Of a DNA stretch of 64,000 bases, positions 1-64,000 are shown one piece after another. The notes beneath the pieces are model-generated. The model saw only the letters and a list, made by a program, of their open reading frames with translations. It searched no databases and was not told the origin of the DNA. A program made the translations under genes and the position numbers. The stretch's first letter is position 1; each line of letters begins with the position of its first letter. The stretch spans positions 1 through 64,000 of the forward strand of contig JBBRLQ010000017.1 of NCBI GenBank assembly GCA_038231275.1. Direction: 5' to 3'. The DNA is from Polyangiales bacterium (GTDB lineage Bacteria; Myxococcota_A; Polyangia; Polyangiales; Polyangiaceae).

Positions 1-55
1 CGCTCCCCTTCACCTTCGTGAGCGTATCACCTCACGGTGACCGCAGAAACGGCGC

Positions 56-943
56 TTACCGTGCAGCTTGTTGCGACTGATCGCGCGCCGCTCGTTGCGC
101 AGAGTGAAACGCGGCAGCGGCGAGCTTCGCGTACGCGTCGACGCGCGTGTAGACGTGGTTGCCGTTCGCCGAGCAGCTTCCGCCGCGGGAGACGACGCCG
201 ACGATCTCGCCGGTGCGGATGTCGATCGCGGGGCCGCCGGAGTCGCCGCGGCACGTCGCCGAGTCGACCTCGAACTCGCGCGGGCCGAGAACGGCGCCGG
301 TCTCCGAGTTCGACGCAGGGCCGGTGGCGAGGACCGTGCTGCGCTCGCGCGCGACGCGCTTGCCGACGACGTTCGCCGTGCCGCCGCCGAAGCCGACCGG
401 AACGACGGAGTCGCCCTGCTCGACGGACGCGTGCAGGCGAATCGGGAGGATCGTGACGTTCGTGAGCGGGCGATCGAGCACGAGGAACGCGACGTCGGCG
501 TCGCAGAGCACGCGCCCGCTCGGATGGAGCGTACGAATCGCGTGCGCGCGCGGCGTGTCGATGTCCGGGTGGACGTGCGCGCCGACGTAGATCGCGATGC
601 CGCCCGGGTCTGCGTCCTCGGCGAGGTGGTCGCCGTTGTGCGACTGGCCGCGCGCGTCGCAGGAAGGGGTCGCCGTCACGGCGCGCGACACACAGTGCCG
701 GGCCGTGAGGACGAGGTTGGGCGCGACCAGCGCGCCGGAACAGAGGGTCACGTGCGTCGGGCTGTCGTCGAGCGCGGTCGCGACGGCGACGACACCGGTC
801 TCCTCGACCTCGAGCGCCTTCAGCATGCTCTCGTCGGGCGCCGCTTGCTTCTTCACGCATCCGCCCGCGACCAGGGCCAGGAGTGCAACGGCCAGGCTGG
901 CCGCTCGGTGTGTCTCTCGGGTCCCGCGTGCGTGTTTGGTCAT
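56..943 (-). CDS. S1 (trypsin-fold) serine protease, lipoprotein
   Basis: Triad motifs LTARHC, DADVA and GDSGGP; C-terminal VYTRV; lipobox-like VAGGC after a hydrophobic stretch. Confidence 0.9.
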   Translation of the reverse strand: MTKHARGTRETHRAASLAVALLALVAGGCVKKQAAPDESMLKALEVEETGVVAVATALDDSPTHVTLCSGALVAPNLVLTARHCVSRAVTATPSCDARGQSHNGDHLAEDADPGGIAIYVGAHVHPDIDTPRAHAIRTLHPSGRVLCDADVAFLVLDRPLTNVTILPIRLHASVEQGDSVVPVGFGGGTANVVGKRVARERSTVLATGPASNSETGAVLGPREFEVDSATCRGDSGGPAIDIRTGEIVGVVSRGGSCSANGNHVYTRVDAYAKLAAAAFHSAQRAARDQSQQAAR

Positions 944-1164
944 TCGTGAACGAACGGTGACTGGCTATCGGCGTCGAACAGAACGCCGGGTGCCGCCAAC
1001 GTTGATCCTGAATGGAGCTACGACTTCGCGCACTATCCAGATGGTCCGAAAGCGCACGCGTCATGTGCCCGCGCAGGGGAGGGAGTGAGTGCACGATAGC
1101 CGCAGGAAACAAGCGCATTTGTGATGCGCGCGCGGTGCATGGACGTCGCGCGACGCTCCTCGCC

Positions 1165-2223
1165 TTACTTCGTCGGAGGCGCGCGCACACCTTCGAGCTG
1201 CGCGTTCACTTCGGCGCCGAGCAGCAGCGCGAGGCTCGAAAGATAGAACCAGAACATCAGCACGGCGACCGCCGCGAGTCCTCCGTAGAAGAGCGCGTAG
1301 GATCCAAGCTGCGACACGTAGGCGCCGAACCCCCACGTCACGACCAAGAACGCCGTCATCGCGACGAACGCGCCGGGCCACGCGCGACGCCGCACGTCCG
1401 CAGGGTGCTCGACCGAGAAGCGGTAGAACGCCGCGAGCCCGGCGAGCCCGAGCGCCAGAAGCACCGTGATGAGACCCCACCGCTGCGCCGGCGTGCTGAC
1501 CAATCGCGCGACGCCTTTCTTCATCGCGTGCGAGACGACCGGGCGCGGGCGCGGCGTTCGCGCGCGCGGCGTGCTGGCCGCAGGTGCAGCGGGTGCAGTG
1601 GGCATGGCCGAGGACGTCGCGCGCGCGCTCGAGGTCGACGACCGCACGGACGACGAAGGCGACGGGACCGGCTCCCACGTGTCGAGCTCCTTGCCGATCG
1701 CGAGCACCCCCCAGGCCGTGCCCGACACGATCAAGATCGCGCCCAGCACCCACACGCTCGCGATCGCGCGCTTCTTCCACCACGGGCGCTTCGTCGCGCC
1801 GAAGACGAGCTCGAACACGTTCATGAGCCCATGCGTGCCCGACGACGCGATCCAAAAGAACCCAAAGATGCCGACCGGCGCGATGGGGGACGACGTCGCG
1901 CCGGCGAGCCGCTCGAGCTCGTGACGCACCAGCTCGGTCGCCATTTGCGGCGCCGCGTCGAGGAGAGGGTCCATGAACGCCTCGACGCCGCGCTGGCGGA
2001 CGAGCAAGCCGAGCACGTAGCCGAGGACGACCAGGAGCGGGATGAGGCTCAGGAAGAAGTGGAACGCCATCGCGCTCGCCGCGTCGAGCGCGTGGTGACG
2101 GCGCATCGCGTCGGCGACACGGAAGAGCCAGCGCAGCCCCCCGATGAGCCGGGACCACGCCACCGCCGCGACGACCCGTGCCCGCGGGACGGGCCCCGGC
2201 GCCTCTTTCGCATCGTCTGTCAT
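1165..2223 (-). CDS. YihY/BrkB family inner-membrane protein
   Basis: ASAMAFHFFLSLIPLL, RRAWPGA, YALFYGGLAAVAVLMFWFY and LLGAEVNA motifs; Ser/Ala/Pro-rich insert between TM segments. Confidence 0.88.
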   Translation of the reverse strand: MTDDAKEAPGPVPRARVVAAVAWSRLIGGLRWLFRVADAMRRHHALDAASAMAFHFFLSLIPLLVVLGYVLGLLVRQRGVEAFMDPLLDAAPQMATELVRHELERLAGATSSPIAPVGIFGFFWIASSGTHGLMNVFELVFGATKRPWWKKRAIASVWVLGAILIVSGTAWGVLAIGKELDTWEPVPSPSSSVRSSTSSARATSSAMPTAPAAPAASTPRARTPRPRPVVSHAMKKGVARLVSTPAQRWGLITVLLALGLAGLAAFYRFSVEHPADVRRRAWPGAFVAMTAFLVVTWGFGAYVSQLGSYALFYGGLAAVAVLMFWFYLSSLALLLGAEVNAQLEGVRAPPTK

Positions 2224-2252
2224 CGCTCCGCGTCCGAGGGTACATTCTCCCC

Positions 2253-2888
2253 GTGCGAAAGTTGTTCTTTGCCGGCCTCGCGCTGCTCCCCTTCGCCGTG
2301 CTCGGCTCGGGGGCGTGCGGCGGCTCCAGCTCCAGCGGCGGCGGGAGCGGCGTCGACGCCGCGAGCCTCGTCGATCACTCGCGCATCGACGGCCCCGTGC
2401 ACGTCGCCGGTCCCTGCGAGATCACGATCGACGCCCCGGCGTTCTTGCCCGCCCTTCACGTCGCGATCGGCACGCACGTCGAGTACGACTCGAACCCGCC
2501 GTCGAGCGGTCCGCATTACCCAGTGTGGGCCGCCTTCCAGACGTGGAGCGCGCCGGTCGCGCGCGAGTACTACGTCCACGACCTGGAGCACGGCGCGATC
2601 GTCCTCCTCTACAAATGCGACACCGGCGACGGGTGCCCGAGCATCGCAGCCGGCCTCAAGAGCGTGGGCGACGCGGTGCCCGACGATCCGATCTGCGACA
2701 AGGCCACCGTGCGCGCGCGAATCGTCGTGACGCCCGATCCGCTCCTCGACGTCCCCGTCGCCGCGGCCGCGTGGGGCTGGACCTACAAAGCGAAGTGCCT
2801 CGACGTGCCGAGCCTCACGCAGTTCGCGAAAGATCACTACGGCCAGGGGCCGGAGCAAATCTGCGCGAACGGAACGACTGCGTTCTGA
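2253..2888 (+). CDS. DUF3105 domain lipoprotein
   Basis: YDSNPPSSGPHY, VHDLEHGAI and AAWG motifs; GTG start chosen just before the signal peptide and SGAC lipobox. Confidence 0.82.
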   Translation: MRKLFFAGLALLPFAVLGSGACGGSSSSGGGSGVDAASLVDHSRIDGPVHVAGPCEITIDAPAFLPALHVAIGTHVEYDSNPPSSGPHYPVWAAFQTWSAPVAREYYVHDLEHGAIVLLYKCDTGDGCPSIAAGLKSVGDAVPDDPICDKATVRARIVVTPDPLLDVPVAAAAWGWTYKAKCLDVPSLTQFAKDHYGQGPEQICANGTTAF

Positions 2889-2915
2889 CGCGAAGCGGTC
2901 AGCCTGACCCGCGGG

Positions 2916-3929
2916 TCAGCCCGGGTAGCCGACCATCTTGCCGGTCTCGGGATCCCAGAGCTTCTGCTGGAAGCAGGCGCGCACGTCCTTGAGGCGGAGG
3001 CTCGTCTTGTTCGTCGGCTGGAGCTCGGGCATGCCCGCCATCGCCTCGGGCAAACGGTAGAACGGGATGAGCGGGTTCAGGTGGTGCACGTGGTGCAGCC
3101 CGATGTTCCCCGTGAAAAAGGCCATGATCGGCCCCATCTCCATGTAGCTCGACGACTCCAGCGCCGCGCGCTCGAAGCTCCACGACTCGCGCGGCTGCAC
3201 GACCATGTCCGGGAAGTTGTGCTGCGCGTAGAAGAGGTACGCGCCCATCGCCATCGCGATCGCGAGCGGCAAGAAGAACGCGAAGACCCACACGAGCACG
3301 CCGAGCTTCCAGATGATCAGCGCCGTGAGGCTCCAGTTGAGGAGCACCGCGAAGCCCGCCGACCAGTTCTTCTTCGGCGCGCGCAGGAACGGCGACACGC
3401 CCAAGCCGAGCATGAAGATCGTGAAGTACCCGGTCGCGATCGTCAGCGGATGACGGATCAGGCGGTACATCGTGCGCTGGCTCGGCGTCATCTTCTCCCA
3501 CATCGCGGTCGTCACCATGATGTACGAGCCGATGTTCGAGCCGACGATCTTCGCCGTGTGGGCGTGATGGTAGTTGTGCGTGTCCCTCCACACCTTGGCC
3601 GGCGTCATGATGATGAGGCCGAAGACCCAGAAGAGCGCCTTTGCGATCTGCGACCGGCGCAGGATCGCGCCGTGCCAGTAGTCGTGGAAGAGAATGAAAC
3701 AGCGCACGATGACGAGGCCTGCGACCGTCGACGCCGTCGCGCGCATCGCCCACTCGAGCGGCGTGACGGACGGGCGCGCGGCGATCGCGATGGCGGAGCC
3801 GAGGAGCGCGAACGACGTGACCGTGTAGAGCACGCTGCGGGCGCGGCTCTCCACGGTGAAGGGCTTGGTCCTGCTGACCAGCGATTTGGCCTCACCTCGT
3901 CCTTCGATGCGCGCTTCTTCTTCGGCCAT
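2916..3929 (-). CDS. Membrane fatty acid desaturase
   Basis: Three His boxes HDYWH, HNYHH and HHVHH, plus FYAQH and IPFYRL; TM segments. Confidence 0.92.
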   Translation of the reverse strand: MAEEEARIEGRGEAKSLVSRTKPFTVESRARSVLYTVTSFALLGSAIAIAARPSVTPLEWAMRATASTVAGLVIVRCFILFHDYWHGAILRRSQIAKALFWVFGLIIMTPAKVWRDTHNYHHAHTAKIVGSNIGSYIMVTTAMWEKMTPSQRTMYRLIRHPLTIATGYFTIFMLGLGVSPFLRAPKKNWSAGFAVLLNWSLTALIIWKLGVLVWVFAFFLPLAIAMAMGAYLFYAQHNFPDMVVQPRESWSFERAALESSSYMEMGPIMAFFTGNIGLHHVHHLNPLIPFYRLPEAMAGMPELQPTNKTSLRLKDVRACFQQKLWDPETGKMVGYPG

Positions 3930-4222
3930 TTCGGTGACGGTCCTCGCCTGAAACGCAACGGCAGGGCTGCCCGCGCGTCAGTTTTACGGGAAGATCTGGA
4001 GCAGATAGCCCCTCTCGTCGCCGTCGACAAGCGGGTTACGTAAAGGGCCGCCGGCGCGCAGAATTCTCGGTCCCTGGTACCGCGCCAAGTGTTCGTGGAT
4101 CTGGCGCTTTTTCTCGATCGCCCCGCCGCGCCTTGTCCGTCGACGCACCTCGCGGGCAAAGACGGTACATAGGGAGCCATGCGGATGACCTCGCTCGTCG
4201 TACGGCCCGAGGAAGAGCCGCG

Positions 4223-4864
4223 GTGACCGCCGAGGACGCGCGGCGCCGGATGGCCGACACGGTGGAGCGCGCGCTCGGCCCAATCGCGCCGCGCTTTCGC
4301 GAGGCGTTGCTCGCCGTGCCGCGGGAGCGCTTCGTACGCCCGGCAGACCTCTGGCGCGCGACGGAGGACATGCCCCTGCCGCTCGACGATCGCGGGCTCG
4401 CGACGATCAGCGCGCCGCACGCGTATGTGTTGTCTTTCGCGCTCGCCGAGCTCGCGCCAGGCGACGCGCTCCTGGAGCTGGGAACCGGCACCGGGTACGG
4501 GGCCGCGCTCGCGGCGCACGTGGTCGGTCCCGCCGGGCGCGTCGTCACGATGGAGATCGACGCGGAGCTCGCGGCCCGCGCGCAAGAGCTGTTGGGTGGC
4601 GCCGCGAACGTGCTCGCGATCCGTGCAGATGCGACCATCGCGGAGACGGTGCACGTCGGGGCCTCCAAGATCATCGCGACGTTCGCGGTCGAGACGATCC
4701 CGCAGCGCTGGCTGGACGATCTCCCGGACGGCGGGGTGCTCGTCGCGCCAGTCGGCGGGGCGCGCGAGGTCCAGCGCTTGATCCGCGTCACGCGCAACGC
4801 GGAACGGCTGGTGAGCACCGAGCACGGCGCTGTGCGTTATGTCGCGAACCGTTCTCCAGGGTGA
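4223..4864 (+). CDS. pcm: Protein-L-isoaspartate O-methyltransferase-like SAM methyltransferase
   Basis: VPRERFV, TISAPH, LELGTGTGY and GGVLVAPVG; GTG start follows GAGGAAG. Confidence 0.8.
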   Translation: MTAEDARRRMADTVERALGPIAPRFREALLAVPRERFVRPADLWRATEDMPLPLDDRGLATISAPHAYVLSFALAELAPGDALLELGTGTGYGAALAAHVVGPAGRVVTMEIDAELAARAQELLGGAANVLAIRADATIAETVHVGASKIIATFAVETIPQRWLDDLPDGGVLVAPVGGAREVQRLIRVTRNAERLVSTEHGAVRYVANRSPG

Positions 4865-4909
4865 AACGCGCTGACCTCGCGCGTTCGGTAGCCGGTTGCA
4901 GGGTCGACG

Positions 4910-6406
4910 CTACTTCGCGTAGGTGGTCTTGCAGTAGTCGAGGGCCGCTTGATCGACGGTCGCCTCGGGAATCGCCGGCGGATCGGCGAACGCGAGCTGC
5001 GAGAAATCGAACATGTCGGCGAGCGACTCGGCGTTGGCGTCGCGGGCCGAGAGCGCCGGGATCTTGAATTTGGTCTGGATGAACCGGGCGATGCTCGCGT
5101 GGTCGAACTGCACGTGAGACACGTACCCCTTCTTCGCGTACGGGGAGACGACGACGAGCGGCACGCGAAATCCCAGGCGATCGAAGCCGCCCGGCGTGGT
5201 GTCGCCGCCCTCGAGCTTGGGCGGGGTCGCGTCGGGCGCGCAGGCGTTCGGCGGCGGGACGTGGTCGTAGATGCCGCCGTTCTCGTCGTACGTGAGGAAG
5301 AGCGCGCTCTTCTTCCACTGCGGGCTCTTGAAGAGGGCGTGGACGACGTCACTCACGAACTTCTGGCCGACCTGGAGATCCGACGGCGGGTGCTCGTCGG
5401 ACCGGTCCGCCCCCTCGGCGCCGAGGTACGGATCGACGAAGGCCACGCTGGGCAGCGTGCCGGCGGCGGCGGCCGCCATGAACTCGTCGATCGTGTGAAG
5501 CGGATTGCGGCCCCAGCGCGTGAGGATCGCGGGGCCGACCACCACGGCGGCGCCGGGAGCGTTCGCGTTGTAGATGTTCCAATCGACATGGCGCTTCTCG
5601 AGCTCGTCGAAGATCGTCGCGTCGTTGTCGGGGAACGGGTAGGTCGTGAGGTCGGGAAAGACGTTGGCGGTCTTGCCGAAGCTCGTTGCAGAATACAAGT
5701 ACATGCGGTTCGGCCAGGTCGGGCCGAGCAGCGAGCAGTGGTAGTGGTCGGCGACGCCGAACGTCTTCGCGAGCTCGTAGTAGAACGGCAGCTCGCGCTC
5801 GTCGTACCACCAGAGCGCGCGGGCGCCGGCGAACAGGTCCGGCGTGGGGTTCTGGAGCTTCGACTCGCCGAAGCCCTGGTTCGCTTCCACGAAGCCGTCG
5901 TTCTTGCCGGCGTTGTACTCGAGGTGACTCCCCGCCCACTCGTGGTTCGTGTCCAGGAAGCACATGTGCGGCGCGTGCTGGTACGCGTTCGTCGCCGGCG
6001 CGCCGCCCGCCTTGTCGGGCAGCATCGTCGTGTCCGGAGCGCTCTCGATGTCGCTCCGCCCGGCGTACTTGCCGAGGTGGCCGAAGTACGAGTCGAACGA
6101 GCGGTTCTCCTGCATCACGACGATGATCGTCTCGATGGGGAGGTCCTTGTCGACGGGGGTGCCGGTCCCGAACGTCTCCGCGGGCAACGCACCACGCGCG
6201 AACTTGCACGCGTCACGCTGCGACTTCGCGGTGGCGTCGTCGGGGCGAGTGACGGCGCGATTCCATTCCGGCGGCGTCGGCGGTCGCGTATCCGTCCCGG
6301 CGCCGCCGTCGGGCGACGTGTCCGCAGACGACGAGCTCTTGCACGCGAGAGGAGCGACGACGAGCGACGCGAAAAGCGCGGCGCAAAGCGGTGCGGCAAG
6401 ACGCAT
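4910..6406 (-). CDS. Phospholipase C / phosphoesterase family lipoprotein
   Basis: MQENRSFDSYFG, GPTWPNR, DEHPP, TYDENGGIYDHVPPP and LGFRVP; PLAC lipobox. Confidence 0.92.
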   Translation of the reverse strand: MRLAAPLCAALFASLVVAPLACKSSSSADTSPDGGAGTDTRPPTPPEWNRAVTRPDDATAKSQRDACKFARGALPAETFGTGTPVDKDLPIETIIVVMQENRSFDSYFGHLGKYAGRSDIESAPDTTMLPDKAGGAPATNAYQHAPHMCFLDTNHEWAGSHLEYNAGKNDGFVEANQGFGESKLQNPTPDLFAGARALWWYDERELPFYYELAKTFGVADHYHCSLLGPTWPNRMYLYSATSFGKTANVFPDLTTYPFPDNDATIFDELEKRHVDWNIYNANAPGAAVVVGPAILTRWGRNPLHTIDEFMAAAAAGTLPSVAFVDPYLGAEGADRSDEHPPSDLQVGQKFVSDVVHALFKSPQWKKSALFLTYDENGGIYDHVPPPNACAPDATPPKLEGGDTTPGGFDRLGFRVPLVVVSPYAKKGYVSHVQFDHASIARFIQTKFKIPALSARDANAESLADMFDFSQLAFADPPAIPEATVDQAALDYCKTTYAK

Positions 6407-6433
6407 GCGCGCACCATACTTCGAAACGAGGGC

Positions 6434-6850
6434 TCAGGCCACGCGGGGTCCCTTCGGCGCGTCGTCGGGCGGAGCGGGCGTCGGCGCCTTGTCCTTCTTC
6501 GTGTCGTCGGGGCTGGGGCTCGCCGCGTCGGTGGTCGGAGCGACGGGTGGGGGCGCTGCTGCGTCGGCGGGAGGCTGGGGTTGATCGGCGCTCGCGCCCG
6601 AGGCCTGTGCCTTCGCGTCCTCGGGGTGCGGGACCGTGCCCTTGCCGTGGAAAATCTGCCGGTCGAGCTGATCGGTCACGTTCTCGATCGCGCGCCCTAC
6701 CTCTTTCACGCCGGTCACCACGACCTTCTCGAGCTTGTCGGTCGGGAGCTGATCCACGGCCGACTTTGCCGCGCGGAAGAGGAGGCCGATGCCCTTCTTC
6801 AGGTCATCGACGGGATCGTGCGGAGTCTTCTTGTCGTCATCGCCGGGCAT
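6434..6850 (-). CDS. Hypothetical protein with helical N-terminus and Pro/Ala-rich tail
   Basis: Protein-like composition from MPGDDDKK; the upstream ORF extension is the antisense of a PT repeat. Confidence 0.65.
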   Translation of the reverse strand: MPGDDDKKTPHDPVDDLKKGIGLLFRAAKSAVDQLPTDKLEKVVVTGVKEVGRAIENVTDQLDRQIFHGKGTVPHPEDAKAQASGASADQPQPPADAAAPPPVAPTTDAASPSPDDTKKDKAPTPAPPDDAPKGPRVA

Positions 6851-6899
6851 GCCGAAAGGATGCGCACGAACGCCGTCCCTGTCGAGGTATAACGGGCCA

Positions 6900-7274
6900 A
6901 TGCGTCGTGGGGCCCTGGTCTGGCTGAGTTTGGCCCTCGCCGCCTGCGCCGCCGCAGCTCCGACGCCGACGCCGACTCCGACGCCGACTCCGACTCCGAC
7001 TCCGACGCCGACTCCGACTCCGACTCCGACGCCGGTCCTTTGTGGCTGCGCTCTTTGCGCCCCGCGCCCGAGCGACGACGCATGCACCACCGACGCGGAT
7101 TGCGCGCCGTCCGTGCCTTGCCATGCCCCCGCGTGCGTCGCGGCGGCGAAGGCGGTCGCGCGCAAACCCGGCGAGATGTGCTCGATGCAGATGGTGTGCG
7201 GAACCATCGACGCAAACGCCTGCGGGTGCGTCCAGGGGAAATGCGCCCTCTACCCGCGCCCCCCCAAGACGTGA
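6900..7274 (+). CDS. Small secreted/lipoprotein with Pro-Thr linker and Cys-rich domain
   Basis: Signal peptide with LAAC, (PT)n linker, then CTTDADC...CHAPAC...CSMQMVC...CGCVQGKC. Confidence 0.7.
   Translation: MRRGALVWLSLALAACAAAAPTPTPTPTPTPTPTPTPTPTPTPTPVLCGCALCAPRPSDDACTTDADCAPSVPCHAPACVAAAKAVARKPGEMCSMQMVCGTIDANACGCVQGKCALYPRPPKT
6960..7034 (+). repeat. Hexamer tandem repeat (CCGACK)n encoding poly-PT
   Basis: About 12 consecutive CCGACG/CCGACT units. Confidence 0.9.
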
Positions 7275-7280
7275 TCTCGC

Positions 7281-8837
7281 CTAAAATCCGTACGCGACTC
7301 CGACCTCCGGCGCCGCGTAAGGGACGAGGCCGCTTCCGCCGAACGCGGCGGTCAGCTTCAGGATCGACGTCACCCCGAACGTCGGCGACAGCGCGTAACG
7401 CACGCCACCACCGGCCGCGACGAAGAACGGCCCCGCGGTTCGCCACGCGACGATCGCCTGCTGCCCGGCGATTCCGGTCCGCGCGACTTGGACGGTCTGG
7501 CTGGCGTCGTACTCCGCGACGCCGGCGCCGCCGACGACCAGTGGCGCGAAGCCGATCTTTACCAGCGCGCCTTCACCGAAGAGGTACGTGACGCGGCCCT
7601 CGAAGTGGAGCGACGGGCCGAAGCCCTTGCCGTTCTTGCTCGCCCGCGTGCCCGGGTACCCGTTCGCGACGTAGCCGACGCGCGCGCCCACGAGCAGGCT
7701 CGTCGACACCGCGTAGTCGAGCGAGAGGAGAACGCGCGCGTCGCCCGCGCCGAGGCCGCCCGTGGGGCTGCCCGCCTTTCCGTTGACGAGCGTGTCGCTC
7801 ACGGCCTTGTTCGCCGGGAAATCCGCGCCGCCGTTCGGATCGGTGCAGAAGAAGCCCGAGTCGTTGGCGGGCTGCGCGTCAGCGGAGAGCTTGCAGACGT
7901 TGTTGCCCGACGGCTTCGAGCCGAAATCGATCGAGCCCGAGAGGCCGACCCAGAAGCGCGGAAATGCGCCGGGGGTGGCCTTGGGCTTCTCGTCGGGAGC
8001 CCCGTCGGGCGTGGACTCCGATTTGTCGCTGGGGCTCGGCGCTGGGGCGGTCGTCTCCGTCGGAGCAGCGCCGGGGCCGCACTGCTTCGGAGGCGCCGCG
8101 CCCGGCAGCGAGGGGGCGGGCGACGTGATCTCTCGGCGGATCCCGACGTAGAATGGCCTTTTCGGATCTCCTGACGTCGCGGCCGGTGAGCCCGACGCGT
8201 CGACCCCGACGACGTAGTAGCGCATGACGCCGAGCTTCACGGCGTCGCACGGGACGACGCCTCCCCACCCCGTCCCCACGCGCCCGAGCTCGAGGCGGCC
8301 GAACTCTTTCGCGCCCGTCGCCTTGTAACGAACGGTCACTTTGGTGACGGGCGCGTCGACCTCGACGTAGATCGGTAGCGGCGTTCGCATCGTCTGCTCG
8401 GCGGCCGGCGTGTGGACGAAGTCACCGGCGGGCTGCGGCGAGAGGGCGGCCTGGGCTTCGTCCTTCGCGGCGTCCCACGCCACGCGAACCGGCGCGCTCG
8501 CGTAGCGCTGCGACAGCTCCGCGTTCGGCTCGATCTTGAGCGACTCCGTGAACGCGTGGTAGCCGCCGTCCTCGTCGCCGCTCTGGAACTCGATCGCACC
8601 GGAGTCGCGTAGGAGCTGGGCGCGCGTCGCGGGCGCGCACTTCGGGCATCCACGCGTCGCCTTGCGCAAGCGGGTGATCGCCTTCTCGAGCGCGCCAGTC
8701 GCGAAGTCGGCCTGCGCCGCCTGGAGCGCCTCGCGCGCGGCCGCCTCTGCCCTTCGATCTTGCGCGCGCGCGTCGCCGGTCGCGGCGACGAGGACCACGA
8801 AGGAGACGCCGAGCGCGACGCGGAGGCGGACGCTCAT
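7281..8837 (-). CDS. Secreted TPR + Ig-like + C-terminal outer-membrane beta-barrel-like protein
   Basis: Signal peptide (ARA-Q), TPR-like helices, beta-rich middle, amphipathic strands ending GVAYGF; ATGA overlap with upstream gene. Confidence 0.65.
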   Translation of the reverse strand: MSVRLRVALGVSFVVLVAATGDARAQDRRAEAAAREALQAAQADFATGALEKAITRLRKATRGCPKCAPATRAQLLRDSGAIEFQSGDEDGGYHAFTESLKIEPNAELSQRYASAPVRVAWDAAKDEAQAALSPQPAGDFVHTPAAEQTMRTPLPIYVEVDAPVTKVTVRYKATGAKEFGRLELGRVGTGWGGVVPCDAVKLGVMRYYVVGVDASGSPAATSGDPKRPFYVGIRREITSPAPSLPGAAPPKQCGPGAAPTETTAPAPSPSDKSESTPDGAPDEKPKATPGAFPRFWVGLSGSIDFGSKPSGNNVCKLSADAQPANDSGFFCTDPNGGADFPANKAVSDTLVNGKAGSPTGGLGAGDARVLLSLDYAVSTSLLVGARVGYVANGYPGTRASKNGKGFGPSLHFEGRVTYLFGEGALVKIGFAPLVVGGAGVAEYDASQTVQVARTGIAGQQAIVAWRTAGPFFVAAGGGVRYALSPTFGVTSILKLTAAFGGSGLVPYAAPEVGVAYGF

Positions 8838-9373
8838 GGAGTGCCCGCGAGCGCCGAGGTGCACGCGTTCGTGTCGGTGTGGCCGCCGAGCCAGGTCGTC
8901 ACGCAGTCGTCTTGGGAGTCTCCCGCCACGAAGAGCTGACCGCCCTTGTGCTCCTCGGTCCCGCGCGCTTTTCGGACGAACGTGAGGAGCTCGGGATCGG
9001 CGCCCTTCCCGGAAACGACCGAGCTCATCACCGCCGGCTCGAGACCGACGAGCGAACGGAACGTGGCGGCGTACTCGGCGTCGTTCGTGTTCTTTCCACC
9101 TTGCGCGCGGCAGCCCGGCGCGTCGGCGGGGTCGAGGCGCTGCCCTTCGCATCCCCAGATGATGAGGTTCCGCTGGCGGTTTCCGTGGCAGTCGAGCGAG
9201 CCGCAACGATGGATGAGGAGGTCGGCGACCGGAGGAAATTGCGCGCTGTCGGGCGCGTTGACGCCGATGCGGGAGTCGGCGGGCGCGGTCGTGCACGCGC
9301 CGAGCGCGGCGATCCCGAGCGCGGCCAGCGTAGACCACGCGAGACACACGATGCCCGTGCGCCGCGCGCTCAT
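8834..9373 (-). CDS. Lipoprotein with atypical CxxxxCH putative heme-c motif
   Basis: LGAC lipobox, CGSLDCH, distal EEHKGG; 4-bp overlaps on both sides. Confidence 0.65.
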   Translation of the reverse strand: MSARRTGIVCLAWSTLAALGIAALGACTTAPADSRIGVNAPDSAQFPPVADLLIHRCGSLDCHGNRQRNLIIWGCEGQRLDPADAPGCRAQGGKNTNDAEYAATFRSLVGLEPAVMSSVVSGKGADPELLTFVRKARGTEEHKGGQLFVAGDSQDDCVTTWLGGHTDTNACTSALAGTP

Positions 9374-9870
9374 TTTGCCCCCGGGGGCAGATCGGCCACG
9401 TCGGCGACGAAGTACACGTGCCCCGGCGTCGTCGCGCCGCGCGGCTCGAAGTGGCAGCTACCGCACGAGCCGTCGCGCCCGATGTGCGTGCCCATCACCG
9501 TGTCGAAGCCGCCGAGGCTCAACTTCACGTGGACCGGATAGCTCGGCGACCACGCGTCGTGCGCGACGTAGAAGTTGCCGGCGGCGTTCGTCGTCGCGTG
9601 CTTCACCGAGTTGGTCGCGTCGGTCATCGTGACGTCGACGCCGGACAGCGGCGCGTCCTGCGCCTTCACGGCATACACGGTGCCCGCCATCGCGAACTGC
9701 GCCGACGCCGGCCCCGAACCGCCGTGGCACGTGAGGCATGGCTGACCGCGCCGATGCTCGGGTCCCGTGCTCCCCTGCTCGGGCCCGAGCGCCGACACCT
9801 CGTTGTCGTGGACCGGATCGGCGCACGCGGCGAAGAGCAGCGCCAGGACGAGTGCGGCGCGAGCGTTCAT
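9370..9870 (-). CDS. Diheme c-type cytochrome lipoprotein with carboxypeptidase-regulatory-like fold
   Basis: FAAC lipobox; CLTCH and CGSCH; AGTVY...TNAAGNFY. Confidence 0.75.
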   Translation of the reverse strand: MNARAALVLALLFAACADPVHDNEVSALGPEQGSTGPEHRRGQPCLTCHGGSGPASAQFAMAGTVYAVKAQDAPLSGVDVTMTDATNSVKHATTNAAGNFYVAHDAWSPSYPVHVKLSLGGFDTVMGTHIGRDGSCGSCHFEPRGATTPGHVYFVADVADLPPGAK

Positions 9871-11111
9871 AGCTCCGCCTCCAACGTCATCGCGCCGATG
9901 AGCCCCGTGCGGGACGTAAGGAACAGATCGTTCGAGAAGGCCGTGTACATGAAGTCCGCGTCGAGGCCGACGACCCACTTGCGCGGCTCCGCGTCGCTGC
10001 CGACGTTGACCTTGACGCCGCCGCCGCCCATGAGGGTCCAGAGCGGCCCGAGCTCGCGGTCGCCGGTGCGAAACTCGGGGAGGCTCCACCCCTGCCCGCT
10101 CGACGTGTACGCGCGCTGCCAAAAGGACACCGGCGATTGGACGTGAAAGCGCGTGTGCGGCCCGAGGCTCACGCGCGGCACGACGTCGAACACCCAGCGC
10201 GCGTCGGTCGTCGAGGCGTTGAGGCCCCAGGTGTCGGCATAAATGCGCTCGGATGCGCGCGCGGTCGAGCGATCGAAGCGGTGCGCGATGCGACCGGTCA
10301 GGGCGAGGCGACGTCGCGCCAGCGGGAGCTGCTCGAGCGGCCGCTCGGGGCTACGGTGCGCCGTCACGTACTCGATCGACGCGCCCTTGGGCACGTTCGC
10401 GGCAGCGGCGGCGGAGAACATCGGGACGTACCGATACGGCTTCGACTGATCGCCGTTCTCGATCATCACGTCGAGCGAGAGGCCCGCGACGGTCGTGCGG
10501 TTGATGACCTGCGTGATCCCGCCGTTGAACGTGCCGCGCGACACGTCGCGCGAGAACACCGAAAACGGCACGTTTCCCCGGCCGATCGTGTCGTGGCCGA
10601 AGCCGTACCCCCCGACGATGGACGTGTTCTTCTCGTCGAAGTCCTGGGACATCTGGACCGCGAAGCCGTACGCGAAGTAGTCGGGCTCGCGCGACGCCGA
10701 GCCGCTGACGCTCACGCCGAAGTCTCGCGGCTTGTACTCCCCGGAGATGGCCCCGGCGTGCCGCGTCTCCTGCCAGCGGCGCGAGGCGGTGGAGACGATG
10801 TCGACCGACGCCGCTGACACGACGTCGAGCAAGTACGACCCGGAGATCGACGCGCCGGTCGTCACGTTCTCGACCTTGCCGGAGATCGACGGCGTCACGA
10901 CCGTGATGTGATCGCTGTCGCGGTACGTCGCGAACTCCAGCGTTGCGCGCTTGGTGCTCGTGTCGGAGGGAACCACGGAGACCGCGGAGGCCGGAGTGGG
11001 CGCGTCGGCGGCGGAGGCGGGCGTAGCGAAAAGCAGCGCGCCGACTGCGGCGACGACGACGGCGATGAAGCGAACCTGAAACCCCCGGCTACGCCGTGGG
11101 GTTAGTTGCAT
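9867..11111 (-). CDS. DUF3570 family outer-membrane beta-barrel protein
   Basis: Signal peptide; DVVSAAS, SREPDY, KPYRYV, EQLP..R, YADTWG and DREL motifs; amphipathic strands. Confidence 0.82.
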   Translation of the reverse strand: MQLTPRRSRGFQVRFIAVVVAAVGALLFATPASAADAPTPASAVSVVPSDTSTKRATLEFATYRDSDHITVVTPSISGKVENVTTGASISGSYLLDVVSAASVDIVSTASRRWQETRHAGAISGEYKPRDFGVSVSGSASREPDYFAYGFAVQMSQDFDEKNTSIVGGYGFGHDTIGRGNVPFSVFSRDVSRGTFNGGITQVINRTTVAGLSLDVMIENGDQSKPYRYVPMFSAAAAANVPKGASIEYVTAHRSPERPLEQLPLARRRLALTGRIAHRFDRSTARASERIYADTWGLNASTTDARWVFDVVPRVSLGPHTRFHVQSPVSFWQRAYTSSGQGWSLPEFRTGDRELGPLWTLMGGGGVKVNVGSDAEPRKWVVGLDADFMYTAFSNDLFLTSRTGLIGAMTLEAEL

Positions 11112-11323
11112 CCGCAGCCGCTCTCGGAGAGCGAGCCGCCGCCGCTGGCGCCTTCGTGCACCGCGCGGACGTGACCGGCGGCCGGCCCGCCGAGATCCGC
11201 GATCGACATCGACGGATCGGCGAGACGAGCGCGGTCGTACGGCGCGACGTGCGTGCAGGCGGCCGACGCGAGGCCGAGCGCGACGAGGAGCAAACCCGAG
11301 AGAGCCTTGTGCGAAAGGAACAT
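11102..11323 (-). CDS. DUF4266 family small lipoprotein
   Basis: AAC-THVAPYDRARLADPSM and C-terminal GGG..SGCGCN. Confidence 0.85.
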   Translation of the reverse strand: MFLSHKALSGLLLVALGLASAACTHVAPYDRARLADPSMSIADLGGPAAGHVRAVHEGASGGGSLSESGCGCN

Positions 11324-11340
11324 GAGGTGACTCCGACCTG

Positions 11341-12003
<663 letters not shown>

Positions 12004-12195
12004 TTCTCCGTGCCTCCAGGTGGCGGCGTTCTTAACACGCCCGGGCTGGAATGCGCGCACGAAATTCGCCGTAAATCCTGCCGATTTCGACTGCGAGACA
12101 GAATTCTTGCGCGGTGGAAAAAGATAGCGACGCTGCACCTACACATCGCCCATCCATTGTGTCCCGAAGGAGCCACGGAGACGGCGTTGCGACGC

Positions 12196-14334
12196 TCAGC
12201 CGACGAGCATGCGCTGGCTCTTCGGCGGCGGGGTCCACGCGGTGGAGCGATTGCGGCCACCGCGCTTGGAGACATAGAGCGCCTCGTCGGCGGCCTTGAA
12301 GAGCGCGTCCCAGTCGCGGCCCGCCTCGGGGAACGTCGCGACGCCGAGGCTGCACGTCACCTGGATGGGGACGCCGGCCGCGTGGAAGGTGGTCTTGCCG
12401 AGCTCTTCCCGGATCCGCTCGGCAAGGAGCATCGCGCCGCGCTCGTCGGTCTCTTCGCAGAGCACCACGAACTCCTCGCCGCCGAAGCGCGCGACGACGT
12501 CGGTGGTCCGCTTCTGGCGCTTCAGGATTTCGCCGAGGCCCTTGATGACGACGTCGCCCACGTCGTGGCCGTAGGTGTCGTTCACCTTCTTGAAGAAGTC
12601 GATGTCGGTGATGAGCACGCTGAGCTTGCGCGAGAAGCGCGCCGCGGCGTTCACCTTCTGCGCGGCGGCCTCGAGCATCGCGCGTTTGTTGAGGAGGCCG
12701 GTGAGGCCGTCGGTGGTCGCCATCTGCTCGAGCTTCTGCACCATGCGCGCGTTGGCCAGGCTGACGGCGAGGTGGCTAGCGAGGACCTCGAGGGTCGGCC
12801 TGACTGCGCCGCCGAACGCGTGACGCCTGCGCGCGCCGAGGATGAGCGTGCCGAGCGCGCGGCCGTGCATGAGGAGCGGGATGACGAGGAGGCTCGGGAG
12901 CTTCGGCCACGGGAAGCGCTTGGTGAGGACGACCTGGTGCGCCGCGTCGAGCTCGCCCTTGTAGGGGAGCGGGAAGCGGTTCTGCACGACCATCGAGACG
13001 AGCCCGGTGTTGTGGCCGAAGCGCGCGCCCACGAGATCCTCGACGTCGCCCTGCTCGCTCTTGGCGGCGACGACCTCGTGCTGCTTCGTTGCCTCGTCGT
13101 AGATGGTGATCGCGGCGAGATCGAAGCTCGCGATCTCGCGCGCCGCGCCAACCCCCGCGAGGATGACGTCCTTCTCGCCGAGCGCTTGTCCGAGCGCTTG
13201 CGCGGCGCGATAGAGCTTTCCCTGCTCGACCTTCGCGCGTTCGAGCTGCACGAAGACGCGCTCGTTCTGGATCGCGCGGAGGCAGTAGCGCGCAGCCTGC
13301 GCGGCGAGCTCTTCCTCTTGCTCCGTGAACGGCTTCGCATCGGTGCGATCGATCGCGAGGATGCCGCGGAGCGTCTGGTCCTCGATCACCGGGATCGCGA
13401 TCATCGTGCGGACCGGGCATGGGCCGCCGTAGTACGGCACTTTGTACGAGGGGCGTAGGCCGTCGAGGCGGACGCGCTCTCGCTTCAGGACCACCGCGCC
13501 GAGGACGCCGTCGCCGACCGCGAAGGGGGCGTCGTAGATGTCGTCGCTCGCCGTCGAGAGCTCGCTGATGCGGAGGTGGGTGCCGGCGTCGTTGAGCCAG
13601 AGGAGGACGGCGGTGTGCAGATCCAGCGAGCGGCGGAGCAAATCGAGTGCATAGTGCACTGATTGGTGGATCTCCTCGACGCTCGATCGCTCGAGACGAT
13701 CGCGGGTTACCTGCTCGGGGGCAGCGACGTCGGCGCCGGCGCCGAGGAGGCGGTAACGACGGGCGTCGTCCTTGAGGCGCGCGAGCTCGGCCTCGACGCG
13801 GCCGCGCGCGGAGGCGCGGATGCGCGCGACCTCGGCGCGGAGGAACGCGAGGTTCAGGAGCGCGAAGGCGGCGACGAACGCGCCATGCGTGATGAGCGCG
13901 TCGAGCCCGCGCTCGCCGAGGGTGACGCGGCGGAGCAAGGCTTCGAGCAAGACGATCCACCCGACGACGAGGAGGCCGGCGACGGGGCGCGCGAACGCGG
14001 CGACGAGCGCGACGAGGACGTACACCGCCGGGGAGAACTCGCCGGAGAGGCCGCCCTCGAAGCGCAGGAGCGCCGCGTCGAGGCCGACCGAGAGGAGCGC
14101 GCCAAGCTCGAGGTCCGCGAGGATGGTGCCGTCGCCAGTTTGCCCGAGGCGCACGCGCAGGCGGCGCGTGAGGAGCACGCCCCAGAGGACGACCGCCACC
14201 GCCACGCCGATCCCGAAAGGCGCGGTCGCGCCGCCGGCGATGACCCACGCCGCGAGCGCCGCGGTCGCGAGCATGCCGGTCGTGCGGCGAGCGAGGCGTC
14301 GCAGGGCGAGGGAGAGGTGGACGAGGCGGTCCAT
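12196..14334 (-). CDS. Membrane-bound diguanylate cyclase (TMs + 2 GAF + GGDEF)
   Basis: DGLTGLLN, DIDFFKKVNDTYGH, RTTD I-site and RFGGEEF. Confidence 0.93.
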   Translation of the reverse strand: MDRLVHLSLALRRLARRTTGMLATAALAAWVIAGGATAPFGIGVAVAVVLWGVLLTRRLRVRLGQTGDGTILADLELGALLSVGLDAALLRFEGGLSGEFSPAVYVLVALVAAFARPVAGLLVVGWIVLLEALLRRVTLGERGLDALITHGAFVAAFALLNLAFLRAEVARIRASARGRVEAELARLKDDARRYRLLGAGADVAAPEQVTRDRLERSSVEEIHQSVHYALDLLRRSLDLHTAVLLWLNDAGTHLRISELSTASDDIYDAPFAVGDGVLGAVVLKRERVRLDGLRPSYKVPYYGGPCPVRTMIAIPVIEDQTLRGILAIDRTDAKPFTEQEEELAAQAARYCLRAIQNERVFVQLERAKVEQGKLYRAAQALGQALGEKDVILAGVGAAREIASFDLAAITIYDEATKQHEVVAAKSEQGDVEDLVGARFGHNTGLVSMVVQNRFPLPYKGELDAAHQVVLTKRFPWPKLPSLLVIPLLMHGRALGTLILGARRRHAFGGAVRPTLEVLASHLAVSLANARMVQKLEQMATTDGLTGLLNKRAMLEAAAQKVNAAARFSRKLSVLITDIDFFKKVNDTYGHDVGDVVIKGLGEILKRQKRTTDVVARFGGEEFVVLCEETDERGAMLLAERIREELGKTTFHAAGVPIQVTCSLGVATFPEAGRDWDALFKAADEALYVSKRGGRNRSTAWTPPPKSQRMLVG

Positions 14335-14402
14335 CGAACCAGCGACTAGCAGCTCGGTCCGTCGCCGGCCAAAAAAGCGCAGGGTTTCGCGTGGAAAGAG
14401 GT

Positions 14403-15356
14403 ATGACACGGTGTGTGAGCGGCGACGAGCGCGACGACGAGCACGGGCGCCGCGGGCTCGCGCGGATCGGGCTCCAGGGCGCGCCGATCACCGCCGCGAT
14501 CCTGATCGCCAACGTCCTCGTGTTCGTCGGGCAGCTCGCGTACCTGAAGGACGCGCACGTCCTGTCCGGGATGACGAGCGGCGACCCGGTAGAGGCCGCG
14601 CGCCTGACGCGGGCGATCCTTGCCTCCGGCGCGAACTACCCGCCGTTCGTCTTCGGTGAGCTCCGCGTCGAGACGCTCCTCACGTCGTGCTTCGTGCACT
14701 TCTCCCTGATGCACATCGCCTTCAACATGGCGGCGCTGCGGCAGATGGGCGGCGTCGTCGAACGGACCGTCGGCCAAGCGCGCCTCGCGTCGATGTACGT
14801 GGCGAGCGGCATCGTAGGTGCGGCGGCGAGCGCGGCGTGGGGCTGGTTCGGCGAGCAGGAGCGGCTGAGCGCGGGAGCCTCGGGTGCGATCTGCGGCGTG
14901 CTCGGCGCGGCCTTGGTGCTCGGCGTCCGGTTGCAAGGGTGGCGAGGCCCGATCGTGCGCGCGATGCTCACGTGGTTGGCGCTCACGATCGGCCTCGGCT
15001 TCTTCATCGGCTCGGACAACGCCGCCCACGTCGGCGGGACGGTCACGGGGGCCGCGTTCGCCATCGCGTGGCGACCGGGCGTCGTCTATTCGCGCGGCGT
15101 CGCGCGCGGGCTCGTCGCAGGCCCTCTTCTGTTGATCGTCGCGTCGGGCCTCCTCGTCCTGGTTCGCGATCTCACCGATCCCTTCGCCACCCTCGATCTC
15201 GAAGCGCGCCTCGCCCGTGCCCAGACCGCCCTCGACGGCGCCGACTGCGTGCGGGCGATCGAAGCGACCGAACGCGCCGCTCACCTCGCGCCGCGCTCGT
15301 CGCGCGTCCTCGACCTCAAACGCACGATCCTGATCGGCTGTCGCCCCTCGCGGTGA
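14403..15356 (+). CDS. Rhomboid intramembrane serine protease
   Basis: HFSLMHIAFN, SAGASG and DNAAHVGG; start may be GTG at 14415. Confidence 0.9.
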   Translation: MTRCVSGDERDDEHGRRGLARIGLQGAPITAAILIANVLVFVGQLAYLKDAHVLSGMTSGDPVEAARLTRAILASGANYPPFVFGELRVETLLTSCFVHFSLMHIAFNMAALRQMGGVVERTVGQARLASMYVASGIVGAAASAAWGWFGEQERLSAGASGAICGVLGAALVLGVRLQGWRGPIVRAMLTWLALTIGLGFFIGSDNAAHVGGTVTGAAFAIAWRPGVVYSRGVARGLVAGPLLLIVASGLLVLVRDLTDPFATLDLEARLARAQTALDGADCVRAIEATERAAHLAPRSSRVLDLKRTILIGCRPSR

Positions 15357-15405
15357 CGACGGGCTCGCGTCAGGAGCGTTTCGCTACGCTGCGCTTCGCT
15401 CCTCT

Positions 15406-16677
15406 TCAGTTCGCGGTCGCGATCGCGACGACGTTCGTCCCGCTCGTGCCGCTCACGTCGGCCGCCGGCTGCCACGCGCCCGCGCGAAGTCGAACGGTCT
15501 TCGCCGCGCCGCTCGCCATCGGGAGAGCTATGATCGCGTCGTCACCGCACGCGCCGGGCGCGATCGCGGGGAGGCCGCCGAGCGCGCCAGGATCGAGGTT
15601 CGTCGCGGGGACCGACCACGTCGAGCCGTCGAAGAGGCTCGCGTACGCCTTGCCGTTCGAGCCCTGGTAGACGAGGACGGCTTTGCCGCCGGCGAGCGCC
15701 GAGGCCGCGACGGGGATCCCGGTGCCCGTGAAGAGCGTGGTGTCGATCGCGCCGTGGTCGGTCCACGTCGCACCTGCGCGCGTGGCCCAGCTGATCCTGA
15801 AGTCGCCGAGGTGCACGTAGAGGACCATCGCGTCGTTCGCGCCGCCGTTCATGGCGAGGATCGGCGGGAGCAGCGCCTCGGTCTGCGCGCCGGTTACAGG
15901 GATCCCCGTGCCGGCGGCGAGGCCCTCGGCGTACAGGTTCGTGTTGTTGCCGCCCGCGTGCGAGAGGACGAGCGCGCCGCCGATGGTGGCGAGGCCGACG
16001 CCGGTGGGGCCGAAGCTCTGCGCCGCCGCGCCGCCGACCGGATCGGTCGCCGAGTCCCACGCGCCGGTCTTGAATGTGCCGTGGTAGTACTTGCTGTCGG
16101 TATTGCCGCGGTAGACGAGATCGATCTCGGTGCCGCCGATCGTCGCGAGCGCGGGCGCGCTGCTGGTGGCCGCGCCGCCGATGCTCATGAGCGCGGACCA
16201 CGCGGCGCCGCCCCACGCGGTCCATTGGATCGCGTTGCCCGTGGCGACGACGACGCCGTGGAACCCGCTCCCGAACGGGACGAGCGCGGCGCTCCCCCTG
16301 AACGTCCCCGCGACCGACGCCGTCGTCCACGCGCCCCCGCCGACGGCGACGGACTGGTAGAGCATGCTCGAGCTGGCGGAGAGGACCGCGGTCGTCTCGG
16401 TGCAGCCGCCCGAGTCCTGGCCGGCGTCTTGTCCGGAATCCTGGCCGCCGTCGACGGGGGGAGGCGGCGGGGCGTCGGAAGTGGCGTCATCAGGAGGCGT
16501 CGCCCCGTCGCCCGGCGGGGATGTGGCGCCGTCCCCCGTCGTCGTGACGTCCGCGCCGCCGCCGTCGTTCGGGCCGAACACCGGACCGTGCGACTGGTCG
16601 TCGCTCCCCGAGGCAGTACACGCGCCGATCGAGAAAAATAGGCTGATCGTGGCGAACCTCAGGGATGAGTGACGCAT
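15406..16677 (-). CDS. Secreted lipoprotein with beta-propeller-like repeats
   Basis: IGAC lipobox, Asp/Gly/Pro linker, repeated Trp-containing beta units. Confidence 0.65.
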   Translation of the reverse strand: MRHSSLRFATISLFFSIGACTASGSDDQSHGPVFGPNDGGGADVTTTGDGATSPPGDGATPPDDATSDAPPPPPVDGGQDSGQDAGQDSGGCTETTAVLSASSSMLYQSVAVGGGAWTTASVAGTFRGSAALVPFGSGFHGVVVATGNAIQWTAWGGAAWSALMSIGGAATSSAPALATIGGTEIDLVYRGNTDSKYYHGTFKTGAWDSATDPVGGAAAQSFGPTGVGLATIGGALVLSHAGGNNTNLYAEGLAAGTGIPVTGAQTEALLPPILAMNGGANDAMVLYVHLGDFRISWATRAGATWTDHGAIDTTLFTGTGIPVAASALAGGKAVLVYQGSNGKAYASLFDGSTWSVPATNLDPGALGGLPAIAPGACGDDAIIALPMASGAAKTVRLRAGAWQPAADVSGTSGTNVVAIATAN

Positions 16678-16718
16678 GGCGAGGGGCAATGTAGCAGGGG
16701 CGCACGCGACCGCCAGGG

Positions 16719-17342
16719 TCACCGGAGGAGGCGGCGGTAGTGTTCGGTCGCCGCGTAGACCGCCGCGAGCGCGACGCGGACCGCGCGGGATGAGCGGGCG
16801 CGATCGCCGACGGCGCGCCGGTCCACACGGAGGCCGAGGACCGTCTCCTTGGGGACCCGCGGGTGGTGGCCCCCCTCTTGTCCCGCGGCGAGCGCAGCCT
16901 GGGGTCCGGCGCCGAGGAGCAGCGGGAGGAAATAGGCCAGATCGTCTCCCGGCCGGGGCGAAAGGACGTAGAACTCGGTGGAGCACGCGAGCGTCGCGCC
17001 TCGCGCCGCGCGGATCGCGGACGGATGCACGAGGGCGATCTGACGGAGGTACGGGCGCAAGCGCGACACCAGGACGTCGCCATCGCGCACGCGCTTCTTC
17101 GGACTGGTCGCCGCCGACGACGCGCGCGCGGCGTGCACGTCGAGGACGCCGTCCTTCGCGTGCGTCGTGTCGAGGACGACCGCGCGCGCGAGCTCGTCTC
17201 CGACGACGCGCTCGTTTCGCTCGACGCAGAGGCCGCCCAGCGTGAGGCCGGCGGCGTCCCCGATGCGCGCGGCGAGGTGCCGCTCCGGGGCGAAGGTCAG
17301 GTCAGGCCCCAAATCCGAGAGCGCACGGACGATCGCTTTCAT
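16719..17342 (-). CDS. Single-TRD restriction-modification specificity subunit (half HsdS-like)
   Basis: GDVLVSRLRPYL, CSTEFYVL and GGHHPRV resemble HsdS TRD motifs; ATGA overlap with the methylase. Confidence 0.72.
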   Translation of the reverse strand: MKAIVRALSDLGPDLTFAPERHLAARIGDAAGLTLGGLCVERNERVVGDELARAVVLDTTHAKDGVLDVHAARASSAATSPKKRVRDGDVLVSRLRPYLRQIALVHPSAIRAARGATLACSTEFYVLSPRPGDDLAYFLPLLLGAGPQAALAAGQEGGHHPRVPKETVLGLRVDRRAVGDRARSSRAVRVALAAVYAATEHYRRLLR

Positions 17343-18484
17343 CCGGCGAAACCCTCCTTCGCGAGGAACGCTCGGAGGCGCGACGCGACGGCAGCGAGAT
17401 CGTGATCGAGGGACCGCGCATCGGTGCCGCGAAAAATGGGCTCGCCCGCCGCGTCCTTCCCGGCGCGCTCGCTCGCGACGAAGAGGACCCGCTCGCCCGC
17501 GCTCGGCACCGCACCGGCCGCGCGCTTCTTCGCGAAGAGCAGCACCGTGCGCTGCGACGTGTGCGGGAGGAACGTCTCGCGCGGCAAGCTCACGACGGCA
17601 AAGACGCGCGCCCGCGCGACGAGCCAGCGACGGAGCGGTGCCCACGCCGGCGCGCCGACCTTTCCGTGCGGCAGGACGATCGCGAGGCGTCCGCCCGGTC
17701 TGAGCAGCGTGACGGTCTGCTCGAGAAAAAAGGCGTCCCGCTCCGCGCGGCGCACGAGATCCGCTACTTCGAACCCTGCGCGCTTCACGTCGCCGGCGAA
17801 CGGCGGGTTGGTGAGCACGACGTCGACGCGCTTCGGCCACGGCCCACGCCCGTTGGCCTCGGCGAGCGCATCGGCGCGGACGCGCGTGGTCTCCGACTCG
17901 CCAGACGCGACCGCGAGGAGCTTGGCGACCCGCACCGCGCGCGCGTCGACGTCACAGCCCCACGTCACCACCTTCGCCTTCGCGCGCGCGTGAGTGAGGA
18001 ACGCGCCGGAGCCGCACGCCGGATCGATCACGCGCTCGCCGTCCGCGAGGCCGAGCGCGTCCACGGCGAGATCGACGACGTGCCGGGGCGTGAAAAACTG
18101 CCCCTTTTCCCCCTTTCCGACGCGGGTAACGAGCTCTTCGAAGATCGCGTCGAGCGCTTCGCCAGGGCCGCCCGCGCCTGCCGCCCCGCGCGCGAGGGCC
18201 TCGCCGACGAGCGACCACGAGGCCACGAGCGAATCATCCGGCACCGTGGCCGTCCCCTCGAGCGCGAGCCATCTCCATGCGCGGCCGGTCTTGCCGACGA
18301 GCGTACGGATCGCGCGCGCGCCGAGCGCTTCTTCCTTTGCGCCGCTCTTCCGCGCGAAGAGGCGCGCGGCGGCGAGCGCGAGCACGAGCTCGAACGCGTC
18401 CGCTCCGCTCGACGCGAGGACGACCTCTTCGAGCCGTGCGACGGCGCTCCGCGCGCTCTTCCCGACGCCGTGCCGCTTCGCCAC
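17339..18484 (-). CDS. N6-adenine DNA methyltransferase (HsdM/N-6 DNA methylase family)
   Basis: GQFFTPRHVV, DPACGSG, TNPPF and SLPRETFLPHT. Confidence 0.9.
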   Translation of the reverse strand: MAKRHGVGKSARSAVARLEEVVLASSGADAFELVLALAAARLFARKSGAKEEALGARAIRTLVGKTGRAWRWLALEGTATVPDDSLVASWSLVGEALARGAAGAGGPGEALDAIFEELVTRVGKGEKGQFFTPRHVVDLAVDALGLADGERVIDPACGSGAFLTHARAKAKVVTWGCDVDARAVRVAKLLAVASGESETTRVRADALAEANGRGPWPKRVDVVLTNPPFAGDVKRAGFEVADLVRRAERDAFFLEQTVTLLRPGGRLAIVLPHGKVGAPAWAPLRRWLVARARVFAVVSLPRETFLPHTSQRTVLLFAKKRAAGAVPSAGERVLFVASERAGKDAAGEPIFRGTDARSLDHDLAAVASRLRAFLAKEGFAG

Positions 18485-18496
18485 CCCGCGCTCGGT

Positions 18497-20125
18497 CTAC
18501 TCGGCGCCCTGGAACGGATAGCCGACCGACGTGGGCGGGACGAACGTCTCTTTCACCGTCCGCGGCGACGCCCACCGGAGGAGGTTGAACGCCCCGCCGG
18601 ACTTGTCGTTCGTCCCCGACGCGCGCGCGCCGCCGAACGGCTGTTGTCCAACGACGGCGCCGGAGGGCTTGTCGTTCACGTAGAAATTGCCGGCCGCGTT
18701 CCTCAGCTTGGCGTTCATGTGTCGAAGCGCCGCGCGATCGCGCGCGAAGATCGCGCCGGTGAGCGCGTAGGGGCTCGTCGTGTCGACGAGGTCGAGCGTC
18801 TCGTCCACCTTCGCGTCGTCGTACACGTACAAGGAGAGGAGCGGGCCGAAGAGCTCGGTCTGCATCACGTCGTGACGCGGATCGGTCACCTCGACGAGCG
18901 TGGGGCCGCAGAACCAGCCGCTCTCGCGCGACCAGCCCTCGTCGAGGAGGACCTTGCACGTCGCGTCTTTCTTCAGCCGATCGCGCCACGTCGAGAGGCG
19001 CGTGAAGGCGCGCTCGTTGATGACGGCGCCCATGAAATTCCGAAAGTCCTTCACGTCGCCCATCTTGATCTGGCGCGTGTGCTCGACGAGGAGCTCCTTC
19101 AGCTTCGGCCATAGCGATCGCGGCACGTAGGCGCGGGACGCGGCGGAGCACTTCTGCCCTTGGTACTCGAACGCGCCGCGGACGAGCGCGACGGCGAGGC
19201 CCTCCACCTCGGCCGACGGATGCGCGAAGACAAAATCCTTTCCGCCCGTCTCCCCGACGAGGCGCGGATACGTGCGGTACTTGGCGATCCGCTCGCCGAT
19301 GCCGCGCCACAGCGACTGGAACACCGCCGTCGATCCCGTGAAGTGCACGCCCGCGAGGTGCGGGCTCTCGAGGCACGCCTCGGCCACCGGCGCGCCGTTT
19401 CCGTACACCACGTTGAGGACGCCCGGCGGCATCCCCGCCGCGTCGAACAGCCTTTGCAAGTGGAACGCCGCGAGGCTCGCGTCCTCCGACGGCTTCCACA
19501 CGATCACGTTGCCCATGAGCGCCGGCGCCGCCGTCAGGTTTCCGGCGATGGCGGTGAAGTTGAACGGCGAGACCGCGAAGACGAATCCCTCGAGCGGGCG
19601 CAGCTCCAGCGAGTTGAGCATCCCGGGCCCGCTCACCGGCTGCTCGTGGATCCGCGTCGCGTAGGCGACGTTGAAGCGCAAAAAATCCACGAGCTCGCAC
19701 GCTGCGTCGATCTCCGCCTGGTACGCCGTCTTGCTCTGACCGAGCATCGTCGCGGCGTTGATCGTCGCGCGCCACGGCCCCGCCAGCAGATCGGCCGCGC
19801 GCAAGAAGACGCGCGCGCGATCCTCGAGGCGCGTCGCCGCCCAGCCGGGGGCCGCCGCCATCGCCGCGTCGATCGCTTTTTGCCCGAGCGCCGCGCTCGA
19901 CGCGTGCGCCTTCGCGATCACGCGCGCGTGATCGTGCGGCGAGCGCACGTCGAACGTCGCTCCGTCGTGGACCTCCCGCCCCCCGATCACGTGCGGCACG
20001 TCCGGGCACTCCTTGCTCATCTGCGCGAGCGCCTCTTTCAGCCGCGCGCGCTCGGGCGCGCCGGGGGCATACGAGAGGACGGGCTCGTTCGCAGGGAGAG
20101 GCAGCGGGTGCGGGATATCGAGCAT
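18497..20125 (-). CDS. pruA: L-glutamate gamma-semialdehyde (P5C) dehydrogenase
   Basis: NEPVLSYAPG, SPFNFTAI, ETGGKDF, FEYQGQKCSA and PFGGARASGTNDK. Confidence 0.95.
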   Translation of the reverse strand: MLDIPHPLPLPANEPVLSYAPGAPERARLKEALAQMSKECPDVPHVIGGREVHDGATFDVRSPHDHARVIAKAHASSAALGQKAIDAAMAAAPGWAATRLEDRARVFLRAADLLAGPWRATINAATMLGQSKTAYQAEIDAACELVDFLRFNVAYATRIHEQPVSGPGMLNSLELRPLEGFVFAVSPFNFTAIAGNLTAAPALMGNVIVWKPSEDASLAAFHLQRLFDAAGMPPGVLNVVYGNGAPVAEACLESPHLAGVHFTGSTAVFQSLWRGIGERIAKYRTYPRLVGETGGKDFVFAHPSAEVEGLAVALVRGAFEYQGQKCSAASRAYVPRSLWPKLKELLVEHTRQIKMGDVKDFRNFMGAVINERAFTRLSTWRDRLKKDATCKVLLDEGWSRESGWFCGPTLVEVTDPRHDVMQTELFGPLLSLYVYDDAKVDETLDLVDTTSPYALTGAIFARDRAALRHMNAKLRNAAGNFYVNDKPSGAVVGQQPFGGARASGTNDKSGGAFNLLRWASPRTVKETFVPPTSVGYPFQGAE

Positions 20126-20153
20126 GGCGGGGAAGAATGCTACCACTTCCCCC

Positions 20154-21377
20154 ATGCGCGCCCTCGTCTTCGACCTCTCGATGTGGAAGTACGCCGTCGC
20201 CAAGGCCATCGGCCCCAAGGTCCGCCGCGTCTTCTACGGACCCGGTACCTGCTTCGACCTGCGCGACGTCCCGGAGCCCACGCCGCCGTCCGACGCGTGG
20301 GTGACGTTGAAGCCCATCCTCACGGGATTTTGCGGGAGCGATCTGGCGGCGATCTTCTTCAAGTACAGCCCTGCGATGAGCGCCGTGAGCATCGGCGCCG
20401 GTGAGCGCGCGGTTTTCGGCCACGAAATCCTCGCGCGCGTGGTCGCCGTCGGCGAGGGGGCGAAGGGGCGCGTCAAGGAAGGCGATCGCGTCGTCGTCGA
20501 TCCGGTGCTCGCATGCGGACCGCGCGGGCTCGATCCGTGCGGGCGCTGCGCAGTCGGCGAGTACGCGACGTGCGAGCGCGTCGGCTCGGCCAAGCCCAAG
20601 GGCGTCATGCTCGGCGCCTGCACCGAGTACCCCGGCGGGTTCTCGGAGCGCATGGTCGCCCACGAATCGCAGGTCTTTCGCGTGCCCGACGCCATGCCCG
20701 ACGACGTCGCCGTCCTCACCGAGCCGCTCGCCATCGCCGTGCACGCAGTCATGCGTCACCCGCCCAAAGACGGCGAGGACGTGCTGGTCGTTGGCGGCGG
20801 AATGATCGCGTTCGCGATCGTCTGGGCGATCAAAGAGCTGTGCCCCACCGCGCACGTGACGCTCTTCACGGTCGAGGGCTACCAGCTCCCCATCGCCGAG
20901 GCGATCGGCGCCGATCGCGTGTGGTCGCCTGCAAAAGGGGCGCTCATGGATCAGGCGGCGCTCGCCACCTCGTCGCAGCTCCTTCGCCCGGTGATCGGGC
21001 GACCGTTCCTCTCGGGCGGATTCGCGCGCGTCTACGACTGCGTGGGCTCCAAGGCGAGCATGGACGACGCGCTGCGGATCACGCGCGGCGGCGGCACGAT
21101 CGTCCTCGTCGGGACCTCCGGGCAGCTCTCGCTCGACACCACCTTCTTGTGGAACAAGGAGCTCAAGATCGAGGGCACCGTGTTCTACGGGACCGAGGAT
21201 TTCCGCGGCCGGCGCGCGCGGACGTTCGACGCGACGCTGGAGCTCATGACCTCCGCGAAGGCGCCGCTCGCGCGCCTCGTCACCCACACGTTTCCGCTGG
21301 AGGACTACGCACGCGCGATCGAAGTGAACCTGGATCGCGGCGCGCACAAGAGCGTCAAGGCCGTGTTCCGGATTTGA
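20154..21377 (+). CDS. Zn-dependent medium-chain dehydrogenase/reductase
   Basis: GFCGSD, GHE, four-Cys structural Zn loop, EPLAIAVH and VVGGGMI. Confidence 0.9.
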   Translation: MRALVFDLSMWKYAVAKAIGPKVRRVFYGPGTCFDLRDVPEPTPPSDAWVTLKPILTGFCGSDLAAIFFKYSPAMSAVSIGAGERAVFGHEILARVVAVGEGAKGRVKEGDRVVVDPVLACGPRGLDPCGRCAVGEYATCERVGSAKPKGVMLGACTEYPGGFSERMVAHESQVFRVPDAMPDDVAVLTEPLAIAVHAVMRHPPKDGEDVLVVGGGMIAFAIVWAIKELCPTAHVTLFTVEGYQLPIAEAIGADRVWSPAKGALMDQAALATSSQLLRPVIGRPFLSGGFARVYDCVGSKASMDDALRITRGGGTIVLVGTSGQLSLDTTFLWNKELKIEGTVFYGTEDFRGRRARTFDATLELMTSAKAPLARLVTHTFPLEDYARAIEVNLDRGAHKSVKAVFRI

Positions 21378-21427
21378 GGTCCGTTGGGCCCGTTGCGTCC
21401 GGCGCGTTAGGAGCTACCCTCCCCGCC

Positions 21428-22513
21428 ATGACCACGCCCCGCGGCACCACCCGCCTGACCGAGCTCGACGACGCCTGGCAGAAGCCCCTCCACGGCGCGC
21501 GACTTCGCGCCGTGCGGACCGCCGGGCAGCGCCTCCGCGAGCGCTTCGCCGCCGGCCCGCGTGTGGTGTCGGTGCGGACGATGCCGCTGTCGACCCTCGC
21601 CTACCCGACGCGCTACGCGTTCGGCGGCTTCGCGTTCTCGCCGGCGCCGTTCGTGACGATGACGCACCGGTGCACGCTCGTGCAACTGATGCAGGACGGC
21701 GTCCTGAAGAACCTCCTCTTCAACCCGACCGACATCGAGGCCGCGCGCGCGACGCCGTTCTTCGCGCGTCTCATCGAGCAGTTCGGCGAGCGCCTGTCGA
21801 AGCTCCTCGCCAAATCGTTCGATCCCCTCGAGCAGCAGCTCGCACGCCTCGGCATCGCGCCGACCGACATCGACTACGTCGCGTTCGATCACTTCCACAC
21901 GCAGGATCTCCGCGGCCTTCTCGGCACCGTCGAGGGAGCTCGGCCCGCACGCTTCCCGAACGCGACGCTCCTCGCGCCAAAGACCGAGTGGGACGACTGG
22001 GACGATCTCCACCCGTACCAGCGCGCGTGGTTCGTGCGCGACGGCAAGCGCGGCGTGCGCGAGGAGAAGGTGGCGTTCACGTCCGCAGACTACCTCCTCG
22101 GCGACGGCGTCATGCTCCTCAGAACGCCCGGACACACGTCGGGCAACCAGACGCTGTTCCTCAACACCGAGCAGGGCGTGTGGGGAATCAGCGAGAACGG
22201 GACGTGCGCGGACAACTGGTCGCCGTTCGACAGCAAGATCCCCGGGCTCGCCTTCACCTGCAAAAAGCAGGATCTGGACCTCGTCGTGAACTCGAACACG
22301 CCGGAGGGCGGCGCCGAGCAGTACACGTCGATGGAGCTCGAGAAGGCGATCGTCGATCGCGTGAAGCGGGCCCCCGCGTTCGTGCAGATGTTCCCGTCGA
22401 GCGAGGTCACACCGACGGTCACGGCGCCCGCGCTCTCGCCGTCGCTGCTCCATCGCGGCCTTACGTTCGGTGAGGTGTCACGCCCGACCCGCATCGCCGC
22501 GGCCGCCGAATGA
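21428..22513 (+). CDS. Metallo-beta-lactamase-fold protein with variant HxHxQD motif
   Basis: IDYVAFDHFHTQD, FPNA and TPGHTSGN. Confidence 0.75.
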   Translation: MTTPRGTTRLTELDDAWQKPLHGARLRAVRTAGQRLRERFAAGPRVVSVRTMPLSTLAYPTRYAFGGFAFSPAPFVTMTHRCTLVQLMQDGVLKNLLFNPTDIEAARATPFFARLIEQFGERLSKLLAKSFDPLEQQLARLGIAPTDIDYVAFDHFHTQDLRGLLGTVEGARPARFPNATLLAPKTEWDDWDDLHPYQRAWFVRDGKRGVREEKVAFTSADYLLGDGVMLLRTPGHTSGNQTLFLNTEQGVWGISENGTCADNWSPFDSKIPGLAFTCKKQDLDLVVNSNTPEGGAEQYTSMELEKAIVDRVKRAPAFVQMFPSSEVTPTVTAPALSPSLLHRGLTFGEVSRPTRIAAAAE

Positions 22514-22878
22514 CCGCGCCCGACGCGCCGCCGTTCGCGCGAGACTTTCCGGAGGACGCCGATCTGGCGCTCCTCGTGCGCGCCTTTCAGGACGGCGACT
22601 ATGCGCACGTCCGCGCGGAAGCGCCGAAGCTCGCCGCGCGCACGACCGACGCCAAGGTCAAAGACGCGACCGTGGTCCTCGTGTCTCGCACCGAGGCCGA
22701 TCCGCTGGCGAAGGGCCTCTTGATCCTCACGCTCGCGCTCCTCGTCGGGCTGACCGCGTTCTGGCTGGGTCACGACGCCCCCACGCCGGGCGCCGCTCCA
22801 CCGAAGCCCGCACCTCCCGTCATCGAACGCATCACCGACACGCCGTTCACGCCGGCTCCGAAGCCAAGCGGGAGCTGA
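22510..22878 (+). CDS. Small membrane-anchored hypothetical protein
   Basis: ATGA overlap with upstream gene, one TM segment, Pro-rich tail. Confidence 0.65.
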   Translation: MTAPDAPPFARDFPEDADLALLVRAFQDGDYAHVRAEAPKLAARTTDAKVKDATVVLVSRTEADPLAKGLLILTLALLVGLTAFWLGHDAPTPGAAPPKPAPPVIERITDTPFTPAPKPSGS

Positions 22879-22993
22879 GTTTCCCCGCATTCCCGTCGCC
22901 GCCCGAAGCAAACCGAGGCGCTACGAGCGACGATGGGCCATGACCCGGTGATCGACGGCGTCGATCGACGTGCTCGAGAAACGCATCAGGATC

Positions 22994-24931
22994 TCAACGC
23001 CCCACGAGGATCGGCTTGGCGCCGATCGACACGACGTTTCCGGTGACGGGAGCGCTCGTGCCGTCGAGCGACTCGACGCGCGTGTAGACGTCATTCAGCG
23101 TGACCTTGCGCGTCGGGCACGCGCCCGCGCTGCATCCGAGGCCGGAGTCCCACATCATTCTCGCGGGAGTTCCGTCGGCGCGGAGCACGGGGCAGGACCA
23201 GAGGGTACCCGACGCCGCGCACGTGCCGATGCGGCCGCCGGTGAGCCAGTCGTGCACGCGGTTGTACGCGCGACCTGATTGGTTGAGATTGCCGCTGGAA
23301 TCGACGAGCGTTCCCCACGTGGTGTTGTCTTGCGCATACCAGTACGCCGCCGCGACCCCGCTCCCCGCGAGCGTGACGAGCCACCGCGAGACGTACGCTG
23401 CCTGGAGATCGGGATCGGTGAGATCCGTGTCGTAGTTCCACCCGCCCTCGGTCGCGTAGATGGGCTTGCCCGCCAGACCGTGTCGAGCGAAGACGCTGCG
23501 CATGACGTCGACCTGATCGACGATCGAGTGCCGGCACTCCTTGTTGGGGACGAACCCTGCTTTGCACGTGCACTTGGGGTCGTCCTTGCCGGTGCAGATG
23601 TCCCAGGACGAGACGTTCGTCTCCGGGAAGGGCGACGGGTGGACGTTGGTGTGCGACGGATACGCGTGCCACGCCCCGCCGTCCGGCATGTGCCCGAGCT
23701 TCTGCCAGGCGGCGAGGTAGTTGTCCATCCACACCTCGCATTGCCCGCTGTCGCCGTTGGCGTGCGAGCCGTCGCCGCCGCAGCTGACGTTCGCGGTGAG
23801 GACGACGCAGCTCGCGCAGTTGTTCTTGATGATCGTCGCCGCGTCCGCGCTCATGCGCGCCAGCTGCGCGTATGTGCCGGACCAGAAGCCGTCGCCGTTC
23901 GGCTCGTTCCACATCTCGAAGTACTTGATGGGCCCGCACGTCTTGTTTGGCGCGGTCCCCGTGCACATCGTTCGCATGAAGGCGGTCCAGAAATTTTTCA
24001 CGGCGTCGTCGCGACCGTCGACGTCGGCGGGCGGGTTGCAGGAGAATTTCCCGTCCGTGCACGCGAAGGACTTCGATGCCACGGGCGGCGCGGGGGTATG
24101 GCCGAACGTGTACATGAGCTCCACGCCAGGCGGCGTTTCGGCCACGCGCGTCTGGAGCTTGCGGAAGTCGTAGGTGTTCGGCGCGGTCTCGAGAGCCCAC
24201 CAGCCGACGCCGGCATCCCAGAGACGATGCGCGCCGTAGTGCAAGCTCGTCCCGTAGTCGTTCAGGTGAATTCCGAAAAACCGCGACGCGATGGGGTGCA
24301 TGGGCACCGGCACGACGGCGATCGAGCTGACCTTCGGATTTTGGACGGCCCCCGGCGCGAAGCGAACGGTGATCTGGCCGTTCACCGGCGTCGCCACGAA
24401 GGTCTTTTCGAGGGCCCGGTCGAGCCCGACCTCCGCGAAGATGTCGAGGTTCGTGAGCACCCTCGCTGCGTTCACGTAAACGTCGAACTGCCGCTGCCCC
24501 GCCGCCCGGACGGGATTCACCGACGTCTCGGCGAACCCGAGGGTCACCGCGTAGGCGCCCGCAGCCATGCTGTCGAACGTGTACGAAAACCCGTTGGGGT
24601 ACTGGGTCCGGCTCGCCCAGCGCTCGCCGTGAAACAGCGTCGGATCGGCGGTCCCCGCGATCGAGTCCTTGTTCTGGAGCGACGTGCCGACGTCATAGCC
24701 GCGATCGGTCTGCCACGTGTTGCCGAGCGAGTCTTGGTAAGGCGCGGCGAGCGGCGCGCTCCCCGCGAGGATGCGCACGGTGGGCCCCGACGCCGAGGCG
24801 GCAGACGTCACCGGGGCGTCGTCGGAGCCCGCGGCCTCGTCGACGTGGCCGCTGCTGCACGCGCCTAGGAGGAGAAGAATCCCTGCGACCGAGCCGGCGA
24901 ACGTGCATTTTTGGAGTCGGGTGGGGTGCAT
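22994..24931 (-). CDS. Lipoprotein: malectin-like domain + clan GH-A (GH39/GH5-like) glycoside hydrolase
   Basis: LGAC lipobox; malectin signature (LF..ERW, LGFAE, GQRQFDV..N, DIFAEVG); RLWDAGVGW, WNEP acid/base and YATEGGW nucleophile. Confidence 0.85.
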   Translation of the reverse strand: MHPTRLQKCTFAGSVAGILLLLGACSSGHVDEAAGSDDAPVTSAASASGPTVRILAGSAPLAAPYQDSLGNTWQTDRGYDVGTSLQNKDSIAGTADPTLFHGERWASRTQYPNGFSYTFDSMAAGAYAVTLGFAETSVNPVRAAGQRQFDVYVNAARVLTNLDIFAEVGLDRALEKTFVATPVNGQITVRFAPGAVQNPKVSSIAVVPVPMHPIASRFFGIHLNDYGTSLHYGAHRLWDAGVGWWALETAPNTYDFRKLQTRVAETPPGVELMYTFGHTPAPPVASKSFACTDGKFSCNPPADVDGRDDAVKNFWTAFMRTMCTGTAPNKTCGPIKYFEMWNEPNGDGFWSGTYAQLARMSADAATIIKNNCASCVVLTANVSCGGDGSHANGDSGQCEVWMDNYLAAWQKLGHMPDGGAWHAYPSHTNVHPSPFPETNVSSWDICTGKDDPKCTCKAGFVPNKECRHSIVDQVDVMRSVFARHGLAGKPIYATEGGWNYDTDLTDPDLQAAYVSRWLVTLAGSGVAAAYWYAQDNTTWGTLVDSSGNLNQSGRAYNRVHDWLTGGRIGTCAASGTLWSCPVLRADGTPARMMWDSGLGCSAGACPTRKVTLNDVYTRVESLDGTSAPVTGNVVSIGAKPILVGR

Positions 24932-24944
24932 GCACCACCGACAG

Positions 24945-24960
24945 TCCAAGTGTCGTGCCA
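24945..24960 (-). promoter_or_regulatory. Sigma54-like -24/-12 promoter for the glycoside hydrolase
   Basis: Minus strand TGGCACG-ACAC-TTGGA versus consensus TGGCACG-N4-TTGCW; the one mismatch is at the conserved -12 C. Confidence 0.5.
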
Positions 24961-25074
24961 GGGTGCCTTTCGCGTCTTTTCGGCGGGAAGGAGGGGAGCC
25001 GAACCGCGGATGCGCCCTCCCAGATCGCACCCCTCGGCCCTTCCAGTTCCATTCGACCGGCAGGGACAGAGCGC

Positions 25075-25893
25075 TCAGAGATTCAGCACGACGTTGTCGA
25101 AGCGCGTCGAAAACGCGCCGGGCTCGACGAAGAGGAGGCCACACCGGAACGTGCCGGCGCCGACAGGATCGGTCGAGAGCACGAGAGGGTCTGCCGCGAG
25201 GACGTGCACGCCGTTGACGTGCACGTCCACCATTCGCGTTCCGGTCAAGGTGGCGTCGAGGACCACGTGGTACCAAGTGCCCGAGACGAAGGGGCTCGTG
25301 AAGGGGTGCAATTTGGGGGGACCGCCGTCCGCGCCGGGCACCTTTTCCTCGACGAAGTGCAGCCCATTCATTTCGATGCCGAGCGTCAGGGCGAACGCGC
25401 CGATCTGGACGCTCGCGTACTCCTCCGTCGTCGATCCGTTCGGTTGCACGTCCAGCTCCAGGTGAACGCTCGTGACCGTGCGCGTGAACGACTTGTAGAG
25501 GAGGGCGGTCGGCAAGGGGCCTCCGTTCCCCCCGTCACGGATCGCCGCTGCGAGGAGCGATGCGGGGGGCGATTTGAAGCCGGCGTCGTCCTCGACGAGA
25601 GAGCCTGCGGAGGTCGTCTGGCCGGTCCACCCCTCGAGCAGGTCCGTGCCGTCGAAATCGGCGCAGAGAAACGGCGTCGGGATCTGGCTCTCGCAAAAGC
25701 GCGCGGCGTCTCCGGCGTCGGCGCCATCGAGCCCCGAATCGATCAGGGTGCTCGGCCCACACGGCATCGACCCGTCCGTGCATCCGGCACCGATGTGGAC
25801 CATGCATCGCGAAACCAGGAGCGCGATGCCGAAGAGGACGCCCGAAGCCGCGAGCAGGCGGGCGGCTCGACCTCGGTTGGAAGCGCCGGCCAT
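25075..25893 (-). CDS. Secreted/lipoprotein with ConA/LamG-like beta-sandwich
   Basis: Hydrophobic N-terminus with Cys, FLCADFD, GTWYHVVL and RFDNVV. Confidence 0.6.
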   Translation of the reverse strand: MAGASNRGRAARLLAASGVLFGIALLVSRCMVHIGAGCTDGSMPCGPSTLIDSGLDGADAGDAARFCESQIPTPFLCADFDGTDLLEGWTGQTTSAGSLVEDDAGFKSPPASLLAAAIRDGGNGGPLPTALLYKSFTRTVTSVHLELDVQPNGSTTEEYASVQIGAFALTLGIEMNGLHFVEEKVPGADGGPPKLHPFTSPFVSGTWYHVVLDATLTGTRMVDVHVNGVHVLAADPLVLSTDPVGAGTFRCGLLFVEPGAFSTRFDNVVLNL

Positions 25894-25915
25894 CAGCGAT
25901 AGGCTACAATCAGGT

Positions 25916-27466
25916 ATGTCGGCGAGGCCAACCGAACCGCAGGGAACGGCCTCCTCGAGACGCCTGGGGGCCTACGAGCTCCTCGTGCCGATCGCGCGCG
26001 GCGGCATGGCGACGGTGTTTCTCGCGCGCCACCACGGTGTCGGCGGCTTCGAGCGAGTCGTCGCCGTCAAGGTCACGCATCCGCACCTCCGCGACGACCC
26101 GTCCTGGGAAAGCGAGTTCCTCGAGGAGGCCAAGCTGGCCGCGCGGGTTCACCACCCGAACGTCGTTCATACCCTCGACGTGGGGAGGTGCGAGGACGGG
26201 CCGTACCTCGTGATGGACTACGTCGACGGCGATTCGCTGGCGGGACTGATCGCCGCCGCGGCAAAGGCACGCGCGCCGATGCCTGCCGCCATCGGGTTGG
26301 CGATTCTGTGCGATGCGTTGAGCGGATTGCATGCGGCGCACGAGCTGCGGGACGAAAAGGGGTTCCCCGCGGGGCTCGTCCACCGCGACGTCTCTCCACA
26401 AAACGTGCTCGTGGGCGTCGACGGAGTGGCGCGACTCACCGATTTCGGGATCGCGAAAGCGGCCGGCCGTACGGCGTTCACGACGACCGGGGTCATCAAA
26501 GGCAAGATCGCCTACATGGCGCCGGAGCAGCTTCGGGGTCAGCCGCTCGATCGGCGGTGCGACATCTGGGCGGCGGGGATCGTTGCGTGGGAGCTCCTCG
26601 CCAAGCGCGCCATGTTCCTGGCGACGGAGGAGATTGCCGTCGCCATGCGCATCCTCGAGGGACCGCCGCCGAAGCTTCGGACCGTCGACCCGGAAATCAG
26701 TCCCGAGCTCGAGGTGATCGTGGCGACCGCGTTGGCGGTCGATGCGAGCGCGCGGTACGGAACGGCCGATGCTTTGCGCCGCGACCTCGCGGCGGCCGCG
26801 CATCTGGCGACGACCGACGAGGTGGCCGCGTACGTCAGCGAGATCGCCGAGCCGAAGCTCGAAGAACGACGGTTCCGCGTGCAGCAAGTCCGTCGCGAGC
26901 GCGCCGTCGAAGCGCCCCGAAGCGCGGCTTCGAGAGGACGCTCGCCTGCCCGCTGGGGCGCGGTGGCCGGCGGCGTCGTCTTGCTGACCGCGGCGTCGCT
27001 CGTCGCGGCTCGTCGAGGGGGTCAGAGCTTCGCCGCGCCCGTGCCGCCGCCCGAGTCGAGCAGTCCGGCGATCGCGAACATTTCGCCAGAGGAGCCGACA
27101 TCGCTGGCGGCTGCGCCTCCGTCCGCGCCGCAGGTCGTCTCGACGCCGAGCGGGATGGTTCAAGTGACCGCAAACGCCCGCATACGGCAGATCCGCGTCG
27201 GCTCCCGCACGATCAGCATCTTGAGTCCGGCCTCGGCGATCTCCCTCGAGATCGCGCCCGCCGAACGCGCCGGCACGCTGACCATCGAGGCGCTCTCGAC
27301 GGACGGACGACGCGCGACCCAGCGCCTTCCATCGGACGCGCGCGACGTCTCGATCGCGTTTCCGGAGGCGCGCCCGCGGACCGACGGACCGCGCCGCCCG
27401 GCTTCGAGCGCTTCGACGACGTCATCCCCCGGGTTGGCAAAGGACCCGTACGATCCTGCGCCATGA
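25916..27466 (+). CDS. Membrane Ser/Thr protein kinase
   Basis: IARGGMATV, AVK, HRDVSPQN, DFG and YMAPE; TM followed by Pro-rich extracytoplasmic region. Confidence 0.95.
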   Translation: MSARPTEPQGTASSRRLGAYELLVPIARGGMATVFLARHHGVGGFERVVAVKVTHPHLRDDPSWESEFLEEAKLAARVHHPNVVHTLDVGRCEDGPYLVMDYVDGDSLAGLIAAAAKARAPMPAAIGLAILCDALSGLHAAHELRDEKGFPAGLVHRDVSPQNVLVGVDGVARLTDFGIAKAAGRTAFTTTGVIKGKIAYMAPEQLRGQPLDRRCDIWAAGIVAWELLAKRAMFLATEEIAVAMRILEGPPPKLRTVDPEISPELEVIVATALAVDASARYGTADALRRDLAAAAHLATTDEVAAYVSEIAEPKLEERRFRVQQVRRERAVEAPRSAASRGRSPARWGAVAGGVVLLTAASLVAARRGGQSFAAPVPPPESSSPAIANISPEEPTSLAAAPPSAPQVVSTPSGMVQVTANARIRQIRVGSRTISILSPASAISLEIAPAERAGTLTIEALSTDGRRATQRLPSDARDVSIAFPEARPRTDGPRRPASSASTTSSPGLAKDPYDPAP

Positions 27467-28347
27467 GGATTCGGGCCCTCTCCTCTCTCGTCGTCGCGCT
27501 CGCCCTTTCGTCAGGGCAAGCGTTCGCCAGCGAGGACCCGGAGAGCGCGGCGCGGTTTTTCAAAGCGGGAAAAGCCGCGTATGCGCGCCGCGAGAACAAG
27601 GCGGCCGCGCTCGCGTTCGAAGAAGCCTATCGCCGTGCGCCGCGTGGGGCGGCCATCTTCAACGCAGGCTTCGCGTGGGATGCCGCGGGGGAGGGCGCGC
27701 GCGCCGCGGACGCGTACGCCATCGCGCTCGGACGCGCAGATCTCGAGGCCGTCGACGGCGCGCACGCGCGTGAACGGCTCGGCCAACTCGAGGCGGTCTT
27801 GGCGCGAATCGAGGTGCGCGCGCGGGCCGCCGGGAGCCTCTCGCTCGCACACGCCGCCGCGCGGCTTCCGGCGACGATCCACGTGGAAGCGGGACGTCAT
27901 CCCCTCGTCGTCACGTTCGACGACGGCCGCACGACGACCCTGACGGTGACCGCCGTGGCCGGGGCGCTCAAGATCGTCGACGTGGAGATGCCGCCGCCGA
28001 CGGAGCCTCGACCTCCGCCTCCCTCGCCGCCGCGCACGGATGCCCCCGTGACACGGACGCTCGGATACGTGGCGCTCGCCACGGGCGTCGCCTTGGGCGC
28101 GACCGCCATCGCCGTCGGCGTCGAGACCCTCTCCGCGCGCGACGCCTGGAGTGCGTCGCAGGAGACCGACCGAAGCGCGCACGACCGCGCGGTGACCCTG
28201 AGGACTCTGACGAACGTGGCGTGGGGCAGCGCCGCGGCGTTCGCGGGCGCTGGGATCGTGCTGCTCGTCGCCTCGCCCGCCGCGCGCACCCCGTCGGGTG
28301 CCCTCCTCGTCGGCCCCGCCAACGTTTCGTGGGTGGCCCATTTCTGA
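27463..28347 (+). CDS. TPR + PEGA-like protein with C-terminal hydrophobic helices
   Basis: Signal peptide, TPR (FEEAYRRAP..AIFNAG), PEGA-like strands, two hydrophobic segments; ATGA overlap. Confidence 0.8.
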   Translation: MRIRALSSLVVALALSSGQAFASEDPESAARFFKAGKAAYARRENKAAALAFEEAYRRAPRGAAIFNAGFAWDAAGEGARAADAYAIALGRADLEAVDGAHARERLGQLEAVLARIEVRARAAGSLSLAHAAARLPATIHVEAGRHPLVVTFDDGRTTTLTVTAVAGALKIVDVEMPPPTEPRPPPPSPPRTDAPVTRTLGYVALATGVALGATAIAVGVETLSARDAWSASQETDRSAHDRAVTLRTLTNVAWGSAAAFAGAGIVLLVASPAARTPSGALLVGPANVSWVAHF

Positions 28348-28395
28348 GGGGCAGCACCGGAGCCGGGTCGCCGCGCGTGGTACGATTTGCAGCGC

Positions 28396-29748
28396 ATGCC
28401 GCGAAGGGACGACGAGCTGGCCACGTTGCCGCGTAGCGCTGGCCACGAAGAGCCGCCGAGCTCCTTTCGCCTCTCCGTGACGTCCGGGCCCGACGCCGGT
28501 CAGTCCTATGTTCTCGACGCGTCCTCCGGCGGGCGCGTCCTCGTCGGGAGCAGCCCTGCGTGCGAGGTCCGGTTGCGCGATCGGGAAGTGTCGCGGCGCC
28601 ACCTCGCCCTCGAGCTCGCAGGGGCCCGCGTACGGATCACGGATCTCGGCTCGAGCAACGGCAGCTTCGTCCAAGGCATCCCGATTCTCGACGGATACGT
28701 CGGCGCGGGGCAGCTCATCGGTCTCGGCGCGACGCAGATTCGGGTGGAGCGTGCGGCCGCGGCGGTGGTGACCGATGCGCCCGACGAAGGCAGCTCGTTC
28801 GGCAGCGTGATCGGTAGCAGCGCATCGCTCCGGCGACTCTTTCCCCTGTGCCGCCGCCTGGCACAGAGCATGGTACCCGTGGTCATCGAAGGCGAGACGG
28901 GGACAGGCAAGGAGGTCCTCGCCGAATCGCTGCACGACGAGGGTCCCAGGGCGGCCGGGCCGTTCGTCGTCTTCGATTGCACCGCCGTCCCGCCAAACCT
29001 CATCGAGGGGGAGCTCTTCGGCCACGAGCGCGGCGCGTACACCGGTGCCGTCACGACCCGACGAGGCGTGTTCGAGGAAGCTCAAGGCGGGACGCTCCTC
29101 ATCGACGAGATCGGCGATCTCGACATCGCCCTCCAGCCGAAGTTGTTGCGCGTCCTCGAACGATCTCAGGTCCGGCGCGTCGGCGGGTCGGCGACGATCG
29201 ACGTCGATGTTCGCCTCCTGGCGGCAACGCGGCGCGACCTCGACAAGGAGGTAGCGGCGGGCCGGTTCCGGGACGACCTGTTTCATCGCGTCGCCGTCAC
29301 GCGCATCGAGCTTCCGCCCCTGCGGCAGCGAAAGAGCGACATCGAGCGGCTGGCTCGACACTTCTTCACGATGCTCGGCGATCCGGACGCCCTGTCGAGC
29401 GCCCTCGTCGCCAAATGGCAGGACTACGACTGGCCCGGCAACGTGCGCGAGCTGCGTAACGCATGTGCGCGACGCGTGGCCCTCGGGGATCTGGCCGAAG
29501 AGGCCGTCTCGCAGGGGGCAAGGCCGGCGCTCGAGCACGCCGTCGGCGATGTCGTCGACCAGGTCCTCGCGCAGAAGCTCCCGCTCGCGCTCGCGCGCGC
29601 ACGCGTGCTCGAGGACTTCGAGCGCCGTTACGTCGTGCGCGTCCTCGCGGAGCACGGCGGCAACATCGTGCAAGCCGCCAAAGCGTCCGGCATCGCGCGG
29701 CGGTACTTGCAGAAGCTGCGAGCACGCCAGCGCGACGGGGCCGACTGA
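28396..29748 (+). CDS. FHA-domain sigma54-dependent enhancer-binding protein
   Basis: FHA (VSRRH, DLGSSNG), GETGTGKE, GAYTGA, LLIDEI, WPGNVREL and C-terminal HTH. Confidence 0.95.
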   Translation: MPRRDDELATLPRSAGHEEPPSSFRLSVTSGPDAGQSYVLDASSGGRVLVGSSPACEVRLRDREVSRRHLALELAGARVRITDLGSSNGSFVQGIPILDGYVGAGQLIGLGATQIRVERAAAAVVTDAPDEGSSFGSVIGSSASLRRLFPLCRRLAQSMVPVVIEGETGTGKEVLAESLHDEGPRAAGPFVVFDCTAVPPNLIEGELFGHERGAYTGAVTTRRGVFEEAQGGTLLIDEIGDLDIALQPKLLRVLERSQVRRVGGSATIDVDVRLLAATRRDLDKEVAAGRFRDDLFHRVAVTRIELPPLRQRKSDIERLARHFFTMLGDPDALSSALVAKWQDYDWPGNVRELRNACARRVALGDLAEEAVSQGARPALEHAVGDVVDQVLAQKLPLALARARVLEDFERRYVVRVLAEHGGNIVQAAKASGIARRYLQKLRARQRDGAD

Positions 29749-29802
29749 GGCCAAGCCCACCGGTAGCTGATTTTCCAGGTCGTCGGTGGTACGCCGTAGC
29801 GC

Positions 29803-31863
29803 ATGTTCGAGAGCAAGCGCGTGGTGCCGTCGGCGTTCATGTTCGCGCTCGCCGCCTCGGTCGCGCTGAGCGCGTCGTGCTCGTCGTCCACGTCGTCGGG
29901 TGGCGGCGGCGGCGCGGCGCAGGCGCTCTTCGTCGTTCCGGCGAGCCTCGACGACCTCTCCGAGGTCCACTACCTCGACCACCCATGGCCGAGCGATCTG
30001 CGAAAAGACGCCGACGGATCCGTGCACTTTGCAGGCTTGTACAACCCGCACCAGACGATCCTCCTCCGCGACTACCTCGACGCCGCGAAGGGCCTCGTGA
30101 CGGGATTTTCCCCGGTGGGAGCCGCGTACCTCCGCTTCACGGGCGACATCGATCCGGCGAGCCTTCCGAAGAGCCCGCAGGACTCGCTCGACGCCAAGGC
30201 GAGCCTCCAGCTCATCGACGTCTCGGGCGGCGCAGGCGGAGCGCGGCACATCGTACAGACGCTTTGGCGAAAAGACGAAGGCGTCTATTGGCTGCCCGAC
30301 ACGCTCGCCGTCCTCCCGGCGCTGGGCGCCCCGCTGAAGCCCGGCGCGCGGTATGCCCTCGTCGCGACACGCGCGCTTCGGAGCGCCTCGGGTAGCGCGG
30401 TCACGCCGAGCGCGGATCTCGAGGAGGTGCTGGGGACGCGCCCGGCGACACCCCGAACCGATGCGGCGCGCGCGGCGTTCGGGCCTGCGATCGCGGAGCT
30501 CGAGAAGGCCGGGATCGCGCGCGCCGACATCGCGCACCTCACGGTCTTCACGACCGCCGATCCGACCGCCGAGCTCTTCGCGGTGAACGATCACGTGCGC
30601 GCGGCCGTCCCCGCGCCCACCGTGAAGGACGGCACCTGGGCGCAAAAAGAGCAGACCGCCGACTACGACGTCTACGAAGGCACGTACGGGCCTTCGCCCA
30701 ACTACCAGGCCGGCAAGCTCCCGTTCACGCAAAAGGGCGACGGCGGAGGCTTCGCGTTCGACGCGAACAAGAAGCCGATCGTGCAAGGGACGTTCGATCT
30801 GCGCTTCTCCCTCGTGGTGCCGAACGCCGCAAAATGCAGTGCGCCCGCGAGCGGCTACCCGGTCGTGCTCTACGCGCACGGCACCGGCGGCGACTACCGC
30901 TCGATGATCTCGGACAAGACGAGCCAGGCGCTCGCGCAGCAGTGCCTGGCGTCGATGGGGATCGATCAGATCTTCCACGGCACTCGTCCCGGCGCGCCGC
31001 CGGCGAGCGATCCGAACCGCGAGGGGAACATCCAGCTCCTCTTCTTCAACCTGAACAACATCGTCGCGGCGCGCACCAACGGGCGGCAGGCGGCGATCGA
31101 CGTCACGCAGCAGGCGCGGCTGTTCTCCGATACGCACACGCAGGTGCCGGCCGCCACGTCGCGCACCGGCCAGGCGATCACGATCGACGGGAGCAAGATC
31201 CTCTTTTTCGGCCACTCGCAAGGCAGCCTCAACGGGCCGCTCTACCTCGCCGCCGATCCGAGCGCGCGGGGCGGCGTGCTCTCGGGCGCGGGCAGCATGA
31301 TCGCGGTCGCGCTGCTCGAGAAGACGAAGCCGCAGCCCAGCGTGGCGCAGGCGGTAAAGACGCTGCTCCAGCTCATCGCGCCGGACGAGCAAGCGGAGCT
31401 GTCGATCCATCACCCGATCATGAGCTTCGCACAGGCGCTCGTCGACGCGGTCGATCCCGTCAACTACGACGGGTACGTGCTCCTTCACCCTCGGCCGGGC
31501 CTCGCGCCCAAGAGCGTCTACGTGACGGAGGGCATCAACCCGGACGGCACCGGCGACTCGTATGCGCCGCCACACGGGATCGAGATCGGTGCGGTCGCGC
31601 TCGGCGTGCCGCGCATGGCGCCGGGCGTGCGTCCCGTCGCGGAGGCCGCGTTCGCGGGTCTGGGCGACGTCACCATCCCCGCCGCCGGTCTCGCGGGAAA
31701 CCTCGCGGGCGGAAGGGCGAGCGGCGTGCTCGCGCAGTGGCAGCCGCCGCCCACGCGTGACGGTCACTTCGTGGTCTTCGACGTCCCGCAAGCGCGCGCG
31801 CAGGCGGCTTCGTTTTGCAAGAACCTCGCGGACGATCCGATCGGCAAGGTCCCCGCGCCGTGA
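29803..31863 (+). CDS. Large alpha/beta-hydrolase (lipase-like) lipoprotein
   Basis: SASC lipobox, PWPSD, YAHGTGG, GHSQG nucleophile elbow, C-terminal DGHF. Confidence 0.82.
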   Translation: MFESKRVVPSAFMFALAASVALSASCSSSTSSGGGGGAAQALFVVPASLDDLSEVHYLDHPWPSDLRKDADGSVHFAGLYNPHQTILLRDYLDAAKGLVTGFSPVGAAYLRFTGDIDPASLPKSPQDSLDAKASLQLIDVSGGAGGARHIVQTLWRKDEGVYWLPDTLAVLPALGAPLKPGARYALVATRALRSASGSAVTPSADLEEVLGTRPATPRTDAARAAFGPAIAELEKAGIARADIAHLTVFTTADPTAELFAVNDHVRAAVPAPTVKDGTWAQKEQTADYDVYEGTYGPSPNYQAGKLPFTQKGDGGGFAFDANKKPIVQGTFDLRFSLVVPNAAKCSAPASGYPVVLYAHGTGGDYRSMISDKTSQALAQQCLASMGIDQIFHGTRPGAPPASDPNREGNIQLLFFNLNNIVAARTNGRQAAIDVTQQARLFSDTHTQVPAATSRTGQAITIDGSKILFFGHSQGSLNGPLYLAADPSARGGVLSGAGSMIAVALLEKTKPQPSVAQAVKTLLQLIAPDEQAELSIHHPIMSFAQALVDAVDPVNYDGYVLLHPRPGLAPKSVYVTEGINPDGTGDSYAPPHGIEIGAVALGVPRMAPGVRPVAEAAFAGLGDVTIPAAGLAGNLAGGRASGVLAQWQPPPTRDGHFVVFDVPQARAQAASFCKNLADDPIGKVPAP

Positions 31864-32006
31864 GGATCAGAAACTAACCTGGAAAAATTCGCTGTTTCGG
31901 GCGTAGGTGCCGACGCGCCCGGCGTGACATCGACCTTTAGGCGCGAGCGACGCGCGAGGCACCAGGCCGCGACGAACGCCGCCTTCGCAGCGAGCCTCGC
32001 ACGCCG

Positions 32007-35000
32007 TCAGACCGGATCGCGGCGCTTCAAGAGAATGAGGAGCGCGAGCATCATGAAGAGGGTCATCCCGTAGAGGATCCCGAGCGGCACCGCCGGCTGA
32101 TCCCACTCGATGAAGCCCCACGCGCCGGCGATGGTGTCGCTGGCCATTTGGGCCGTCGCGCAGTCGAAGTGTCCGCCCGCGACGAAGTCGGGCGGGCTCG
32201 TGAGGGTCGGCTGGTGCAGATCGATGTTCCACGCCGGTTGTTGCGCGATCGCGCTTCGTTCCCAGGCGATCGACCCTTCGAAGCCCCAGCGCGCCGGCAT
32301 CACGTACATGAGCGGCCGCAAGACCGGGTTCGTCGTCATCGGGACGATGAGGCCGCCCAAGACGACCTGCGGGATGAGCGCGATGGGCGTGAGCGCCATC
32401 GCCGCCTCGGCGCTCGCCACCACCGTCGACAGCAAGAGGCCCAGCGCCGTCGCGTTCATCGACACCGCCACCATCGCCGCGAGCTCCATCAAGAACGCCA
32501 CCGGCCCGCCCTCGAAGCCCAGCGTGAAGAACACGATCGACAGGAGCGTCGCGCATTGGATGAGGCACACCAGCGAGAGGAGCAGGTACTTGCTCATCAC
32601 GTAGTTGAAGAGATTCAGGTTCACCATGCGCTCACGCAGGTAAATCGCGCGCTCGGTGACGATCTCGCGAGCGGCGTTGCTGGTGCCGAACCACACGCAG
32701 CTGACGACGACGAAGAACATCGCGCCGGTGTGATCGGCGGTCGGCTTCATTTGGCTGAGGAGGTTCGACGTCGAGCCGGCGCTGGGATTTCGCGTCTGCA
32801 AATCTTGGAGCGCGCCGAGGCACCAGAACGGCACCGCCTCCTTCTGGCCTCCGAAGACCGTCGCGAGCATGAGCCCGATGACCGGCGCCTGGAGGAACAT
32901 GATCGCCGCGCCCGCGCGATCGCGAATCTTCACCTTCCAGTACCGCGAGAGCAGGAGGCCGAGCTGCGGCAAGAGCGCGACGCTGCCCCGCTTGGGCACG
33001 CCGCGGGCGGCCGGTTCGGTACCGACGGCCCGATTGCCCGAGAACATGCGCTGGAAGACGGCGTTGTTCGGTTGGAAGAACTCCGCGCGCCACTGCCTCG
33101 CCGCCTCGAGCCGCGCGGTGTTGCGCGAGACCGTCGGATCGGCGCGCTTCATCTCTTCGAGCACGGCGCGCTCGCGGAGGTTCAGCATGTCGAACATGTC
33201 GCGCGGGTTGTCGAGGTGCTTGATCGCCGTCGTCGCGAACTGGCGGTACGGGCTGTTCTCGCGCTCGAGGAGCGAGCCGAAGAAGCGGTACGCGCTCTCG
33301 TTGGCGGGGCCGAAATACGTGGGAATTCCGCCGTAGCCCATGATGAACGCGAGATTGAATTTCTCGAACTCGTCCTTCGCGGGCTGGTGGATGGTCATGA
33401 TGATCGTCTTGCCCGTCTTCTTCGTGAGATCGTGGAGCAAGTTGATCAGGGCAGTCGTGTCGTCGGCGGCGAGGCCGCTCGTGGGCTCGTCGAGGAAGAG
33501 GATGACCGGATCGGTGACGAGCTCGAGGGCGATGTTGACGCGCTTTCGCTGCCCGCCGGAAAGCACCTTCTTCTCCGGCTTGCCGATCTGGAGGTTCCTC
33601 ACCGCCTCGAGGCCGAGATCGCGCAGCGTCTGGTCGACGCGCTCGTCGATCTCTTTCTCCGTGTAGTCCGGCGGGAGGCGGAAGCGCGCCGAGTACTTCA
33701 CCGCCTCGAAGACGGTGAGCTCGGGGTGGACGATGTCGTCCTGCGGGACGTAGCCGATCGAGCCACGGAGCGCGTCGTAGATGAGGTAGAGGTCCTCGCC
33801 GTTGATGCGGACCTGGCCGCTCGTGGGCGGCAAATAGCCGTTCAGCGTGAGGAGCAGCGTGGTCTTGCCGGCGCCGCTCGGCCCCATCAGCGCGATCATG
33901 TCGCCCGGGAGCGCCTTGAACGACACGTGATCAAGCAGGACCTTCTGCTGCGCCTTGTTGTCGCGATCGGGGACCGAGAGGAAGAGATCCCACGCCTCGA
34001 TCTCATAGAGCGGCTTGCCGGCCCACGACACCTGGTCCTCGACGACGACGTTGACCTGCTGGCCCGCCACCTGGATGACGAGCGGCATCGGGCCGATGTA
34101 GATCTTCTCGCCGTTCGCGATCGCGACCTTCTGGCCGGGCGGGATGCGCTGGCCGCGGACGAACGTGCCGTTCGCGCTCTTCAGGTCCTCGAGGAAGAGC
34201 TGGCCGCCCTGGTTGATGATCTGCGCGTGGCGCGAGCTCGCCTGCGGGTGGGGGACGACGATCTTGTTGTCGGGCGTTCGGCCGATGGAGATGACGGCGG
34301 ACGCCATGTTCTCGAGGGAGAGCTCGCCGATGATCGTGCGGTGCTTGCGCGGGCTCCCGCCATCGGAGGCGTGCGCGGCGGCAGGAGCAGGCGCGGCGCC
34401 GGCAGGAGCGGGCGCGGCGGCGGGGGGGGCAGGCGGGCCAGGCGGGGCAGGAGGGGCAGGAGGGGCGCCGACCGATGCGGGCCCGGCAGAACCGGCGCCG
34501 CCTTGCTGCGCGATGGCCTGCGCGAGCTGCACGAGGACCGACACGGGAACGGGGACGGGGCCGAACGTGAGAAAGCCATTCGGGTCGAGCGGGACCGGCT
34601 GGTTGGCGGCGATGCGCTGACCGCCGACGTAGGTGCCGCTGGTCGATCCGTGATCGGTGACGACCATGCGATCGAGCATCACCGTGGCGTGGAGCGAGCT
34701 CACCGCCGCGTGCGCGATGACGAGCGACGCGCGCCCCGCCTCGCGGCCGACGATGATGTGGCCGCGAGGCGCCGGCGCCTGACCCGGCGCCATGAGCATC
34801 ATCGCGATGGCCGGATGCGCCAGTGGCACCGGCGTCTGCCCGACGACGAACTGCGTGCGAAAATCGAAGGCCACCGGCTGCCCGGGCGCTACGGGACCGC
34901 CGTTTGCGGTGGATGGGCCGGCGCCTCCGTCGATGAAGACGAGCAGTCCGTTCTGCTTCACGATGCGCGCGTGCTGGGGCGCGACGCCGGGCCCTTGCAA

Positions 35001-35063
35001 AAGGACGTCGCACCCGGGGGCGCTGCCGATTGAGATCTGCTCTTTGCCCAGGCCGGGGATCAT
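32007..35063 (-). CDS. Triple-FHA ABC transporter (ATPase + ABC2 permease fusion, Rv1747-like architecture)
   Basis: Three FHA-like domains, GPSGAGKT, LSGGQRKR, LFLDEPTSGL, TIHQP and six C-terminal TMs. Confidence 0.92.
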   Translation of the reverse strand: MIPGLGKEQISIGSAPGCDVLLQGPGVAPQHARIVKQNGLLVFIDGGAGPSTANGGPVAPGQPVAFDFRTQFVVGQTPVPLAHPAIAMMLMAPGQAPAPRGHIIVGREAGRASLVIAHAAVSSLHATVMLDRMVVTDHGSTSGTYVGGQRIAANQPVPLDPNGFLTFGPVPVPVSVLVQLAQAIAQQGGAGSAGPASVGAPPAPPAPPGPPAPPAAAPAPAGAAPAPAAAHASDGGSPRKHRTIIGELSLENMASAVISIGRTPDNKIVVPHPQASSRHAQIINQGGQLFLEDLKSANGTFVRGQRIPPGQKVAIANGEKIYIGPMPLVIQVAGQQVNVVVEDQVSWAGKPLYEIEAWDLFLSVPDRDNKAQQKVLLDHVSFKALPGDMIALMGPSGAGKTTLLLTLNGYLPPTSGQVRINGEDLYLIYDALRGSIGYVPQDDIVHPELTVFEAVKYSARFRLPPDYTEKEIDERVDQTLRDLGLEAVRNLQIGKPEKKVLSGGQRKRVNIALELVTDPVILFLDEPTSGLAADDTTALINLLHDLTKKTGKTIIMTIHQPAKDEFEKFNLAFIMGYGGIPTYFGPANESAYRFFGSLLERENSPYRQFATTAIKHLDNPRDMFDMLNLRERAVLEEMKRADPTVSRNTARLEAARQWRAEFFQPNNAVFQRMFSGNRAVGTEPAARGVPKRGSVALLPQLGLLLSRYWKVKIRDRAGAAIMFLQAPVIGLMLATVFGGQKEAVPFWCLGALQDLQTRNPSAGSTSNLLSQMKPTADHTGAMFFVVVSCVWFGTSNAAREIVTERAIYLRERMVNLNLFNYVMSKYLLLSLVCLIQCATLLSIVFFTLGFEGGPVAFLMELAAMVAVSMNATALGLLLSTVVASAEAAMALTPIALIPQVVLGGLIVPMTTNPVLRPLMYVMPARWGFEGSIAWERSAIAQQPAWNIDLHQPTLTSPPDFVAGGHFDCATAQMASDTIAGAWGFIEWDQPAVPLGILYGMTLFMMLALLILLKRRDPV

Positions 35064-35146
35064 CGGGTCTGCACTCTAACAGAGGTCGCGAGATTCCAAA
35101 CCCGCTTGATTTCGCAGAGATGAGCGCGCCTGCGCCGACGCTCCCA

Positions 35147-36727
35147 TCACTGCGTCGAGATCCCCTCACGGCGGCCACGGAGGACGAACTTCTGAACCTT
35201 GCCGGTCGCCGTCTTCGGCAGCTCTGCGACGAAATGGAACGCCTGAGGGCACTTGAAGTGGGCGAGGCGCTTGCGCACGAAATCGCGGAGCGCGGCGGCG
35301 GTCGGCGGAGGCACCGCGCTCCCGCGAAGGACCACGAACGCGTGCGGGGCCTCGCCCCATTTCTCGTCAGGCATGCCCACGACCGCGACCTCGAGGATCG
35401 ACGCGTGCTGGAGGAGCACGCCCTCGACCTCGACCGACGAGATGTTCTCGCCGCCGCTGATGATCACGTCCTTGATCCGATCGCGGACCTCGACGTAGTG
35501 GTCCGGGTGCACGACCGCGGCGTCGCCGGAGTGGAAGTAGCCGCCACGGAGCGCCGCCGCCGTCGCCTCGGCGTCCTCGTAGTAGCCCTTCATGACGACG
35601 TTGCCGCGGACGACGATCTCGCCGCGCGTCTCGCCGTCGTGCGGGACCTCCACGCCGCTCTCGTCGACGACGAGCAGCTCGCCCGACGTGATGAGCTCGA
35701 CGCCTTGGCGTGCCTTGAGCACCGAGCGCTCCTCCGGCGAGAGGCGCGCGTGCTCGGGGAGCACCTCGCAGATCGTGATGAACGGGGCGGTCTCCGTGAG
35801 GCCGTAGACGTGGAGGATGTCCCACCCGAGCTCCCCCTCGACGCGCGCGATCGTCGCGGCGGCGGGCGGCGCACCGGCGGTGAGCACGCGAATTCCGCGC
35901 GGCGCGCGACGACGCAGCTCGTCGGGTGCGCTCGCGATCGCGATGAGCACCGTCGGCGCCGCGCAGAGCATCGTGATCGACTCCTTCTCGAGCTCGGCGA
36001 AGATGCGCGCGGGCTCGACCCGGCGGAGGCACACGTGCGTGCCGCCTACGGCGGTCACGACCCACGTGAACGTCCAGCCGTTCGCGTGGAACATCGGGAG
36101 CGTCCACAGGTACCGATCGGCGGCCGTCATGTGGACGTGCACCAGCACGCCGATCGCGTTCAGGTACGCGTTGCGGTGCGTGATCATCACGCCCTTCGGC
36201 CGCGCGGTCGTCCCGCTCGTGTAGTTGATCGTGAGGAGATCGGTCTCCTCGATCGCGGGGCGAACGACGCTCGCGGCCGAGGATGCGGTGAGCTCCGCCT
36301 CGTAGTCGAGCCACCCGTCGCGCTTCCCTTCGAGCGCGACGAAATGCGCGACGCCAGGGATCCGATCGCGGATGCCGTCGATCAGTTCGAGGTACTCTGG
36401 CGCGGCGCAGACGATCTTCGCGCCGCTATGCCCGATGATGTACGCGAAGTCGTCGGCGGTGAGGCGGTAGTTGATCGGCACGACCACGCCGCCGATCTGC
36501 GGCACGGCGTAGAACGACGCGAGCTGCGCGTGCGTGTTCGGCGCGATGTACGCGACGCGATCGCCTTTCCGGACGCCCAGCCGCTGGAGCGCCGAGGACC
36601 ACCGATCGCAGCGATCGAAGAACTGCTCATACGTGAGACGGACCTCGCCATCGACGACCGCCTCCCGCGGGCCGTGCAAGCGGCGCGTGCGGCGCATGAA
36701 CTCGAGCGGCGTCAACGCGATCTCCAT
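35147..36727 (-). CDS. Acyl-CoA synthetase (AMP-forming)
   Basis: LTPLEF, YTSGTTARPKG, YGLTET, FHSGD and LPKTATGK. Confidence 0.93.
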   Translation of the reverse strand: MEIALTPLEFMRRTRRLHGPREAVVDGEVRLTYEQFFDRCDRWSSALQRLGVRKGDRVAYIAPNTHAQLASFYAVPQIGGVVVPINYRLTADDFAYIIGHSGAKIVCAAPEYLELIDGIRDRIPGVAHFVALEGKRDGWLDYEAELTASSAASVVRPAIEETDLLTINYTSGTTARPKGVMITHRNAYLNAIGVLVHVHMTAADRYLWTLPMFHANGWTFTWVVTAVGGTHVCLRRVEPARIFAELEKESITMLCAAPTVLIAIASAPDELRRRAPRGIRVLTAGAPPAAATIARVEGELGWDILHVYGLTETAPFITICEVLPEHARLSPEERSVLKARQGVELITSGELLVVDESGVEVPHDGETRGEIVVRGNVVMKGYYEDAEATAAALRGGYFHSGDAAVVHPDHYVEVRDRIKDVIISGGENISSVEVEGVLLQHASILEVAVVGMPDEKWGEAPHAFVVLRGSAVPPPTAAALRDFVRKRLAHFKCPQAFHFVAELPKTATGKVQKFVLRGRREGISTQ

Positions 36728-36799
36728 TGTTCCTCCCGTGATTCCGCAGATATGCACCCTACTTTGGGGGGCAGGCATTTGTAAGCTACACTCGATCGG

Positions 36800-37510
36800 A
36801 TGCTCGCAGCGTCGCCGTTTCGAGCCATCGCGGGCTCGCTGATCGTGTCGCTGTTCTTCACGCCGCGCGTGGAGACGGAGCAGCCGCGCGACCGTGCGTT
36901 CGCCTCGCATACGCTGGCGCCGGAGGAGAAAGAGGCGCGGGATCCGCTGGGGCCGGTGCTGCCGTGGGCCGCCGTGCTCCCCGAGGTGGCGGTCGTGTGT
37001 GCGAACACGAACGCCGAGGCGAACGTCCTCCTCTATCGCGTCGACGGCGTCGTCGACGACACCGCGCTCGACACCTTCATGCAGACGGTCGCCGAGAACG
37101 ACGACGTCCGCACGATCAACATCCGCACCGTGCAGCTCGCGTTCAAGGCGGCGTACCACTTCAAGTCGCCGAAGATGTTCGTCGTCTCGTCGTGGCGGCG
37201 CGGGCACGGACCACACGCCACCGGCGACGCGCTCGATTTTCGCCTCCAGGGCGTCGGCGCCGCGCGGCTCGCCGCGTACCTGCGTGGGCTGCCGCGCGCG
37301 GGCGTCGGGATCTACACGCACCCGCAGACGCAGTACGTCCACCTCGACGCGCGCGATCAGAGCTTCCACTGGCTCGACGCATCACCGCCCGGAAGAACGT
37401 GGCGCGAGGCGCCGCTCGGCGACAAGAAGCGCGACGAGCGCGACGCGTCTTGGACCGAGGCGACGGACCTTCCGACCGATCCCCCGGCCAAGGATCTGCC
37501 CAAAAAATAA
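36800..37510 (+). CDS. DUF882/YcbK (peptidase M15-like) protein
   Basis: SSWR...H..GDALDF, GVGIY and YVHLD with H/D/H Zn ligands. Confidence 0.82.
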   Translation: MLAASPFRAIAGSLIVSLFFTPRVETEQPRDRAFASHTLAPEEKEARDPLGPVLPWAAVLPEVAVVCANTNAEANVLLYRVDGVVDDTALDTFMQTVAENDDVRTINIRTVQLAFKAAYHFKSPKMFVVSSWRRGHGPHATGDALDFRLQGVGAARLAAYLRGLPRAGVGIYTHPQTQYVHLDARDQSFHWLDASPPGRTWREAPLGDKKRDERDASWTEATDLPTDPPAKDLPKK

Positions 37511-37518
37511 GCGTTCCG

Positions 37519-38682
37519 TCAGCGCCGCGGGCGCGCAGACGCATCCGGCAAGCGAAGCGGCTCGAGCGCCGCGTCGACTCCATCGGAAGACGCGGGCGCG
37601 ATCGCGGAGGGCATCGTGGTCGGGTCCATCGGGTGGAGCTCCACCTCGGGATGCATCACCTTGGGCACCGGGAGCGGCTCGACCAACGGCGGAACGGCGC
37701 GATGCTTTCCCCCGCGCTCCATGTGCGTGACGATGGCGACGATCGCGACGGCCGCGCCTACGATCGCGACGACGACCGCGATGATCATCACGACGCTGCG
37801 GCGCCGCGCGCCCGGCGCGGTCGGCTCCGGCACCGCGCGCGCGACCGCCGGGACTTGCACGATCGTGCCGGTCGTCGCGGGTTCGGTCTCCACGACCGTG
37901 GGGGCTAGCGGCTCACGCTTCGCGCGCGTGCCCTCCTTGGTGCGGAGGACCGCGGCGGTGATGTTGTCATGCCCGCCGCGCGCGTTCGCGAGCTCGACGA
38001 GCCGGGCCGCCGCATCACGCACGGGCGCGTCGCCGACCACCGCCATGATGTCGCCAGGTGAAACCAGATCGCTCAGGCCGTCCGAGCAGAGGACGAGCAC
38101 GTCGCCCGCCACGAACAGGACCGGCTGCGGCTTGACCTCGACGTCCACGTCTCCGCCGATGCCGAGCGCGCGCAGGATCTTGTTCGCCTCCGGATGGCGC
38201 GCGGCCTCGGCCGGCGAGAGCTTTCCGTCGTCGACGAGGCGCTGCACCATCGAGTGATCTTTGGTCAGCTGGAAGACTTGGCCGGCATGAACGAGGTACG
38301 CGCGGCTGTCGCCGACGTGCGCGACGTCGATCCCGTCCTCGTGGACGACCGCGGCGACGACCGTGCTACCGGGTCGGCCGCCCGCCCCGCCCTCCTCGAG
38401 CGGCGTCGTCATCGTGAAGACGCGCCGGTTAGCTTCTCGAATGGACGCGGCCAGCACGTCGCGGGCAGGCGTGCCGTCGGCGGCGCGCGCGAACGCCTCC
38501 TTCATCGTGTGGATGGCCAGGTGGCTCGCCTCGCGACCTCCTGCGTGCCCGCCCATCCCGTCGCACACGACCACGAGGCGTCCGAAACGCGTCTCCTCCT
38601 CGAGGCATGCGTCCTCGTTGACCTGCTTCTCCGGATCTCGGCCGGGATCGCTCTCGAGCGCGACTTCTAGAGCGACCGGCAT
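37519..38682 (-). CDS. PP2C-family Ser/Thr phosphatase with C-terminal TM
   Basis: NED, VCDGMGG, HVGDSRAY, LCSDGL and GGHDNIT; TGATG coupling to upstream gene. Confidence 0.93.
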   Translation of the reverse strand: MPVALEVALESDPGRDPEKQVNEDACLEEETRFGRLVVVCDGMGGHAGGREASHLAIHTMKEAFARAADGTPARDVLAASIREANRRVFTMTTPLEEGGAGGRPGSTVVAAVVHEDGIDVAHVGDSRAYLVHAGQVFQLTKDHSMVQRLVDDGKLSPAEAARHPEANKILRALGIGGDVDVEVKPQPVLFVAGDVLVLCSDGLSDLVSPGDIMAVVGDAPVRDAAARLVELANARGGHDNITAAVLRTKEGTRAKREPLAPTVVETEPATTGTIVQVPAVARAVPEPTAPGARRRSVVMIIAVVVAIVGAAVAIVAIVTHMERGGKHRAVPPLVEPLPVPKVMHPEVELHPMDPTTMPSAIAPASSDGVDAALEPLRLPDASARPRR

Positions 38683-41147
38683 CACGTGTCCACGCGCACG
38701 CTGAATTCGATCGGGCCGAAGCGGAGGTGCGAGCCCGCGACGATCGGCACCCACTGCCCCGCGGCGATCCGCGTGTTGTCGACCCACGTGCCGTTGTTGC
38801 TGCCCTCGTCCTTCGCCCAGAGGCGCGCGGCCTCGAACTTGAGCGTGGCGTGCACACCGCTGACGCGCGGCTCGTTGATGAACACGGGGCACTGCGACGC
38901 GTCGCGGCCCACCTTGATCTCGGCACCTGGCACGATCGAAAATTGTCCCGGCGCGCCTACGATGGTCGCGCTTCCAGCGACGTTCCCGTAGGGACTCTGC
39001 GGCGGCTGGAGAGGCGGCGCCTCCATCGCACCCGTCAGCGGATACGCCGCAGCGGCTTCACCAAGGCCCCCGCTCGGGGCGCCCGTGATGCTCGCAGGCA
39101 GAGGCTGACCGCACGAAAAACAAACCGACGATTGGCCTCGTGTCGCCATCGTCGGCATCTGGCAATTCGGGCATTTCACCTGAATGACCTGCGGCGCGCC
39201 GCCACCCCCACCGCTGCCGGTGATGGGGGTACCCACGGGCTGCGCGCCGAACACCGGCGCAGGCGGCCCTTGCGCGGCGGCCATCGGCGACCCCGTGGGC
39301 GCGCTGGCGTTCGCGCCGCCCATCATGTTTCCCGGAGGACCGCCGTACCCTCCACCACCCGGATACGGAGGACCGCCCGCGACGATCGGCGCCGGAGGAG
39401 GCCCGCCCCTCCCCTTCTTTCCGCCGCCGCCGCCACCACCGCCGCCGCGCATCAGCACGAGGACGAGGAGCACGATGACGACCACGAGACCGACGACGCC
39501 GAGGATGAAGACGAGGTTGAAGGGCTTCTTTTGCGCCTTCAGCGTGAGCACGCTCTTCTCGTCGTGCCCGCTCGCGCGGTGCGCTTTGTTGTCGTAGATG
39601 ACGACGCGCGCGACCGCGTTGTCGCCGTTGCCTTCGAGGACCTTCTCGTCGTCGGGCACGTCGAAGACGGCGAAGGTGTCGTTCGCGTCCTGCGACTGGC
39701 CGCGCATGCCCTGCTGAATGAGCTGCTGCATCGCCTTCTTGGCGAGCTCGGGATCTTGCGAGTTGGCCTGCGGGCTCGGCTTGGTGCCGGCGGGGACGAA
39801 GTACGCCTCCGCGCGACCCTTGTCACCGCCCCAGCAGAAGTCGCCGTACACGCGGATCTTGCCGCCTGGGTACACCGGCGTCGCCTCGGCCTCCGCCTTC
39901 GTGCGCGCCAGGTTCACGTCGAGCGGCCACTGCGTCGGGTCGATGCCGATCGGCACTTCTTTGAACGTTCCGTCGGGCGCGATTTGCGGCTTCGTGTTGA
40001 CGAAGATGAGGTTGAACGTCTGCTCGAGCGTGGGGTTCAGGCACGACACGCGCCATTTGACGATCCACATCTCGTTGAAGCGCTTCTTGACGATCGTGAT
40101 GATCGCCTTGCCCTTCGCGTCGCCCTGTCCGGGCCGCACGATGTCGTAAAATCCGCCGATCTCCGTGTTGGCGAGCGCCTGCATGAACTGGGCGTCGTTG
40201 TTCCGGTAGATGTCGTTGACGAGGCCGGTCGACGTCGGGAACCACACGCTGATGACCGGCAGCGGTGTCTTGGGGAGCGAGGTGTTGTCCTCGGGGAAGC
40301 GCCCCTTGTTCAAGTACTGGTGAAAGACCTCCGCGCTCGGCGACGCGCTCGCGGCGTCTCCGCGACCGGCGCCGTTGGAGAGGACGACCATCGCCTGGTG
40401 GAGCGGGATGTTCTGCGGCCCGGTGTTGTTCCCGAGGCTGCCGAACGCGCTCTTCGTCATCTCCTTGATCTCGGTGAAGAGCGGGCGGTTGCTCCCGTGC
40501 GACGGCGAGTTGGTCGGATGATCCTGGAGGACTTTGACGATGTCGTTTCGCTGCGCGAACGTCTTCCACTTCGAGTCGGCGACGAACACGTTCGGCCGAT
40601 CGTCGAAGATGATGAGATCCATGATGTCGTTCGGGCCCATCGCGGCGATGAACTCGTGCGCGACCTGCTGCGCCTCGCGGTAGCGGTTGCCCATGCCGCT
40701 CGATCCGTCGACGGCGACGAGCCACGCGGTGCCGACGTTCGGATCTTTGGACTGGCCCCACAGCTCCTTCGAGACGAACTTGGCCGCCGTGTCCTCGCCA
40801 GCGACCTTCACGAGCAGCTTGGCGTTCTCGGCGGGGAGCGGGAACGGGCTGTACAGGTTGCCCGGCTTCTCCATCTGCGAGCTCACGCAGTCGAGCATCG
40901 GATCGCCGCCCGGCACGTTCGCGCACGCGCCGAGCACGTCGCTCATCGTGTTGAACTGCACGACCTCGATGACCGTCGTGAGCTCCGGTTGCCCGCTCGA
41001 GAGGCCGGCGCGCGGATCGATGCGGAGCACATGCGCCTCGGGGGCGGCCGCGGCGAGGCGCGGCATGGACACCACCGTCGCCACCGCCAGAAGCAGGACG
41101 CACGCCTTGAGGGCGAGCATCCCCTTCGAGAGGATTCTTTCTACCAT
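38682..41147 (-). CDS. Bitopic protein: extracytoplasmic VWA + TM + Gly/Pro linker + Zn ribbon + FHA
   Basis: Signal peptide, MIDAS-like DGSSGM, VVLSNG, TM, CPNC..CFSC, FHA (VSGVHA, GSNNGT). Confidence 0.85.
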   Translation of the reverse strand: MVERILSKGMLALKACVLLLAVATVVSMPRLAAAAPEAHVLRIDPRAGLSSGQPELTTVIEVVQFNTMSDVLGACANVPGGDPMLDCVSSQMEKPGNLYSPFPLPAENAKLLVKVAGEDTAAKFVSKELWGQSKDPNVGTAWLVAVDGSSGMGNRYREAQQVAHEFIAAMGPNDIMDLIIFDDRPNVFVADSKWKTFAQRNDIVKVLQDHPTNSPSHGSNRPLFTEIKEMTKSAFGSLGNNTGPQNIPLHQAMVVLSNGAGRGDAASASPSAEVFHQYLNKGRFPEDNTSLPKTPLPVISVWFPTSTGLVNDIYRNNDAQFMQALANTEIGGFYDIVRPGQGDAKGKAIITIVKKRFNEMWIVKWRVSCLNPTLEQTFNLIFVNTKPQIAPDGTFKEVPIGIDPTQWPLDVNLARTKAEAEATPVYPGGKIRVYGDFCWGGDKGRAEAYFVPAGTKPSPQANSQDPELAKKAMQQLIQQGMRGQSQDANDTFAVFDVPDDEKVLEGNGDNAVARVVIYDNKAHRASGHDEKSVLTLKAQKKPFNLVFILGVVGLVVVIVLLVLVLMRGGGGGGGGGKKGRGGPPPAPIVAGGPPYPGGGGYGGPPGNMMGGANASAPTGSPMAAAQGPPAPVFGAQPVGTPITGSGGGGGAPQVIQVKCPNCQMPTMATRGQSSVCFSCGQPLPASITGAPSGGLGEAAAAYPLTGAMEAPPLQPPQSPYGNVAGSATIVGAPGQFSIVPGAEIKVGRDASQCPVFINEPRVSGVHATLKFEAARLWAKDEGSNNGTWVDNTRIAAGQWVPIVAGSHLRFGPIEFSVRVDT

Positions 41148-41164
41148 TGGGGTTTCGCCCTCGC

Positions 41165-42112
41165 TCAGACTCGACCGATGAGCTTCACGATCGTGGAGAA
41201 TCCGCCGAACCGTACGCGGTCGCCGTCGCGGAGCTCACGGCGGCCGTTGAAGCCGAGGTGCTCCTCGTTCACGTAGGTGCCGTTCGTGGAGCCGGTGTCC
41301 TCGACCGAGACGCTACCGGTCGTGCCGTCGACGACGATCATCGCGTGGCGCGAGGAGATCGTCGCATCGGCGAGCGGGATGTCGACCTGATCGCCCGAGC
41401 TCGAACGACCGATGGTGACGCGGCCGCCGTTGAGCGGCCAGAAGTCCCCCTTCGTGTTCGCTTGGTAGGTGACGAGGAACCCGCGGAGGGCGTTCGCTGG
41501 CAGGACCATCGGCGCGGCGGCGGCCACGGGGGCGGCGACCGGCGCGGCGGCGGCAGGCGCGGGATCGAACGCCGGCGCGGGCGCTGCGCCGCCGAAGCCA
41601 CCGCCCGCCGGACCGTACATGTTCGGCGGAGGCTGCGGCGGCGGGAAGCCACCTTGCGCTTGGCCCGGAGGCGAGTAGGGCGCGGCGGCCGGCTGCGCGC
41701 CGTAGCCTTGCTGCGCCGGCGGCGCATACTGCTGCGGAGCTTGAGGCGGAGGCGCGTATTGCCCGCCGCCGTACCCGCCCTGCTGCGGTTGCTGTTGCGG
41801 TTGGGGCGCGCCGTACGCGTCGTTCGGAAACTGCATCGCGTCGAGGGCGATCGGGTGCCCCTGCGCGCAGTAGCTCTGGCCGGCCGCGATGTCGTGACCC
41901 ATCTGGCAGCGCGAAGGCGCGGCGTAGGGAGGCTGTCCTCCTCCACCGCCGCCGTATCCGCCGCCGCCGTACGGACCCGCTGACGCTTGCGGCGCACCGC
42001 CGTACGCCGCCGGTTGCGCGCTCGATCCGCGCGCGACGACGGGCGTCCCACACGTGTTGCAGAACTTGTCCGAGGGCTTGGCTACGGTGCCGCACTGGGG
42101 GCAGGCGCTCAT
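41165..42112 (-). CDS. Zinc-ribbon + PGYQ-rich linker + C-terminal FHA protein
   Basis: CPQC..CNTCG, CQMGH..CAQGH, FHA (IGR, ISSRHA, GSTNGT). Confidence 0.88.
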   Translation of the reverse strand: MSACPQCGTVAKPSDKFCNTCGTPVVARGSSAQPAAYGGAPQASAGPYGGGGYGGGGGGQPPYAAPSRCQMGHDIAAGQSYCAQGHPIALDAMQFPNDAYGAPQPQQQPQQGGYGGGQYAPPPQAPQQYAPPAQQGYGAQPAAAPYSPPGQAQGGFPPPQPPPNMYGPAGGGFGGAAPAPAFDPAPAAAAPVAAPVAAAAPMVLPANALRGFLVTYQANTKGDFWPLNGGRVTIGRSSSGDQVDIPLADATISSRHAMIVVDGTTGSVSVEDTGSTNGTYVNEEHLGFNGRRELRDGDRVRFGGFSTIVKLIGRV

Positions 42113-42230
42113 CCTAAAGTTGCCTTCCACGCGCCGGCTGCTTGGCAAGTGAGCGGCGCGCGGTGAGAAGCATAGCGGAAGCCGGCGACAAAAGGGAAAA
42201 GGTAGGTGGGTTTTGGTGAGGGGTAGGCCC

Positions 42231-43286
42231 TCACATGAAGCTGCCCGATGCGCCCAGGACCAGGCCGGGAGCCCCGCCGGCAGGGCAGACCGCGGGAGCG
42301 CCTATATAAGGAAGGAGGACGCCGGACCTCCGAGGCGCGTCCGGAGCGCCGGTCGTCGCGAACAGCACGACCGTGACCACCGCGGAGGCCACCGTCGCGA
42401 GGCCGAGGACGTCGGTGACGACGGCCAACGTGCGGGTCTTGGTGCGGGCGCTCGCGACCTCGTCGGGCGTCGCGCCGAAGCGGTCTACGGTCTTGTCGTA
42501 GGTGCTCTTCTGCCCGAGGGCGAGCACGCCAACGACGCCGGTGCCGACGCCGAGCGCCCCTGTGACGGCCACGCCGATCCAAAATGGAGTGCGGCTCTTC
42601 GGCGGCGCGGCGACCCGCGCGGGCTCGGACGCGGGAGGCGACGGCGCGACGACGGGCGGGCGCGTTGCTGGCGGCGGAGGAGCGGCGGGGGGATGGAGCT
42701 CCAGCGAGACCTTCTTCTTGTCGCCGCCCGCGACGGTCACGCGCACCTCGGCAGGCTCGAGGCCAGTCTTCGTCGCGCGGAGCTTCCACTCCCCGCCGTT
42801 CAAGAGGATGGGCGCCGCCACCGGCGATTTTCCGAGATCGAGGCGCCGTTCCCCCTCGATCGTGACGTCGGCTCCGGTCTCATTCACCATTATCTCGACG
42901 CTGGCGACGTGCCCCTCGAGGCGCGCGAGATCCTTCTCGACCTCCGCGCGGCGGGCTTTGCCGAGCTCCGAGCCTCCTTGCGAGACGTATTCGCGGAACG
43001 ACTTCACCGCGCCCGCGAAATCGCCGAGCTCCTCGAACGTCTGCCCGATGTTGAACAGCAGCCGGAAATTCGGCGAGAGGCGATAGGCCTCCTGGAACTC
43101 CACGAGCGCAGAGCGGAAGTCGGCGTCCTTGTAGAACTTCACGCCGCGCTGGAAATGCTGCCGCGCGCTGGCGAGGGTGGCGGAGGGCGGAGCCTGCGCG
43201 CGCGCGCCCATGGGAACGAACGCGATCGCCATCGCGACGGAGAACGCGATGCGCGAGGCGAGAGACGCCGTCACTTTGCGCCCCAT
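42231..43286 (-). CDS. TPR + PEGA domain protein
   Basis: FQEAYRLSP..LLFNIG, PEGA (GADVTIEG..LGKSP), two C-terminal hydrophobic segments; start may be GTG at 43274. Confidence 0.85.
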   Translation of the reverse strand: MGRKVTASLASRIAFSVAMAIAFVPMGARAQAPPSATLASARQHFQRGVKFYKDADFRSALVEFQEAYRLSPNFRLLFNIGQTFEELGDFAGAVKSFREYVSQGGSELGKARRAEVEKDLARLEGHVASVEIMVNETGADVTIEGERRLDLGKSPVAAPILLNGGEWKLRATKTGLEPAEVRVTVAGGDKKKVSLELHPPAAPPPPATRPPVVAPSPPASEPARVAAPPKSRTPFWIGVAVTGALGVGTGVVGVLALGQKSTYDKTVDRFGATPDEVASARTKTRTLAVVTDVLGLATVASAVVTVVLFATTGAPDAPRRSGVLLPYIGAPAVCPAGGAPGLVLGASGSFM

Positions 43287-44890
43287 GGATCGTTCGTGTC
43301 GATCGGCTTGGTGGGCCGACGCGTGCGCGGATCGTCGGGAGCGACCGGAGGCTTCGGTAGACGCGGGCCCGTAGCCGGTCGCTCGGCCTGCAGCGAGAGC
43401 TCCAGACGAACGTCCCGATCGAGGACCAGCGTGCGCTGCTCGGGCGCGAAGCCAGGCGCCGCGACGCCCAACGCGTGGGTGCTCCGGTCGCGAGGGAGGC
43501 GCTTGGAGAACGGATTTCCGTCGACGGCGACGCCATCGAGCGTGAAATGCGCGGCTGCGGGGGTCGCGACGACGAAGACATCCACCGTCGGTGTGCTCGG
43601 CGTCGCGGAGACGTCACCGCTCGAAGCGACCGGGGGCGACGCGATCGACGCGGCGCTGGCGCTCGCGATCGGCTCGAGCGGTGGCCTGGAGCCGCGACGA
43701 AACGCGAACGTCGCCGCGCCCGCCAGCGCGATCGCGGCGAGCGCGCCCAGGACGACGACCCGACGCCGTGACGACGCGCGCGCCGCGCCGAGCTCGAGGC
43801 TGACCGAGGCCTGCGTCGGAGACGTGATCGTCGTGGCGGCGCCGTCGGCCGCGGTTCGCGTGGGATCGTTGTCGGACACGCCGCTCTCGGACGAAGGCGA
43901 CGGCGGCGGCAAGAGCGGTGTGGGGTGCGACGGCGCCGCGTCGGGCGACGCGAGGCGGTCCTGGATGAGGCGACGGACCTGCGAGCGCTCCTTCTCGAAC
44001 GCCCGCGCGACGAGCGCTCCGACGTCCGCGTCGGTGACCCGCATGCCCGCCTTCTCGATGAACGCGGCGAGCGCGCTCAGCATGTCCGCCGCCGTCGCGT
44101 ACCGGACCGCGCGATCGCTCGCCATCGCGCGATCGCAGATCGCCGCGAGCTCCGGCGGCGCGTCGGGCACCTCCGTCGCGATCTTGGGCTCGAGCCCGTT
44201 GATGCGCCGGTGCAAGATGGCCGGCTCCGCGAGATCGTGGGTGATGCGCCTCTTCGCGAGCGCCTCCCAGAGGAGGACGCCGACCGCGAAGACGTCGGCC
44301 CGCCGATCGATCGCGTCGTTGGCGATCTGCTCGGGCGCCGCGTAGCCGAGCTTGCCCTTGAAGACGCCGGTCTCCGTCTTAACCGCCGCTCCTTTGGCCT
44401 TCGCGATGCCGAAGTCGACGAGCTTGATCGCGCCGCCGTAGGTCAAAAATACGTTCTGCGGCGTCACGTCGCGATGGACGACGCCCAGCGGAGTGCCGGT
44501 GAGATCGGTCAGATCGTGCGCGGCGTGGAGCCCCGCGAGGATGCGCGTGAGGACGTGCAGCGTGATCGGCAACGGGAGCTGGCGCTTCGTGCGTCCGAGG
44601 ACGGCGCTGAGCGGCTGCCCATCCAGGTACTCCATGACGATGAAGTAGCGACCGTCCGCCTCGCCGACCTCGAAGCACTGCACGAGGTTCGGGTGCTCGA
44701 GGCGCGACACGAGGCGCGCTTCGTCGGTGAACATCGCGACGAAGTCCGGATCGATCGCCAGCTCCGGCAGGATCTCCTTGATGACGACGAGCTTCTGCGT
44801 CCCAAGCGCGCCCGGCAGCGCCGCGAGCGACACGCGCGCCATCCCCCCTTGCCCGAGGAGCGCGAGATCGCGGTAGCGCCCGAAGCTCAT
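43271..44890 (-). CDS. Membrane Ser/Thr kinase with PEGA-like extracytoplasmic domain
   Basis: LGQGGMARV, HRDVTPQN, DFG, YAAPE, TM and PEGA-like strands. Confidence 0.95.
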   Translation of the reverse strand: MSFGRYRDLALLGQGGMARVSLAALPGALGTQKLVVIKEILPELAIDPDFVAMFTDEARLVSRLEHPNLVQCFEVGEADGRYFIVMEYLDGQPLSAVLGRTKRQLPLPITLHVLTRILAGLHAAHDLTDLTGTPLGVVHRDVTPQNVFLTYGGAIKLVDFGIAKAKGAAVKTETGVFKGKLGYAAPEQIANDAIDRRADVFAVGVLLWEALAKRRITHDLAEPAILHRRINGLEPKIATEVPDAPPELAAICDRAMASDRAVRYATAADMLSALAAFIEKAGMRVTDADVGALVARAFEKERSQVRRLIQDRLASPDAAPSHPTPLLPPPSPSSESGVSDNDPTRTAADGAATTITSPTQASVSLELGAARASSRRRVVVLGALAAIALAGAATFAFRRGSRPPLEPIASASAASIASPPVASSGDVSATPSTPTVDVFVVATPAAAHFTLDGVAVDGNPFSKRLPRDRSTHALGVAAPGFAPEQRTLVLDRDVRLELSLQAERPATGPRLPKPPVAPDDPRTRRPTKPIDTNDPWGAK

Positions 44891-44909
44891 GGGGCAACCT
44901 CACGCGGCT

Positions 44910-45917
44910 TCATCGGGGGACGTACCGCGGGCCGACGTTGGAGTAGACCATCGTGTTGGCGATCGCGTAGAAGGTCACGCCTCCCAGGAGCTGACCGCTC
45001 GCGGCGAGCGTCATGTCGACGTGACGTGAGCCGACGGGGATGTTGAAGAAGCCTGCGATGCCCGTCGAATCGGTGACGGTGCGGGTCGTCGAGGGGTTGT
45101 TCCCGTCGAAGTAGAACGACTGCGTGGTCCCCGCGATCGACTTGTCGAGCGTAAACGAGACGCCGGCGGAGTCTTGCGCGTCGCAGTCGGTCCCGATCAT
45201 GAACGCCGCGCCGAGCCTGGGGTCCACCGTCAGCTGGTAGATCGTCGCGAAATTCTGGAGCGTGCCGAAGGTCGCGAGCAGGTAGTCGTCGGCGAGGTCG
45301 GCGGTGATCGGCGTGCTCGAGTAGTAAACGTTGGTCGTTATGTAGACGTTGTCGTTGTTCCCGCCGTCCACGAACGCGGCGCCGCCGTCGGCCGAGGTCT
45401 GCTCGATCGCGAGGTAGCCGCTGAACGCGCCGGCCGACACGTCGAAATCGTAGAGCACGTGACCCGCGTCGTTCGGCGTCAACGTCGCGAGCGGGTTCAC
45501 GCAGGTCGGGTCGGCGGAGCTCGGGCAGAAGCGGACGCGCAGCTGCGTCACCGGCGTCGTCTGCGAAAGGAAATCGTGCAGGAACACGTCGTACTTCGCG
45601 ACGCCCCCGTCCGGCACCGGCGCCGGATCGCGATCGACGCAGCGAAAGCGCGGATCCTGAATCCCGGTGTCGAGCGGGCCGTCTGGCGTGGCGTCGCTGC
45701 CGACGTCGGCGCCCGTATCGAGCACGGACGCGTCGATCGTCGTCGCCGCGCACACCTTGGCGACGCAACGGGACGCCGCGAACGCGCCCCCACGGCTCGT
45801 GCAATCCTGGTCGGTGGTGCACTGCTCGCGGCTCGTCTCGAGCAAAAAGGAGCACGCGGTCGCCGCGACGAGCGGAACCAGCGCCAGCGATGCGAAGAGG
45901 AGGGCGCGCGCGCGCAT
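44910..45917 (-). CDS. Cys-rich lipoprotein with carboxypeptidase-regulatory-like domains
   Basis: ATAC lipobox, CTTDQDC..C..C motif, TDSTGIAGFFNIPVG. Confidence 0.7.
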   Translation of the reverse strand: MRARALLFASLALVPLVAATACSFLLETSREQCTTDQDCTSRGGAFAASRCVAKVCAATTIDASVLDTGADVGSDATPDGPLDTGIQDPRFRCVDRDPAPVPDGGVAKYDVFLHDFLSQTTPVTQLRVRFCPSSADPTCVNPLATLTPNDAGHVLYDFDVSAGAFSGYLAIEQTSADGGAAFVDGGNNDNVYITTNVYYSSTPITADLADDYLLATFGTLQNFATIYQLTVDPRLGAAFMIGTDCDAQDSAGVSFTLDKSIAGTTQSFYFDGNNPSTTRTVTDSTGIAGFFNIPVGSRHVDMTLAASGQLLGGVTFYAIANTMVYSNVGPRYVPR

Positions 45918-45979
45918 GAAGCCACTCCGAGGATACCGCCGCGAACTTGCGTGTGATATCGAATCCGGACCTCCCCCGC

Positions 45980-46993
45980 ATGCGCCCCAAGGAAAAGCAT
46001 CAAGCCCGGAAGATGCGCGTGACGGTGCTCACCTACCTCGAGAAGGAGGGGGCGCTCGAGCACGACATCGTGGTCGATCAGGTCGCGTCGGCGCTGCGCG
46101 CGCACGGCCACAAGCCGAAGATCCTCGGCGTGCACAACGACATCAACCACCTGGTCGAGGGGCTGAGGGAGCACCGCCCGCACCTCGTCTTCAACCTCGT
46201 CGAGCAGTGGGGAAAGAACGTACGCGGCGACGTCGCGGTGGCCGGCGCGCTGGAGCTCCTCGGCCTGAGACACACCGGGGGCGGCCCCGGCGAGCTCTTC
46301 CTCCGCCAGGACAAGGCGCTGACGAAGGAGCTCCTCGCCTACCACGGCGTCCCGTTCCCGAACTACGCCGTCTTCCGCCGCGACTCGTTCCCCGACACGG
46401 GCGTGCGCCTGCGGATGCCTCTCATCATCAAGCCGCTGCGCATGGACTCGTCGATCGGCATCGACTCGTCGTCGGTCGCGCGGTCGACCACGCAGATGAT
46501 GAAGCGCGTCATCGCCATCCACGAGAAGGTGAAGGACTCGGCGCTCGTCGAGGAGTACATCGAGGGGCGCGAGTTCTACGTCGGGGTCATGGGCAACCGG
46601 AAGCCGATCGCGCTGCCGCCCATCGAGATGGATTTTTCGGCGCTGCCCAAGCACATGCCGAAAATCCTCGGGCGTCGCGCGAAGTGGGTGCCGTCGAGCC
46701 GCGAGTACAAAGGCACGCGGTCGAAGCTCGCCGAGATCGACGACGTCCTGAAGCAGCGCCTGCAGACCGTCGCCGTCGAGGCGTACCGTGCGCTCCGCGT
46801 GCGCGACTATGGCCGCGTGGACCTTCGCGTCACGCCCGAGAACGAGATCTACGTCATCGAGGTCAACGCGAGCTGCTACCTCGAGGACAGCGCGGAGTTC
46901 GCGACGGCGGCGAAGGCGGCAGGCCTCTCCTACACGGATCTCATCAACGCGATCGCGCGCCTCGCGATGGCTCGAAGCCGGCGTCCGTTTTGA
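45980..46993 (+). CDS. D-Ala-D-Ala ligase-like ATP-grasp enzyme
   Basis: VFNLVE, PLIIKP, SSIGI, LVEEYIEGRE, DYGRVDLR and IEVNA; start may be 46013. Confidence 0.88.
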   Translation: MRPKEKHQARKMRVTVLTYLEKEGALEHDIVVDQVASALRAHGHKPKILGVHNDINHLVEGLREHRPHLVFNLVEQWGKNVRGDVAVAGALELLGLRHTGGGPGELFLRQDKALTKELLAYHGVPFPNYAVFRRDSFPDTGVRLRMPLIIKPLRMDSSIGIDSSSVARSTTQMMKRVIAIHEKVKDSALVEEYIEGREFYVGVMGNRKPIALPPIEMDFSALPKHMPKILGRRAKWVPSSREYKGTRSKLAEIDDVLKQRLQTVAVEAYRALRVRDYGRVDLRVTPENEIYVIEVNASCYLEDSAEFATAAKAAGLSYTDLINAIARLAMARSRRPF

Positions 46994-48611
46994 TCGCGAG
47001 CTGCGCCACGGCGCGCAGCGACATCGCGAGCTCGAGGACGCCGGAGTAGCGATCGTCGGGGGACTTGGCGAGGGCGCGGGCGAGGATTTCGTCGACGGCG
47101 CGCGGGAGCTCGGGGACGATCTCACTGGGGCGCGCGGGATCGTCGTGGAGCGTGTGGTACAGGGCTTCGGGGCTCGCTCCGGCGAACGCCAGTCGACCGG
47201 TCAAGGCGCGGTACGCGACGGCGCCGAGCGCGAAGACATCGGCACGCGCGTCGGCTCGATTCCCGAGCGCCTGCTCGGGCGCGAGGTAGCCCGGCGTGCC
47301 GACCAGATCGCCGACGGCGGTGAGTGGCCCCGACTCTGAGAGCGCGCACACGCCGAAGTCGACCACCTTCCACCGCGACGCGCCGTTGCCTTCGGCGAGG
47401 AACACGTTCTGCGGCTTCAAGTCACGGTGCACGACGCCGAGCGCGTGCGCCACCGAAAGGCCGCGCGCCACTTCTTGGACCATGGTGACGACCTCGTCGA
47501 GCGGCATGCGCGGGCGGCGCCGGAGGTGCCACGACAGATCGTGCCCTGCGAGGAGCTCCATCGCGAGGAAGGGCGTGCCGTCCTCGGTCTTGCCCAGATC
47601 GAGGACCTCGACGAGGTTCGGCGCGCGGAGGTTCGCGGCGACCTGCGCCTCACGGACGAAACGCTGGAGCGCTTGCGGATCGGCGGATGCGCCGCCCGTG
47701 AGGAGCTTTACGGCCACGCGCGCGCCGTCACGTCGATCGCGCGCGGCGTAGACCTCACCCATCGCCCCGCGGCCGACGAGCTCGGCGAGCGCGTAGTCGC
47801 CGGCGAGCGCGCCCGTCCAGTGTCCGCGCTTGCCGGCGCCGGCGGCGAGCACGCGATCGAGCTGCGCCTTCGCCTCGTCGAGCTGAGCCTGCTTGTGGAG
47901 CGCCTCGCGCGCGGCGAACGTGGCGCGCTCCATCGCGTCGCGGGTCGCCCGTCGGCTGAGGCGCGCCTGCACGAGCGCGACGACGTACACGGTCCCCATC
48001 ATGATCGTGACGAAGAGTCGCTGCACGAACGGGATGCCCTCGGACGAGAAGACGCCGCCGTCGGGCACGACGTCGAAGGTCACCAGCAACGCCGCGGTCA
48101 TGTACGCGCCGATCGCCACGCTGCACAGCGCCACGATCGAGCGCTTCGCCTCGCCCATGCCGAAGAACGAGATGCCGAGGACGATGACCGCCGTGAACGG
48201 CGAAAAGAGCCCTTCGTGCAGCTCGACGACGAACGACTCCACGAGCGCCACGATGCCGAACATGCGAATGAGGATCCGCGAGGAGTCGGCGGTGGCGCGC
48301 GCCCACACCACCGACGCGACGACGATCAGCGCCACCATCGAGACGGCCGTCTCGCGCCGGAGACACCCCTCGGGGCCTTCGATCCAGAGGAAGCCGAGCC
48401 CCAACGTGGAGAGGACCACCGCGACCCGCGCGAACGAGCGCGCCCGCTCCGCCTCGGCGCGCCGCATCGCCTGCCCGACGTTCGACTCCACCGCCGGAAT
48501 CGCTCGTGTCGGCGCGTCCTCCGGCACCCTCCGGTGCGCAACCGGAAACGTCCCGCTGCTGTCCGCCGAAGTGTGATGTGTAGGCCCGAACTGGCTATTT
48601 GCTGCCGCCAT
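46944..48611 (-). CDS. Ser/Thr kinase with N-terminal multi-TM sensor and C-terminal kinase domain
   Basis: About six TMs, then VGRGAMGEV, HRDLKPQN, DFG and YLAPE. Confidence 0.92.
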   Translation of the reverse strand: MAAANSQFGPTHHTSADSSGTFPVAHRRVPEDAPTRAIPAVESNVGQAMRRAEAERARSFARVAVVLSTLGLGFLWIEGPEGCLRRETAVSMVALIVVASVVWARATADSSRILIRMFGIVALVESFVVELHEGLFSPFTAVIVLGISFFGMGEAKRSIVALCSVAIGAYMTAALLVTFDVVPDGGVFSSEGIPFVQRLFVTIMMGTVYVVALVQARLSRRATRDAMERATFAAREALHKQAQLDEAKAQLDRVLAAGAGKRGHWTGALAGDYALAELVGRGAMGEVYAARDRRDGARVAVKLLTGGASADPQALQRFVREAQVAANLRAPNLVEVLDLGKTEDGTPFLAMELLAGHDLSWHLRRRPRMPLDEVVTMVQEVARGLSVAHALGVVHRDLKPQNVFLAEGNGASRWKVVDFGVCALSESGPLTAVGDLVGTPGYLAPEQALGNRADARADVFALGAVAYRALTGRLAFAGASPEALYHTLHDDPARPSEIVPELPRAVDEILARALAKSPDDRYSGVLELAMSLRAVAQLAIKTDAGFEPSRGARSR

Positions 48612-48623
48612 GACGGCTACGAC

Positions 48624-48639
48624 TGCGCGTCGCGTGCCA
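48624..48639 (-). promoter_or_regulatory. Sigma54-like promoter for the multi-TM kinase
   Basis: Minus strand TGGCACG-CGAC-GCGCA with correct GG-N10-GC spacing, in intergenic DNA. Confidence 0.5.
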
Positions 48640-48772
48640 GAGCCGCCCCCCCCGTGCGAAGCACGCTCGCCGCAGGCGATGCAGGGAGGCTCGGCGGCGT
48701 CCGCCGACGAGGGGGACGCAGTCCCCACCACACAAAAGCCACAAGAATCACCGAGCGAAAGCTCGGTGATTC

Positions 48773-49783
48773 TTATGGCACGTACTGGCCGCTCTGGAGC
48801 CAGTTCATCGCGAGTGCCGTGACGAGGCTCGTGACGGCGATCGTGAGGCGCGCCTCCTGCTCGACGCTGTACGTGAGCTCCATCGCGTCCGCGCGCTCGG
48901 CGAGGAACTCGAGGAGCCACCGCGTGCGCTCGGGCAGGTGCCCGGTCCACTGGAAGACGCTCGCCGGCAGGTCGTGCTGGATGCGGCGAATGAGATCGCT
49001 CCCCGCGAGGCGCACGTTGCTCGCCTCGGTCTCGGTGAAGATGGTGCGGAGCATCTGCTCGAGCTCCGCCGGCCTCTCGTTCGAGGTGCCGACCACGCCC
49101 TTGTAGAACTGCTCGAGCGATATCGAGAGACCCGCCACGTCCTCGTCGAACTCCGCCTTCGTGATGAGCGGCTCGCGCTCGACGAGCTCCGACATGATCC
49201 GCGCGCAGTACTCGAGCTTGCGGAAGGCGCCGGGCCACTTGGCGAACTCCTTCCGCCAGTCCTGTCCCGGCGTGATCCAGATCGCGAAGGTCTCTGCCCA
49301 GTCTTCGTCGGGGTGTTTCTGCGCGTACCACCCGGGCAGGTGGTGCACGAACTCGCGGCTGAACGGGCGCGGGCGGTACTCGTCCTCGTACGGCTTATCC
49401 ATCGAGCCGAAGCGCTCCAGCCACTCCTTCGTCTCGTAGAGTTTGTAGGCGTAGTTCATGACGTGCCCCATCTCGTGGCGCAGGTACTTGAGGATGTCCT
49501 TCGGCCCAGAGCCCTCGACATGACACGCCTGCTCGGCCTGGAGCATCGTGAGCTCTGGCCGCGCGAGGTAGAACGGGATCGCGATGGCGATCGACTCGTA
49601 GGGCACGCCCCACTCGGTCGACAGATAGAAGCGCGGCTTGATGCGCGTGATGCCGGCGGCGATGATCTCGCGCTCGAACGCCTCGAGCACCGGCTCGAGC
49701 GCAGTGCCCTGGATCGTGAGGCCCAGATCGCGGATCGGGGTCGCGCGGCGCTGGCCGCCCTCGAACATGGCCGTCATCGTCAT
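48773..49783 (-). CDS. Putative zinc-binding metallopeptidase (zincin-like)
   Basis: LRHEMGH (HExxH) and WYAQKHPDEDWAETF; ATGA overlap with larC. Confidence 0.88.
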   Translation of the reverse strand: MTMTAMFEGGQRRATPIRDLGLTIQGTALEPVLEAFEREIIAAGITRIKPRFYLSTEWGVPYESIAIAIPFYLARPELTMLQAEQACHVEGSGPKDILKYLRHEMGHVMNYAYKLYETKEWLERFGSMDKPYEDEYRPRPFSREFVHHLPGWYAQKHPDEDWAETFAIWITPGQDWRKEFAKWPGAFRKLEYCARIMSELVEREPLITKAEFDEDVAGLSISLEQFYKGVVGTSNERPAELEQMLRTIFTETEASNVRLAGSDLIRRIQHDLPASVFQWTGHLPERTRWLLEFLAERADAMELTYSVEQEARLTIAVTSLVTALAMNWLQSGQYVP

Positions 49784-51147
49784 GGGACGGCTCCGAGCGC
49801 GGCGAGGGCGGCGCGAATGACCTCACGGACGGGGACGTTGTGCGCCTTGGCCGCGGCGACGCAGGCGTCGAACTCGGGCTTCACTTGAGGAGGGCCGAAC
49901 GGGCCGCCGGCGACCTTCACCGGGATGATGCCGAACGGGGTCGTGACGTCGCGTGTTTCGCGCGGCCGCTCAACGCGCGCGACGCCATGACGGCGCACCC
50001 CGAGGCTCGTCGTCTCGCGGATCATCGCGTGCGCGATCGCGTCGGCGCGGCCTTCGGTGGTGAGCGCGCTGAGCGTGAGCGCGGGGCGTCCCTTCTTCAT
50101 CGTGATGGGCGTCGCCCACACATCGAGCGCGCCCGCCTCCAGGAGCGACTCGATCGCGGCGGCGACGAGCTCTCCGGTCGCGTCGTCGATGTTCGCCTCG
50201 ATCACCGTGTGCGTGCCTTCGCCGCGCGACGCCTTCGCAGTGCTCTCGCCGAGGACCGCGCGGAGGAGGTTCGGTCGGTCGTTCAGGTTCGCGGTGCCGG
50301 CGCCCCAGCCGACGCGCTCGGGGGCGAGCTCGGGCCACCGCGACGAGCCGCGCGCGTTCGCGCCGACGATCGCGGCGCCGGTCGGCGTGACGAACTCGAA
50401 GTCGATCCCCCCGTCGTACGTCGGTAGACCACGCAAGCACTCGACCGTCGCGGGAGCAGGCAGCGGCAGGACTCCATGGCGCGCCTTCACGAAGCCGCGC
50501 CCCATCGGCAGGGGCGACACGACGAGCTCCGCGCCGATCCAGTCGAGCGCCGCCGCGCTGCCGACGATGTCGATGATCGCGTCGATGGCCCCGACCTCGT
50601 GGAAGTGCACGTCGTCGAGCGCCGAGCGGTGAACCTTGGCCTCGGCCTCCGCGAGACGCAAAAAGGCCTTCTCGGCACGCGCGCGCACGCCGTCCGAGAG
50701 CTTCGACTCGGCCAAAATTTGCTTGATTGCGCCGTACGTCCGCTCCGGCTGCGCGCCGTCCACGTGCACGTCGAACGACGCCGCGACGACCCCGCTCCGC
50801 ACGCGCGTACCGAAATGGATGTGGTACCCGGTCAAGGGCAACGCCGCCGCTGCCTCCGCCACGACGCTCTCCGGGACGCCCAGGTCGACCAGCGTAGCGA
50901 TGATCATGTCCCCCGCGAGCCCGCTCGGCGCGTCGAGGAATAGAACCTTCCCCTCCCCTTCCCCGCGCCGCAAATCCGGGCGCGCCGCCGCGCCTACGTG
51001 GTGATGCCCGTGGTCGTGCCCGTGCGCGTGAGCGTGGTCGTGATCATGATCATGACCGTGACCGTGACCATGACCATGACCATGACCATGACCATCGTCA
51101 TGGCCGTGCCCGCCCTCGTGATCGTGGTGGTGATGATCGTGTCCCAT
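49780..51147 (-). CDS. larC: Nickel-pincer cofactor nickel insertase
   Basis: [50 protein letters not shown] and KPEFD; His-rich N-terminus. Confidence 0.95.
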
Positions 51148-51150
51148 CCC

Positions 51151-51915
51151 TCACCTCGATCCCGTCGTCTTCACCGCCCGAAGAATCCTCGCCGCCGCGA
51201 ACGCCGCCCCGAACCCGTTGTCGATGTTCACGACCGTCACGCCCGACGCGCACGACGTCAGCATCCCGAGGAGCGCCGCGAGCCCCTGGAACGCCGCCCC
51301 GTACCCGATGCTCGTCGGCACGGCGATCACCGGCCGCTCCGACAGCCCGCCGACCACGCTCGCCAGCGCGCCTTCCATCCCCGCGACGACGACGATGACG
51401 CTCGCCCGCTCGATCTCGCTCCTCTTGTGCAGCAGTCGGTGAATGCCCGCGACCCCAACGTCGTAGACGCGCTCGCCCTTGATGCCGAGCATCCGCATCG
51501 TCTCGACGCACTCTTCCGCAACCGGCAGATCGCTCGTCCCTGCGCTTACGACGGCGGCGACCCCGAGCTCCGGGATCGGCGTCTGCTCGAGCGTCGCCGT
51601 TCGGGACGCGGCGACGTACGCGAGCTCCGGCATCAGCTGCCGCACCTCCGCGGCCTTGTCGGCGGACAAACGCGTCACGAAGACGTTCTGCCCAGTGCGC
51701 GCAAGCTCACGCGCGATCCCTGCGATCTGTGTGGCGGTTTTCCCCTCGCCGAGGATCACCTCGGGCACCCCCTGCCGGATGCTCCGATGGTGATCGACCA
51801 TCGCGTAGCCGAGATCGGCGAACGGCAAGTCCTTGAGCGCACCGACCGCGTCGTCCACGCTGGCCTCGCCGGCGCGCACGCGCTCGAGGAGCTCGCGAAT
51901 CTTGGTGGGGTCCAT
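51151..51915 (-). CDS. larB: Nickel-pincer cofactor carboxylase (PurE-like)
   Basis: [34 protein letters not shown] and [10 protein letters not shown]. Confidence 0.95.
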
Positions 51916-52067
51916 GGACTGGTTTTGCGCTCTGGAGGGGGGGTGCAAAACTAGCAAAACCCGCGGGATTTCACAGGAAGACCGAAAGCTCAGCCGCTGG
52001 GTCTCCGAAACCAGGAACGGTTTTCGGGGGTTGCGGCCGGGTCGAACCTCCGTAAAAGGTCTCCCCG

Positions 52068-52646
52068 ATGCCCCTTCCGGTCGCCCCCCTCCTCGGCTGG
52101 CTGCTTGGGCTTTGGCTCGCCTGGACCGCGCGGGGCGAACGCCCCGATCGCGCACCGGGCACCCCCGGAGGCGGGCGGGACGGCGCGGGCTCCCTCCTCT
52201 TCTTCTCTCTGTCGCGTCCGCTGGTGGTGGCCGCGGCCCTCAGCGCCTTCGTCTATGCGCCGATCGTCGGATACTTCGCGGCCTTCCACGGCGACTGGTC
52301 GTACCTCTACGTCGTGCCGTGGCACCGCGTCCCCTCGGCGCTCGATCTCGTGCTGGTTCTTCTCGCCAGCGCGACAATTCCTGCCGGCGTCGCCGTTGGG
52401 CTCGGCCCTGCGCGCGCGGGGAGGAGCGGTCTGCTCGCGAGGTGGGCGGCCGGGCCTGCGGTGATCGCCGTCGCGCTGCTCGCCGTCTTCGCGCGGCGTC
52501 TCGCCACGAGCGCGTCGTACGCGCAGTTCCACGGCGGCTTCGGCCTCGAGCCGATCACCGAGAGCGCGCTGGGCCGCGGCGTGCTCCTCGCGGCCATCGT
52601 GCTCGGCGTCGCGGTGGCCTGGACGGCGCGTTCGCTCCGCGGCTGA
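52068..52646 (+). CDS. Multi-pass membrane protein of unknown function
   Basis: About five hydrophobic segments and DWSYLY. Confidence 0.7.
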   Translation: MPLPVAPLLGWLLGLWLAWTARGERPDRAPGTPGGGRDGAGSLLFFSLSRPLVVAAALSAFVYAPIVGYFAAFHGDWSYLYVVPWHRVPSALDLVLVLLASATIPAGVAVGLGPARAGRSGLLARWAAGPAVIAVALLAVFARRLATSASYAQFHGGFGLEPITESALGRGVLLAAIVLGVAVAWTARSLRG

Positions 52647-52658
52647 GACGCAGCAACC

Positions 52659-53222
52659 TCAGTTGCAGTAGTGAAATACCTGTCCGCCGATCGTCTTCGT
52701 TCCGCTGCACGTGTCGGTGCCGCAGGTGTTCCCCGCGTCGACATCGCAGAGCACGACGCTTCCCTGATCGCCGCAGGTGCCGGGCGCCACGCACACGCTG
52801 TTGCCGGGCCCGGCGTCGCCGAAGCCCCAGTTCTTGCCGCAGCACACCTGGTTGCTGGCGCAATCGGCCGTGCGCTCGCACGTGATGGTGATTCCGGCGG
52901 AGGGGCAAGAGGCGCCACATCCGGGGGCGGCGCCGCCGAGGCAGCATACTTGCGCCTTCGCGCACGTGACGCCTAGGCAGGCGAGCATCACGCTTCCACC
53001 CGCTTCCGGCGTGACGCCAGCATCCCCGTCGCTGGCGCCCGCGTCGCCGGTCCCCGCTCCATCCGCGCTCGCGGGCCCGTCGTCGCCGATGCCGCCGCCG
53101 TCGAGGCACGCCGTGCCCGAGCAGACGTCGAGGGCGGAGAGCCCCGACACCGCAGCGCATGCGCCGAGCGCCAGAACCCCCATGACGCCGAACGCGAACG
53201 AGAGACGAAGCGTCGAGGTCAT
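52659..53222 (-). CDS. Cys-rich lipoprotein
   Basis: LGAC lipobox, D/G/A linker, repeated C..CC motifs. Confidence 0.72.
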   Translation of the reverse strand: MTSTLRLSFAFGVMGVLALGACAAVSGLSALDVCSGTACLDGGGIGDDGPASADGAGTGDAGASDGDAGVTPEAGGSVMLACLGVTCAKAQVCCLGGAAPGCGASCPSAGITITCERTADCASNQVCCGKNWGFGDAGPGNSVCVAPGTCGDQGSVVLCDVDAGNTCGTDTCSGTKTIGGQVFHYCN

Positions 53223-53264
53223 GTGCCTCTCGAGTCTAGCCCCATCTCTTCCGTACGGGGACGC

Positions 53265-54617
53265 TCACATGACGAAGCGCAGCGTCGCGAGCGCAGACTT
53301 TTCACCTTGGTCCGGGGGACCGTTCTGAACCTGAATCCACGTGGCGAGGCGGGCGCCGATCGCGACGTGATCGGTGATCCAGTAGCTGGTGCCGAGGTTC
53401 AAATAGTGGAGCCGGGTCACGGCGCCACCGCCCACCTGGTACTGCACCTGCGTGTATTGGAGGCCCACGCCGTTCGCGCACCCGTACGTACACGTGAAGG
53501 GGTGGTCGTAGTTCAGATCGATGCCGCCGCCGAGGACGATGCCCGTGTACTTGTCCGGCGAGAGGCGGGCGACGTTGGCGGGATCGACCGTGTCGTTCTT
53601 CGTGAACGCGGCGTTGAAGAACGGGACGAGCAGCTCCTTCATGAGCTTGAGCCGCGCGTTGGCGCGCAGGTTGAACGCCCGGATGTTCTGGTCGTCGGTC
53701 TTCGTCGTGTCGGTGTCGATGACCGCGCCCTGGAACGCCGCCTTCGCATCGAACATCGGGCTCGTGTAGAGGATGCTCGGCGAGAGCATCATCATGTGGA
53801 AGCTGTCGTCGGGGAAGTTGTTCGCCGACTTGCCGATGTATTGGTACGGCTGCTCGTAGACGCGCGCGAACGGCGGGTAGGTGCCGCCGACCATCAGCGT
53901 GCCGGTGGTCGAGACCGGGTTGCCGGCGGTGAACGCGAGGCCGACGCGCAGGCCCTCGACGAGCTTGAACGTACCGCGCACGCCGTTGCCCATGTTGAGG
54001 CCGCTGTAGAGGAGCGGATCGCGCGTCGCGGTGTCCTGCAAGAAGACGTCGGCGACGTGCGCGGAGTAGTAGTCGACGCTAGCCTCGTCGGTGACGCGGC
54101 CGACCTCGATCATCGCCGGATCGATCGTGAGGCGCAGGAGCTGGTTTCGTACCTGGAGGGCCGCCTGACCTTCGTACGCGCTGGCGCCGTGGAGCGACGT
54201 GCCGCCGCTCGCCATGAGCTCGCTCTCGAACGAGATCCACGCGCCGGCCGAGCCGCGGAGGCCGAAGCGGCTGAGCGCGATCGCCGAGACGCGCGCCTCC
54301 TTGTGCTCGTTGGGGCCGTTCAGCGGGATGTCCGCCTTCACGCCGCCGACGACGCCGAGGAACGGCTCGATCTTGATCGCGGAGAGCGGGCTCTCCTTCT
54401 TCGGCTCGGGCTTCGGCTGCTCGTCGGCGTTGACGTCGGCCTTCGCGTCCGGCTTGGTATCCGGCTTCGCGTCCGGCTTGGTGTCGGGCTTCGTGTCGCC
54501 CTTCGTGCCCTCGGGCGTCTCGTCCTGCGTGCGGGCAGCGGCCTCGCGCGGAAGCATCGTCGTCATGGCGAGCACCGCGGCGGCGGCAACGCATCCTCGC
54601 AAACTTGTATTGTACAT
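53265..54617 (-). CDS. Putative outer-membrane porin-like beta-barrel
   Basis: Signal peptide, D[TA]KP repeats, many alternating amphipathic strands, terminal ATLRFVM strand. Confidence 0.62.
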   Translation of the reverse strand: MYNTSLRGCVAAAAVLAMTTMLPREAAARTQDETPEGTKGDTKPDTKPDAKPDTKPDAKADVNADEQPKPEPKKESPLSAIKIEPFLGVVGGVKADIPLNGPNEHKEARVSAIALSRFGLRGSAGAWISFESELMASGGTSLHGASAYEGQAALQVRNQLLRLTIDPAMIEVGRVTDEASVDYYSAHVADVFLQDTATRDPLLYSGLNMGNGVRGTFKLVEGLRVGLAFTAGNPVSTTGTLMVGGTYPPFARVYEQPYQYIGKSANNFPDDSFHMMMLSPSILYTSPMFDAKAAFQGAVIDTDTTKTDDQNIRAFNLRANARLKLMKELLVPFFNAAFTKNDTVDPANVARLSPDKYTGIVLGGGIDLNYDHPFTCTYGCANGVGLQYTQVQYQVGGGAVTRLHYLNLGTSYWITDHVAIGARLATWIQVQNGPPDQGEKSALATLRFVM

Positions 54618-54621
54618 ATTC

Positions 54622-56031
54622 CTACTTCGTCTTTCGTGAGCGACGGCGAAGCGCAGCGAGACCGAGCAACGCACAAGCACCAGAACCGAATCCAAAGGCC
54701 CCCGGCCTGGGCGCGCGCGCGCCGATGGCGCAGCCCGCGAGGGCGCCCGCCCCGTCGCCCGGCGAAGCTCCTGCGCCGGAGTCCGCGCCGCCGCCGGTCG
54801 AGCCGGACGTGCCGCTCGATGACTTGCCGCTCGACCCGCTCGACCCGCTCGATCCGCCGTAGCCACCGCCGCCCGGCGTCGCGTCGTGCGCGGTGTCGGG
54901 ACCGGCATCCTTGGGTCCGCCGCCGTCGCCGCCGGCCTCGCCGCCGCCGTCACCGCCGGTGCTGCCGTCCGTGCCGGAGTCGGTGTCCGCGTCGGTGCCG
55001 CCATCGATCACATCGGCCGGCGTCACGCCGAAGAACGCGAGCGCGTGAGAGGCGCCGCAGATCTGCGCGTCGATGAAGTACGAGCCGGTCGCGCCGCAGC
55101 CGCTCGCCGGATCGACGAAGAGGCCGTGGTCCTTTCCGGTGATTGCGAACGTCTCGACGACCGCGCCGGAGGTCCCGGCGTAGACCGCGTGCGGGTAGCC
55201 GCCGACGGTGTCGGTCCTCGACGGCGTTTGCCCAACACCGTTCACGTCGGTCCACTGGCGCATGAGCGCCGTCGTGTTGGACGGGTCGACGGTGCCGTCG
55301 GCGGTTCCTTGCCAGATCGAGAGGCGCGGCCACTTGCCGGAGTAGCTGGGGTTCGCAGCGCGCACGAGATCGCCCCACGCCTTGGCGGACTGGTCCTTGC
55401 CAGGCTTGATGCAGGCGTTCGCGCCGCTGACCGACTCGGTGCAGTCGTACGGGATGCCGGAGAACGTCGCTCCGGCGGCGAAGACGTCCGGCCAGGTCGC
55501 CAGCATGAGCGCCGCCTCGGCGCCGCCCGACGAGAAACCGACGACGAAGACCTTGGCCGGATCGATCGAGAAGTCCGACTTCATCTTGTCGACCATCTGC
55601 TTGATCGACAGGTTCTCGCCCTGCCCGCGCTTCACGTTGGTGGCGTCGAACCAGTTGAAGCAGCGGAGCGCGTTGTTCGCCGTCGTCTGCGCGGGGTAGA
55701 CGACGTGGAACTTGTAGGTGTCGGCGAGGCCGTCGAAGCCGGCGTTCACCATGTCGGCCGCGGTCTGCGCGCATCCGTGGAGCACGAGGACGAGCGGCGC
55801 GTTCGAGCCGACCCCCGACGGGACGTAGCGGTACATGTCGAGGCCGCCGGGGTTCGACCCGAAGCCGCCGACCTGCTCGAGCGCCGCGAGCTTTAGGCCG
55901 GCGCCCGTCGTCGTCGCGTTCTCGGCCGCTGCGCCGGCGCTGCACGCGCCGACCGCGAGCCCGAGCCCGACGCACACCGCTCCCGTCGCGGCCGTGAGGG
56001 CGACCGCCTTGCCCATCGTGAGGTGTCGCAT
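54622..56031 (-). CDS. PHB depolymerase family esterase 3 with MYXO-CTERM-like tail
   Basis: LHGCAQ, CFNWF, GFSSG, WQGTAD and DHG; VGAC lipobox; tail AGC-hydrophobic-RRRSR. Confidence 0.9.
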   Translation of the reverse strand: MRHLTMGKAVALTAATGAVCVGLGLAVGACSAGAAAENATTTGAGLKLAALEQVGGFGSNPGGLDMYRYVPSGVGSNAPLVLVLHGCAQTAADMVNAGFDGLADTYKFHVVYPAQTTANNALRCFNWFDATNVKRGQGENLSIKQMVDKMKSDFSIDPAKVFVVGFSSGGAEAALMLATWPDVFAAGATFSGIPYDCTESVSGANACIKPGKDQSAKAWGDLVRAANPSYSGKWPRLSIWQGTADGTVDPSNTTALMRQWTDVNGVGQTPSRTDTVGGYPHAVYAGTSGAVVETFAITGKDHGLFVDPASGCGATGSYFIDAQICGASHALAFFGVTPADVIDGGTDADTDSGTDGSTGGDGGGEAGGDGGGPKDAGPDTAHDATPGGGGYGGSSGSSGSSGKSSSGTSGSTGGGADSGAGASPGDGAGALAGCAIGARAPRPGAFGFGSGACALLGLAALRRRSRKTK

Positions 56032-56038
56032 GGGGTTC

Positions 56039-57229
56039 CTAGTTGGTGAGCGCGGCCATCACTTGCTTGAGGCCGTTCTCGCTACGGACCGCGCCGTAGT
56101 GATTTTTGAACGCGCCGCCGACGAAGTAACAAGAGGTGTCGACGTCCGCGAGCGTGACGGTGAGGTTGTTCGCGCCCTTGAGCGTCGCGCTCCCTTGCGA
56201 CACGAACTCGTCCTGGAGCGTCGCCGGGGGCGGCGGATCCTGCATGACGATCGTGACGTAGCTGACCTTGTTGCCGCCGCACACGCCGGCCTGGCCATAC
56301 GCGGTGTTGCCGTCGGCGCACGGCGTCTCGTAGGCGCCGTCGGGGCCGTTGTTGGGGATCGAGAACGGCGTCGGCGTGAACGCGGTGCGATCGCCCATCT
56401 CGCAGGTGACGCGGCCGCGCATCGTGGGGTTCGACGCGCAGAGCGCGCGGAAGCTGGAGACGCCGTGGTTCGCGCCGGACGCAAGGAGAAGCGTCTTGAT
56501 GCGCTCGAACGGCTTCTTCCCCGCGCGGTGGAGGCGGCGGAGCGAGTCACGGATGACGGTCGGGCCGAGCGAGAAGCCGACGATCGAGAACTTGCGGGTC
56601 GGATAGGCCGTCATCATCGAGTCGATGAAGTGCGCGAGGATCGGCACGTACCAGCCGTGGTCGATGTTGCGTCCGGCGTTCTCGGTGGCGTTGTTGCCCG
56701 TCGGGTCGTCGTTCTTGTCGATGCGTGCGTCGACGGCGAAGACCTTGAAGCCGGCGCCGAGGAGCCGCTCCGACAGCATGGGCGTCGGCGGGTTCGGCGG
56801 CGCGACGGGGGGAGTACCGCATGGCGCGGTCGACGTGTTCATCTCGTAGTCGGCGGGCGTCGACGAGTTGCCGTGCACGAGGAGGACGATCGGCTTGCTC
56901 GTGTCCTCGTTCGGCTGCGGGTACTCCTTCGCGGCGCACTTGTAGCCGGGGATGACGGCGGGCGTGTACTGGTTCGCGTTGGTCGCGCCGGCGGGGCGCG
57001 CCGAGAGGCCGTCGGTCGTGCACCCGGGGTGCTTCGTCAGATCCTCGCGGTATTGGATCGCGTCGGCGTTCGTGGTGTTCGCGGCGGGATCGCTCCCGCC
57101 CGCGTCGCCCACCGGTGGCGGCGTCGTGGTCCCGCCGTCGGTGGCGGAGGCGGTCTGCGTGAGGCACGCACCGCTCGTGAGCGCGATGAGGCCAGCCAAT
57201 GCAATACGTGCAGAATACATTATGGTCAC
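56039..57229 (-). CDS. Lipase-like alpha/beta-hydrolase lipoprotein
   Basis: SGAC lipobox, LLVHGNS, GFSLG, GANHG, DEFV and C-terminal NHY. Confidence 0.82.
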   Translation of the reverse strand: MTIMYSARIALAGLIALTSGACLTQTASATDGGTTTPPPVGDAGGSDPAANTTNADAIQYREDLTKHPGCTTDGLSARPAGATNANQYTPAVIPGYKCAAKEYPQPNEDTSKPIVLLVHGNSSTPADYEMNTSTAPCGTPPVAPPNPPTPMLSERLLGAGFKVFAVDARIDKNDDPTGNNATENAGRNIDHGWYVPILAHFIDSMMTAYPTRKFSIVGFSLGPTVIRDSLRRLHRAGKKPFERIKTLLLASGANHGVSSFRALCASNPTMRGRVTCEMGDRTAFTPTPFSIPNNGPDGAYETPCADGNTAYGQAGVCGGNKVSYVTIVMQDPPPPATLQDEFVSQGSATLKGANNLTVTLADVDTSCYFVGGAFKNHYGAVRSENGLKQVMAALTN

Positions 57230-58551
57230 TTTCCCGTTTTCCGTGAACGACGACGCGTGACGGCGAGGCCGACGAGCGCGCCAAAACCGCCAAATCCAAG
57301 ACCGCCGAAACCGGCGCGTGTCTGTGTGCTTCCGATCGAGCAGCCCGCGAGGCCGGAGCCCTGCGGGGTGCCTCCGCCGAAGACGCCTGCGTCGCCCCCC
57401 GCTCCTGCGTGCGGCGGAGTTGCTCCGGCGCCGCTTGTCCCGCTGCTTCCCCCGCCGTACCCGCCGCTGCCCGGCTTGCCGGCGTCGTGAACGGCTCCCG
57501 AGCTTCCGCTCGAACCGCCCGCGCCGTCGACGCCGCCGTCGACCGCCGCCTCCGCCGCGCCGATGCCGAAGAAGCCGGCGACGAGCTGCGCAGAGCAGAT
57601 CTTCGCGTCGAGGACGTACGCCGCCGCGGTGCCGCAGCCGCCCGCCGGATCGACGAAGATGCCGTGGTCCTTGCCGGTGATCGCGTACGTCTCGACGACG
57701 ACGTTGCCCGCAGAGTCCTTGTACGTGTCGTGCGGGTAGCTCTGGACGGTGTCACTTGCGGACGGCGTTGAAGGCGCGCCGTGTACGTCGGTCCACTGGC
57801 GCATCAGCTCCTTGGTGTTCGACGGATCGACCGTCGCGTCGGAGGTGCCCTGCCAGATCGAGAGACGAGGCCACGCGCCCGTGTAGCTGCTGTTGGCGGC
57901 GCGAACGAGGCTTCCCCAGGTCTTGGCGTCCTGATCTTTGCCGGGCTTCATGCACGACGACGCGCCGGCGACCGATTCCGCGCAGTCGTACGGGATGCCG
58001 CCGAACGTCGCGCCGGCCGCGAAGACGTCGGGCCACGTCGCGAGCATGAGCGCGGCCTCGGCGCCGCCCGACGAGAAGCCGACCGCGAAGACGCGCTTCG
58101 GATCGACCTGGACGTCGGCCTTCATCTTGTCGACCATCTCCTTGATCGACTGGTTCTCGCCCTGGCCGCGCTTCAAGTTCGCCGGGTTGCCGTAGACGCC
58201 GGCCCAGTTGAAGCACTTGTAGGGGTTGTTGGCCGTCGTCTGCTCCGGGTAGACGACGGTGAACTTGTACTTGTCGGCGAGCGTGTTCCAGCCGGCGTTG
58301 ACCATGTCGACCGCGCCTTGCGTGCAACCGTGCATCAGCACGACGAGCGGCGCGTTCGGGCCGACGCCGGCGGGCACGTAGCGGTACATGACGAGGCCGG
58401 CGGGGTTGGTGCCGAAACCGGTGACCTGCTCGAGGCCGCTCGCCGTGACGGTGAGCGCTTCTGCGCCCCGCGTGACGTCGAGGGTGGAGTCGGTGGCGTC
58501 CGCGCATCCGACGAGTGCGACGGCGCCGGCGAAGAGGAGACCGAGCTTCAT
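57226..58551 (-). CDS. PHB depolymerase family esterase 2 with MYXO-CTERM-like tail
   Basis: LVGC lipobox, MHGCTQ, CFNW, GFSSG, WQGTSD and DHG; tail AGCSIG-hydrophobic-RRRSR; ATGA overlap. Confidence 0.9.
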   Translation of the reverse strand: MKLGLLFAGAVALVGCADATDSTLDVTRGAEALTVTASGLEQVTGFGTNPAGLVMYRYVPAGVGPNAPLVVLMHGCTQGAVDMVNAGWNTLADKYKFTVVYPEQTTANNPYKCFNWAGVYGNPANLKRGQGENQSIKEMVDKMKADVQVDPKRVFAVGFSSGGAEAALMLATWPDVFAAGATFGGIPYDCAESVAGASSCMKPGKDQDAKTWGSLVRAANSSYTGAWPRLSIWQGTSDATVDPSNTKELMRQWTDVHGAPSTPSASDTVQSYPHDTYKDSAGNVVVETYAITGKDHGIFVDPAGGCGTAAAYVLDAKICSAQLVAGFFGIGAAEAAVDGGVDGAGGSSGSSGAVHDAGKPGSGGYGGGSSGTSGAGATPPHAGAGGDAGVFGGGTPQGSGLAGCSIGSTQTRAGFGGLGFGGFGALVGLAVTRRRSRKTGK

Positions 58552-60917
58552 CGCGCGCCACCCTTCCGCGCGCGCGCGCGGCGGCCGAGGACGAGGACCA
58601 CGCCGAGTGCACCCCAGATCGCCTCGAGGTTGCCGGCTCCGACCGCGCATCCCGACGACGACCCGGACCCCGAGCCCGAGCCCGAGCTCGATCCCGACGA
58701 CGACCCCGAACCCGACTCCGAACCCGAGCCTGATCCCGACGCCGAGCCGGTGAGGCCGAAGAACTCGGCGATTTTTTGGGTCGAGCAGAGCTTCACGTCG
58801 AGCGCGTAGGCGCCTGCCGTTCCGCAGCCGTTCGCGGGATCGAGCGGAACGCCGTGGCCCATGCCCGGCACCGCGTACATTTCGACGGCGACCGCACCCT
58901 TCGCGTCGCGCCACTCGGAGCGCGCTGCACCGGACACCGTGCTCGTCGCGCTGGGCGCATCGGCGGCGCCGTGCACGCCGGCCCACTGCTTCGCGATCTC
59001 CTTCTCGTTCGCCGGCGCGACGATCGCGTCGCTGGTTCCTTGCCACACGCTCACGCGCGGCCACGTGCCGGCGTAGCCCGGGTAGGCAGAGCGAACGCGA
59101 TCCGCCCAGTCTTTCGCGGTCAGCGTCTTGCCGGGGTTCATGCAGGTATACGTATCGAGGGGGCTCGTCGCGCAGTCGTAGGGAAGGCCCGCGATCGGTG
59201 CGCCCGCGGCGAAGACGTCCGGCCACATCGCGAGCATGAGCGCGGTCTCGGCGCCGCCGGCGGAGAGGCCGGTGACGAAGACGCGCTTGCCGTCGATGCT
59301 GGCGTCGGCTTTCATCTTGTCGACCATCTGCTTGATCGACGCGTTCTCGCCCTTGTCGCGCGCGAGGCCGGCGCCGTACCAGGTGAAGCAGCGCATCGCG
59401 TTGTTGGTGGTCGACTGCTCGGCATAGACGACGTGGAAGGCGTACTTGTCGGCGAGCTCGTTCCAGCCGACGTTCGCGTAGTCGGCGGCGGTCTGCGTGC
59501 AGCCGTGGAGCGCGACGACGAGCGGCGCATTGGCCTTCGCGTTCGCGGGGCTGTGGCGGAACATCTTGAGGCCGGCCGGGTTCGCGCCGAAATTCGTGAC
59601 CTCGACGAGCGCGCCGCCCGCGTGGGCGGTGCCGCCGAGGGCGAAGAAGAGCGCTACGGCGAGCGTGGTCGCGGTGGCGGCCTGCGCGAGGCGCAACGTC
59701 GCGCGCATGAAGCCGCGCGTCGAGAGGAGCAGCGTCGCGACGCCGAGGAGCGCGACGCCGCTGACCATCGCGATGGCGAAGGCGATCGACGTATGGCCCA
59801 GGCGGGCGACGGCGGCGATGATCATCGGGATGAACGCCGCGACCGACGAGCCCACGTGGTAGACGAGGCCGATGCTGCGCGCCCGCGTCTCGGGCGGGAA
59901 CAGATCGGTCAGCAGCATCGGCGTCACGCCGCAGACGCCCGCGCCGAAGAGGCCGGTCGCGAAGGCGCCGACGCCGAGGAGCGCAGGCGACGCGCCGACG
60001 TAGAAGGCGAGGAACGGCAGCGCGAGGAGCGCAGGCGTGGCGATGGCGACCGCCGCGCCGTGACGCGAGGCGATGAAGCCCGAGCCTATCGAGCCGATGA
60101 GCATGCCGGTCGTGAAGAGCATCACGAGGTGCGCGACGCCCTTGTCGGTCATGCCGAGCTCGGTGACGAGCATCGTCGGGTAGAGGCCGGTGAGGCCGTT
60201 GTAGGCGCTGAAGCCGACGATCATGGCGGCCGAGCCCCAGAGGATCGGACCGAGCGCGGCGCGCGGCGCCTTGATCTTGGAGACCGACGCCGTCGCGGCC
60301 TTGAGCTTCTCGTGGGCCTTCGTCCACGCGTCGCTCTCCGGGACCCATGCGCGAATCGGAAGGACCATCAACGCGGGGAGGGCCGCGAGGACGAAGAGGC
60401 CACGCCAGCCGTAGTGCGGAATGACGTAGCCGGCGGCGACCGCGGCCAGCATGTAGCCGATGGCCCAGCTGCCCTGGAGGACACCCGACGCGATGCCGCG
60501 GCTACGGGTCGGCCAGCTCTCCATCGCGAGCGCGGTGCCGCTCGCCCACTCGGCGCCCATCCCGAACCCGAAGAGGGTGCGGAGGACGAGCACCCAACCG
60601 AACGTCGGCGCCAGCGCGATCGCGCCGTCGAACACCGCGAACGAGATGATCGAGAGCATCAGCGGGAGCTTTCGCCCCCAGCGGTCCGCGGCCCAGCCGG
60701 CGAGGACGCCGCCCGCGAGGCGCGCGAGATAGGTCAGCGCGAGCGAGCCGGTCGTCGCGAACGTCTCGACGCCCATCTCCTTCGCGATGTGCGGCATCGC
60801 GAGCAGAAAGACGGTGAAGTCGAACGCGTCGAGCACCCACCCGAACCACGCTGCGCTGAACGCGAGCCACTGCGCGCGCGTCGGCTCTTTCCACCACGGT
60901 TGATTGCTGGTCGCCAT
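58548..60917 (-). CDS. MFS carboxylate permease (NanT/JEN1-like) fused to PHB depolymerase family esterase 1
   Basis: GWVLDAFDF, ADRWGRK, GMGAEW and LQGSWAIGY, then in frame LHGCTQ, GLSAG, WQGTSD, GMGHG and a GC-hydrophobic-RR tail. Confidence 0.88.
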   Translation of the reverse strand: MATSNQPWWKEPTRAQWLAFSAAWFGWVLDAFDFTVFLLAMPHIAKEMGVETFATTGSLALTYLARLAGGVLAGWAADRWGRKLPLMLSIISFAVFDGAIALAPTFGWVLVLRTLFGFGMGAEWASGTALAMESWPTRSRGIASGVLQGSWAIGYMLAAVAAGYVIPHYGWRGLFVLAALPALMVLPIRAWVPESDAWTKAHEKLKAATASVSKIKAPRAALGPILWGSAAMIVGFSAYNGLTGLYPTMLVTELGMTDKGVAHLVMLFTTGMLIGSIGSGFIASRHGAAVAIATPALLALPFLAFYVGASPALLGVGAFATGLFGAGVCGVTPMLLTDLFPPETRARSIGLVYHVGSSVAAFIPMIIAAVARLGHTSIAFAIAMVSGVALLGVATLLLSTRGFMRATLRLAQAATATTLAVALFFALGGTAHAGGALVEVTNFGANPAGLKMFRHSPANAKANAPLVVALHGCTQTAADYANVGWNELADKYAFHVVYAEQSTTNNAMRCFTWYGAGLARDKGENASIKQMVDKMKADASIDGKRVFVTGLSAGGAETALMLAMWPDVFAAGAPIAGLPYDCATSPLDTYTCMNPGKTLTAKDWADRVRSAYPGYAGTWPRVSVWQGTSDAIVAPANEKEIAKQWAGVHGAADAPSATSTVSGAARSEWRDAKGAVAVEMYAVPGMGHGVPLDPANGCGTAGAYALDVKLCSTQKIAEFFGLTGSASGSGSGSESGSGSSSGSSSGSGSGSGSSSGCAVGAGNLEAIWGALGVVLVLGRRARARKGGAR

Positions 60918-60931
60918 CGAGCGGCGCCTTT

Positions 60932-60947
60932 TGCAGGCGGCGTGCCG
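60932..60947 (-). promoter_or_regulatory. Sigma54-like promoter for the MFS/PHB depolymerase operon
   Basis: Minus strand CGGCACG-CCGC-CTGCA with GG-N10-GC spacing, 14 nt upstream of the ATG. Confidence 0.55.
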
Positions 60948-61080
60948 TCGTCACGGCGGCGAAACGATCTCGAAACACGGCGAGACTCGGCGAGACGGGG
61001 ACAGATGTGGGACGGGCGCGTCGCAGAGGTCGCACCCCTCGCTGCGACGCGAGTGTCGCAGACCGCTCGCGCTGCGGCTT

Positions 61081-61575
61081 TCAGGGGAAACAGAAGGTCG
61101 CGAAGCCGGCGTCGGGATCGACGAGGCAGCCCGGCGCGACGCCGCTGCACCCGCCGGCCGGCGGGCACGGCAGTGTGCACTTCGACGCTTTCCATGCGGC
61201 GATCGCGTTCGTATACGTGATCACGTTCTGCGCGGAGGCGTCGTCGACGTACGTGTCGCAGTCGCACTGGTCCTTGAGCTTCACGCCGCAGAAGGAGATG
61301 CCCTGCTGGCACTTTTTCGCGGGGCCGCGCGCGGCGACGACGGCGGCCTGGAATGCAGGGCAGTTTGGCGCCGTATCGGGGCCGGCGTCGACGGGCGGCG
61401 GCGCGTCGACCCGGACGTCGGCGATGGCGTCGGTCCCGGGGCGATCGACGAGGGACGCGTCCGTCGGGGCGTCGGTCGCCGCATCGAAGGACGCGCTGCC
61501 CACGGGCCATTGATAGGTGCACGCCGAGAAGCTCACGAGGAGCCCCGCGAAAAGCAGCCGATCGCGGCGCGACAT
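61081..61575 (-). CDS. Cys-rich lipoprotein
   Basis: FSAC lipobox, D/A/P linker, about ten Cys; AAGGAG RBS. Confidence 0.72.
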   Translation of the reverse strand: MSRRDRLLFAGLLVSFSACTYQWPVGSASFDAATDAPTDASLVDRPGTDAIADVRVDAPPPVDAGPDTAPNCPAFQAAVVAARGPAKKCQQGISFCGVKLKDQCDCDTYVDDASAQNVITYTNAIAAWKASKCTLPCPPAGGCSGVAPGCLVDPDAGFATFCFP

Positions 61576-61645
61576 CTCCTTTTGGAGACCACAAACCCGG
61601 CGGCCAGGCAAGCGCCGGACGTGCCCGATGTGCTAGGTTCCGCGC

Positions 61646-62640
61646 GTGTCAGCCGTACGGCACGCCGCCGCCCTCGCGACCGCGCTCGCGCTTTTTGTCG
61701 GGTCGCCGTGCGTGTTGGCGCAGGCGCCGGACATGCACGAGCAAGCGCGCGCGCACTACGACATGGGCACCGGCGCGTACGTGCGCGCGGACTACAAGAC
61801 CGCGGCGCAGGAGTTCGCTCTCGCCGACCGGATGAGCCCGAGCACCGTCGCCCTCTCGGCCGCGCTCGACGCGGCGATCCAGGCCGAGCTCGCGCCGCTC
61901 GCGATGGAGCTCGTGCAACGCTCCGCGCGCGGCCCGGTCGACGCCTCGCTCTCGGTGCTCATCGTCAGGGCGCGCGCACGCTTCGCCAAGCGCGTCGGTC
62001 GCGTGAAGGTCACGTGCACGCCTGCTCCGTGCACCGCGAAGCTCGACGGAGCGGCCATCGAGCTCGACAAGGATCAGTTCGCGTGGGTCGGCAAGCACAC
62101 GATCACGCTCGAGCGGGCCAGCGGCGCGAGCGAGCGCCCGGTGGACGTCACGCCAGAGGGCCGCGCGGAAATTTTCGTCGGCGCGGATGCGATCGGACCG
62201 ACTCCGACTCCGACTCCGACTTCGACTCCGACCCCGACTTCGACTCCGACTCCGACTCCGACTCCGACTCCGACTCCGACGCCGACTCCGACGCCGACGC
62301 CGACTCCGAGCGACTCCGGTCTCTCCCCCGTCGTCTTCTTCCTCGGCGTGGGCATCACGGCTGTACTCGGCGGCGCGACGATCGCCTCCGGCATCGACAC
62401 GTCGAAGAAGCACGACGACTATTTTTCTGCGCACTGCGACACGATCACGCGACCAGACTGCTCGTCGAAGTCGTCGGATGGAATCGCCGCGCAGCACCGC
62501 ACGAACATTCTGCTCGGGGTCACCGCCGCCGCCGCGATCACGACGGCGGTGATCGGCATCGCGTTCACGCGCTGGCGGTCGAGTGTCTCGGCCCAGGTCG
62601 TCGGCAGCGCGGCCACCGCGCAGCTGCGCGTCACGTGGCC

Positions 62641-62644
<4 letters not shown>
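61646..62644 (+). CDS. TPR + PEGA-like protein with PT linker and C-terminal hydrophobic helices
   Basis: Signal peptide, TPR (AAQEFALADRMSP), PEGA-like strands, two hydrophobic segments. Confidence 0.8.
62198..62308 (+). repeat. Hexamer tandem repeat encoding PT/ST linker
   Basis: About 18 CCGACT-type units with TCGACT variants. Confidence 0.9.
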
Positions 62645-63918
<1,274 letters not shown>

Positions 63919-63927
63919 GGACAGGGA

Positions 63928-64000
63928 ATGCCCGCCGACTTCGAAGAAGATCACACCACGCGCGTCGCGGCCGAGAAGCGCGGGATGCGGGTTTTGTCGA
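63928..64000 (+). CDS. 5' fragment of a gene running off the window
   Basis: ATG after AAGGACAGGGA, 9 nt after the kinase stop; open to the window end (MPADFEEDHTTRVAAEKRGMRVLS). Confidence 0.45.
   Translation, partial: MPADFEEDHTTRVAAEKRGMRVLS

Follow-up and report, generated by a model that had tools for sequence, protein, structure and literature searches.

An MFS permease and a PHB-depolymerase-type esterase joined in one reading frame by a predicted internal signal peptide

The window (the whole stretch of DNA analysed here, 64,000 nt) holds a single ATG-started ORF of 789 aa (P0001) without internal stops, which codes in this order for a 12-helix MFS permease, a signal-like 13th hydrophobic segment, a type-1 PHB-depolymerase domain, a Gly/Ser linker and a Cys-TM-Arg tail (Table 1). 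This fused architecture recurs in independent assemblies far more often than by chance. On balance we lean towards reading the chain as a polyprotein, from which a signal peptidase would release an importer, with the signal retained as its TM13, and an esterase that is sorted to the surface.

Table 1. Coordinates of the fused ORF, its parts and the neighbouring genes in the window
Feature	Position	Strand	Basis or remark
Whole fused ORF, P0001	58548..60917	-	TGA stop at 58548-58550
MFS permease, residues 1-403, SHS/lactate-transporter-like, 12 TM helices	59709..60917	-	Pfam MFS_1, TIGR00891, hydropathy
Internal signal peptide / 13th hydrophobic segment, M404-A433	59619..59708	-	Read from sequence
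Type-1 extracellular scl-PHA (PHB) depolymerase catalytic domain, residues 443-720	58758..59591	-	NF050058, TIGR01840
Esterase His471 (oxyanion, LHGC)	59505-59507	-	Invariant, 13/13 sequences
Esterase Ser552 (lipase box GLSAGG)	59262-59264	-	Invariant, 13/13 sequences
Esterase Asp630	59028-59030	-	Invariant, 13/13 sequences
Esterase His688	58854-58856	-	Invariant, 13/13 sequences
Gly/Ser-rich linker, residues 722-756	58650..58754	-	Low-complexity DNA
MYXO-CTERM-like sorting tail, residues 757-789	58551..58649	-	Layout; TIGR03901 below cut-off
PhaZ2, free-standing paralogue, lipoprotein (MKLGLLFAGAVALVGC/A), same kind of tail	57226..58551	-	NF050058, 293.5 bits
LipX, lipase-like alpha/beta-hydrolase lipoprotein (..TSGAC/LTQ..)	56039..57229	-	Homology to type B partner
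PhaZ3, third paralogue, lipoprotein with Cys-TM-Arg tail	54622..56031	-	
Last cluster gene, 450 aa from M at 54617	53265..54617	-	Signal peptide and KPDT repeats

The fused gene and its domains

A preliminary description had reported one long frame without a stop and, within it, an AHA-ended signal with its own ATG at 59708, followed by the esterase and a CTERM-like tail; all of this was confirmed. A separately assembled Logan contig of run X1 (3321 nt) covers 58400-60746 with one differing letter and no gaps, and this run may be the source sample. In two runs from another study (X2 record 11, X3 record 20), contigs span 59458/59460-59750 with about 92% identity and likewise no gaps.

The permease half matches Pfam MFS_1 (PF07690) over residues 24-362 (3.6e-43, 148.3 bits, cut-off 33.4), which makes it a member of the MFS. 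A crude hydropathy plot is compatible with 12 helices before residue 400, the last of them at about residues 380-398 and followed by the short basic loop STRGFMRATLR. Among the MFS models TIGR00891 (sialate:H+ symport) scores highest, with 231.8 bits under a cut-off of 552.9; an aromatic acid:H+ symporter model also matches (156.7 bits, under its cut-off), and homologues carry the JGI label 'SHS family lactate transporter'. The permease thus appears SHS-like while staying below the curated cut-off for that group.

The esterase domain covers all positions of NF050058 (1-276 of 276) with 292 bits, against a cut-off of 150, and belongs to this family of extracellular scl-PHA depolymerases. TIGR01840 (229.3 bits, cut-off 107.85) and Pfam Esterase_PHB (residues 456-659, 2e-30) match as well. 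The catalytic and oxyanion roles of H471, S552, D630 and H688 are presumed here, as is usual for the family. Six cysteines (C473, C510, C582, C592, C698 and C711) are likewise invariant in 13 of 13 sequences, which fits an extracytoplasmic, oxidising location. Classical type-1 PHB depolymerases carry a C-terminal substrate-binding domain; neither Pfam nor NCBIfam detected such a domain on this esterase.

Behind the linker, whose low-complexity DNA shows inflated contig depth, the tail consists of Cys757, a hydrophobic stretch (758-778) and RRARARKGGAR, the tripartite layout of MYXO-CTERM. Its score with TIGR03901 is 8.6 bits (cut-off 20); the model is short and divergent according to the consulted part of its authors' report (10.1101/2023.06.07.544157). 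The homologous tails of P0005, P0003, P0011 and P0006 reach 21.4, 21.0, 17.6 and 8.5 bits and those of P0010 and P0002 give no match, so that two of the seven tails tested pass. The Cys-TM-Arg tail itself is retained in 14 of 15 complete fusions of the same kind (type A, see below). The host is a sediment myxobacterium. Its genome codes for a myxosortase core (NF040914, 147.8 bits, cut-off 100, at G000 C38) as well as for two LspA, three SPase I and two GspD, each above cut-off, and for a 3-hydroxybutyrate dehydrogenase (321 bits, cut-off 307). Lgt scores 105.6 bits in this 94%-complete assembly, under the curated cut-off of 118.9.

The joint in the window and in fused relatives

The 30 residues from M404 (ATG at 59708-59706) to A433 read MRATLRLAQAATATTLAVALFFALGGTAHA, with the n-region MRATLR, the h-region LAQAATATTLAVALFFAL and the c-region GGTAHA. 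By inspection this is the layout of a type I Sec signal (basic n-region, hydrophobic h-region, small residues at -3 and -1), but at an internal position. The predicted SPase I site, AHA/GG, separates A433 (59619) from G434 (59618), and we infer cleavage there. The uncharged stretch counts 24 residues, L410 to A433, and only about six residues separate AHA from the first conserved esterase strand.

We define as type A the MFS::PHB depolymerase fusions and as type B those in which a lipase-like lipoprotein is joined to a permease of the same clade. The search for homologues spanning both halves found the same fusion in independent assemblies. It is intact in all three genomes of the genus: G001 is 82% identical over residues 1-789, and G002 is in frame over residues 1-488, as far as its contig end. 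G022, from another genus, has the intact fusion at 55% identity (residues 3-745). Another 11 fused clusters share 50-64% identity with a coverage of 91-96%; altogether type A comprises 14 clusters.

In 12 of 16 type A joints [G/A/S]-Cys stands behind an uncharged stretch of 13-17 residues, with only 13-15 such residues before the Cys in P0004, P0005, P0121, P0002, P0003 and P0010. The other four (the window, G001, G002 and P0123) lack a lipobox Cys at the joint, which sets them apart from lipoprotein signals, and carry A-x-A instead: AHA, ARA and AQA in the three species of the genus, where the -2 residue varies, and AFA in P0123. The joint is otherwise unalignable among type A, yet the cleavage motif is kept. 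A fragment of 67% identity, P0138, reads LFGC/S at this place. Type B comprises 19 clusters, all of which keep the Cys, aligned with the lipobox Cys of the free-standing LipX of the window. Furthermore, in P0130 the same permease is fused to a third domain via LLLCGC/S, and, by convergence, three clusters (on 1, 22 and 8 contigs) join the same esterase to a sodium:solute symporter via ..RPAHA/AG... The lipobox Cys in most fused joints, the second and third fusion partners and the operon context are newly described here.

The geometry of the joints mirrors that of the signals with which free-standing homologues begin. In lipobox forms the linker measures about 20-40 residues, and in A-x-A forms EVT.FG.NP follows within few residues, as in the free-standing P0112, AQA/AGLEEVTGFGTNP. 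Among 86 rows without a lipobox, 56 have F at +7 to +12 after the last A.A. The probability of meeting A.A by chance at the joint position is 0.126, 0.068 and 0.067 in three independent lineages. Against the motif as evidence speaks that A-x-A is common in Ala-rich proteins (17.7% Ala here) and that the three species of the genus do not count as independent cases.

Possible processing of the chain

As a polyprotein, the chain would leave one ribosome as an SHS-type MFS symporter of 12 helices, a retained Sec-type signal, a PHB-depolymerase-type esterase and a MYXO-CTERM-like tail. A 12-TM MFS permease ends in the cytoplasm and therefore the signal would insert N-in/C-out as a 13th helix, which would take the esterase through the inner membrane, and the C-terminal helix would anchor the chain again with its Arg-rich end inside. 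Signal peptidase I would cut after A-H-A433, and in most relatives Lgt and LspA would act at the lipobox Cys; the permease would retain the signal as an extra helix. The C-terminal Cys tag of the freed esterase would be processed by myxosortase and the enzyme brought by the T2SS to the surface, where insoluble polyester is accessible. The permease would import the released hydroxy acid, probably 3-hydroxybutyrate or its short oligomers. We infer both substrates, from family models only. If the reading is true, it would provide the first natural case in which a lipoprotein is processed at an internal lipobox that follows a 12-helix permease, and it would mean a built-in way of making exo-enzyme and product importer 1:1. 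In the literature searched, no case of internal-lipobox processing behind a polytopic protein was found.

Three options had been put forward for the chain: a tethered hydrolase, a polyprotein split by signal peptidase, and a recent stop loss with internal initiation. The second is best supported, by the joint motif in every fused relative and by the surface-sorting tail kept in nearly all type A forms. The third finds no support. With fused homologues at the identities given above the fusion is old, and a recent stop loss was rejected, together with an assembly error, since the frame is intact across the genus, in another genus and in all type A clusters. An artefact or pseudogene, with two frames put together by a sequencing or assembly error or in a dying gene, is extremely improbable also for other reasons. 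The genome is indeed a metagenome-type assembly of 164 contigs, and at 69.5% G+C stop codons are rare, so that long open frames arise easily; however, the same in-frame joint comes from different sources, the contigs of the other study span it without gaps, both halves retain their family-invariant residues, and GC3 is 0.92 across the entire fused frame. That the esterase would come mainly from its own start at 59708, with the full-length chain as a by-product of a lost stop, is very unlikely, even though in both the window and G001 the signal peptide begins precisely with an in-frame ATG. Within the genus, G002 has Thr in place of this Met, which most fused relatives lack too. A Shine-Dalgarno match is missing in front of the ATG: its 19 upstream nt pair with the anti-SD at -1.7 kcal/mol, against -7.6 for the next gene, and stronger pairing is seen in 59% of the 779 in-frame windows along the ORF. 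Moreover, as there is no stop, ribosomes on the permease must read through anyway.

A tethered enzyme is possible but doubtful. The 24-residue hydrophobic stretch of the window could be an uncleaved signal anchor, long enough to span the membrane, with the esterase strand close behind it and the C-terminal helix as a second anchor. A permease-bound periplasmic esterase would then split soluble 3-hydroxybutyrate oligomers at the mouth of the importer (substrate channelling), and these oligomers would come from the free paralogues PhaZ2 and PhaZ3 at the surface. The operon holds these two with lipoprotein signals, so a division of labour is possible. Permanent fusion of an extracytoplasmic domain to a transporter exists in the ABC importers OpuA and GlnPQ, and that the fusion was kept over long divergence suggests that the linkage itself is useful. 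If the halves part at once, its long-term retention is assumed to need another reason, such as stoichiometry or a neutral ratchet. However, a tether leaves unexplained the lipobox Cys of most type A and all type B joints, its replacement by A-x-A rather than by an arbitrary sequence, and the conserved Cys of the C-terminal tag, and the 13-15 uncharged residues before the Cys in several relatives are short for a stable helix but typical of signal peptides. A further reading keeps the architecture and changes the substrate: the enzyme would be a CE1-type feruloyl/acetyl-xylan esterase or a general polyesterase, and the permease would import an aromatic or other carboxylate instead of 3-hydroxybutyrate. 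The feruloyl esterase 8iy8 (2.4e-38), which is the nearest solved structure, and the acetylxylan esterase 5x6s (2.2e-31), both listed beside the 'PHB depolymerase family' esterase 8daj (3e-32), point in this direction, as do the aromatic acid:H+ symporter match and the undetected C-terminal PHB-binding domain. We consider it unlikely, as NF050058 matches end to end at nearly twice its cut-off, the permease matches the SHS (sialate/lactate) group best and the genome has a 3-hydroxybutyrate dehydrogenase.

Known systems, unfused relatives and the gene cluster

The esterase resembles the extracellular depolymerases of NF050058 over the full catalytic length and in the order of LHGC His, GLSAGG, Asp and His, and its free-standing relatives have Sec signals of type I or type II. 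Unlike these depolymerases, with their N-terminal signal, it carries the signal peptide after a 12-TM permease; towards the C-terminus it has a Gly/Ser linker and a Cys-TM-Arg tag, and no binding domain was detected. In the Bradyrhizobium cytochrome b/c1 precursor FbcH a polytopic protein, an internal signal peptide and a periplasmic domain also form one chain, which is split by signal peptidase. FbcH, however, joins subunits of one respiratory complex through a type I site only, whereas here an importer and a secreted hydrolase are joined, in most relatives through a type II (lipoprotein) site. OpuA and GlnPQ likewise have an extracytoplasmic domain and a membrane transporter in the same chain, but theirs is a substrate-binding protein that remains attached, whereas here an MFS transporter is followed by an enzyme that bears a cleavage motif as well as a sorting tag.

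In Myxococcus xanthus myxosortase cleaves the MYXO-CTERM tags and the T2SS brings the proteins to the surface, according to the part of the source consulted (PMC11980579). The tripartite tail, with a myxosortase core and GspD in the genome, is shared with the proteins sorted by the myxosortase MrtX, such as TraA, as far as these are described in the excerpts consulted (PMC11980579; 10.1101/2023.06.07.544157), and many known members are hydrolases, as here. In the same excerpts all 35 M. xanthus MYXO-CTERM proteins have N-terminal signal peptides (PMC11980579), whereas in the window the signal is internal and the tail stays below the TIGR03901 cut-off. The mycobacterial LprG-Rv1410 operon is a similar conserved pair, made up of an MFS transporter and a lipoprotein that works at the membrane's outer face; it consists of two separate genes, the consulted part of the source mentions no natural fusion (PMC6519032), and it serves lipid export instead of an enzyme with uptake of its product.

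The fusions may have a common principle, namely that signal peptides act as self-resolving joints, through which Polyangia have repeatedly welded neighbouring genes of a transporter and an exported protein into one frame; for this we see an even chance. The welded cases are MFS::PHB depolymerase, MFS::lipase-like lipoprotein, MFS::unknown domain and sodium:solute symporter::PHB depolymerase, as well as, in one genome, PHB depolymerase::beta-barrel-like protein. Such chains would be cut in the membrane by LspA (after lipidation of the internal lipobox by Lgt), SPase I and myxosortase. In unfused relatives the genes of permease and lipoprotein are adjacent or overlap (ATGA). MFS precedes PhaZ with a spacer of 15 nt in G212, PhaZ precedes MFS in G226, G300, G271 and G187, and permease and esterase genes are divergent in G015. 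The fusion would have arisen when the stop was lost between two neighbouring, translationally coupled operon genes, and since such a joint resolves itself, it would have been tolerable to the cell, or of advantage for making both parts 1:1. The association as fused or neighbouring genes, together with the 3-hydroxybutyrate dehydrogenase, argues for a functional link between permease and esterase.

The window operon shows comparable overlaps. The ATG of PhaZ2, whose start has a Shine-Dalgarno match, overlaps the stop of the fusion (ATGA), and the start of LipX overlaps the stop of PhaZ2 (GTGA); unfused MFS/LipX genes with an ATGA overlap in G226 resemble this arrangement. LipX is a free-standing homologue of the type B fusion partner (62% identity to the C-terminal half of P0023, E 3e-155), with Cys22 and Ser220 invariant in 20 of 20 sequences. 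It has no Pfam hit, and its feature neighbours, as a lead only, are Lipase_2/DUF676 families. The last gene of the cluster may code for an outer-membrane beta-barrel or porin. Its feature neighbours, again only a lead, are Myxococcota hypothetical proteins, followed by porin families.

The fused frame and its parts

As the preliminary description had claimed, the permease and the esterase lie in a single frame of 789 codons that begins with an ATG and contains no stop. The GC3 value is 0.92 over the entire fused frame, the parts of which are listed in the table together with the neighbouring genes. Among the curated transporter models the sialate:H+ (SHS) group fits the permease best (231.8 bits, which is below the cut-off of 552.9). 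The signal peptide with an AHA end and an ATG of its own is likewise present between the last permease helix (TM12) and the esterase. In case of the CTERM-like tail the layout of Cys, hydrophobic helix and Arg-rich end was confirmed, but the score stays below the cut-off that TIGR03901, the model for MYXO-CTERM, sets and that the homologous tails of the proteins P0005 and P0003 exceed. The hydropathy script gave overlapping segments and the membrane layout was taken from it only qualitatively. Complex prediction for permease (residues 1–403) versus esterase (434–757) yielded ipSAE values of 0.01 and 0.00, which weigh neither for nor against a contact.

Features of the fused protein (residue numbers) and of the surrounding region (nucleotide positions)
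Feature	Position	Strand	Evidence or remark
Fused frame (P0001)	58548-60917	(-)
MFS permease domain	residues 24-362	(-)	Pfam MFS_1, 3.6e-43
Last MFS helix (TM12)	about residues 380-398	(-)	hydropathy; followed by a short basic loop
Internal signal segment	M404-A433; ATG 59708-59706	(-)	MRATLRLAQAATATTLAVALFFALGGTAHA; sequence, hydropathy
Type-1 catalytic domain, extracellular short-chain PHA depolymerase	residues 443-720	(-)	NF050058 over its full length; score 292 bits with a cut-off of 150
Gly/Ser linker	between depolymerase domain and tail	(-)	sequence
Tail	Cys757, hydrophobic helix, RRARARKGGAR	(-)	sequence
PhaZ2, free-standing depolymerase	57226-58551	(-)	ATG overlaps fusion stop as ATGA (58548-58551); Shine-Dalgarno match
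LipX, lipoprotein alpha/beta hydrolase	56039-57229	(-)	GTGA overlap at 57226-57229; G-F-S-L-G around invariant Ser220
PhaZ3, free-standing depolymerase	54622-56031	(-)	cluster member
Last cluster gene, 450 aa	53265-54617	(-)	signal peptide; KPDT/KPDA repeats
LarC-type nickel insertion protein	49780-51147	(-)	PF01969, 4.5e-125; adjoins putative Zn metallopeptidase gene (48773-49783); unrelated to fusion
Small Cys-rich lipoprotein	61081-61611	(-)	flanking gene
TPR-like secreted protein	61646-62644	(+)	flanking gene
Ser/Thr protein kinase	62800-63918	(+)	flanking gene
Ser/Thr protein kinase	43271-44890	(-)	flanking gene

Neither a stop nor an indel was found at the junction when sequencing runs were compared as assembled contigs; many short joints in this comparison derive from paralogues and low-complexity Gly/Ser-coding DNA and were disregarded. 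Run X1, possibly the source sample, contains a contig that was assembled separately and spans 58400–60746 with one differing letter and zero gaps, and contigs from two runs of another study span 59458/59460–59750 gap-free at about 92% identity. In all four runs the linker DNA at 58640–58750, made of repeated GAGCC/CGACC-type units, has a summed contig depth of 80–597 versus about 10–40 nearby. The excess stems from low-complexity linkers of many different genes that cross-map here and is no copy-number signal.

Among 41 related genomes searched, the same-genus genome G001 encodes the entire fused protein without a stop (82% identity). In a second one, G002, residues 1–488 run in frame to a contig end and residues 490–785 stand at the start of another contig, and in G022, from another genus, residues 3–745 are matched at 55% identity inside an 861-aa frame. 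In the protein collection both Pfam domains occur together in 11 further clusters (50–64% identity over 91–96% of the query). A permease-only search among longer proteins yielded 33 long forms at E <= 1e-40, 14 of them fused to the depolymerase (type A) and 19 to a lipase-like lipoprotein (type B). These relatives are mostly metagenomic sequences, and unfused ones also exist. An artefact or assembly error at the joint is contradicted by the fused relatives in independent genomes and clusters. This linkage of transporter and secreted enzyme via a retained, cleavage-type signal peptide is genuine, conserved and recurrent.

Signal-peptidase motifs at the joints

The joint motifs of the relatives are the main new result, and the internal lipobox is their most surprising feature. 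Thirteen type A sequences were aligned and all joints then tabulated (n = 16: 14 clusters, G001 and the partial G002). The joints cannot be aligned in sequence, yet they are of uniform build: 2 to 5 Arg/Lys within 12 residues past TM12, an uncharged stretch and a signal-peptidase motif. This motif is a lipobox in 12 out of 16 (e.g. LPLAS-C-SD, LLLGG-C-GE, LALVA-C-GV, LALS-C-AA), behind which come a polar linker, about 20–40 residues long, and the conserved ..VT.FG.NP. In the other four it is A-x-A without Cys (AHA/GG in the window, ARA/AA in G001, AQA/AG in G002, AFA/LD in cluster P0123), and the same conserved strand begins a few residues downstream. True sites with Pro at -4 escaped a strict lipobox pattern of PROSITE style, which also matched a conserved Cys of TM12 (..AGACE..), so inspection and a looser rule were used. 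Before the Cys the uncharged stretch measures only 13–15 residues in several relatives. The Cys-TM-Arg tail is kept in 14 of the 15 complete type A proteins.

Within the genus of the window positions -3 and -1 are constant and -2 is variable, as the -3/-1 rule predicts; the three close kin represent one observation. A lipobox is present in P0138, a 67%-identical fragment, and in P0002, the closest full-length outgroup, which together with the window protein and G001 forms a supported clade (99) of the permease tree, built from 67 rows by a quick method. In the genus of the window, therefore, a type II site (lipobox Cys) was most likely replaced by a type I site (A-x-A).

Type B proteins (757–830 aa) consist of the same permease (55–62% identity), an internal signal and a lipase-like alpha/beta hydrolase homologous to LipX of the window (62% identity, E 3e-155). 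Their joints hold an invariant Cys with L/M-T/V-S directly behind it, and in the joint alignment this internal Cys falls for 19/19 fusions into one invariant column with the lipobox Cys of LipX. Type A, type B and three unfused proteins constitute one supported clade (98) of the permease tree, with type B as a single branch (99).

An exhaustive search covering 1.84 billion representatives yielded two further forms. P0130 (705 aa) joins the same MFS permease through an internal lipobox (LLLCGC/SDRD) to a domain that is rich in Cys and about 270 aa long, a third partner with no Pfam match and no relative within the window. In P0165 a sodium:solute symporter (PF00474, 3.9e-36) leads through ..RPAHA/AGTFEEVTGFGGNP into the same type-1 depolymerase domain (269.6 bits); three Big_7 (Ig-like) repeats come next, and the tail has a Cys-TM-basic layout. 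The latter fusion, which is convergent and involves a different transporter superfamily, was found in three metagenomic clusters (P0165, P0273 and P0274; 1161–1164 aa, 82–100% identity) on 1, 22 and 8 contigs, respectively.

Free-standing esterase homologues have the same two signal forms as the fusion joints. A lipobox with a long linker occurs in 27 of the 49 rows examined, a set including the G002 fragment and one 5'-truncated row; most of the others read A-x-A and then immediately EVTGFGSNP (e.g. P0112, AQA/AGLEEVTGFGTNP). Among 86 rows without lipobox, a set that again includes the G002 fragment, 56 have the Phe of FG.NP at +7 to +12 past the last A.A. By a rough estimate, the chance of an A.A ending 7–10 residues before that Phe is 0.126 for P0001, 0.068 for P0123 and 0.067 for P0165. 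It is therefore unlikely that A.A came to stand there by chance alone in all three independent lineages; the joints copy ordinary N-terminal signals.

Proposed processing and function

Judged by the kept cleavage motifs, the stretches of only 13–15 residues and the conserved Cys-TM-Arg tail, which together indicate processing, the fused protein is most likely a self-resolving polyprotein. A 12-helix MFS protein ends in the cytoplasm, so that for the hydrophobic segment behind it, as for any signal peptide, only an N-in/C-out insertion is available. The esterase would thereby be put outside, and its six Cys, invariant in the type A alignment, fit an oxidising compartment. Hydropathy and the positive-inside rule suggest that the C-terminal helix returns to the membrane with its Arg-rich end inside. 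The joint signal would be cut by SPase I in the window protein and by Lgt/LspA in the lipobox relatives, the tail by myxosortase, and the enzyme would then reach the surface via the T2SS. In M. xanthus myxosortase cleaves the MYXO-CTERM proteins, their display proceeds via the T2SS, and an N-terminal signal peptide is present in 35 out of 35 (PMC11980579). Over the respective cut-offs, the genome contains a myxosortase core domain as well as LspA (two genes), SPase I (three) and GspD (two); the score of Lgt falls short of its own. An insoluble polyester can be attacked from the surface only, which again would call for release from the inner membrane.

It appears rather improbable that the esterase is permanently tethered and works on soluble oligomers beside the importer. 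Two free paralogues could then do the surface work, and the uncharged stretch of the window joint is long (24 residues), but a tether leaves the invariant Cys, its replacement by A-x-A and the sorting tag unexplained. Internal initiation retained at 59708, another suggestion of the preliminary description, lacks support: in G002 a Thr takes the place of Met404, most relatives have no such Met, and its ATG is without a Shine-Dalgarno match.

The permease would import the product of the esterase. Hydroxy-acids of the lactate type are carried by SHS relatives. The genome has a 3-hydroxybutyrate dehydrogenase, and acetoacetyl-CoA synthetase gave no match over the cut-off there. The substrates assigned to permease and esterase are both candidates deduced from similarity, and the esterase could act on another ester, its closest solved structure being a feruloyl esterase. 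The fusion ties an uncharacterised SHS-type permease to extracellular polyester breakdown, as a candidate 3-hydroxybutyrate importer.

In open-access texts we found no paper on an MFS::PHB depolymerase fusion, on an internal lipobox or lipoprotein signal, or on bacterial signal-peptidase polyproteins. The window fusion resembles two known kinds of proteins, signal-peptidase polyproteins, for which FbcH is a precedent, and transporters with fused outer domains. A natural fusion is not mentioned in the excerpted text of the LprG/Rv1410 paper. The fusions offer a natural test case of whether Lgt/LspA and SPase I act on a signal behind a complete polytopic protein, and show a harmless route for fusing operon genes of exported proteins. 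Current annotation names one half only, 'MFS transporter' or 'PHB depolymerase family esterase', and therefore skews the counts of both transporters and secreted enzymes in Myxococcota. Strains engineered to degrade bioplastics could take over the design of importer, cleavable signal, enzyme and surface tag.

Gene cluster and origin of the fusions

In the window the fusion is followed by PhaZ2, LipX, PhaZ3 and a 450-aa secreted protein, tightly packed and all on the minus strand; the 4-nt overlaps ATGA and GTGA between successive genes are a sign of translational coupling. For LipX neither a Pfam match nor a PDB sequence match was obtained (single protein or profile query). Its feature neighbours are Lipase_2/DUF676 families, and LipX could represent a second type of polyesterase. 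Judged only by its feature neighbours, Myxococcota hypotheticals first and then porin families, the 450-aa protein may be a porin or outer-membrane channel of the system. One cluster would then unite enzymes at the surface, this possible channel in the outer membrane and the importer in the inner membrane. A longer call of 579 aa for this last gene overlaps PhaZ3 and is probably wrong.

Permease and esterase genes are genetically linked in several arrangements also where they are not fused. In G212 the permease is followed, after a 15-nt spacer containing GAAGGAG, by a depolymerase lipoprotein, in G226 the order is depolymerase, permease, LipX with an ATGA overlap between permease stop and LipX start, and in G015 permease and depolymerase are divergently transcribed. 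The depolymerase is directly upstream of the permease in G226, G300, G271 and G187. An order-wide survey of 301 genomes, a stricter first look, gave 16 with a match at E <= 1e-100. The fusions seem to be stop losses between neighbouring genes that were coupled.

A further internal-signal fusion was seen in one genome only, at locus L015 (G212:C47:207600-211800). Its ORF 1744–3714 (+) encodes a free-standing PHB depolymerase lipoprotein whose tail is MYXO-CTERM-like (MPGCSV..ALALGRRRARGR), past which an in-frame second signal peptide (AVLGALAAVGVLLAATPARA/DDEDD) leads into a beta-barrel-like domain ending ..GLDIVYAF. Compared with the last gene of the window cluster, this domain is unrelated.

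The small Cys-rich lipoprotein and the TPR-like protein flanking the cluster are syntenic in G001, G002, G022 and G015, the lipoprotein being syntenic with the permease in four relatives. The TPR-like protein contains a long Thr-Pro repeat.
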